NCBI RefSeq assembly: GCF_900232105.1
Contig: NZ_LT934425.1
Location: 90,001 to 122,000 of the forward strand
Reading direction: 5' to 3'
Length of the DNA: 32,000 nt
Source of the DNA: Candidatus Kuenenia stuttgartensis
Lineage (GTDB): Bacteria; Planctomycetota; Brocadiia; Brocadiales; Brocadiaceae
Shown here: positions 1 to 32,000 of the stretch, one piece after another
Numbering within the stretch: the first letter of the stretch is position 1
How the letters are laid out: each line of letters begins with the position of its first letter
The notes under the pieces: model-generated
Databases searched by the model: none
Told to the model about the DNA's origin: nothing
Seen by the model: only the letters and a program-made list of their open reading frames with translations
Program-made: the position numbers and the translations under genes

Positions 1-1
1 T

Positions 2-502
2 ATGCAGACAGTAGTGCTAATATGCGAACATAGCAAAAGAGGGACATTGGGTTTAATATTAAACAAAACATTAGGGAAAAAAGGACAGGAAATATTTGTT
101 TCTTCTGCCAATACCAAGACAAAGGATAAAGAAATATTTTTTGGAGGCCCTGTCGATACAAACAATATGTTCTATCTTCACGGCAACTTTAAAAATGAAA
201 CACATAATTGTGTGAAAATATGTGAAGGGGTTTATTTAGGTTCAAATCAAGGATGTTTCAATGCGTTTATGTCTCGTAAAAATGTATCGGATAATATTTT
301 TCGTCTTTATCTTGGCTGTGCCTGCTGGTCGGGCGGACAGCTTGAATCTGAAATTGAGACGAAGTGCTGGACGGTGGGTACCGCAACTGAAAAAATGGTA
401 TTCTATCCTAGCCCGGATAATATATGGTGGAACATCTTACGTTCAATCAGCAGTATTGACCCTGAATTTCCCTATGATAATGCGGAACCAATACTGAACT
501 AA
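2..502 (+). CDS. YqgE/AlgH family (UPF0301) protein, N-terminus outside the window
   Basis: The ORF starts at the window edge. The translation has family-typical motifs: GTLGLILNK, FFGGPV and LGCACWSGGQLESEI (the GYAGW..GQLE.E-type motif). About 25 N-terminal residues seem to be missing. Confidence 0.6.
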   Translation: MQTVVLICEHSKRGTLGLILNKTLGKKGQEIFVSSANTKTKDKEIFFGGPVDTNNMFYLHGNFKNETHNCVKICEGVYLGSNQGCFNAFMSRKNVSDNIFRLYLGCACWSGGQLESEIETKCWTVGTATEKMVFYPSPDNIWWNILRSISSIDPEFPYDNAEPILN

Positions 503-547
503 AAAACATTAATATTGAAATTCCTAAACGTTCAATTAGGGCGGATT

Positions 548-575
548 GGCACGGACAAACTTGTTTGACCGTGCC
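548..575 (+). terminator. Candidate intrinsic terminator after the yqgE-like gene
   Basis: Near-perfect 28-nt palindrome ggcacggacaaac-tt-gtttgaccgtgcc lies 46 nt after the stop. A T-run (aattttta ttt) follows only after about 15 nt, so the call is weak. Confidence 0.3.
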
Positions 576-654
576 ACCTTGCAACGAATTTTTATTTAAA
601 ATGTATAAATCCTTATTATTCATCTTTTGAAAACCTTATTTGTGTGACGATAAA

Positions 655-1107
655 ATGAAAATTGCCATTGGATCCGACCATGCCGGTTTATGGTTAAAGA
701 AATCATTTATAGCACATTTTGATAAACCGGAGTACCAGTTAATTGATGTAGGCACATACAGTACAGAACCGGTAGATTATCCTGATTATGCAGAAGCGGT
801 TGGCAGAAAATTACTAGATGGGAGCGCCGATAGGGGTATTTTGATTTGCTGTAGTGGTGTTGGAGCTTCTGTTGCGGCAAACAAGATTCCTGGTATTCGT
901 GCCGGGCTTTGCCACGATACCTATTCTGCTCACCAGGGCGTGGAACATGATGATATGAACATACTTGTGCTTGGCGCATGTATAGTAGGATTAAAACTAG
1001 CCATTGAACTCGTCCAGTCATTCTTAGGCGCCACATTTAACGGAGAAGAACGTCACAAGAGAAGAGTAGGGAAAATTGAATCTATTGAAAAACGTTACAA
1101 AGGCTAA
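655..1107 (+). CDS. rpiB: Ribose-5-phosphate isomerase B
   Basis: MKIAIGSDHAG..., CCSGVGASVAANKIPGIRAG, HDDMNILVLG and ERHKRRV are typical RpiB/LacAB motifs. ATG at 655 is preferred over the TTG at 640 used by the ORF track. Confidence 0.85.
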   Translation: MKIAIGSDHAGLWLKKSFIAHFDKPEYQLIDVGTYSTEPVDYPDYAEAVGRKLLDGSADRGILICCSGVGASVAANKIPGIRAGLCHDTYSAHQGVEHDDMNILVLGACIVGLKLAIELVQSFLGATFNGEERHKRRVGKIESIEKRYKG

Positions 1108-1151
1108 TTACTTAAATTGTATTGTTTATGCTTCTATGAAAGGGGGGGACG

Positions 1152-1631
1152 GTGAATAATAACGTATTTAAACGTGCATGCCGCAATGTATTATTTATAA
1201 TGATGTTGTTTTTATGCTGTGAAACAACCTATGCCAATGAAATTAGCCGCATTAATCTTGATGATTTGGAAAATATTATTTCTGACAATAAAGGGAAGGT
1301 GGTTCTGGTAAATATGTGGGCAACATGGTGTCCATACTGCAGAAAAGAATTGCCAGGATTTAGCAGTTTACAAAAAAAATACAATGGCAAGATAGAAATT
1401 ATTGGGATTGCTTTCGATGAAAACGGTGATCAAACAGTACCGACATTTTTAAGAAAATGGAACGTAACATATACAAATTATCTTGCAGGGGAGGATCTTA
1501 CTTCAGGATTTAGTTTACTGGGATTTCCAACAACAATTATATACGATACAAACGGAAAAGAAGTTAACAAACACATCGGCTATGTATCAGAACAGGATTT
1601 TGAAAAAGAGATTAATGAAATATTGGAATAA
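1152..1631 (+). CDS. Secreted TlpA/ResA-like thioredoxin-fold thiol:disulfide oxidoreductase
   Basis: Hydrophobic N-terminal signal or anchor (VLFIMMLFLCC), the WATWCPYC active-site CxxC, and a thioredoxin-fold length. The start is GTG. Confidence 0.75.
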   Translation: MNNNVFKRACRNVLFIMMLFLCCETTYANEISRINLDDLENIISDNKGKVVLVNMWATWCPYCRKELPGFSSLQKKYNGKIEIIGIAFDENGDQTVPTFLRKWNVTYTNYLAGEDLTSGFSLLGFPTTIIYDTNGKEVNKHIGYVSEQDFEKEINEILE

Positions 1632-1793
1632 ATCTGATCTGCAGAGATTTTAAATATGAAATTGCTGGAGACGATGTAAAAGGGTTCTTCGCATATAATG
1701 GGATTGATATTGTTGGCGTTGTAAATGCCCAAGGGGCTGTTCCTTGTACAATTAGTTAACCAAAAATCGGGAATGCTCCTGTTGTTCAAACTA

Positions 1794-2053
1794 TGTCCCC
1801 CGCTGGCGGGGGTGCAGGGGGTGGACTGTATTTCTCCATCGATTCAACTACCCCTTTTATTATGAAAATAAATTTGACCCTCTTTCCCACGCCCAGCAGA
1901 CTGGTCAGATGGACAATTTTATCCTGTTTCGTGACATGCATTCCCGCAGAACGTAGGAATGAGAAGAAAAATTTATGGCTATTCATATTATAAACCTCCC
2001 GAATTTCCTTCGCAGACAATTCCACCCCCTTAATCCCCCGCCAGCGGGGGACA
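1794..2053. mobile_element. MITE-like non-coding element with about 31-bp terminal inverted repeats
   Basis: 1794-1824 tgtcccccgctggcgggggtgcagggggtgg matches the reverse complement of 2022-2053 (tgtcccccgctggcgggggattaagggggtgg). Each end contains its own CCCCCG-NNNN-CGGGGG hairpin. There is no credible ORF inside. A 25-nt perfect direct repeat flanks it at 1762-1786 and 2096-2120. Confidence 0.45.
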
Positions 2054-2136
2054 GGCTTGCAGCATTGTTTTGCCCCAATCACACAAACGGTTACAAAAAA
2101 TCGGGAATGCTCCTGTTGTTTGGGAATGCATTTGTT

Positions 2137-2757
2137 CGAGAAACTCCGGTTTCTCGCATGTTTGCGGATAGATAGGGAATAAAATCACAGGGTTAAAACA
2201 GTTTGTAATTTGTCAAGTCAGACCCTCACTGGAAACAAAGTTTCCAGTGCAATTGCGTTCTGATCTCCGATAGTTTAATAAATTACGCTGAATAGTTACA
2301 AGATCATTGCATGTCTTTCTTGCCTGGGTATTGTTGATTTCTGTATGCCGCGGCACAGACGATCGTTTGTTTTGAATTGGATTCCACCACCACTAATGAT
2401 GACTACCTTCTTGATAAATTCACATCCTTGCGGCCGTAAATGCTTCAGCAGATCATTGCGCTTCATACAACAATTTTTTCTTCCACATATCACTTCCTAC
2501 GGGAGCATTCCTGATTTTTGGAAAACAAAAATGCTCGTTCCCAAACTCCGGTTTGGGAACGTAATTGCGTTGGAAGCTCTAGCTTCCATTTAGCCGGCAA
2601 GCGAAGCTTCGTGTATTATTCGATTCAAAAGAGGTTTCCAAATATCTTGGGTAACATACTGAAAAGCCTCCAAGCTGACATCATGGGTTCATTCCCTTTT
2701 CCATTCGAAGCTGGAGCTTCTCAAACAATCCCGTTCCCAAGCCGGAGCTTTGGGAGC
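2137..2757. repeat. Cluster of REP-like short hairpin palindromes
   Basis: Hairpins seen: cgagaaac-tccg-gtttctcg (2137-2156), cactggaaac-aaa-gtttccagtg (2227-2249), gttcccaaac-tccg-gtttgggaac (2537-2560), ggaagct-ct-agcttcc (2572-2587), cgaagcttcg (2602-2611), gaagct-gg-agcttc (2707-2720), and an imperfect gttcccaagc..gctttgggagc (about 2733-2757). Confidence 0.5.
2296..2466 (-). pseudogene. hicA: hicA-family toxin pseudogene (frameshift plus in-frame stop)
   Basis: Frame 1 gives MKRNDLLKHLRPQGCEFI. A second frame gives EGSHH*WWNPIQNKRSSVPRHTEINNTQARKTCNDL. Together these resemble the HicA pattern (GC..REGGSH...NP...KRS.VPRH.EI...LA.KIC.DL), but joining them needs a frameshift and reads through a TAG. 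Confidence 0.5.
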
Positions 2758-2836
2758 GAGCGGTTTTTTTCACGGGAATGCATCCGTTAAGAATTATTGT
2801 AACACTTTGGTTTTAAAAAAAACGTATTACCGATAA

Positions 2837-3016
2837 GCTCCGTAGGAGCAACCTGTTTGTAGATAGAATACCATAACAGATCGTAGAGACAGGTTTGAAA
2901 CCTGTCTCTATAATCAGGAGCGGCCTGTCTTCCTGTCAATCATATACAGGCCGCTCCTACGGAGCTATTTACCTGTTGAATTTTATTGCGCTACAAACAG
3001 ACCGCACCCAAAGGGG
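2837..3016. repeat. Second hairpin and inverted-repeat cluster
   Basis: gctccgtaggagc (2837-2849) is the reverse complement of gctcctacggagc (2953-2965). aacctgtttgtag (2850-2862) pairs with ctacaaacag (2991-3000). There is a 12-bp stem hairpin tagagacaggtt-tga-aacctgtctcta (2884-2910) and a 12-bp stem ggagcggcctgt / acaggccgctcc (2917-2928 / 2946-2957). Confidence 0.45.
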
Positions 3017-3203
3017 CTACATTGTTTTTTATATCCCCTTGAATTTTTCAAATAACTAAGGTGTTGAGAATTATTTTATTAAAAACAACCCCCCCTTTTT
3101 CCCCCTTTATTAAGGGATACTTTTCTGGCAGGTTGCTTAACTTAATGACATTGGTTTGCAAACCTGAACCTGCCGGGAGTCGTGTGATGTTTATGCTGAA
3201 TAG

Positions 3204-3701
3204 TTACTCAAAATGGGAAAGAACTGACGTTGTAAGCAACCACTTTGGTGGTTTTTTGCCATAGGCACACACGGGATAACTACTCCACGGATAATCTGCC
3301 AACCGCCTGACTATTTTGGCTCGTAAAGGATTCCTGTGTATATAGCGGGAAAGACACATCTGGTATTCATCCTTTTCAACAAGAAAGGTTTTGAATCGTC
3401 CCTGGAAAAGGTGCCAAATTCGCTTGTGTTTTAAATTATACCGGTGCGTGTACGTAGTTCCAAACCATTGCATACATTGAAAAATATTGGGTTTATTGGT
3501 TTTGAGGAGTAAATGATAATGGTTATCCATGAGAACATAGGCATATACTTCAACCTCAAACCGTTCCTATATGTTTCCCAAAATATCGAGAAACGAAATA
3601 CGATCGTCATTGTCATGGAAAATATTCCTTCGCTCATTTCCCCGTGATAAGATGTGATAGTAAGTCCCCTTCAAATTCTATGCGCCATGGCCTTGTCATG
3701 G
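3204..3701 (-). pseudogene. REP-associated tyrosine transposase (RAYT, IS200/IS605 Y1-type) pseudogene
   Basis: Three frames are needed. They read MTRPWRIEFEGDLLSHLITGK*, then GNERRNIFHDNDDRISFLDILGNI*ERFEVEVYAYVL, then MDNHYHLLLKT...FQGRFK...YIHRNPLRA...YPWSSY. The HUH-type (HYHLLL) and YIHxNP motifs are typical of RAYT/IS200-like Y1 transposases. It has at least one frameshift and one internal TAG. Confidence 0.7.
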
Positions 3702-3783
3702 CAGCCAAGATATAAAAATTGCCTTTTATTATCAACAAATTAATCACCAATCAAGGTGTGACCCTCGCCCTTTTAATTGAAGC

Positions 3784-4427
3784 GTCTCAATCCCTTCTAC
3801 ATCAGGTCAATGATTTCCACCGACAAAATCAAGTACATAAGGAGCTGCTCTTTGGAGTCTCAATCCCTTCTACATCAGGTCAATGATTTCCACGCAATTG
3901 TGTCGGCGATGAGCTATTCCCGGTAACAATGACCGTCTCAATCCCTTCTACATCAGGTCAATGATTTCCACAAAATGGGTATGCTCCTCATCAAGCATTC
4001 TCAATCAAGGTTGTCTCAATCCCTTCTACATCAGGTCAATGATTTCCACGTGGAATGACGCGTGGCTTAGTAACAAGGACTGCGACGTCTCAATCCCTTC
4101 TACATCAGGTCAATGATTTCCACGGCAAACTGGAGGTGCTGGTCGGAGGGCAAAAGACACTGTCTCAATCCCTTCTACATCAGGTCAATGATTTCCACCG
4201 TTTAGTTGTATCGTGCGCGCGCACGGATACTTTTTTGTCTCAATCCCTTCTACATCAGGTCAATGATTTCCACGTATTAATATGTTAGACGGCGTTAACG
4301 AGGTATTTACCGTCTCAATCCCTTCTACATCAGGTCAATGATTTCCACAAAAGCACCTGCGATAGTAGCTAAAGCACCCGGCAACATAGCGTCTCAATCC
4401 CTTCTACATCAGGTCAATGATTTCCAC
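3784..4427 (-). CRISPR. CRISPR array 1: 9 identical 37-bp repeats, 8 spacers of 36-42 bp
   Basis: Plus-strand repeat is gtctcaatcccttctacatcaggtcaatgatttccac. Repeats start at 3784, 3857, 3935, 4013, 4087, 4162, 4237, 4312 and 4391. The strand is inferred from the conserved leader on the high-coordinate side. The transcribed repeat GTGGAAATCATTGACCTGATGTAGAAGGGATTGAGAC ends in ATTGAGAC, a typical 8-nt Cas6 5-prime handle. Confidence 0.97.
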
Positions 4428-4632
4428 AGCGGCATATGTAACTTTAGAATTAACAACTACTTGCAAGGCCATTTCCTGTAACCTCCACAATCTGTAATCA
4501 TTACACATCGAAATTTTCATCCTTTCCATTAAAAAATTGTCTTAACCTCTTAAAACACAATCGATTATGATTTTCCTGTAACCACCCCCTTTTTAGCTAT
4601 GTTTTAAAAATCCGCTAAATGCTTATCACACT
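4428..4632 (-). promoter_or_regulatory. CRISPR leader 1
   Basis: About 190 bp is nearly identical to the sequence abutting array 2 (19915-20115). It is AT-rich, lies directly between the cas2 stop and the first repeat, and contains tttcctgtaacc twice (4472-4483 and 4572-4583). Confidence 0.75.
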
Positions 4633-4908
4633 TTAAATTACGTATATATTTTCAATCTTTGAGACCTTTCCCTTTCCCATTACTTCTATCCTTTTTTCAC
4701 ACCCGGCACAAATAGAATAAATACGGATACTGTCGTCTTCTGCGATTATAATCTCCTGTATTCTTTTTATCATTTTGCCTAAAAGCTTCTCATCCAAAAT
4801 ACATTCAAATACACTATACTGCACCCGGTCGCCAAAGTCTTCCAGGATTTTTGCGAGCTTTGTCCTTCTTCTTGTTTCCGGAATATCATAGGAAACCAAA
4901 TAAAACAT
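4633..4908 (-). CDS. cas2: CRISPR-associated endoribonuclease Cas2
   Basis: 91 aa. MFYLVSYDI...RRRTKLAKILEDFGDRVQYSVFEC is the canonical Cas2 N-terminus. It starts 3 nt downstream of the cas1 stop. Confidence 0.9.
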   Translation of the reverse strand: MFYLVSYDIPETRRRTKLAKILEDFGDRVQYSVFECILDEKLLGKMIKRIQEIIIAEDDSIRIYSICAGCEKRIEVMGKGKVSKIENIYVI

Positions 4909-4911
4909 TGG

Positions 4912-5913
4912 TTATATCTCCATTACAAATGAAGTATAAGGAATATTATTTTGTATATGAGACGCTAAATTCTCCGCTTGTATGCGAAAACATTTTCTGA
5001 AGGTGGTGTTTTCTTTTTGTTGCGGATGAAGAAATTCCCTGTTTATCATTGTTTCATATTCCACAAAATACCGTTTCAATGGCTCTCGTTTCAAATACAC
5101 CCCTCCCGTACTCGGATTAGCATAGAAATCTTCCTCGCAAAATATCCGGTTATTGATAAGATTCAGGGTGATACGATCTGCAATGGGGGCACGAAACTCC
5201 TCCATCAAGTCAGACGCAAGGGAAGATCTGCCATAATCAATTCCATGATAATATCCAAGATAAGGATCAAAGCCCAGCCCGTCAAGGAGCGAGGATATTT
5301 CATTAAAAATCATCGTATAATTTAATGAAAGCAATGCATTCACGGGATCAGTTGACGGGTACTTTTTCCGTCCTGGAAAAGCAAATGCAGAAAGGATCAT
5401 TTTCCCAAAAGACGTAAAATATACCCTGGCGGCATTTCCCTCTATACCAAAAAGCTGGCTGATGTTCGCCGCTGATTCCACTTCATTTAATCGCAGGGAA
5501 AGGTCGTCCATTTCTACATCAAAGCTATTGCGGGGGTGATTATACGAAAACGACCGTACCAGTTGTATACAATTTTGTATCTTCCCGCAAACAATTACTT
5601 TTGCAAAAGCCAGCCGAAAGTCGTCATTCCAATATTGTTTAAACTGTTGAACACGAAGGGTAATATTTTTGGTGTAAGGGGAGGTTATCTGTCCAATGAG
5701 TTTCCCTGTTCTCGTGAGAATAGCCATTTCTATTCCATGCTCAAAGAGTTCGTGTACCGCTTGTGTGGTAAACTGTACATTTCCAAATATGAGAACGGCG
5801 TCTATTTTATGGCATTGCACTTCAAGAAGCACTTTGTCATCCTTTTCAATAATTAACCGGTCACCGCTTTTCCGTAAAATGGAATTCTGTTCAGTCAGGT
5901 AGAGGTTTGCCAT
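4912..5913 (-). CDS. cas1: CRISPR-associated endonuclease Cas1
   Basis: 333 aa. Cas1-like N-terminus (LYLTEQNSILRKSGDRLII), central GLGFDPYLGYYHG...SLASDLMEEFR, and the position next to cas2. Confidence 0.9.
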   Translation of the reverse strand: MANLYLTEQNSILRKSGDRLIIEKDDKVLLEVQCHKIDAVLIFGNVQFTTQAVHELFEHGIEMAILTRTGKLIGQITSPYTKNITLRVQQFKQYWNDDFRLAFAKVIVCGKIQNCIQLVRSFSYNHPRNSFDVEMDDLSLRLNEVESAANISQLFGIEGNAARVYFTSFGKMILSAFAFPGRKKYPSTDPVNALLSLNYTMIFNEISSLLDGLGFDPYLGYYHGIDYGRSSLASDLMEEFRAPIADRITLNLINNRIFCEEDFYANPSTGGVYLKREPLKRYFVEYETMINREFLHPQQKENTTFRKCFRIQAENLASHIQNNIPYTSFVMEI

Positions 5914-6839
5914 ATTTTCCCTTGCTTTCTTTGCTTAAAATAAACTTCAAGGTCTAATGGTTTTGGAAAGAACAACACCTTCCGTTCCTTCTTTGGCCGG
6001 TCGAAAGGCACCATGATCATACTCTTTACAAAAATAACTCCCAGGAATTTAAAACCCTGGTCAAAGTTAATCACCTGTTCTTCATCCAGTTCTAAAAGAA
6101 GTTTTTCCAATATTTTCTTTGTTAATTTGAGTGATTCTTTTGCCATTCCGGAATTTTTGCAAAGGATGATGAAATCATCTGAAAATCGCACAAGCTTATA
6201 TCCGTTACGAGTAAGTTCTTCATCGAATTCATCAAGATACAGATTTGCAAGAATCGGGGAGATGGGTGAACCTTGCGGAATCCCTTTTTTTAATGTGGTT
6301 ACCGTTTTTCCATCCCATACTTCACCTTTTAGCCAGAGCCCTACCAGGTTTTGAATACATGGATCGTGAATATAACATTTGAATTTTAACAGGAGCAATG
6401 AATAATCCACACTATCGAAAAACGCATCGATATCTGCATCCACAACCCACTGATAACCCTGTTCATAATACTCCCTGACTTTATAAACCGCCTGTTTTAC
6501 GGAACGGCCTTTCCGGTAGGCAAAGCTGCACTCTTCAAATTCTTTCTCAAGAACAGGTTCAATGAGTTGCAATACGGCTGCCTGTACTATCCGGTCTCTC
6601 ACTGAAGGGATGCACAATGCCCTGGCCTCTCCGTTTCCCTTATCAACCAGGATTCTTAAAAGAGGGAGAGGAAAGTACGTTTGTTCCGTAAGCTCCTTGC
6701 GCATAATTCTTAGATTCAGATCAAGGTTTCCCTCATAACGTTCGATAGTAACACCATCCGCGCCTGCACAACCGTGATTTTCCTTAACGGCATCAAAGGC
6801 GGAATATAACGCTGAGAGATTTAATGCAAATTCCTTCAT
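5895..6839 (-). CDS. Stand-alone group-II-intron-like reverse transcriptase associated with cas1
   Basis: RT motifs present: IPSVRDRIVQ, DADIDAFFDSV, GIPQGSPISPILANLYL, RFSDDFIIL (the YxDD position reads FSDD) and FLGVIF. ATG at 6839 is preferred; the ORF track uses TTG at 6845. The 3-prime end overlaps cas1 by 19 nt. Confidence 0.85.
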   Translation of the reverse strand: MKEFALNLSALYSAFDAVKENHGCAGADGVTIERYEGNLDLNLRIMRKELTEQTYFPLPLLRILVDKGNGEARALCIPSVRDRIVQAAVLQLIEPVLEKEFEECSFAYRKGRSVKQAVYKVREYYEQGYQWVVDADIDAFFDSVDYSLLLLKFKCYIHDPCIQNLVGLWLKGEVWDGKTVTTLKKGIPQGSPISPILANLYLDEFDEELTRNGYKLVRFSDDFIILCKNSGMAKESLKLTKKILEKLLLELDEEQVINFDQGFKFLGVIFVKSMIMVPFDRPKKERKVLFFPKPLDLEVYFKQRKQGKIWQTST

Positions 6840-6841
6840 AC

Positions 6842-7081
6842 TCAAAATGGGTCATGGTCAAATATGACAACATCACCGGTAACAGGTGATCGATATATCA
6901 ATTTCTTCGCTTTTCCGTGCAAAGCATGTGCAACCGCCAGGTAAAGCCAGACAGGGGCACTACCGGTCAAAATAACTTCGTCTCCTTCGCCGGCGAGATT
7001 CATACATTTGCCTAAATATTCATCTAAATTTGAAAGTTTAGCAACATTATCAAAAACCGTTGAGAGATCAATAATAATCAC
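6842..7081 (-). CDS. csx3: Csx3-like protein (Crn3-type cA4 ring nuclease family)
   Basis: 79 aa. VILTGSAPVWLYLAVAHALHGKAKKLIYRSPVTGDVVIFDH matches my recollection of the Csx3 core (V.SGRGPIWLH..LAH.....V..YDPRLG.VVV.SH). The GTG start overlaps the upstream stop (GTGA). Confidence 0.65.
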   Translation of the reverse strand: MIIIDLSTVFDNVAKLSNLDEYLGKCMNLAGEGDEVILTGSAPVWLYLAVAHALHGKAKKLIYRSPVTGDVVIFDHDPF

Positions 7082-7974
7082 GAATCCAGCTCCCCACTAT
7101 CAGCAGAAGAAAGGAGAACATCATAACTCACCACATGCCATGGTAAATTTGTTTGAACATATTGCAATTTGATTTTCAAATTAAAGGTCATTGAAGCGCC
7201 TATAACACTTGTTGGTTTTTGACCTCCCGTAATATCGATCATAATTTCTTCTTCTTTATATTTATTTTTCTTAAATTCACTGAGCAAAAACCATAGTGCG
7301 TGTGAGAGCCTGTCAAATTCTTCAAAATCAAAACCTTGATAACCATTTATTGTTACATCAGGAGAAAGTTGCAATAGTTTGTTTGTGTCCCCTTTTCGTG
7401 CTAATAGATAAAAACGAATCTGTCTAAAAGAATTATATTTTTCGCAAAGATGAAGAAACATATATACTTGATTGATAGATTCCGGTGAACAAATAAGAGT
7501 AACGGTTTCCAGAATACCCATATGATGCCGTATTGCCCTGAGCGGCATTTCCCATTTCCACAAAATTGGGTGTTGTGGTTCTTGTTTTAATAGTTCAATG
7601 GTTTCTATATCTTTATCTATTTCATAAATAAGGTGTAAACCCTTCGGAATTCCGTTTGTTTCCTCAAGTTTCTTCGGAAGATTTGAAAGGAAAAGAACAA
7701 GGTGTTTCCTTTTTTCAGGATTTTCATCATATGAAAAATATCGGGTACGAGGCCTGAAGAAAACATTTCTCTTTCTATACAATAGATAGGCCATAGAGAA
7801 AAAGAAAACAACAGAGACAATTTTTAACAATCGATGCAACATTATATTTTCTTTCGTCAGATATTCAAAAAAATCCCAAAAAACTTCGGTCGCCCATCCC
7901 GCGCTTAATAATACACATAGAGTAATAATAAACGGCGATAATTCTTTTATTCTTGTTTGTATCTTTCCTCTCAT
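7078..7974 (-). CDS. Membrane-anchored (2 TM) CARF-domain protein, Cam1-like architecture
   Basis: 298 aa. Hydrophobic helices at about aa 13-31 and 48-66. Beta1-like HLVLFLSNL at aa 91-99 and the CARF hallmark DITGGQKPTSVIGASMT at aa 247-263. It sits in a type III locus. Confidence 0.55.
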   Translation of the reverse strand: MRGKIQTRIKELSPFIITLCVLLSAGWATEVFWDFFEYLTKENIMLHRLLKIVSVVFFFSMAYLLYRKRNVFFRPRTRYFSYDENPEKRKHLVLFLSNLPKKLEETNGIPKGLHLIYEIDKDIETIELLKQEPQHPILWKWEMPLRAIRHHMGILETVTLICSPESINQVYMFLHLCEKYNSFRQIRFYLLARKGDTNKLLQLSPDVTINGYQGFDFEEFDRLSHALWFLLSEFKKNKYKEEEIMIDITGGQKPTSVIGASMTFNLKIKLQYVQTNLPWHVVSYDVLLSSADSGELDS

Positions 7975-8084
7975 TAGATTCGATTATCTCCATTATTTGA
8001 ATAAATACGGAAGGTAATGTTTCGTGCTCCTTCTGTTAAACCCTTGGCGGTGTTAGCGCTTATTGAACCAACCGATCTTAAGAG

Positions 8085-8228
8085 TTAATCAATTAAATTA
8101 TATGCACCTCTACCACGGGGAAATTTCTCAACATCAATCAGTGCCAATAAATATAAATTGTGTGCCTCCTGCCATACTTTCAATTCGGTAAAATGATGCA
8201 GTATGTTTTTATGCGTATTTTTGTTCAT
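8085..8228 (-). pseudogene. N-terminal fragment of a four-helix-bundle (23S rRNA IVS / S23-type) protein gene
   Basis: A 47-aa ORF, MNKNTHKNILHHFTELKVWQEAHNLYLLALIDVEKFPRGRGAYNLID*, has the family N-terminal pattern (L.VWQ.A..L......FP) but stops about 70 aa short of normal length. Confidence 0.5.
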
Positions 8229-8380
8229 CTGTCATCTGGCCACTCGCCTCTGGTAACTGTGTTCTGTCCCTACGACAACAGGCCAAACAAATGCAATGTT
8301 CAATTGTGAATGAAGAATTATCAATTCGTATCTTTCTGTATCCTTCGATTCATCATTGTTCATTCTCCATTCCTAATTAA

Positions 8381-8540
8381 TTTCTAGCCCCTTATTCATC
8401 AGGTCAATGTTTCCTAGGGTACCCTTTTTAACATCAATAAAGACAGCCACTTATAAGGCCAATTCCTGTTATCATCCCCTTTTTTTACGATAAAAAAAAT
8501 TCGTTAACCTATTATAAAATAAGGTTTTATATATAATTTT
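8381..8540 (-). other. Vestigial CRISPR module: one degenerate repeat plus a leader-like sequence
   Basis: 8381-8416 ttctagccccttattcatcaggtcaatgtttcctag resembles the 37-bp repeat (core tcatcaggtcaatg). The following acttataaggccaattcctgttatcatcccctttttt...aaaaaattcgttaacct resembles leader segments acttgcaaggccatttcctgtaacc...ccccctttt...aaaaaattgtcttaacct. Confidence 0.5.
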
Positions 8541-8645
8541 AGCCAATTTCTCACAAAAACGGCTCTACCACAGTATTTCTTGCCACGGAGAATACAGAGG
8601 GACAAGGAATAAATTCTCTTGTAGAAAACAAAATTCTTCTCCACA

Positions 8646-10031
8646 TTAAAGTAACGACTCAATTAATTTATTTACTCTGATAAACGGATTCTCAATTGCT
8701 TTTATATCCAGATTCTCTATAACAAGAACAAGTTGCTCTAAGGAAAATCCTGGAATTATTTTTTCTATTTTTTCTTTGGAAACGCCTTCAAAACCGTGTC
8801 CCAAGGGGCTTTTATTTCTTAGTGTATTGAGACGTTGAAGTTCTCTTAAAGTATTAAATATATTTGAGAAAGAGGTGTTCCCCTCGTTTTTTTGTGTAAT
8901 AAAATTCAAAATAGCCATCAAGGTTGGAACAGAAGGCTTGTTGTAGAGCAGTTTATTGTTTTCAGAAGGGTACTGCTCTAAATAAGGTATCAAACCCTCG
9001 ATATTTTGAATACCCCTTGAGTAATTTTCATAGGTATTCTTGTTTTTATCTGTGTCGGTAACTATTTCAAGATTTGTTTCAACAATGTAACGCAACACCG
9101 CTTCCTGAAAACGAAATAATCTTCCAAGGAAATCAAGATATTCCCCCTTTTTCCATTTAATCTCCGCATTAAAATAGAGTTCCAATATTAAAGATTTAAG
9201 ATCATGATCCAAAAGTTCCTGAAATTCCGATGTAAATACAATTAAAAGGTTTCTAATTTTGCCAGACACCTTTGCAATGAGTTTTCCCGATTGGCTCCTT
9301 GCCAAGTCGAAGTTGAAATTAAGTCGGTGACGAGTTATTTCCGCAACTGAAGCAATATCTTCCTGGTTCAAATCCCTTAAAAGAGAAGACGCCACGCTAT
9401 ATTCAAAATTTTCTATTTGTTTCAATACAAGAGCAATTTTGGAATTTTTAATAAGTTGTTTTCCTATTTGCAAGGGAACAACAATACCGCTACCTTCTAA
9501 GGAATAGACAGGTACACACTTTTGCTGAAAAATACTGATTGAGTGGAAGCACAACGCCATATTGCAGGCAGGTATTCCACCTGCAAGAGAAACGTAAATT
9601 TCATCAAAATGATCATCGAACATACTTTTTTTACCACTGAGAAATTTACCGAAATATTCGAACATTGAGTCATAAAGGTTAGGATTTGCATCTATTTCTT
9701 TGATAGCAACTTTCGTTATTGGTTTTTTACCACGATATAATTGTTGAATGCATTTTGCAAAGTAGAGAGTATCGTTACTTCGATAATGTTCTGCAGCATC
9801 CTCTTGATTGGTAGAAAAAAGCAATAATTCAATGTCGGAGTCTGGATTATTATCTTTGAGGTAGTTTATTATGGGGGATAAAATAGGTGTTGAGAGTTTT
9901 TCAGAGACACTTTTGAAGTTCTCGTTCATCCTTTCACCTTCTATCCTTGCAGGCTTTATTGCCTCACCCTCTAATTGAAGGTCGCGACTGCCTATATTGG
10001 CAATAAGAAGTATTTTTATTTTGTTATGCAT
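8646..10031 (-). CDS. csm6: Csm6-like CARF-HEPN ribonuclease
   Basis: 461 aa. Rossmann-like N-terminus (KILLIANIGSRDL, LLLFSTNQ, SLAGGIPACNMAL). C-terminal LRNKSPLGHGF fits the Csm6 HEPN R-N-x5-H-G-F motif. It follows csm5 in III-A order. Confidence 0.6.
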   Translation of the reverse strand: MHNKIKILLIANIGSRDLQLEGEAIKPARIEGERMNENFKSVSEKLSTPILSPIINYLKDNNPDSDIELLLFSTNQEDAAEHYRSNDTLYFAKCIQQLYRGKKPITKVAIKEIDANPNLYDSMFEYFGKFLSGKKSMFDDHFDEIYVSLAGGIPACNMALCFHSISIFQQKCVPVYSLEGSGIVVPLQIGKQLIKNSKIALVLKQIENFEYSVASSLLRDLNQEDIASVAEITRHRLNFNFDLARSQSGKLIAKVSGKIRNLLIVFTSEFQELLDHDLKSLILELYFNAEIKWKKGEYLDFLGRLFRFQEAVLRYIVETNLEIVTDTDKNKNTYENYSRGIQNIEGLIPYLEQYPSENNKLLYNKPSVPTLMAILNFITQKNEGNTSFSNIFNTLRELQRLNTLRNKSPLGHGFEGVSKEKIEKIIPGFSLEQLVLVIENLDIKAIENPFIRVNKLIESLL

Positions 10032-10038
10032 GATTATT

Positions 10039-10434
10039 TCAGGTTCTAAAGTTTAATATTTTGTTATCAATTTCACATTCGAAATCATAAAAATCAATCG
10101 CTAACGCATTACAATCGGGGCATTTCGCTAAAGTAATTGCAATTTCTGCAAATTCCTTTTTTAACCTTTTCAATCCTGATTTTGTTCGAATTCCATTAAC
10201 ACGTTTGTGGATTTCTATACATTCATCAGCTTCTGGTTCACATTTCTCACAACCTCTGACCCTATGAATGTTCGCTAAAAGAAAACAGCTAATTTCATAT
10301 TTAATGTCATCAATGTTTGTTACCGTATTAGCATCAATGTCTTTTTTGTTTTTTCTAGCAATAACGAATTCATATATAACAACTAAAGCAGCTACACCTC
10401 CTAGTATTGTGGGAATTATTATTATCCAGTCCAT
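10039..10434 (-). CDS. Small membrane-anchored Cys-rich protein of unknown function
   Basis: 131 aa. N-terminal TM helix (WIIIIPTILGGVAALVVIYEFVI) followed by RKNKK. The soluble part has C62-x2-C65 and C105-x2-C108 plus C50, C72, C120, H57 and H76. It lies 22 nt after csm5 and 7 nt before csm6 on the same strand. Confidence 0.6.
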   Translation of the reverse strand: MDWIIIIPTILGGVAALVVIYEFVIARKNKKDIDANTVTNIDDIKYEISCFLLANIHRVRGCEKCEPEADECIEIHKRVNGIRTKSGLKRLKKEFAEIAITLAKCPDCNALAIDFYDFECEIDNKILNFRT

Positions 10435-10456
10435 AATTTATTTAAAGAATATTTCT

Positions 10457-11626
10457 TCAAATATTATTTTCTACTACACACCAGCCTAATATAGCATAGC
10501 TTGAATGGTTACTTGTTATTATCCTTCTTGACTTAGGCGCAGGTGAATCTCCCCGATCTGTGAAGAGTATATTTCTTAAGTCTTGTTTCGTCTCTGCTGG
10601 CAGAAGCATTGCTACGGACGTCCCTAAAAGTCCCATGCCCCAACCCAGTCTAAAATTTGGAGTTTCATTTCCAAAATTTAAAATATTCTTCAGTTTCAAT
10701 TTTTGCGAAAAGAACGATTCTTCCTCTCTTAATAAATCGGAGGTCATTTCATTCACTGCTTCAAAGGGATTAGATAAAATTTTCTTTAGTTCTGAGAAGG
10801 CTACACCGAAGGAATTTGATGGGTTATTTTCTTTAAATTTATTTAGCAACCATTCGTCAATTTTACATTGAAAGGTAAATTCATTACCAGCAGGTATGCA
10901 TTCAACAAAAACAGACCAGTCTTTTGGGCTTTTAGCAGAGTCAGCACTGAATATTTTTACTTCTTCAAGATGTAAATTGCCGGTATCAATAGAGTTTGAA
11001 TCGGAAATCTGTATGCACCTTAAGATATCAGAATGCGGATCATATCGTTTCTGGTTATTTTTGATAACAAATTTTTGAAAGATTTCTTCGTCGAGTCTTT
11101 GTGCAAACCATTGTTTAAACCTTTCTTTAAACCAGGAATAGCCCTGCTCTCCTCTGGGATCTTTTTTATATTCCAAAAGTTTTTTTTGTACAAAATCAGT
11201 TAATATCTTTTTACGTAAAGTATCATTAAGTCTTTTTAAGATGACATACATTATTGACGTCCTTATCACCCCTTTTATGGCAGAACCGGGAAGATAAGGC
11301 TGTGAAAATGCATTTCTAATGCAGGATCTTATATTACCTTGGATATTGATGTTGCAATGACTGGAATAACTGGATGTTTTATCCAGGAATTCCTGTGTCA
11401 GGAGTTTTTTTTCTTTAAGGAAGGCATCAACGCTAAAATCTTTGCCTTTTTGTTTGATTCCGGTTAAGAAGTTATCAAGAAGTTGTCTATCGTACAGTTC
11501 TTTTGAGAGCTTATCTTCGTTAATGAAATAACATTTATTTCTAAAAATGAGATATTCCATCGGTAAAAAATTTCCCTCTTTTCCTCCAATGTGAATGGAA
11601 GAAAGGGTTTTAAGCTTCAATTTCAT
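10457..11626 (-). CDS. csm5: Type III-A RAMP protein Csm5
   Basis: 389 aa. LKTLSSIHIGG..., YLPGSAIKGVIRT, a C-terminal G-rich loop RLGWGMGLLGTSV, and the position after csm4. Confidence 0.75.
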   Translation of the reverse strand: MKLKLKTLSSIHIGGKEGNFLPMEYLIFRNKCYFINEDKLSKELYDRQLLDNFLTGIKQKGKDFSVDAFLKEKKLLTQEFLDKTSSYSSHCNINIQGNIRSCIRNAFSQPYLPGSAIKGVIRTSIMYVILKRLNDTLRKKILTDFVQKKLLEYKKDPRGEQGYSWFKERFKQWFAQRLDEEIFQKFVIKNNQKRYDPHSDILRCIQISDSNSIDTGNLHLEEVKIFSADSAKSPKDWSVFVECIPAGNEFTFQCKIDEWLLNKFKENNPSNSFGVAFSELKKILSNPFEAVNEMTSDLLREEESFFSQKLKLKNILNFGNETPNFRLGWGMGLLGTSVAMLLPAETKQDLRNILFTDRGDSPAPKSRRIITSNHSSYAILGWCVVENNI

Positions 11627-11636
11627 AATTGATATC

Positions 11637-12611
11637 CTATGCTAAAATTGGCACGGTAAAGGCAAGTCCATTTCTATAAACGGGATGAAAATCTTTTTTT
11701 TCTAATATTTCCGGTGTAACGGAAACAAGATTCCCTTGTATGGTTTGTTTGAACACTGAACCTTCAGAGAACATGCTTACTGTTTTTCGTTTGTATTGAG
11801 CTTTACTGAATGGAGTAGACATCCACCCTCTTCGCTCAATCAATCCATATGAAGCGCCTTCAATAAGACTCTCTAAAACCCCTTCAATATTCATGTGGTA
11901 AAGCGATAATGTGCAATGCGCATTGCCTTTAAAGGCAAGAAGATTTTTCCATTTTTCATTTATGTCTTCCCAACATAATTTGTATCTTCCCAATCCAATG
12001 TTTCTTTTTCCACCGAGCCCAGATTCCCCAAGGTATTCAAGGGACGACTTTATCTTCTCTTCAATGGATAAATCATTTATTTTGACGATGCAATATAAAC
12101 CGCAATCTTTATTGAATCTCACTGTTTTCATGCGGAATATTTGTGCATTTAAGGTTGAGCGATCAATGGTAGCTCGTGGAATCAAATCAAATTGGTAACA
12201 TGAGTCGTAGTCCGGCAATACTACTTTTTTGAGATAATTCTCAATTTTTTCTCTTTTTGCCCACTGTTCAAAAAGTTCAAAAGGTAAAAAAGATATATTC
12301 TTAACCTTTTTGCCAAATTCTTCGCGAATCTCAGCGTTTTCAAACCCAGGGGGAAGTGTATGTGGTTTGGGTAAAAAAAATGTTTCGTTGCTATAAAGAA
12401 AACAGGAGGTAATCAGAAAAGGAGCGGCATCTTTGAATTTGGCAAGCATGGATTCCATATCCGTTTTTCCATAGACTATTCCCCAAGCATGACATATGGC
12501 GCTAAATATGGTGTCGGAGTGAACCATTTCACTTGATTCTTCAACGCCGATTCCGGCTTCACCAAAATAAGCAGAAGTATAAAATTGAAATTTTGCAATT
12601 TTAGTAGACAT
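11637..12611 (-). CDS. csm4: Type III-A RAMP protein Csm4
   Basis: 324 aa. N-terminus FQFYTSAYFGE...VHSDTIFSAICHAW, G-rich LGESGLGGKRNIGLGRY, and the position between csm3 and csm5. Confidence 0.8.
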   Translation of the reverse strand: MSTKIAKFQFYTSAYFGEAGIGVEESSEMVHSDTIFSAICHAWGIVYGKTDMESMLAKFKDAAPFLITSCFLYSNETFFLPKPHTLPPGFENAEIREEFGKKVKNISFLPFELFEQWAKREKIENYLKKVVLPDYDSCYQFDLIPRATIDRSTLNAQIFRMKTVRFNKDCGLYCIVKINDLSIEEKIKSSLEYLGESGLGGKRNIGLGRYKLCWEDINEKWKNLLAFKGNAHCTLSLYHMNIEGVLESLIEGASYGLIERRGWMSTPFSKAQYKRKTVSMFSEGSVFKQTIQGNLVSVTPEILEKKDFHPVYRNGLAFTVPILA

Positions 12612-12620
12612 ACCAACCCC

Positions 12621-13418
12621 TTACAAAATATCAAACATAGATAATATTTCGTCAACATTCTGCTTGCATTCATCAATGGTTTTATTTTCCAAGATTGAAC
12701 TATTGCTTTTTTTGTCTTCTTCGGAGGTTGCCCTGTAGAATTCCAATTTTCTTGCCATGAATTTATCTATTGTAAAACCGACTTTGCCGTAACCTCTTGA
12801 ACCATGTCCTCCCAGATAATCGTCTTGCAATAAACTTATTAACTCTAAAAGGTTGGATAAATCTTTTTTTGCCTCGCCATTACTAGCCTCCACGTTATAT
12901 ACGATTTCAAACTCGAATTTGGCGCCAGCGGGAATACGCTCTAATTGTCGAGGATTTGCGGCGGCAGTAACTCTATCAAGTGAGTTTTCAAATTTCCATT
13001 CCGTGTATTGCAAGCCGGTATCAATTTTTTTTAATTTTTCTCTACTCTCTTCCTCCAATAAACAATCTCTGACAGAAAGCCTGGAAGGAAGATTTTCATC
13101 TGCATTACTTCCGGTAGATCCGAAAAGTCTACAGACGTAGCACTGAGAGTCTGTGCATTCATGCCTCCAAACGTCTCCCCCACCTGATCTATTAAACTGC
13201 TTATTCTCCATTCGCTCAAAAAGTGATCTTAACTTTCCTTTCAATGAACTTCCGGGTATGTACGGTTCTCTTGTAAGAGGATCTCTCATTACCGGTGCGT
13301 CGATACCACCAATATCCATTTTTTCTTTTGAGCCGCCAATATGAAGTCCAGTTTCACATTTTATCTTTCCCAGAATAAATATTTTTCCTAGTAATGGTTT
13401 TTCTTGAAGCCTTGGCAT
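12621..13418 (-). CDS. csm3: Type III-A backbone RAMP Csm3 (Cas7 family)
   Basis: 265 aa. GKIKCETGLHIGGSKEKMDIGGIDAPVMRDPLTREPYIPGSSLKGKLRS is canonical Csm3, including the DxP(V/I)xRD region. It also has C-terminal GGHGSRGYGKV. Confidence 0.9.
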   Translation of the reverse strand: MPRLQEKPLLGKIFILGKIKCETGLHIGGSKEKMDIGGIDAPVMRDPLTREPYIPGSSLKGKLRSLFERMENKQFNRSGGGDVWRHECTDSQCYVCRLFGSTGSNADENLPSRLSVRDCLLEEESREKLKKIDTGLQYTEWKFENSLDRVTAAANPRQLERIPAGAKFEFEIVYNVEASNGEAKKDLSNLLELISLLQDDYLGGHGSRGYGKVGFTIDKFMARKLEFYRATSEEDKKSNSSILENKTIDECKQNVDEILSMFDIL

Positions 13419-13436
13419 TATATTTTCTCCTTTTAT

Positions 13437-13871
13437 TTATGATTCCCGACCGCCATGATACCGATGATATGCAACAATCGACTCAACGAACTTGTGAAAT
13501 CTTTCAAAATCCTTTTCAACCTTAACTTTGTCCATACAGGGATCAAGAACTTCCATAAGGGGGACAACCTCTCTAGACCTGCCTGCCGCATATGCAAGTT
13601 TGGGCTTTAACAGAATTACTTTTTCCTTATAATGCAACTTAGGATTTGCTATCCCCTCGGCCCGTATGGTATTTACCATGTCGAGAAATTTACGAATTTG
13701 ATTTGTTTTGAGACGCACTTTGTTTGCGAGAAAGTCACCAACGTCTTCTGCGTATTTCACAAGATGCGATGCCGGCAAACTTCCCATATCTGGAAGAGCC
13801 TTCAATTCTTTCACTATGCCGTTTATTACAGAAGGTGGACCGCTTGGCACATTTTTTTTAAAATTTGACAT
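13437..13871 (-). CDS. csm2: Type III-A small subunit Csm2 (Cas11)
   Basis: 144 aa, helical. TNQIRKFLDMVNTIR and LLKPKLAYAAGR are Csm2 signatures. It sits between cas10 and csm3. Confidence 0.8.
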   Translation of the reverse strand: MSNFKKNVPSGPPSVINGIVKELKALPDMGSLPASHLVKYAEDVGDFLANKVRLKTNQIRKFLDMVNTIRAEGIANPKLHYKEKVILLKPKLAYAAGRSREVVPLMEVLDPCMDKVKVEKDFERFHKFVESIVAYHRYHGGRES

Positions 13872-13892
13872 TTGCCTATTTCCCTCTCATTA

Positions 13893-14360
13893 TTAATGAA
13901 GATTTTCTGCTCTACTGAGCAACTCTATCCATATTAAAGGAATTCTTAAATTAATAATATCATTCGGATTCATTAAAAAACTTTCAAATTTGTTTCTGTC
14001 AGTCTCATTTATTTTTTCGCTTAACTCCTTTCTTACTCTCGCAATTACATACGCCATTCTCGGCAGATATATGACACCTTCCCTTTCCCACAATTCAAAG
14101 AGGGAAAAGAGTTTGTAAATTAATCCATGCGCATATTCGGATTTAAAACGATTTTCATTTTGATCTATTTTGCCCATGGTTTTAAATAAATTTATGAACT
14201 TCAATACATCATCCGTAGTTTTGTCCCACGAAAAAACCTGCTTGATTGTATTCCTTGTTCCAAACCTTTTATTTTTTAACGCTGGATTATAAAATAATGC
14301 CAGGCTGTTCCGTCCTGAATCTTTTGCAAGATTTTCAGCGTCTCCTGCAAGATCTGCTAG
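13893..14360 (-). pseudogene. cas10: cas10/csm1 C-terminal fragment, separated by IS insertion
   Basis: Encodes ADLAGDAENLAKDSGRNSLALF... (the Cas10 AK..GKN region plus the D4 helical domain). The first 18 codons of track ORF 13893..14414 are IS-derived. Joined to 16365-18441 at a single CTAG it gives one 2541-nt in-frame ORF. Confidence 0.8.
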
Positions 14361-16364
14361 CGTGAGTTTATCACGAAATAAGGTGTAAGACAAAGACATC
14401 AAGTTGCAATCCAATGATTTGTATCGGGTTGCGACTTTTTTTGTCTAAAAAATTATGTATACACTGAATAATACTATATTTATATTGCATTATATGCCTG
14501 TATATACTATTATACACGGAGTATTAATCTATTACGTATACACTAACAACTAATAGCCATGGCTACCATTCAATCTAAAAACTCCAGAGGTTATAAATAT
14601 TGGTATATTGTCGAATCGCGGCGCGTTAACGGCAAGCCCAGGCCCATCGTCCTGGCCTATCTTGGCAAGGCAGACGATTTATTAAAACAACTGCAAGGTC
14701 TTACCGAAAAATTACGGCTCAAATCTTATTCACATGGCGCGGTAGCCGCATTGCTAAGTGTGGCCAATGCCCTGGACGTCCCTTCCGTGATTAATAAATA
14801 TATAAAGTCGCCACGGCAGTATTGTGCTAAAAAACCTGTTCGAAATAATCTGACCGCCGGAAGTACCCTCTTGTTGGGTGCCGTGGGGAGAGTGTGTGTG
14901 CCTACCAGCAAAAGAGGATGGTGGGATTGGGCAAAGACGACTACTGCCGAATACTTACTCAGACACAGCTTGAGTAAAATAGACAGTCAGCATTTCTGGG
15001 ATTTGATGGATGCACTTCCTGAAGAATCCATTGCAGAAATCGAGCGCGAATTAATTGAAAAGACATTTAAAACATACAACCTTCAAAGCGACACACTGTT
15101 TTTTGATACAACCAATTTTTTCACGTATATCGACACAACTAATCTGCGATGCACTATTGCCCGGCGGGGGAAAAACAAACAAAAGCGATACGATCTCAGG
15201 CAGGTCGGGTTGGCGATGGTCGTTACACGTAACGACATGATACCGTTGTTTCACCATACCTATCAGGGGAACATGGCGGATGCAAAGGTGTTCAGCGCGG
15301 TTCTTGAGACGATAAAAGACAGGATGACCGGATTAGGTTTCGACAGCAAAAAGCACACTATTGTTTTTGATCGTGGAAACAATTCCATGGACAATATGGC
15401 TATTGTAGAGAGATTGGCATTGCATTACGTTGGAGCGCTTACACCGTATCATCACAAGCAGTTGGTAGGGGATGCCATGTGTAATTTCAGGGAATATGAC
15501 GTTGACGGCAGTAAGATACAGGTGTACCATGACAAACGGGTTATTTGGGGGCAGGAAAGAACCGTTGTCGTATTTATTTCCGAGAAATTAAAGGTTGGGC
15601 AATTAAGGGGAATGTCTCAGTCTCTGGAAAAGGCAGAACATCAGTTAAAGCTCTTACAGCAGCATCTGTGTAATCCAAAGGGAAAGATGCGGGACAAAGA
15701 GGGTCTGGAGGATACGATAAGAAGTGTAGTGAAATGTCAATTTGCGAAGGATGTTATCGATTGGTCGTTAAAAGAGGTATCTGAAGGCAAGTTTCAATTG
15801 AATTTTTCAATCGACCAGAAAAAGCTCGAAGAAATAGAAGGGGAACTGGGGTTCAGGATTCTTATGACAGACCATCACGATTGGGATACCGCGGACATTA
15901 TAAAAGCCTACTATGGGCAATCAAAAATTGAACATGCCTTTAGAAATCTCAAGAACCCCTATCACCTTGCTTTAAAACCGCAATTTCACTGGACGGATCA
16001 GAAAATCAGGGTGCATTTTTTTATTTGCGTCCTCGGATACCTAATGGCGGCGATTGTGTGGTATCAGGCAAAAGCGCACGCACAATTTAGTGGAACGTTA
16101 GATACCCTGTTAGACACCCTTAATAATATAAGGCTTTCTGCTATGCTTGAAGAAACAAAGGCCAGAGGGAGAGTTAAGGCTACCTACAAATTGGAAGAAA
16201 TGTCCGACAAGGAATCTCTGTTGATGAATGCGTTAGGCATTATGGATTTCCACAAACATCGGCTGAAACTTCAAGGACTCAGTGTATACAATTGATGTTG
16301 TGCTTAACGCATTGACTGTATTTATGTTACGTTGCTTCATGCCTTATTTTGTGATAAACTCACG
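14361..16364 (+). mobile_element. IS4-superfamily (IS1634-like) insertion sequence, 2004 bp, inside cas10
   Basis: Terminal inverted repeats are cgtgagtttatcacGaaataagg (14361-14383) and ccttattTtgtgataaactcacg (16342-16364), matching 22 of 23 with weaker similarity extending to about 33 bp. It is flanked by CTAG at 14357-14360 and 16365-16368, consistent with a 4-bp target duplication. It carries a single transposase ORF. Confidence 0.85.
14559..16295 (+). CDS. DDE transposase, IS4 superfamily / IS1634-like
   Basis: 578 aa. The N-terminus SRGYKYWYIVESRRVNGKPRPIVLAYLGK is typical of IS1634-family transposases. DDE candidates are FFDTTNF, VFDRGNNS and YYGQSKIEHAFRNLK (a Y-x2-R/Q-x3-E-x6-K type motif). 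Confidence 0.85.
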   Translation: MATIQSKNSRGYKYWYIVESRRVNGKPRPIVLAYLGKADDLLKQLQGLTEKLRLKSYSHGAVAALLSVANALDVPSVINKYIKSPRQYCAKKPVRNNLTAGSTLLLGAVGRVCVPTSKRGWWDWAKTTTAEYLLRHSLSKIDSQHFWDLMDALPEESIAEIERELIEKTFKTYNLQSDTLFFDTTNFFTYIDTTNLRCTIARRGKNKQKRYDLRQVGLAMVVTRNDMIPLFHHTYQGNMADAKVFSAVLETIKDRMTGLGFDSKKHTIVFDRGNNSMDNMAIVERLALHYVGALTPYHHKQLVGDAMCNFREYDVDGSKIQVYHDKRVIWGQERTVVVFISEKLKVGQLRGMSQSLEKAEHQLKLLQQHLCNPKGKMRDKEGLEDTIRSVVKCQFAKDVIDWSLKEVSEGKFQLNFSIDQKKLEEIEGELGFRILMTDHHDWDTADIIKAYYGQSKIEHAFRNLKNPYHLALKPQFHWTDQKIRVHFFICVLGYLMAAIVWYQAKAHAQFSGTLDTLLDTLNNIRLSAMLEETKARGRVKATYKLEEMSDKESLLMNALGIMDFHKHRLKLQGLSVYN

Positions 16365-18441
16365 CTAGAAGATGTAAAGGGTAGTTTTCGTCGGCAGTGA
16401 TAATACCTCCTGAAATGCTAAGCCTACCGCAGGTATAACTCTTGAAACTATTATTAATGTCGAAGGCAACTTCAACTACATCATCCCATGAACCAACTAA
16501 AAACAAATCATCACCACCGGAATAGATTATGCTTATATTTCTACCTTTGTTTTCCGTGTGGCTTTTCTCGCTAATATCAAGGGCGCTATATATACTGCTA
16601 TCAAGCTTTCTCTCACAAATACGCCTGATATAATGTTTAAAAAATAAGGTCAATTCTCTTGAGAGTGTGGATAGTTTGGAGAAGGTTCTGTTCTGTTTGT
16701 CTAAACCTTTTAAAAATACTTTCGCCAGATGATCAATATCCATTCTTAATACACCAATCCTTGATGCGCCTCTCGATGCCAAGCTGAGCCCCTGAAAACT
16801 AGCAGTAGATCTTATGGATGCTTTCCCTTCCAATTCCTTACTTTTGGCTTTTTCCGGGAGATCATTTACGATACGTACATAATTACAATAACAGAGTTGA
16901 GAGGTGTTATGGGTTGAGAATTTATTTATGTCGGAATTATTTAGAAGATAAGTCCTGTCTGCATCATTTGTCCGATTCTCAAAAGAATAGGATATAAAAT
17001 GCCCTTTAATTTTAGGCAAACATATCGTGTCTTCAATTTTTTCATCTACATTCTTTCCTTGTATCTCCGTGCAATCAATTAGGGTATCTCCCAAAGAGTA
17101 TAATTTTTTGCAAAAGTCGCAAGATTTTATTTTTTTCTGAAAAATAATTAGATCAGTTAAAGTAACATCATCTCTGTAGCAAATAGAACATTTTTCTAAA
17201 GGGTCTTTTGTCTCTATAGGACTGAGTATCTCCGACAAATTGTTGCTGAATTTGTTTGATTTTACTTTTGATAACTCATTGCCCAAGTTAGACCATACTT
17301 CGCATATTTTATCCGTAGATAAATCATCTCCTGAGACCGGAACGGAGGTCATCGCGAGAAATAGCGTGTGTCGAAAATTGGCCAATAACCAGTTGTTAAT
17401 TTTTTGTGCAAAATGATTTATTTCTAATTCAATACCATCCTTGTTATGAGAAAGGATATAAAATTTGCCTCCGCCATTGTAAATAATGTTTGCTCTGGTT
17501 AAATTGAAGTACTCTATTATTTCAGAAACCACGTGTTCCGTAAATAGCTCAAGAAAAAAAGACCGTGCTCTTAGAGTTTTTAAGGCACCTTTTGAAGATA
17601 TTGTATAGATAAAGGTTTGAACCCCGGAGATATCACCCCCAATGAGTCTGAAATAATTTTTATTTCTGTCTAATATTTCATCCTTAAATATATTTGCATT
17701 AAACATTTCTTTTTTTAATTCAATAAAATAATTATAAAGGCAGGAAGCTATGGCGGATGTTACCTTGGCATGGTCAAAAAAAGAAACGTCTGAGTATAAA
17801 GCCACATTATTTTTTGTTTTTACTGTTTCCGAAGGTACGGAAGACCAATATTTTTCTAATAATACGATAAGTGCTGAAATCGATAAACCTTTTTGAATCC
17901 AAATTGTAAAATCATTCTCAAATTGCTTGAGAAGGTTGTCGTAATCGTACGCTTCTATTTTTATATGCTCCCTCTCTTCTGGATAGCGTATTTCTCTTGA
18001 AAGCGGTTTTAATTTATGAAAATAACATTTTTCTTCAGATATATTTTCTTTCAAATGGATTTTTGAAAATATTGACATTAAGGGCTCATGCTTTAGGTTG
18101 ATTGATTCAACTATTTCTTCGTCTTTTAGTGACGTTGCTAAATTATTTGCCTGGTAGCAAATCAAGGTTAAATTGTTATTTTCTATTTCTCTAATGTATT
18201 TTTTATTATGGAGCTTTGTGTACGTTGATATTGTCGATGGCAAACCATTCATTACATGCTTATCTAGCCATTCCATACCCATGGAACAAGAGTCTCTTCC
18301 ATTATTATCTTGATTTGCACGAATTACTATCTTTCCTATATCATGTAATAATGAGCCAAGGATTATAGATTTATATTCCCTCGTCTGTTCTTCATTCATA
18401 TGATTCTCCATAATTTCGTTTCTCTTATTCAAAATTAGCAA
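16365..18441 (-). pseudogene. cas10: cas10/csm1 N-terminal fragment (HD + Palm/cyclase), truncated by the IS
   Basis: HD motif SLLHDIGK, first Palm GGDISGVQTFIY, Cys cluster CSICYRD..CDFC, and cyclase motif YSGGDDLFLVGSWDD. It ends ...ENYPLHLLA* with the stop supplied by the IS end. Confidence 0.85.
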
Positions 18442-18659
18442 TCCGTTATTGAAATATGTAATACTTCTTCATACATAAAGTGCCTTGTTGCTCCAATTAA
18501 TTCAATATGATTAGATAATTATATTGAATCAATCATCAATAGTTAAAAAACTCATATCAACCTTCAAAAGAAAACGCATACCATAAACACCGAATGGATA
18601 CAACATCCCTTCTATCAGGCCGAACCAGCAGAGCTGGAGTGAAAGTCAAAAGTAAAAAG

Positions 18660-19073
18660 TCATTCTTTCTCCCATGTACTAATCATCTTACTCAACATAG
18701 CCCGTATCTCCTGGCATGTTTGTTCCCGTTTCACAAATACCATTGAATCTATGAACCCAGATCTTTTTAGTTTTTCATACCAATCAATTGTTCCATTTGC
18801 AGACCCTCTTGAAATATATAAATAATGTACAAACTCTTACTCTTACTCTTACTCTTACTCTTACTCTTACTCTTACTCTTACTCTTACTCTTACTCTTTC
18901 CTTCTTCCATATCTCTCTGTAATATTAGCGGTAATTGAAAAAACACTTCGTATTATTTGATTTGCTATTATCTTGCCAACCTCTGTTTTTGGGAATTTTT
19001 CTATGTCCCTTATCACTTCATCAAATAAATTCATGCCCGTTTGCCATACTTTCAGTTCCCCGAAATCTTTCAT
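18660..19073 (-). pseudogene. Four-helix-bundle (23S rRNA IVS / S23-type) protein gene interrupted by a stop-containing microsatellite
   Basis: The N-terminal part is MKDFGELKVWQTG...ANITERYGRRKE (track ORF 18891..19073). The C-terminal part, FVHYLYISRGSANGTIDWYEKL...STWEKE*, is read from 18833 down to 18660. Without the 60-bp repeat the gene would encode a contiguous 117-aa family-typical protein. Confidence 0.7.
18834..18898. repeat. Hexanucleotide microsatellite (CTCTTA) of about 10.8 copies
   Basis: Ten perfect tandem CTCTTA units span 18834-18893, followed by a partial ctctt. On the coding (minus) strand it reads (TAAGAG)n. Confidence 0.95.
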
Positions 19074-19129
19074 GCTTTTTCGTTATTTCCTTTAAACTTG
19101 CAACATTCATCTTTCAACTCCGCCATTGG

Positions 19130-19914
19130 TGGCTTATCCCTTCTACATCAGGTCAATAATTCCCACGCACAAACAGAAACTAACCCTGATAATTTGCTTT
19201 TTAGTTCTGTCTCAATCCCTTCTACATCAGGTCAATGATTTCCACAAGAAATTTTATCTGCTTTTGACGCAGACTTTGTTTCTGTTTGTCTCAATCCCTT
19301 CTACATCAGGTCAATGATTTCCACGATGGTGTGCTATATGTTGTGTGGAATGTGTTTTTGCTGTCTCAATCCCTTCTACATCAGGTCAATGATTTCCACC
19401 CAATGCAATAACGGGGGAGACGTCTTTACCTTTGTCTCAATCCCTTCTACATCAGGTCAATGATTTCCACCAAAAAGAAGATTTTCCTGATGCAAAAGTA
19501 TGTATCGTCTCAATCCCTTCTACATCAGGTCAATGATTTCCACGTCAATAGCACTGGCGATGACTTTCCGTTCTCCAAGTCTCAATCCCTTCTACATCAG
19601 GTCAATGATTTCCACGTTCCTAATCCGGCGCCACACATGCCTTTTTCATACCACGTCTCAATCCCTTCTACATCAGGTCAATGATTTCCACCGGGAAAGC
19701 GACCATACCTACTGGTACGGCGATGAGCGTCTCAATCCCTTCTACATCAGGTCAATGATTTCCACCTGAAATTGATGACAGTGGGTTCTCCAATCCGTTT
19801 TCGTCTCAATCCCTTCTACATCAGGTCAATGATTTCCACCCAGATTCATATGAAGCGCCAGAATGTCTTGATGATAAGTCTCAATCCCTTCTACATCAGG
19901 TCAATGATTTCCAC
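19130..19914 (-). CRISPR. CRISPR array 2: 10 perfect plus 1 degenerate 37-bp repeat, 10 spacers of 34-42 bp
   Basis: Same repeat as array 1. Repeats start at 19209, 19288, 19363, 19434, 19507, 19579, 19655, 19729, 19803 and 19878. The degenerate terminal copy at 19130-19166 (tggcttatcccttctacatcaggtcaataattcccac) is at the leader-distal end, which supports minus-strand transcription. Confidence 0.97.
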
Positions 19915-20115
19915 GCCGGCATATGTAACTTTAGAATTAACAACTACTTGCAAGGCCATTTCCTGTAACCTCCACAATCTGTAATCATTACACATCGAGA
20001 TTTTTATCCTTTTTCTTAAAAAATTCTCTTAACCTGTTAAAACACAATTGATTATGATTTTCCTGTAACCACCCCCTTTTTTAACTATGTTTCTAAAATC
20101 CGTTAACTCTTTAAA
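19915..20115 (-). promoter_or_regulatory. CRISPR leader 2
   Basis: Nearly identical to 4428-4632; after the first 3 nt, the next roughly 80 nt are identical. It contains tttcctgtaacc at 19959-19970 and 20059-20070. Confidence 0.75.
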
Positions 20116-20205
20116 ACATAGTCTGTTATGCACGGATTTAGGACTTTCTCTCTTTTTTCTGGCAACAAGGGAAAAACGCCTTATTCACCTCCTTATTTTG
20201 CTTTT

Positions 20206-21168
20206 TTACTTATTTGAAGACTTCATTATTTCATATCTCCCAAGACCGAATGACGTCCCTTTTCCGATATGGATAAATTCCCCTAATTTGAGAAAGGGTA
20301 TAAATTCGGAGTTATTACCTTCATAGGTAACAGTTCCCAAAACACCACCAAGGGACATCCACTGCTCCTGCCGCGTAGAATACCGATTCCAGTCATACCA
20401 GTGAAGATCAGAGTGTGTTTGCCTGATAGTGGATGCCTTTTCGATTAATCCTTTAAAATCAACTTCCAATCTTTCTTCACAATGGAAATATGATAAAGAC
20501 GAAATGCGCCTCAGAAGGTTTCGGACAAGGACGTGGAATTCAAGGATATCCGTAATGTGACCGTTAAAACGAAGCCGTACAGGGGTTTTCAGGGAAATAT
20601 GCAGGGTATCATTATCAGAACTGCCATTGTGGTGTTGTAACTGCCGGGAGTAAATGATGGGAAATTGGTTGGTAAGTATCTGGTCTTGACCGTTATAGAT
20701 AGGAACCGATTCATCGTTAATGCCGGTTCCCTCAACAAGGGTAAGGTCATATTTACCCCTGCCCTTACCGATACCCTGTCTCCCCAGTTCGGTAAAGGTA
20801 TAGATAAAATAAGGCAAATACTCTATGGCCTTGCCAATGAGGATAAGATTGAAGGGAAATGATTCTCCGGGGGTATAAAGAAGCTTTTCATCTGCAGGGG
20901 GTTCTATGACAAAAGGATGGGGCACTTTGGGGTAGAGACGAAGCATCCCGGCGTCTTCCGGGGGCGGAGTTTCAAAGATATATGCGTAAATGCATTTTTG
21001 TTTCAGCATGCAGTTATCGCATGGTTTTCCCTTTACCACACAGACGATTTTTTTAAAGGCATACCCAAATCCACCGCGAAATACCGCCCCCTTATATGCA
21101 GGAAAACGTATGTGGTCTTTCGCACACACGGTAAATCTGAATTTCGCCAAACGGAATGAGATGGGCAT
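20206..21168 (-). CDS. cas6: Cas6-family pre-crRNA endoribonuclease (long form with Cys-containing N-terminal domain)
   Basis: 320 aa. FRFTVCAKDHIRFPAYKGAVFRGGFGYAFKK, CDNCMLKQKCIYAYIFETP, and a C-terminal G-rich loop HIGKGTSFGLGRYEI. It is transcribed toward leader 2 and array 2. Confidence 0.8.
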   Translation of the reverse strand: MPISFRLAKFRFTVCAKDHIRFPAYKGAVFRGGFGYAFKKIVCVVKGKPCDNCMLKQKCIYAYIFETPPPEDAGMLRLYPKVPHPFVIEPPADEKLLYTPGESFPFNLILIGKAIEYLPYFIYTFTELGRQGIGKGRGKYDLTLVEGTGINDESVPIYNGQDQILTNQFPIIYSRQLQHHNGSSDNDTLHISLKTPVRLRFNGHITDILEFHVLVRNLLRRISSLSYFHCEERLEVDFKGLIEKASTIRQTHSDLHWYDWNRYSTRQEQWMSLGGVLGTVTYEGNNSEFIPFLKLGEFIHIGKGTSFGLGRYEIMKSSNK

Positions 21169-21477
21169 TCAATATTTCCAAAACAGAAAAGATTTTTGAG
21201 AAATAAACACCACCCTACCGAAAACTCCCTCCCCGATGGCTCAACACTATAGTTTTAATATTGGGGAAAATCAATAAGAAAATGGAAGGGGAAATATACC
21301 GGATCTAAACGCGCCGGAAAAGAAATGAGTTCACCGCAAATCATAAAAAACGCAAAGGTCTTTAAAGCAATTCCGGAATAAAAGATTACTGTGTAAGAAT
21401 GGTGAAAGGCCTGAAGATTAGTGATAATTTAGTTTATTTAAACAAGGGGTTTATCCAATACACTCTTTTGCGTGAGA

Positions 21478-21554
21478 TGGTGGGCGATACTGGACTCGAA
21501 CCAGTGACCTCTTGCTTGTCGAGCAAGCGCTCTAGCCAACTGAGCTAAACGCCC
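21478..21554 (-). tRNA. tRNA-Val (anticodon GAC), CCA encoded
   Basis: The reverse complement is GGGCGTTTAGCTCAGTTGGCTAGAGCGCTTGCTCGACAAGCAAGAGGTCACTGGTTCGAGTCCAGTATCGCCCACCA. It folds as a cloverleaf by hand with a 7-bp acceptor stem (one U-U), D arm GCTC/GAGC, anticodon stem CTTGC/GCAAG with loop TCGACAA, and T arm ACTGG-TTCGAGT-CCAGT. Confidence 0.9.
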
Positions 21555-21857
21555 ATATAATGTTTCGGAGAAATTCTGTAACGGTTATTGATGTGGTCGG
21601 GTATGATCAACTACGGAATAATGTTATTAAAATTATTGTTTATTGTCAAGGCAATAAGTAGTTTATACGATTGTGATAATTTACCGCCTAAGTGGCCGGA
21701 AACGCTGAGAAACGAAGGGCAGAAGAAATTTTTATAATATATTTTCATTTTCCACAATCTCCAATTCCCTGTTATAATTTAACAAATGCTGTTTTTACTT
21801 AGCCACTCCCGCCTCCAATAGGCAGGCATCGTGTTTAACGTTTTTTTTAATCGTGTT

Positions 21858-22508
21858 ATGAAAGTACTTGGTATTGAAACATCCGGGAATATCGGGGGTA
21901 TTTCCCTTTGTGAGAATCAACAATGTATTATCACAAAAACATTCAGCGGTATCGTACAACATGAAAGGGAGCTCGTCCCTGCCATTAAGGATGCTTTAGA
22001 AGAGGCACACTGGCAGATCAACGATATTGAAGTTATCGCAGTGAATGTGGGACCTGGTTCCTATACGGGATTAAGGATTGGCGTTACTTGCGCAAAGACC
22101 CTCGGATACGCGCTGAACAGGCCGGTCGTTGATGTGCCAATATTTGATATCATCGCGGAAAATTACCACTCGGACGGTACGTTATCCCTCTGCCCGATAA
22201 TTGACGCCAGGCGTAAGCACGTATACGCATGTGTTTACCTATTTGAAGGAAACCGAAAAAAAAGGCTAACGGAATTTCTGGTAATTGAGCCGGAGAAGTT
22301 GTTAGCTCTTCTCCCAAGACCGGTAACTATTTTCGGAGATGGCATTCCGCTCTACAAGGAGATTTTTTCTCAGGAAGATATTATCATTGAAGCGGAATAC
22401 TATGCTATACCAAAACCGGAGCACGTTGCGTTGCTGGGAGAAAAATTGTATGTGTCAGGATATCAATGTGCACTTGAAAAACTCTTGCCTCTTTATTTAC
22501 AGAGGTAG
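21858..22508 (+). CDS. tsaB: tRNA threonylcarbamoyladenosine (t6A) biosynthesis protein TsaB
   Basis: MKVLGIETSGNIGGISL and GPGSYTGLRIGVTCAKTLGYAL are YeaZ/TsaB motifs. ATG at 21858 is preferred over the GTG at 21831. Confidence 0.8.
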   Translation: MKVLGIETSGNIGGISLCENQQCIITKTFSGIVQHERELVPAIKDALEEAHWQINDIEVIAVNVGPGSYTGLRIGVTCAKTLGYALNRPVVDVPIFDIIAENYHSDGTLSLCPIIDARRKHVYACVYLFEGNRKKRLTEFLVIEPEKLLALLPRPVTIFGDGIPLYKEIFSQEDIIIEAEYYAIPKPEHVALLGEKLYVSGYQCALEKLLPLYLQR

Positions 22509-22565
22509 GAATTTATAATTTTATCGACTCTATCATGAACAAGAACTATTCATTTATTTCGTCCG

Positions 22566-23018
22566 TTATCGATATCTTATCAATTTACAGTACGCATGCC
22601 TCAAACCTAAAGGCGCTACATCCCGTAATTTTAAAATAATCCTTGTCCTTTCGATGGACATGTTTTTGACGGCTAATTGGAAGACATGTCTCGATCTGTC
22701 ATAGGTGAATAAGACCATGCCGATGAAATATAATTTAAAGAGAATAACAAGAATTACCGGGGAAGTAAAAAGCAAGACCTTCAGCCTGGAAGTCTCTTCA
22801 ACAAATGCCTGAAATGCCGGCATCAAAAACAATATCGTTATTGAACACGTCGCTAAAAGAATAAGAAACACCTTTACGGACATATAAACCAGTGCGCATT
22901 TTTTAAAGCAATTATCCCCTGTTCCGTCAAAATCCTGTATTGCTGAAAAGAATTCCCCTTTTTTCTCCCGTATATTTTCTAAAAACCCAGCTATTGTATT
23001 ATTTTTTATTTGTTCCAT
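22566..23018 (-). CDS. Hypothetical membrane protein
   Basis: 150-aa ORF with 2-3 hydrophobic segments (VKVFLILLATCSITILFLMPAF and LLFTSPVILVILFKLYFIGMVLF). No recognisable family motif. Confidence 0.4.
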   Translation of the reverse strand: MEQIKNNTIAGFLENIREKKGEFFSAIQDFDGTGDNCFKKCALVYMSVKVFLILLATCSITILFLMPAFQAFVEETSRLKVLLFTSPVILVILFKLYFIGMVLFTYDRSRHVFQLAVKNMSIERTRIILKLRDVAPLGLRHAYCKLIRYR

Positions 23019-23041
23019 TAAATCATCCCGAAGCTTTTATG

Positions 23042-24064
23042 TTAATTTTTCCCTGCAAATCTGTGGTTATATTGTATTTCATAGTATTTCATAAATTCAC
23101 CATTCTTTATTTGCTTCCACCATTGCTCATTTTCTTCGTACCATTTTATTGTGTCTCTCAGACCTTCCTCAAAATCTATCTGTGGTTTCCATCCTAAAGA
23201 CTTCAGTTTCGTACAATCCAGAGCATAGCGCCGGTCATGTCCCTCCCTGTCTTTTACGCTCTCTATCATACCTTTATCTTTAGCAAGTACGCTTAATATA
23301 AATAACGCCGTATCTATATTTTGTTTTTCATTTCCACCGCCAATATTATAGACTTCGCCCTCTTTCCCATTTTCAATGATAAAATCGATAGCAGCGCAAT
23401 GGTCTTCCACATGAATCCAGTCCCTTTCCTGCCTTCCATCGCCATACAACGGAAGTTTTAACCCTTCAATTGCATTGGTAATAAAAAGCGGAATAAACTT
23501 TTCCGGATGTTGATAAGGTCCGTAATTATTGGACGCCCTGGTTATGATAATTGGCAGTTTGTAGGTATTCCAGTAAGCAAATGCAAGGCGATCCCCCCCC
23601 GCCTTGCTGGCTGCATATGGATTGCTTGGGTTTAACGAATCGGTTTCTTTAAAAGCATCATGGAAAGCGGTGCCATACACTTCATCCGTTGATATTTGAA
23701 TGAACTTCTTAATGGTGTATCTGCGTGAAGCTTCCAGCAGTACGAATACCCCTTTTATATCAGTATCTATAAACGTACCAGCGCTGAGTATACTACGGTC
23801 AACATGTGTTTCCGCTGCGAAATTGACAATTACATCAATCTTTTCGGTGGACATTACATGGTCAACTAATTCCTGATTACAAATGTCGCCCTTATAGAAT
23901 TTAAAATAACCGGATAGTTCCCTGTCTTCGCGAATATCTCTTAGATTTTCCAGATTGCCCGCGTAAGTCAATTTATCAAGCACTACGACATGGCTATGCT
24001 TAACCATACGGCGGACAAAGTGACTCCCGATAAATCCAGCGCCACCCGTTATCAGTATTGCCAT
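23042..24064 (-). CDS. rfbB: dTDP-glucose 4,6-dehydratase
   Basis: 340 aa. TGGAGFIGSHF Rossmann motif, SDR catalytic YAASKAGGD, full-length similarity pattern to RmlB, and HPEKFIPLFI. Confidence 0.9.
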   Translation of the reverse strand: MAILITGGAGFIGSHFVRRMVKHSHVVVLDKLTYAGNLENLRDIREDRELSGYFKFYKGDICNQELVDHVMSTEKIDVIVNFAAETHVDRSILSAGTFIDTDIKGVFVLLEASRRYTIKKFIQISTDEVYGTAFHDAFKETDSLNPSNPYAASKAGGDRLAFAYWNTYKLPIIITRASNNYGPYQHPEKFIPLFITNAIEGLKLPLYGDGRQERDWIHVEDHCAAIDFIIENGKEGEVYNIGGGNEKQNIDTALFILSVLAKDKGMIESVKDREGHDRRYALDCTKLKSLGWKPQIDFEEGLRDTIKWYEENEQWWKQIKNGEFMKYYEIQYNHRFAGKN

Positions 24065-24159
24065 AATTTGCTCCAGAAAATCAGCCCCGGTCTAAAACCA
24101 CACCTGGGAATCTTTACCCTGCTTTTATTTGTTTGCAGAACTCAGCCATGTTTCCACAA

Positions 24160-24182
24160 AGAGACGCATACAATGCGTCTCT
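24160..24182 (-). terminator. Candidate intrinsic terminator of the atp operon
   Basis: A 9-bp stem agagacgca/tgcgtctct with a 5-nt loop lies 14 nt downstream of the atpC stop on the minus strand. It is followed by tttgtgg, which is only weakly U-rich. Confidence 0.35.
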
Positions 24183-24195
24183 ACATGGATTTCTC

Positions 24196-24600
24196 TTATT
24201 TATTCGCAAGACTCAACCATGTTTCCGCACGTTTCAGCGTTGCCATAACGTGTTCTTTTTGTCCACGGGCTTCTTCTTTGCTCAATGCCTCCTCCGCAGA
24301 TCTTTTCTCTTCCCGAACTTTCACAATGTCTATTTCTTCTTTTGTAACACACGAATCAGCCAGTACGATTGCTTTATTCGCAACCATTTCAAAAAAACCC
24401 CCATCAACCGCAAAGCTTACCGTGGAGTCTTTTTCGTCCTTTATCGTCAGGATACTCGTCTGTAATTCAGTAATAAATGGTGCATGGTCAATCAATATTC
24501 CAAATGAACCTTGTGTTCCCATAGCGGTTATATTCTTTACCAAACCTTTAAATACTGTTTTCATCGGAGTTATAATCTCTAAATCAAACGTTTTTGTCAT
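24196..24600 (-). CDS. atpC: F1 ATP synthase subunit epsilon
   Basis: 134 aa. LEIITP...F.G.V..I.A.G..G.FGIL..HAP pattern, located immediately after atpD. Confidence 0.85.
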   Translation of the reverse strand: MTKTFDLEIITPMKTVFKGLVKNITAMGTQGSFGILIDHAPFITELQTSILTIKDEKDSTVSFAVDGGFFEMVANKAIVLADSCVTKEEIDIVKVREEKRSAEEALSKEEARGQKEHVMATLKRAETWLSLANK

Positions 24601-24602
24601 GC

Positions 24603-26018
<1,416 letters not shown>

Positions 26019-26155
26019 TTATATATCCACTCCTTCCATTATTTCCTCTGTCGAAAACAGATAGTTCGGTAAAAGTATGTCTCTCTATCCAATAACTATC
26101 AGCGAATACCTGAAAGCCGCTTAAATAAAATGATATCCTGCCTGATGACTATATA

Positions 26156-27028
26156 TCATGCCAAGGCTTCAGCACCTGAAACTATCTCGAGCAATTCTTT
26201 GGTAATTGCCTCCTGCCTTGCTTTATTATAGATGCTCGTCAAGTTATCTATCATATCCCCTGCATTTTCGGTAGCGGCAATCATTGCAACTCTCCTGGCG
26301 GCAAATTCAGATGTCAGCGATTCTAAAATGCACTGATAAATCTGCGTCTCGATATATTTAGGGAATATATTATTGAGAATATCTTCGACGGAAGGCTCTA
26401 CAATATACTCCCTTTTTTCTCTTCCTTCCCCGCCAAATCCTTCCTTTTCAATAGGAAACAAGCGGATGCTTGCAGGAAACGACTGCATTACGGTGTGAAA
26501 TTTGGTAAAAAATACATGCAACTCTCCATACTCCAGATTATTATAGTCCCGGATTAATTTTGCAGCAAAGGATTTAACCCAATCCAAACCCAGTTTTTCC
26601 ACACTTTCAGGGATAGACTCTTCGATAGAATAGACGTCTCTTCTTTTCGAAAAATACAGATTCGCCTTTTTCCCTATAAGGATTAATTTTACTTGCCGAT
26701 TGTTTTCCTTAATAAATCTCACTGTTTTTTGAATAATATTATTATTATATGCACCACATAGTCCCTTATCCGCAGTGATCAGCATAACTTTTACCGGAGA
26801 ATTTACGCTTTCTTTTTTAGCAAACCAGCGGTAAGCACTTTCCTGCGGCAAAGAAGAAATTAAATCACTTACCATCTGATGAAGTTTTTCTGCAAAAGTT
26901 CTCGATGCGTGCACCCTGCTTTCCACTTTTTTCAAACGGCTGGCGGCTACCATTTCCATAGCCCGTGTAATCTGTTTTATGCTTGAAATGCCTCTGATTC
27001 TCTCTTTAATTTCACGCGTACTCTGCAT
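26156..27028 (-). CDS. atpG: F1 ATP synthase subunit gamma
   Basis: 290 aa. N-terminal IKERIRGISSIKQITRAMEMVAASRL and C-terminal ITKELLEIVSGAEAL. Confidence 0.9.
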   Translation of the reverse strand: MQSTREIKERIRGISSIKQITRAMEMVAASRLKKVESRVHASRTFAEKLHQMVSDLISSLPQESAYRWFAKKESVNSPVKVMLITADKGLCGAYNNNIIQKTVRFIKENNRQVKLILIGKKANLYFSKRRDVYSIEESIPESVEKLGLDWVKSFAAKLIRDYNNLEYGELHVFFTKFHTVMQSFPASIRLFPIEKEGFGGEGREKREYIVEPSVEDILNNIFPKYIETQIYQCILESLTSEFAARRVAMIAATENAGDMIDNLTSIYNKARQEAITKELLEIVSGAEALA

Positions 27029-27031
27029 CCG

Positions 27032-28546
27032 CTAACCCTTCTTGTCAAAAATTTGCTTAAATTCCCTGATAGCGTTTTCCAGCTTCGACGATAATTCCTG
27101 GTCGATTTTTTTCTTCTCGTTAATTTCCAAACTTATCGAGGCGTGTTTTTGCTTCATGAAAGCAAGAAATTCTTTCTCGAATTTTTTTATTTTGTCAACC
27201 GGAATATCATCCAAAAAACCGTTTATTCCGGCAAAAATAGCCATAACCTGATCTTCCACCAAAGCGGGTTCATACTGCGGCTGTTTCAGGATTTCTACCA
27301 GTCGTTCACCTTTTGCGATCTGGGCCTGGGTAAATTTATCCAATTCCGAACCAAACTGCGCAAACGAAGCCATTTCCCTGTATTGCGCCAACGTAAGCCG
27401 CAACATGCCTGCAACCTTTTTCATTGCCGGTATCTGTGCGTTTCCTCCCACCCTGGATACAGACAACCCTACAGAAATCGCTGGCCTTACGCCGGCATTA
27501 AACAAATCGCTTTCAAGATAAATCTGTCCATCTGTAATGGAAATAACATTTGTCGGAATATAAGCAGAATAATCACCGCCTTGTGTTTCTACCACTGGCA
27601 AGGCTGTAAGAGAACCAGCACCAAGCTCATCGTTCAATTTCGCCGCTCTTTCAAGCAAACGTGAATGCAAATTAAAAATGTCTCCCGGAAATGCTTCCCG
27701 CCCCGGTGGACGTCTTAAAAGGAGAGAAATCTGTCGGTATGCAATCGCGTGCTTGTATAAATCATCATACATAACAACCGCATGCATGCCGTTATCCCTG
27801 AAATATTCTCCCATAGCACAACCTGCATAGGGCGCTATATATTGCAATGGAGCAGGATCTCCGGCAGATGCAACGACAACAATGCTGTTGTCCATCACAT
27901 TATTTTCTTCCAATGTCTTCACTACACTCGCAACCGTCGACATCTTTTGCCCGATTGCCACATAGATACAGTACACCCCTGATGTTCTTTGGTTGATAAT
28001 AGTATCCACCAAAATCGCCGTTTTCCCGGTCTGCCGGTCGCCGATAATCAGTTCGCGCTGTCCTCTTCCTATGGGAATCATTGCATCAATCGCCTTTATA
28101 CCTGTCTGTAAAGGTTCTTTTACAGGCTGTCTTTCCACTACGTTCGGAGAATTTCCCTCAATGGGCCTGAATTCGTCGGTAGCGATCGGACCCTTTCCAT
28201 CAATCGGCAGGCCCAGCGCATTTACTACACGCCCCAACATCGCCTTGCCCACCGGCACCTGAACAATTTTTCCCGTAGTTTTTACAATATCGCCTTCCTT
28301 TATTTTATCCTCGGAACCAAGCAAAATTGCGCCCACATTATCCTCTTCCAGATTCATGGCAATGCCATATACATTATCCGGAAACTCCAATAATTCGTTT
28401 GACATACATTCATCAAGACCGTAAATACGGGCAACGCCATCACCGACCTGCATCACATAGCCGACATTTTCTAACTTTAACTTTTCTTCGTAGCTCTCAA
28501 TTTCTCTTTTTATGATTGAAGCAATATCCCCTAACGCCATATACAT
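27032..28546 (-). CDS. atpA: F1 ATP synthase subunit alpha
   Basis: 504 aa. Walker A GDRQTGKT, plus [17 protein letters not shown] and the SITDGQI motif. Confidence 0.97.
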
Positions 28547-28667
28547 CTACTCCTGTATAAACCATTAAAATCATGTGGCAAGTTTACACCTGACACGAAA
28601 CAAACCTGGCCAAGCATATAATACCGTACTGACTTTCCAACTTTAAGAAACCACCAAGCGGCCATGA

Positions 28668-29216
28668 TTAATTTGCCCTGATTTCCATAAGTTTCGACCT
28701 TAAATTTCTCAATCGGCTAGCAACGCTGCCGTCAATCATTTTATTTTCAATCTCAACTACAAGTCCACCCAGTATTTGAGGATTCTCAACAACTTCGATC
28801 TCCACAATTTTCCCGGTGAGTTTTTTTATGCCTGCCCTGAGATTTTCCAGTCTCTCGCCAACTATAGGTATTGCAGCCTGTATTTTTGCCCTGACCACTC
28901 CTTTTTTCTTATCAACAACCTTTCGGTACACATCAGGGATTACGTCCAAAAGCGCCTCTCTTCTGCGATCTACCAATAAATACAAAAAATCAATCATCAG
29001 TCCGGAAACGTATTCGCCAAACACCGCTTTGATAGTATCTTTTTTTTCCTTATGTGTTATGGAAGGGTGCAGGAGCATCTTCTTAAAATCTGCATGCCTT
29101 GTCATTGTATCAGAAAGCAGATCGAGATCCTTTTCAATCTGTCCTAGCAAATCCCTATCGGCCGCCACTTCAAGGAGCGCATTCACAAAGGTAACCGCAA
29201 CGCTCTTATCTAACAC
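28668..29216 (-). CDS. atpH: F1 ATP synthase subunit delta (OSCP)
   Basis: 182 aa of OSCP-like length. C-terminal GGLVVEIENKMIDGSVASRL motif, located between atpF and atpA. Confidence 0.8.
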   Translation of the reverse strand: MLDKSVAVTFVNALLEVAADRDLLGQIEKDLDLLSDTMTRHADFKKMLLHPSITHKEKKDTIKAVFGEYVSGLMIDFLYLLVDRRREALLDVIPDVYRKVVDKKKGVVRAKIQAAIPIVGERLENLRAGIKKLTGKIVEIEVVENPQILGGLVVEIENKMIDGSVASRLRNLRSKLMEIRAN

Positions 29217-29715
29217 TCAGCCCCTCCATATCTTTAATCACATCATCAACCAACGTTTCCGCAGTCTGCTGATTGATGGACTGTTGAATTATACGAGAAG
29301 AAGCCAGCATAGAAAGGGAAACCACCTGGTTCCTGATTTCGGTAAGGGCCTTTTTCCTTTCCTGTTCAATGCCTTCCTGCGCCTTCAAACGAATCAGTTC
29401 CGCTTCATCCTGCGCACGGCTTACAATCCCTTCGCCAAGTTTCCCCCCTTCATCGATCGCTTCCTGAATCTTCATTGCCGCAGCAGTTTCGACTTCAGCG
29501 AGTTTCACCTGATAGTCGATTTTCATCTTTTCGACAGCGGACTTATCCCCTTCTATCTTTGCGTAACTGCTTTTTATCCCTTCGCTTCTCTCCTTCATGA
29601 GAGCCGATATTTTACCAAAAAGAAACTTTTTGAGAACAAAAAGCAGTATTAAAAACCCAACGCCCTGGACTATAACAGACTTAAAATTTATTCCAAGGGT
29701 ATTTAAAATGTCCAA
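29206..29715 (-). CDS. atpF: Fo ATP synthase subunit b
   Basis: 169 aa. Single N-terminal TM (VGFLILLFVLKKFLF) then a long charged helix. It overlaps the atpH start by 11 nt. Confidence 0.8.
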   Translation of the reverse strand: MDILNTLGINFKSVIVQGVGFLILLFVLKKFLFGKISALMKERSEGIKSSYAKIEGDKSAVEKMKIDYQVKLAEVETAAAMKIQEAIDEGGKLGEGIVSRAQDEAELIRLKAQEGIEQERKKALTEIRNQVVSLSMLASSRIIQQSINQQTAETLVDDVIKDMEGLSVR

Positions 29716-29739
29716 TGAAATCTCCTCCTACATCAATTC

Positions 29740-30012
29740 TTACTTGATAGCGTGTTGAATTACCTCTAAAACAGCTTCCGTCTTCGGCAATTTTCCAAGA
29801 AGGATAAAAGACACCATCAATGAATAAATCGTCAGAGATTCAATAAACGCAAGACCAACAAACATAACCAATTGTATCTTCCCCGCCATGTCAGGCTGTC
29901 TGGCCATACCATTTGCCGCACCATAAACTGCAATTCCCTGTCCAATACCGCACCCAAAGGCAGCGATAGCCAATAATGACACTGCAATAGCTAATAAAGC
30001 AAAATATACCAC
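29740..30012 (-). CDS. atpE: Fo ATP synthase subunit c, copy 2 (canonical GxGxGxG)
   Basis: 90 aa. GCGIGQG motif, ARQP loop, and the ion-binding FIESLTIYSL in helix 2. Confidence 0.85.
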   Translation of the reverse strand: MVYFALLAIAVSLLAIAAFGCGIGQGIAVYGAANGMARQPDMAGKIQLVMFVGLAFIESLTIYSLMVSFILLGKLPKTEAVLEVIQHAIK

Positions 30013-30185
30013 CTATACCCCTCCTTCTAAAAAAAGTAATTTAAAATACAGATATCACCAACTTCAATCGCAATCTTTTTCTGATTGCAGCACAACTTTC
30101 TTCTCCTCTTTTTCCCGCACTATACTATTCATCTTATGTAACAAAACACTCTATGCAGAGCGCGATAAGAAGCAGAAAATACCCG

Positions 30186-30512
30186 TTATTTCGCGCTCAA
30201 CTGAAGAACTATCCCCGCGGCAGACGAAAGTAATTCTTCGTTTGAAGTATTCTTCCTGAATATTTTAAGAACCTCCTCAGATTTAGGCAGTTTTCCAAAC
30301 AGCATAAACGATATCATTAGAGAATAAATCGCAAGAGACTCAATAAAGGCAATTCCGATTATCATTGCCAACTGCACCTTCGCCGCAACCGAAGGCTGCC
30401 GCGCCATACTTTCAACGGCGCTGCTCACCACTTTTGCCTGAGCGAGAGCACAACCAAACGCTGCAACTGCAACTACAGGAATTCCAATCACTAATGCTAC
30501 AAAATAATCCAT
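30186..30512 (-). CDS. atpE: Fo ATP synthase subunit c, copy 1 (GxAxAxA variant with long C-terminal tail)
   Basis: 108 aa from MDYF. The track ORF starts 11 codons earlier, at 30545. GCALAQA replaces the Gly motif. ARQP loop and FIESLAIYSL are present, followed by a tail of about 35 aa after helix 2. Confidence 0.75.
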   Translation of the reverse strand: MDYFVALVIGIPVVAVAAFGCALAQAKVVSSAVESMARQPSVAAKVQLAMIIGIAFIESLAIYSLMISFMLFGKLPKSEEVLKIFRKNTSNEELLSSAAGIVLQLSAK

Positions 30513-30620
30513 TTCACTACTCCTTTTATTGAAAATTTGAACCATTTAAAAATAGCATCAAACTCTTATTGGAGAGATAAAAAATGAAAACCAGAACCCA
30601 CTGCGCAGTTGCAGATTAAC

Positions 30621-31394
30621 TTAATGATGTTCTTCTTCATCGTGGATGCCAATAGCCCCTGCAATGTAAAAACTCGCCAGAAGCGCAAAAATCATCGCCT
30701 GGATAGTGCTTCCAAGTAAAGCAAGAAATACCATTGGCAGATGTATCGGTAACGGTATAAAACCAAGCAGAAAGGGAGCAAACCCGATAAATATCGCAAT
30801 CACCGTATCCTCACCCAGGATGTTTCCAAAGAGTCGCATGGATAACGACAGGGGACGGGAAAGCACTTCCTGCATTATATGCAGCGGAAAGGTAAGTGGT
30901 GCAAGCCATACAGGTTTACCCACCATATGCTTAAGATAACCAAAAACTCCCTTGCTCTTTATCCCTTGATACTGCGTTGCAAAGAAAACAATAAGCGCAA
31001 GTGCAACTGTTGTGTTTAAATTACTCGTAGGTGAATGGAACAGGGGTATCTGCCCCAACATGTTCATGCAAAATATATAAATAAAGAACGTGCCAATAAA
31101 AGGTATAAAACGCTCTGCCACCCGCCCCATCTGTGATTTTGTAAAATTTTCCAGCCCTTCAACTATAAGTTCCAACAGGGACTGAATCCTCCCGGGCACC
31201 ATCCGTAATTTCCGGGTTGCCAGAAGGGAAAATAGTCCCAGAAAAATGATTATCAACGCAGACATCACTATCGGTACCCACTCATGTTTTGTCAAACCAA
31301 AAAACTGACTGTGTGCGTCCGATGGAATAAAATCTAAAAATGATGGCAATTCGGTGGAAGTACCACCATCGCCGCCGTGACCTTCAGCAGACAC
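30621..31394 (-). CDS. atpB: Fo ATP synthase subunit a
   Basis: 257 aa, polytopic. Contains the conserved LSLSMRLFGNILGE with the essential Arg. Confidence 0.9.
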   Translation of the reverse strand: MSAEGHGGDGGTSTELPSFLDFIPSDAHSQFFGLTKHEWVPIVMSALIIIFLGLFSLLATRKLRMVPGRIQSLLELIVEGLENFTKSQMGRVAERFIPFIGTFFIYIFCMNMLGQIPLFHSPTSNLNTTVALALIVFFATQYQGIKSKGVFGYLKHMVGKPVWLAPLTFPLHIMQEVLSRPLSLSMRLFGNILGEDTVIAIFIGFAPFLLGFIPLPIHLPMVFLALLGSTIQAMIFALLASFYIAGAIGIHDEEEHH

Positions 31395-31628
31395 TCTCCC
31401 TTGCTCCTTTCGATATGAATTCTATTTTAAACCTAAGCTGGCATAGCCAGAACCAAACAAGCACTAAAAGCGAAATACGAAAGAGAAACCACAGATTATA
31501 CCGATTTCGTCGTTAGCTCAGCCGAACGATTCCAGAGATTAAAGAAACGGCACAAGCTTATAATTGACCAATTTCACCGTTAAATATTTTGCCAAAAAAT
31601 GCAAAGAAATTACTAATCTGACAAGATA

Positions 31629-31955
31629 CTAACCATTCACCTTTTCGTAAGGGAATTTTACCCTATTGTTCAATTGCCTTACGAACAAGCTCCCCAATAT
31701 TTTCAGCATTATTACGGCCATTACCATGCTTAGTCCTATAAACAGAGCGATTATATTGACCTCTAAAAAGACGCATGCAAAAAAAAGCATCCCCCCCGCT
31801 ATGAAATACTTCGCAATACTCACCTTGAGGATAAACCCCTTTATTTGCGCCCTTTTTTTCTCAACACCAAAACGTATTCCCCACCACGACATTTTAAACA
31901 ACAACAAACTAATGAAACACCCTATTGCAACACTTAACGTCAATTTTGCGGACAT
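31629..31955 (-). CDS. Small polytopic membrane protein, possibly AtpI/AtpZ-like
   Basis: 3-4 hydrophobic segments, located upstream of atpB where atpI or atpZ usually sits. The frame stays open upstream to the window edge (read by hand), so the true start may lie outside the window. Confidence 0.4.
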   Translation of the reverse strand: MSAKLTLSVAIGCFISLLLFKMSWWGIRFGVEKKRAQIKGFILKVSIAKYFIAGGMLFFACVFLEVNIIALFIGLSMVMAVIMLKILGSLFVRQLNNRVKFPYEKVNG

Positions 31956-32000
31956 ATAAGAAAACGAACCCGCTATTATAATCAGCGATAAATAAAATGA

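Follow-up and report, generated by a model that had tools for sequence, protein, structure and literature searches.

What is the role of a small membrane protein encoded in a type III CRISPR locus of Candidatus Kuenenia stuttgartiensis, where its gene overlaps that of a ring nuclease? The original prediction, made from the sequence alone, considered the protein (here termed TM-CARF) to be a membrane-acting effector gated by cyclic oligoadenylate (cOA), paired with its own ring nuclease. The window analyzed in the present study is the whole stretch of 32,000 nucleotides in which the gene is found.

The gene and its type III-A locus

The window contains a type III-A locus, all of it on the (-) strand, in which cas6, a CRISPR array, cas10, csm2 to csm5, a 131-aa TM/Cys-rich ORF and csm6 are followed by a gap of 670 bp and then by TM-CARF, csx3, a reverse transcriptase (RT) gene, cas1, cas2 and a second CRISPR array. 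The features of the locus to which we refer are as follows:

4633..4908, (-) strand: cas2 (91 aa)
4912..5913, (-) strand: cas1, overlapping the RT gene by 19 nt
5895..6845, (-) strand: RT gene of the adaptation module, sharing 4 nt with csx3
6842..7081, (-) strand: csx3/crn3 ring nuclease gene (79 aa), whose GTG start overlaps the TM-CARF stop
7078..7974, (-) strand: TM-CARF gene (298 aa), predicted to encode a two-helix membrane hairpin and a cytoplasmic CARF domain
8646..10031, (-) strand: csm6 (CARF-HEPN), a second cOA effector, assigned by domain and profile matches
10457..13871, (-) strand: csm5, csm4, csm3 and csm2 of the type III-A effector complex
13893..14414, (-) strand: C-terminal fragment of cas10 (173 aa)
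14361..16363, (+) strand: IS1634-family element within cas10, with a transposase ORF at 14559-16295
16360..18441, (-) strand: N-terminal part of cas10 (693 aa), with the motifs HD (residues 32-33) and GGDD (residues 642-645)

The TM-CARF ORF opens with an ATG codon, and re-derivation of the reading frame on the (-) strand returned the predicted 298-aa product at 7078-7974. The overlap that had been proposed between its stop and the csx3 start was also found, the TGA lying at 7080-7078 and the GTG at 7081-7079. The protein is matched best, at 99% identity, by a hypothetical one from Ca. Kuenenia stuttgartiensis, and the protein search yielded a family of 180 homologs of about 300 aa, conserved in length. 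Because of these homologs and the invariance of the motif residues described below, the ORF is not a chance one; it is a real, conserved gene. Among representatives clustered at 50% identity, the relatives of TM-CARF comprise 1515 clusters at E<=1e-3, 210 of them at E<=1e-30.

The cas10 gene of the window is split by the IS1634-family element about 50 residues past the GGDD. In Kuenenia CSTR1 the locus is collinear, the element is absent and Cas10 is intact at 832 aa. Since the element interrupts cas10, cOA synthesis has probably been lost in the window strain, and the TM-CARF pathway is probably silent there. Two other Kuenenia genomes carry a different cas10-csm cassette, without csm6 and without the 131-aa ORF, whereas the block that begins 82 bp before TM-CARF and runs through cas2 is 95.6% identical to that of the window. 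The interference cassettes have thus been exchanged while the TM-CARF-to-cas2 block was kept, and TM-CARF and Csx3 therefore stay with the adaptation module.

The neighborhoods of the homologs were assessed in 58 loci from species-representative genomes, of which 28 are the closest, and their Cas genes were identified by iterative jackhmmer searches seeded with the Cas proteins of the window. The homologs reside in type III loci: 23 of the 28 close ones, and 36 of the 58 overall, contain Cas10 or Csm/Cmr RAMP genes, and three of the five close loci without type III core genes are contigs shorter than 6 kb. A CRISPR marker of any kind accompanies 47 of the 58 homologs, and relatives are distributed among type III-A, III-B and III-D loci of many phyla. 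In 18 of the 26 close loci with enough flanking sequence, csx3 lies directly downstream of TM-CARF. Of the 58 loci, 23 contain an RT, and among the 28 close ones it directly follows csx3 in about 15. The recurring order is cas6, cas10, RAMP genes, TM-CARF, csx3, RT, cas1 and cas2.

Neither a Csm6 homolog nor a counterpart of the Kuenenia 131-aa ORF was found across the 58 homolog loci, and the unlabeled intra-operon ORFs (57 in number, judged by their 25 most frequent families) belong mostly to core families, i.e., Csx19/Cas11, Cmr3, Csx10 and Cas2. For these two reasons, the absence of Csm6 and the core nature of the unlabeled ORFs, TM-CARF would normally be the only cOA effector that can be recognized in a homolog locus among those 25 families.

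The membrane hairpin and the CARF domain

The sequence features of the protein were assessed using an alignment of the close family (A1, 44 sequences), a broad alignment (A2, 28 sequences) and an AlphaFold2 (AF2) model built on the 44-sequence alignment. The following segments were distinguished:

aa 13-33, 7876..7938, (-) strand: TM1, moderately hydrophobic and Ala/Ser-rich, a candidate pore-facing helix
aa 48-66, 7777..7833, (-) strand: TM2, strongly hydrophobic throughout the family
aa 72-78, 7741..7761, (-) strand: juxtamembrane motif FFxPRTR, a short basic linker from TM2 to the CARF domain
about aa 88-288, 7111..7713, (-) strand: CARF domain, from conserved motifs, AF2 model, Foldseek and profile matches
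aa 247-253, 7216..7236, (-) strand: CARF motif II, DITGGQK, conserved in A1 and A2

The Kyte-Doolittle profile of the protein (19-residue window) peaks at aa 15-33 (1.72) and aa 44-62 (1.78; the value for aa 48-66 is 1.67), with no comparable hydrophobic peak beyond residue 80. Averaged over 44 family members, the hydropathy is 1.78 for TM2 and about 1.1 for TM1. Conservation in TM1 extends to P14-W15, S24, N26 (Gly in Kuenenia) and W27, with an acidic residue at each of positions 30 and 34; TM2 has conserved R51 and Y54, and F58 in 43 of the 44 sequences. In the FFxPRTR linker, F73, P75, T77 and R78 are each present in at least 90% of the sequences. In family members, Lys and Arg residues number on average 3.1 ahead of TM1 and 7.9 past TM2, but 1.2 in the acidic loop, a charge distribution that argues for an N-in/C-in hairpin whose CARF domain lies in the cytoplasm. 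The AF2 model likewise contains a helical hairpin, formed by residues 2-38 and 45-67, and both the hydropathy and the model allow for a periplasmic loop of only about 10-14 residues. The two N-terminal hydrophobic helices of the original prediction are therefore those on which hydropathy, the charge pattern of the family and the AF2 hairpin agree, and a census profile named "CARF, 2 TMs" matches the protein at 2e-25. As the hydrophobicity of TM1 is no more than moderate in most members, the two-pass topology is not certain; it is probable that the protein spans the membrane twice, as an N-in/C-in hairpin.

The hairpin is followed in the AF2 model by an alpha/beta domain with a Rossmann-like CARF fold, which is characterized by a sheet of six strands. 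The mean pLDDT of the model is 85, exceeding 90 over most of residues 90-250 and falling to 55 at the linker (residues 71-80). When the model was compared with the PDB using Foldseek, CARF domains accounted for nine of the ten best matches (probability 0.97-1.0), headed by the CARF domain of Cam1 (8T66; TM-score 0.61-0.67 normalized to Cam1, probability 1.0) and followed by Cami1, Csx1-Crn2, Can2, Cad1 and Crn1. Although the Foldseek E-values are modest (2e-3), the list of matches consists almost purely of CARF proteins. The A2 profile agrees with the structural comparison: among PDB sequences it matched Crn1/Sso2081 (7e-4) and Cam1 (1.4e-3), across the D-x-T-G-G-x-K strand and the subsequent Y-V-x-T strand, and the former motif can be aligned with those of Crn1, Cam1 and Card1. 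Cam1 was reached among the PDB sequences only with A2, and by neither phmmer nor the A1 profile at E<=10.

The segments on which the CARF assignment had originally been based, HLVLFLSNL and DITGGQKPTSVIGASMT, are located at aa 91-99 and aa 247-263, and the count from beta1 to the TGG motif gave the 155 residues that had been estimated. Nucleotides 7216-7236, read by eye as GATATTACGGGAGGTCAAAAA, translate into DITGGQK, so that the proposed D-x-T-G-G-x-K motif is present at aa 247-253 and conserved across the family. In the general layout of the domain, beta1 (HLVLFLS) is followed by an insertion of about 45 aa and by a helix with the hallmark sequence WxWEMPLRAIxHH; beta4 bears DITGGQK and beta5 is formed by QYVQT, and the protein ends about 10 residues past the domain. 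A1 shows no variation at S97, D247, T249, G251, K253, Y272 and T275 and has G250 and Q252 in at least 90% of its sequences, and S97, D247, T249, G250, G251, Q252 and K253 are invariant in A2. The domain is larger than that of Cam1 (about 210 versus 140 aa), the additions being the insertion of about 45 residues after beta1 and a beta-hairpin at residues 187-202.

In Cam1, cA4 is contacted by S75/N76 after beta1, K160, Y180 and T183 (PMC10808066). Examination of the corresponding positions in TM-CARF shows that Y272 and T275 align with Y180 and T183, and that Q252/K253 align at K160, whereas S97/N98 are matched to S75/N76 by position only. The sensor of TM-CARF is thus a canonical but enlarged CARF domain, in which both ligand motifs are invariant within the family. 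Pfam and NCBIfam searches revealed no enzymatic domain, in keeping with the claim that the protein lacks nuclease or other enzymatic motifs; the sole match in either collection is a weak one to the CARF family TIGR02710 (NCBIfam, 9e-4).

Cam1, Cap1 and other membrane effectors

Cam1 depolarizes membranes upon cA4 binding (PMC10808066); it has been described as a tetramer that causes cA4-dependent depolarization and growth arrest (Baca et al. 2024), and in 81% of cases its locus encodes a ring nuclease as well (PMC12409355). Its structure is the closest solved one to TM-CARF. Like Cam1, TM-CARF has a membrane segment at its N terminus and a cytoplasmic CARF domain at its C terminus, with no enzymatic domain besides, and the elements through which Cam1 contacts cA4, a D-x-T-G-G motif and a Y-V-x-T strand, are common to the two. 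Both are placed in the census clade "CARF8--CARF_TM", and both occur in type III loci, usually with a ring nuclease alongside. Cam1, however, has a single TM helix, a conserved pore-lining Asp17 and a length of about 206 aa, of which about 140 form the CARF domain, whereas TM-CARF has two helices and 298 aa, about 210 of them in the CARF domain, together with the insertion of about 45 aa and the WxWEMPLRAIxHH and FFxPRTR motifs. The protein is therefore larger than Cam1 and has one helix more, as had been claimed. The conserved acidic residues 30 and 34 sit at the outer end of TM1 and are at most candidate equivalents of Cam1 D17.

The PADLOC profiles matched by TM-CARF are PDLC01053 ("TM+CARF", 5e-29), PDLC01947 ("CARF8--CARF_TM", 1e-26) and PDLC01168 ("CARF, 2 TMs", 2e-25), all three nearly over its full length (residues 11-286 of 298). 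The same profiles also capture more distant relatives with two TMs and 246-290 aa, and insertions in the CARF domain make the Kuenenia/Desulfobacterota subfamily about 70 residues longer than the profiles. The assignment to the CARF8 clade rests on the names of the PADLOC profiles. PDLC01946, the Cam1-type profile of the same name ("CARF8--CARF_TM"), matched TM-CARF at E=0.05, as compared to 6e-35 for a Cam1 fragment, whose best match it is. A protein search with a 59-aa Cam1 fragment found only three short fragments and no full-length Cam1, and the Cam1-family sequence used for comparison was one rebuilt from locus L059 (202 aa, one TM helix, with an in-frame TAG). BLASTP aligned TM-CARF with this protein through 13 identities over 34 residues, and hhalign of the TM-CARF family profile with it gave a probability of 24% over 51 columns. 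By comparison, 56 homologs of NhCam1 have been reported, and those tested are 42-47% identical (Baca et al. 2024).

TM-CARF is accordingly not a Cam1 in the sense of Baca et al. 2024, having two helices instead of one, similarity confined to 34-51 residues and a match to PDLC01946 at E=0.05 only. The short BLASTP alignment, the low hhalign probability and the separate PADLOC profiles place TM-CARF and Cam1, as judged from their sequences, as sister subfamilies of one census clade rather than as one family. With regard to the original proposal of a protein distinct from Cam1 and possibly a separate family, the distinction thus holds (34-residue BLASTP alignment; PDLC01946 at E=0.05), but the family is not new, as it has already been catalogued within the CARF8 TM-CARF clade. 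The literature searched contained no experimental study of a member of PDLC01053, PDLC01947 or PDLC01168 or of the TM-CARF subfamily, and TM-CARF is an uncharacterized member of a known, catalogued class.

A second system of relevance is Cap1 (CRISPR-associated pore 1) of Parafilimonas terrae, which has been shown experimentally to be a two-TM, tetrameric, cA4-gated pore; TM2 forms its inner ring and TM1 its outer ring, and one cA4 is bound per tetramer (bioRxiv 10.1101/2025.11.13.688252). Cap1 senses its ligand through a streamlined domain, termed "CARF-like", that bears the motif R(X3)QQ(X10)L and is often followed, in a subclade only, by a C-terminal DUF4579 (bioRxiv 10.1101/2025.11.13.688252). 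Like Cap1, TM-CARF has an N-in two-TM hairpin preceding a cytoplasmic cOA sensor, and in both cases the type III-A locus also encodes a Csx3-like ring nuclease. Unlike Cap1, it has a canonical CARF domain with D-x-T-G-G-x-K, and neither the QQ motif nor DUF4579, for which Pfam gave no match. The helix that matches the Cap1 motif has the consensus WxWEMPLRAIRHHLGxLETVTxICS in the TM-CARF family, without QQ. Identity with Cap1 was therefore rejected on account of the missing QQ motif and DUF4579; the Cap1 structure was not among the 50 best Foldseek PDB matches listed, and the two were set apart by the description of the motif. For a two-TM architecture, Cap1 may nonetheless be regarded as the best mechanistic template.

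Chp1 (TM, CARF and HAD) provides a further precedent for a membrane effector (bioRxiv 10.64898/2026.08.05.743128). Chp1 and Csx23 are of the same kind, i.e., membrane-embedded, cA4-gated type III effectors. TM-CARF is not Chp1, as it lacks a HAD domain (no match in Pfam or NCBIfam), nor is it Csx23, in which the membrane segment is joined to a cA4 sensor other than CARF. Cam2 and Cam3 were rejected as well, the former for its REC domain and the latter for its six TM helices. According to a preprint of August 2026, the only TM effectors studied so far are Cam1, Cap1, Chp1 and Csx23 (bioRxiv 10.64898/2026.08.05.743128).

Proposed function and alternative explanations

By analogy with these systems, TM-CARF is likely to be a type III ancillary effector, namely a cA4-gated membrane pore that is reset by Csx3; the precedents of Cam1 and Cap1 are the grounds for reading it as a pore. 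Upon sensing of invader RNA, Cas10 would produce cOA, which would bind to the cytoplasmic CARF domains of a TM-CARF oligomer. Csx3/Crn3 is a cA4-specific ring nuclease (PMC12409355), and for this reason cA4 is the likeliest ligand; cA6 is also possible, because the locus carries Csm6 too. [quoted passage not shown] Csx3, whose translation is presumably coupled to that of TM-CARF, would degrade cA4 and thereby reset the switch.

The same domain composition could also serve to remove the signal. TM-CARF has no effector domain besides its TM helices, and the best PDB sequence-profile match of the broad family is the stand-alone ring nuclease Crn1/Sso2081 (7e-4); the invariant Ser after beta1 may sit where Crn1 has its catalytic Ser. 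The protein might then be a membrane-tethered cOA sink or ring nuclease that tunes signaling by binding cOA at the membrane and slowly degrading it, without forming a pore. A dedicated Csx3 adjoins the gene in 18 of the 26 loci, however, which would render a second such enzyme redundant, and the closest structure is that of Cam1, an effector that is not a nuclease. Moreover, TM-CARF is the sole candidate effector recognized in most homolog loci, which would be left with off-switches only and hence with no cOA output. We consider this explanation unlikely.

The position of the gene raises a different possibility, wherein TM-CARF and Csx3 act as a cOA-responsive partner of RT-Cas1-Cas2 rather than as a stand-alone abortive-infection effector. 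Infection sensing or dormancy, for example, might be coupled to the acquisition of RNA-derived spacers. The reading frames of TM-CARF, csx3, RT, cas1 and cas2 overlap or nearly abut, and the order of these five genes recurs across phyla, with the frequencies of RT given above (23 of 58 loci; after csx3 in about 15 of 28). In addition, the cas10-csm genes have been replaced between Kuenenia genomes, and the block from TM-CARF to cas2 has remained 95.6% identical. Such a gene order alone would also arise from ordinary compaction of the operon and co-inheritance in one type III lineage, and some loci (L006, L008 and L023-L025) contain Cas1 without RT or have no adaptation genes nearby. We know of no link between CARF proteins and adaptation. 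A role as adaptation partner is thus very unlikely, and we would give slightly less credence again to the broader notion that the TM-CARF/Csx3 pair belongs genetically, and perhaps functionally, to the RT-Cas1-Cas2 module rather than to the interference cassette. Least probable of all is that TM-CARF forms no pore of its own and functions as a ligand-gated anchor, recruiting or regulating some other membrane or periplasmic factor. The small number of invariant residues in the TM helices would fit such an anchor, as would the 131-aa TM/Cys-rich ORF in the same Kuenenia operon, but that ORF has no counterpart in the 58 homolog loci, the periplasmic loop of TM-CARF measures only about 10-14 residues, and no conserved membrane partner was seen in its neighborhood, where the conserved neighbor, Csx3, is soluble.

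The characterization of TM-CARF would overturn no current view. Two-TM cOA-gated pores are already known from experiment. Its design is that of a Cap1-like two-helix hairpin joined to a Cam1-like canonical CARF domain, and the subfamily that it represents is large, its representative clusters numbering about 200 at E<=1e-30 and about 1500 when the threshold is relaxed to E<=1e-3. Were the association with the adaptation genes to prove functional, depolarization or dormancy would be coupled to RT-mediated spacer acquisition from RNA, which would constitute a new link between type III signaling and adaptation. Membrane-acting CARF effectors are an active topic of research, and TM-CARF is a sensible target for experiments. 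Its characterization would reveal whether a two-TM pore can work with a dimeric canonical CARF sensor, and how a membrane is gated by an enlarged CARF domain through a very short, rigid linker.

Exchange of the cas10-csm cassette

Across window positions 8057-19800, the type III-A locus and two other Kuenenia genomes (L063 and L064) carry different cas10-csm cassettes that cannot be aligned with one another, the cassette of L063 and L064 being devoid of both csm6 and the 131-aa ORF. The two cassettes share their flanks, with tsaD/cas6 on one side and the genes from the two-helix membrane CARF protein (TM-CARF) through cas2 on the other, and the breakpoint lies upstream of TM-CARF, 82 bp from its start. 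Just upstream in L063 there is a 56-aa ORF with a Pfam match to CARF_Card1, which looks like the remnant of another effector gene. In the window, csm6 and TM-CARF are separated by a gap that contains one short ORF and one hairpin:

7975-8645, 670-bp gap between csm6 and TM-CARF
8085-8228 (-), 47-aa ORF
8461-8444 (-), single terminator-like hairpin

The 47-aa ORF seems to resemble the N-terminus of a four-helix-bundle "23S rRNA IVS" protein, and probably represents what is left of a gene where recombination has taken place. A 60-aa ORF annotated as 23S_rRNA_IVP is found near cas6 in another of the compared loci (L062).

Insertion elements in the locus

The locus contains these insertion-element sequences:

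13893-18441, split cas10, with an IS1634-family element inside (about 14361-16363)
14559-16295 (+), transposase ORF of the IS1634-family element
3204-3530 (-), IS200-like Y1 transposase fragment, adjoining the cas2-proximal CRISPR array

The IS1634-family element breaks cas10 approximately 50 residues beyond the GGDD motif; at the corresponding site in strain CSTR1, Cas10 is uninterrupted (832 aa). The adjoining blastn blocks have 5 bp in common where they meet, a possible target-site duplication. At the place of the Y1 fragment, related strains carry one or two Y1_Tnp ORFs.

Variants among the TM-CARF relatives

Some relatives, 380-440 aa in length (L025, L036, L037, L046 and P0178, P0203, P0210, P0232), bear an N-terminal extension of 80-100 aa that contributes two further predicted TM helices, and are predicted four-TM versions of the same CARF. 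The Cam1-family gene of L059 (5674-6282), located in a type III-B (Cmr) locus on a metagenome contig, contains an in-frame TAG at codon 95, and the same split recurs across three independent assemblies; it reflects either a pseudogene or read-through.

The 131-aa ORF and Csx3

10039-10434 (-), 131-aa ORF between csm5 and csm6
6842-7081 (-), Csx3, 79 aa

The 131-aa ORF, retained in strain CSTR1, combines an N-terminal TM helix with a Cys-rich C-terminus (CEKCEP..., CPDC). Searches of Pfam and NCBIfam gave no matches, the sole PADLOC match was a weak one to Csx28 (E=0.03), and homologs are absent from all 58 TM-CARF loci. For Csx3, the Csx3 portion at the C-terminal end of the PADLOC "CARF_HEPN_CSX3" fusion profile gives a match at 5e-38, far better than the stand-alone Csx3 profiles do. 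This result suggests a relationship to Csx3 domains that occur in fusion with effectors of the Csm6/Csx1 type.

Follow-up and report, generated by a model that had tools for sequence, protein, structure and literature searches.

The 131-residue protein encoded directly downstream of csm5 in Candidatus Kuenenia stuttgartiensis probably serves a narrow group of type III-A CRISPR systems as a new component, either accessory or effector. Its gene (10039..10434, minus strand) was located in a window of 32,000 nucleotides, the whole stretch of DNA analysed, from the list of open reading frames, the translation and the identity of the product to a named NCBI protein. That protein, KsCSTR_23030, is a hypothetical protein of Ca. 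Kuenenia stuttgartiensis and is the founding member of a four-sequence family which is new and very rare. It is highly probable that the gene is a real one, linked to type III systems and coding for a membrane protein. The open reading frame begins with ATG, and this codon is the sole possible start because an in-frame TAA lies two codons 5' of it; the aligned methionine is the start in all three relatives as well. The first-pass annotation of this DNA had described a 131-residue frame separated by 22 nt from the preceding csm5 and by 7 nt from the following csm6. Its coordinates and both gaps were reproduced in the window, and the strand was added. The assignment of csm5 (10457..11626, minus strand) agreed with matches to Pfam RAMPs (7e-18) and PADLOC Csm5 (2e-36), and the gene beginning 7 nt past the stop codon was identified as a CARF-HEPN gene of the csx1/csm6 type (8646..10031, minus strand; PADLOC Csx1, 2.6e-151; Pfam Cas_Csm6_HEPN, 1.9e-8). 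A TM-CARF gene recognised by PADLOC (7078-7974) belongs to the same operon. The Cas10 of the window has both the GGDD and the HD motif, and the locus also codes for Csx1, the TM-CARF protein and a Csx3 ring nuclease. Judged by this gene content, the locus is fully equipped for cyclic oligoadenylate (cOA) signalling.

Exhaustive HMMER scanning of 1.84 billion representative proteins returned three full-length relatives of the 131-aa protein (P0002-P0004) at 31-34% identity, with E-values of 5e-21, 3e-19 and 8e-15 in this library of 1.84e9 proteins. The same four proteins were recovered by a second, word-indexed family-profile search, and the family amounts to four sequences among about 15 billion proteins. 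Its members come from Kuenenia or from uncultured metagenome contigs, and the three relatives are singleton clusters. Profile-seeded scans of genome, metagenome and viral contigs and a tblastn search of plasmids gave no further members, and a Csm5-seeded scan of genome contigs gave no matches. Invariant positions across the four members are M1, W3, I7, T9, G12, G13, A15, E22, L53, C62, C65, G87, K92, C105, E119 and I122, from an alignment of n=4 sequences that keeps the conservation statistics thin. All indels in the alignment are whole codons, and pN was 0.35-0.44 against a saturated pS of 0.71-0.86. Length, start codon, transmembrane (TM) helix, ligand set and position after csm5 are kept across the family while the GC content of the loci ranges from 36 to 47%. 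The first-pass annotation had named missing protein-level conservation as an outcome that would undo its proposal; the full-length relatives, the whole-codon indels and a pN below the saturated pS show conservation instead. Within the species the gene is nucleotide-identical in ten Kuenenia assemblies, and there is no variation there that could show selection. An expression signal had also been called for, and the 131-aa protein was undetected in the one proteome checked, a CSTR1 shotgun proteome; that result is uninformative, as Csm5 and Csx1 were likewise missed and Csm3 left only a trace.

Analysis of gene neighbourhoods placed all four family members directly 3' of csm5 (the window with L001-L010, L011, L012 and L013; the L011 sequence starts within the csm5 C-terminus). 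Both the window and L012 have csx1 as the next gene, and the one in L013 has a CARF-like N-terminus. The L012 Csx1, in the orthologous position, is 25% identical to that of the window, and the gaps around the L012 family gene are 10 and 11 nt. Csm5 of the window shares 52-56% identity with the Csm5 proteins encoded upstream of P0003 and P0004, whereas the 131-aa family shares only 31-34%. Each family locus is type III-A, with cas10 and csm2-csm5, and none is linked to the cas13b of type VI-B. Related loci carry Csx1, an Mrr-like nuclease or CARF-less HEPN proteins after csm5, and on these gene contents the post-csm5 slot is an effector slot. At two sister loci (L016/L017) csm5 runs directly into the same Csx1 subfamily without the 131-aa gene, which is therefore dispensable for Csx1. 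Recurrent linkage to type III cas genes in different lineages, the operational test for a type III accessory gene, was thus found for this family. The homologues do adjoin cas genes, as the earlier proposal of a candidate new type III ancillary protein had anticipated, and that proposal gains from a conserved gene whose every member lies immediately downstream of csm5.

The single N-terminal TM helix of the first-pass annotation was borne out at the level of prediction. Residues 3-24 (10363..10428, minus strand) are predicted to span the membrane from hydropathy, insertion energy, an AlphaFold2 (AF2) helix at 6-28 and conservation. The Kyte-Doolittle (KD) 19-mer mean reaches 2.39 over residues 3-21, and the summed Hessa-type dG of the N-terminal helix is -1.2 kcal/mol, compared with +7.8 to +13.7 for 19-mers of the soluble part. 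P0003, which has E6 within the helix, scores only marginally (KD 1.38, dG +2.5). Residues 27-31 (RKNKK; 10342..10356, minus strand) form the basic juxtamembrane stretch that had been taken earlier as a sign of an inward-facing soluble domain; the alignment shows 4-6 Lys/Arg here in each of the four members, with the exact sequence not kept. Membrane topology is set by the positive-inside rule, and the basic stretch therefore suggests an N-out/C-in orientation. The protein is thus predicted to be bitopic in the inner membrane, where the two residues of its N-terminus lie outside. Its TM helix is the best conserved segment of the family: 8 of the 22 positions never vary, and the mean pairwise identity of 57% exceeds the 14-39% of the soluble helices. 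It bears a face of small residues (S6, T9, G12, G13 and A16). Conservation above that of the soluble domain, together with this face, points to specific helix packing rather than passive anchoring.

The remainder of the chain was modelled by AF2 from the four-sequence alignment as a cytosolic four-helix bundle (residues 41-127; 10054..10314, minus strand) with helices at 41-60, 66-79, 85-103 and 106-127. Block pLDDT was 85-90 for the bundle and the whole-chain mean was 77.6. The first ligand pair, C62-E-K-C65 (10240..10251, minus strand), lies in the turn between helices 1 and 2 with both cysteines invariant, and the second, C105-P-D-C108 (10111..10122, minus strand), lies in the turn between helices 3 and 4. 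C105 is invariant; position 108 is Cys in three of the four members and His in P0004. In the model both pairs are hairpin tips at the same end of the up-down-up-down bundle, and because of this placement the two CxxC pairs fit a structural metal site. We infer that a structural metal, most likely Zn, is coordinated by these ligands and would staple the two hairpins together, a Zn-type site being favoured by the Cys-to-His exchange in P0004. The protein has seven cysteines (50, 62, 65, 72, 105, 108 and 120) and two histidines (57 and 76), but only C62, C65 and C105 are invariant cysteines. The two CxxC pairs pointed out in the first-pass annotation therefore stand as the conserved core, with Cys or His at 108, whereas of the extra Cys and His residues mentioned with them C50, C72 and C120 vary within the family. 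In the soluble domain conservation peaks in the motif RTKSGLKRLKK (residues 83-93; 10156..10188, minus strand), with the family consensus [RK]-[TS]-x-[SI]-G-[LF]-[KR]-[KR]-h-K-[KR] in which G87 and K92 are invariant. From the AF2 topology this motif would span the loop that joins helices 2 and 3 as well as the beginning of helix 3, at the membrane-proximal end of the bundle.

Searches with the protein and all four members found nothing significant in Pfam, NCBIfam or PADLOC, in line with the earlier remark that no Cas family could be recognised, and no CARF or SAVED model of these three libraries matched. Weak matches to Arv1 (0.033), Csx28 (0.03), DUF5460, CSL zinc ribbon, LmuB, small_EYxxD and RsrA were set aside as compositional, since each concerned one member and covered the TM helix, coiled-coil-like helices or the Cys pattern. 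Profile and phmmer searches of PDB sequences gave an unrelated lectin as best match (E = 7e-4) and no passing stretch. A Foldseek search with the AlphaFold model, the check proposed in the first-pass annotation, gave no significant match: the best E against the PDB was 2.2, and the PDB and BFVD together yielded generic helical bundles only, at E of at least 0.45. Three proteins of the operon, Csm2, Csx1 and the TM-CARF protein, were rejected as homologues, with hhalign E-values of 0.27-0.72.

Csx28, Csx23, Cam1, Cap1 and Chp1 each provide a distinct route from RNA sensing to membrane depolarisation and dormancy. The 131-aa family appears to follow the same overall plan as these CRISPR membrane proteins with a different cytosolic domain and a predicted metal staple. 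In architecture its closest analogue is Csx28 of type VI-B, closer than Csx23. Csx28 has 177 residues, with one N-terminal TM helix and a cytosolic four-helix bundle; it forms an octameric pore and requires Cas13b, an active HEPN RNase (bioRxiv 10.1101/2021.11.02.466367). Both proteins are small (177 and 131 aa) with a single N-terminal TM helix, a four-helix bundle (predicted in our case) and a positively charged cytosolic part, and each is encoded beside a HEPN RNase effector, Cas13b for Csx28 and Csx1 here. The Csx28 profile (PADLOC PDLC01606) matched one of the four members without significance (E = 0.03, 12.2 bits, residues 2-58, that is the TM helix and linker), and at E <= 10 PADLOC returned no models for the four members except Csx28 and LmuB. 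Csx28 carries a divergent HEPN Rx4-6H motif in its last helix, whereas the new family has no conserved Arg...His pair. The junction of helices 3 and 4 reads C-P-[DS]-[CH] in the family, and another Cys pair lies at the helix 1-helix 2 turn, unlike in Csx28. The CRISPR types also differ, Csx28 being a VI-B2 accessory and the 131-aa protein III-A, and the octameric pore is a feature of Csx28.

Csx23 of Vibrio cholerae was the precedent invoked in the first-pass annotation. The excerpted account of this protein describes a type III TM effector with a non-CARF cA4-binding domain, whose oligomer assembles via the TM part and which needs no more than a handful of contacts to bind cA4, namely one Arg and an Arg/Phe pair (PMC11014256). 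The analogy holds in that both would be type III ancillary proteins with an N-terminal TM region and a small non-CARF cytoplasmic domain, which is predicted for the 131-aa protein. It does not extend to homology: a crystal structure of the Csx23 C-terminal domain (CTD) is described in that excerpt (PMC11014256), and the 131-aa protein matches no PDB chain by sequence or fold. Identity with Csx23 was rejected, as there is no sequence or fold homology to the CTD. The metal site predicted here has no counterpart in the excerpted text, which mentions none for Csx23 (PMC11014256). Cam1 and other TM-CARF effectors, as well as Cap1 and Chp1, are likewise membrane-embedded and type III, and one TM-CARF gene lies in the operon studied. 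Unlike Cam1-type proteins, the 131-aa protein has no CARF or SAVED domain, and hhalign against the TM-CARF protein of the window gave E = 0.36.

We tentatively favour a reading in which the protein would form oligomers in the membrane and act there as an effector, or an amplifier, of type III signalling. The small-residue face of the TM helix (T9-x2-G12-G13-x2-A16) would drive homo-oligomerisation in the membrane, and a metal, most likely Zn, held by the Cys3-Cys/His set would staple the two hairpins of the bundle. The cytosolic bundle would act as the regulatory part, with the basic motif S-G-L-K-R-x-K-K at its membrane-proximal end, and the oligomer would perturb the membrane in the manner of Csx28, Csx23 or Cam1. 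The trigger could be direct binding of a nucleotide made by Cas10 or a later step set off by the neighbouring Csx1 RNase; the latter is conceivable by analogy, as Csx28 depends on active Cas13b. Against an effector, the window already has a TM-CARF membrane effector, which would make a second one partly redundant. The marginal TM score of P0003 and the sister loci that lack the gene count on the same side, as do the non-detection of the protein in the CSTR1 proteome and the absence of any significant match, by sequence or by fold, to Csx28, Csx23 or others. If the protein is an effector, it would add a new fold among type III outputs, and whether a nucleotide or the neighbouring RNase is the trigger would become the question. 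With four sequences known, the immediate impact would lie in mechanism discovery and not in general biology.

Several other explanations deserve weighing against a membrane effector. A hitch-hiking or decaying frame with no CRISPR role would account for the extreme rarity of the family, its dispensability in sister loci, its non-detection in the proteome and its uniformity among Kuenenia strains; it is nonetheless highly unlikely, because length, start, TM helix, ligands and position have been kept across lineages whose synonymous sites are saturated and whose loci range from 36 to 47% GC, which a neutral frame would not be expected to show. Very improbable, too, is an anti-sigma-like or sequestering regulator, in which a membrane-tethered Zn bundle would free a partner, for example a transcription factor, upon a signal or thiol oxidation. 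The ZAS anti-sigma domains of RsrA and ChrR are Zn-binding helical bundles with a Cys/His site, often membrane tethered, and three of the four members have H-x4-C-x2-C, near the ZAS motif H-x3-C-x2-C. The spacing is off by one, the His is missing in P0003, and in membrane anti-sigma factors the domains come in the opposite order. P0003 also gave an NCBIfam RsrA match (E = 0.023), which at 14.8 bits is far under the cut-off of 62.5 and is confined to that member; Pfam zf-HC2 did not match, and neither the window operon nor L012 has a sigma-factor gene. A membrane adaptor devoid of its own effector activity is unlikely; its bundle would recruit Csx1, or the Csm complex by its Csm5 end, to the membrane or keep it there, and so localise or restrain the RNase. 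The gene always adjoins csm5, and the short gaps on either side of it, towards csm5 and towards csx1, would allow coupled expression in the window as well as in L012. Should the HEPN-fused domains considered below be related, a common docking module would explain a scaffold kept without the basic motif. A pure anchor role fits poorly, because a passive anchor needs no TM helix more conserved than its soluble domain, and Csx1 of the same subfamily occurs without the gene.

As a sub-case of the effector reading, the protein may itself be a second-messenger sensor of the Csx23 type, although we consider this not likely. An oligomer of Zn-stapled bundles would bind cyclic oligoadenylate through conserved residues, both basic (K89, R90, K92, K93) and aromatic (Y116, F118), and pass the signal to the TM helices. 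Csx23 offers a precedent, since in the excerpted account its cytosolic domain, which is small, non-CARF and borne on a TM helix, binds cA4 (PMC11014256), and the window locus bears all the marks of cOA signalling. CARF-less HEPN proteins in the same slot may also begin with a similar Cys-stapled helical domain, at the place expected of a sensor. Sequence and fold searches (PDB profile/phmmer and Foldseek) found nothing resembling a known cOA-binding fold. The HEPN-fused proteins do not share the basic motif, where a ligand site would most plausibly lie, and the single-sequence AF2 model of P0005, with a pLDDT of 45, is too poor to prove a common fold. A broader version is distinctly unlikely. 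In it the Zn-stapled bundle would be a new type III module for regulation or sensing, of non-CARF type, joined to either of two outputs after csm5: a pore-forming TM helix in the 131-aa family, and a HEPN RNase in P0005 (L018/L020) and the L015 protein. A domain common to the CARF-less HEPN proteins would represent a new sensor or docking module, and a bundle with two outputs would define a new branch of signalling beside those of CARF and SAVED. The likeness spans only about 21-24 residues picked by eye after the fact; P0005 scored 12.3 bits, reached by none of 5000 shuffles, and the L015 protein 5.8 bits, reached by 22 of 5000. Comparison of the family with the HEPN-fused domain by hhalign gave E = 0.0014 at a probability of 17%, against 0.27-0.72 for three control proteins, and in a MAFFT alignment the ligand columns of the family and the HEPN-fused proteins line up.

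The reading frame under study, 131 codons at 10039-10434 on the minus strand, starts with ATG, and an in-frame TAA two codons upstream leaves no other possible start. The spacing described in the first-pass annotation is correct, with the csm5 end 22 nt upstream and the CARF-HEPN start 7 nt downstream, and the residues named there were all recovered (RKNKK at 27-31, Cys 62/65 and 105/108), the extra Cys and His being Cys 50, 72 and 120 and His 57 and 76. Every cas gene of the window lies on the minus strand: cas6 (20206-21168), cas10 in two fragments (13893-14414 and 16360-18441), csm2 (13437-13871), csm3 (12621-13418), csm4 (11637-12611), csm5 (10457-11626), csx1 (8646-10031; PADLOC 2.6e-151), a gene for a 298-aa TM-CARF protein (7078-7974; PADLOC TM+CARF 5e-29, CARF8--CARF_TM 1e-26), a 79-aa csx3/crn3-like ORF (6842-7081; PADLOC CARF_HEPN_CSX3 5e-38, Csx3 7e-15), a separate reverse transcriptase gene (5895-6845), cas1 (4912-5913) and cas2 (4633-4908). 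CRISPR arrays occupy approximately 3784-4430 (37-nt repeat) and 19121-19920. Because Cas10 carries both GGDD and HD motifs and is accompanied by two CARF proteins and a ring nuclease, the locus is a cOA-signalling type III-A system, and its TM-CARF protein is a Cam1-like membrane effector encoded in the same operon as the 131-aa protein.

The 131-aa protein is 100% identical to the hypothetical protein KsCSTR_23030 of Candidatus Kuenenia stuttgartiensis. Its gene is present in over 200 assembly blocks, each time flanked by csm5 and csx1; it is nucleotide-identical across the ten Kuenenia assemblies compared, and strain CSTR1 matches the window without difference across 8601-11700. An exhaustive phmmer search of 1.84 billion representative proteins returned only three relatives, each 31-34% identical over the full length: P0002 (127 aa, E 5e-21), P0003 (134 aa, 3e-19) and P0004 (133 aa, 8e-15). 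A family profile run against a 5.8-billion-cluster database retrieved the same four proteins and nothing further, and no additional members emerged when genome, metagenome and viral contigs were scanned at the DNA level with profile seeding or when plasmids were searched by tblastn. The family is real yet very rare, and its rarity limits the importance of what is otherwise a case of mechanistic interest. Hoikkala et al. would have missed the gene in their effector survey, since candidates from loci already holding known effectors were left out there (PMC11229360).

All four members lie directly 3' of csm5. The P0003 locus reads cas10-csm2-csm3-csm4-csm5-[P0003]-csx1-MNT-HepT-cas1; in the P0004 locus csm5 is followed by P0004 and then by a gene beginning MLKILLSCIGNRDP with a CARF-like N-terminus; and the 506-nt contig of P0002 opens with the csm5 C-terminus. 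Identity between the family loci is 52-56% for Csm5, 31-34% for the family itself and 25% for Csx1. Within the family, pN is 0.35-0.44 against a pS of 0.71-0.86, at which synonymous sites are saturated. The two findings that could have undone the initial proposal, a lack of homologs near cas genes and a lack of protein-level conservation, were therefore not obtained, and by position and selection together the gene is operationally type III-associated. It is a real, conserved gene, and the family is strictly linked to csm5 within type III-A operons. Proteome data, the other check proposed at that stage, lent translation no support: KsCSTR_23030 and its csm5 and csx1 neighbours (KsCSTR_23020 and 23040) are not among the 1189 proteins of the CSTR1 shotgun proteome, in which Csm3 (KsCSTR_23000) was detected, unquantified (PMC7709395, Table S7). 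This absence weighs weakly against translation: expression is very low throughout the operon, and the product is a small membrane protein. We see very little chance that the frame is functionless.

Half of the 16 invariant positions in the four-member alignment fall within the first 22 residues (M1, W3, I7, T9, G12, G13, A15 and E22). This region forms a conserved hydrophobic helix, with mean Kyte-Doolittle 19-mer values of 2.39, 1.55, 1.38 and 1.73 in the four members (soluble part at most 1.29) and summed Hessa-type dG values, from a scale used without position weighting, of -1.2, +1.1, +2.5 and +0.1 kcal/mol (soluble part +7.8 to +13.7). Two residues precede the helix and 4-6 Lys/Arg follow it, so that by the positive-inside rule the protein would insert N-out/C-in. 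Mean pairwise identity is highest in this helix (57%), against 14-39% in the four soluble helices and 17% in the linker, and a helical wheel places S6, T9, G12, G13 and A16 on a single small-residue face. The pattern suggests sequence-specific helix-helix packing beyond the needs of a passive anchor, and the protein may oligomerise through this face. For the remainder, AlphaFold2 run on the four-sequence alignment (mean pLDDT 77.6, pTM 0.60, soluble domain 85-90) confidently predicts a four-helix domain (helices 41-60, 66-79, 85-103 and 106-127), joined to the TM helix (6-28) by a disordered linker (29-40). In the model C62-x2-C65 sits at the turn between helices 1 and 2 and C105-x2-C108 at that between helices 3 and 4; as the bundle runs up-down-up-down, both turns lie at the same end. 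The family conserves this four-ligand set, C62, C65 and C105 being invariant and position 108 being His in P0004; conservation does not extend to the Kuenenia protein's other three Cys. These ligands would hold a structural metal ion, probably Zn, in a Cys3-Cys/His site that staples both hairpins at the membrane-distal end. The best-conserved soluble motif, [RK]-[TS]-x-[SI]-G-[LF]-[KR]-[KR]-h-K-[KR] at residues 83-93, is placed by the model topology at the membrane-proximal end.

The family falls in no named family, as the failure to recognise a Cas family had indicated. Homology to Csm2, Csx1 or the operon's TM-CARF protein was rejected (hhalign E = 0.27-0.72). Among literature descriptions the nearest architecture is Csx28, whose 177 aa comprise a single TM helix at the N-terminus and a four-helix bundle in the cytosol; it assembles into an octameric pore lined by positive charge and requires an active Cas13b HEPN RNase (bioRxiv 10.1101/2021.11.02.466367). 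The likeness is one of design and not of membership: the divergent Rx4-6H motif of Csx28 is missing from the family, and the lone signal was a sub-threshold PADLOC match (E = 0.03) in one of four members, spanning its TM helix and linker. Our leading though tentative reading is a membrane effector or amplifier, oligomeric and of Csx28/Csx23 design, in which the small-residue face would provide the contact within the membrane and the metal-stapled cytosolic bundle would be the regulatory part. Direct cOA sensing, a sub-case of this reading and one of its two main alternatives, strikes us as rather unlikely. The protein contains no CARF or SAVED domain; Csx23, cited at the outset, senses cA4 through a TM-anchored domain that is not a CARF (PMC11014256) and stands as a functional precedent, though the 131-aa protein is not a detectable Csx23 member. 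An anti-sigma-like regulator appears highly improbable.

The other main alternative, an adaptor holding Csx1 or the Csm complex at the membrane, we judge to be of similarly low probability. Six further metagenome loci, with Csm5 45-53% identical to that of the window, differ in the next gene. Csx1 follows directly in L016 and L017; in L014 (1219-1473) and L019 (761-1033) a 90-aa Mrr_cat-like PD-(D/E)xK nuclease (Pfam 1.2e-6) has its start overlapping the csm5 end; in L015 (1520-2470) a CARF-less protein bears a HEPN-type RxxxxH near its C-terminus (RNRYKGH); and in L018 (1572-2390) and L020 (3427-4245) P0005, a CARF-less protein of 272 aa, likewise has a HEPN-type RxxxxH in its C-terminal region (RNRISH). 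Given this variation, and the two loci with Csx1 directly after csm5, the position is an effector slot with variable content, and Csx1 can do without the 131-aa protein. The L015 protein and P0005 are both database singletons, and only P0005 matches a HEPN profile (RiboL-PSP-HEPN 9.5e-4, below Pfam's cut-off). In both, roughly the first 90 aa are helical and carry two Cys/His pairs (C21-x2-H24 and C62-x2-C65 in P0005; C22-x2-C25 and C69-x5-C75 in the L015 protein) whose spacing resembles that of the 131-aa protein. Single-sequence AF2 of P0005, at a pLDDT of only 45, gives helices at 7-20, 25-38, 45-57 and 68-81, in an order resembling that of the 131-aa protein's soluble domain, with a linker leading on to the HEPN domain. 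Past the second pair a local motif, CRDCSQVASDMYGIEQKL in P0005, can be set against CPDCNALAIDFYDFECEI in the 131-aa protein. The soluble-domain HMM scores 12.3 bits against P0005 (matched by 0 of 5000 composition-matched shuffles) and 5.8 bits against the L015 protein (22 of 5000), hhalign gave E = 0.0014 at a probability of only 17%, and unaided MAFFT places the ligands in common columns. The basic motif does not extend to the two HEPN proteins. Because the comparison was chosen after viewing the sequences, the match is short and the alignment is Cys-driven, a common bundle is suggestive only; the N-terminal region of these proteins may be the same metal-stapled bundle, acting as a sensor or docking domain. 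If so, the bundle would be a module joined to either a TM helix or a HEPN RNase.

In the window itself an IS1634-family element of approximately 2.0 kb (14361-16363), with terminal inverted repeats, a 5-bp target duplication (GCTAG) and a plus-strand transposase gene (14559-16295; NCBIfam 2.1e-84), splits cas10. The insertion is missing from CSTR1 and most other Kuenenia assemblies, where Cas10 is intact at 832 aa; 20 copies of an IS1634-family transposase are reported from strain MBR1, with none in KUST or CSTR1 (PMC7709395), so the window probably derives from MBR1. The type III system of the window strain is probably inactive, which bears on the choice of strain for experiments. GCA_900232175.1 holds two versions of the locus (L009 on OCTL01000054.1, and L003), one with intact cas10 and the other with the IS in cas10 and split csm4, csm5, csx1 and RT, which could reflect a strain mixture or uncorrected long-read errors. 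The stand-alone, group-II-intron-like RT (NCBIfam 5e-83, below the model's cut-off) overlaps the cas1 start by 19 nt, and the two genes are an RT-associated adaptation module within the type III-A locus. The Csx3/Crn3-type ring-nuclease ORF lies between the RT and TM-CARF genes, overlapping each by 4 nt, and the TM-CARF gene is missing from the P0003 locus. The 670-nt non-coding gap from the TM-CARF gene to csx1 (7975-8645), with only tiny called ORFs in other strains, contains an orphan degenerate CRISPR repeat at 8389-8419 (81% identity to the array repeat across 31 nt). Between cas10 and the second array, some 400 nt upstream of where cas10 starts, the hexamer ACTCTT is perfectly repeated in tandem in about 13 copies (18821-18910). 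A 204-nt duplicate of 95% identity (4391-4594 and 19878-20081), at the same end of both arrays and starting inside the last repeat, probably represents a leader or trailer that the arrays have in common.
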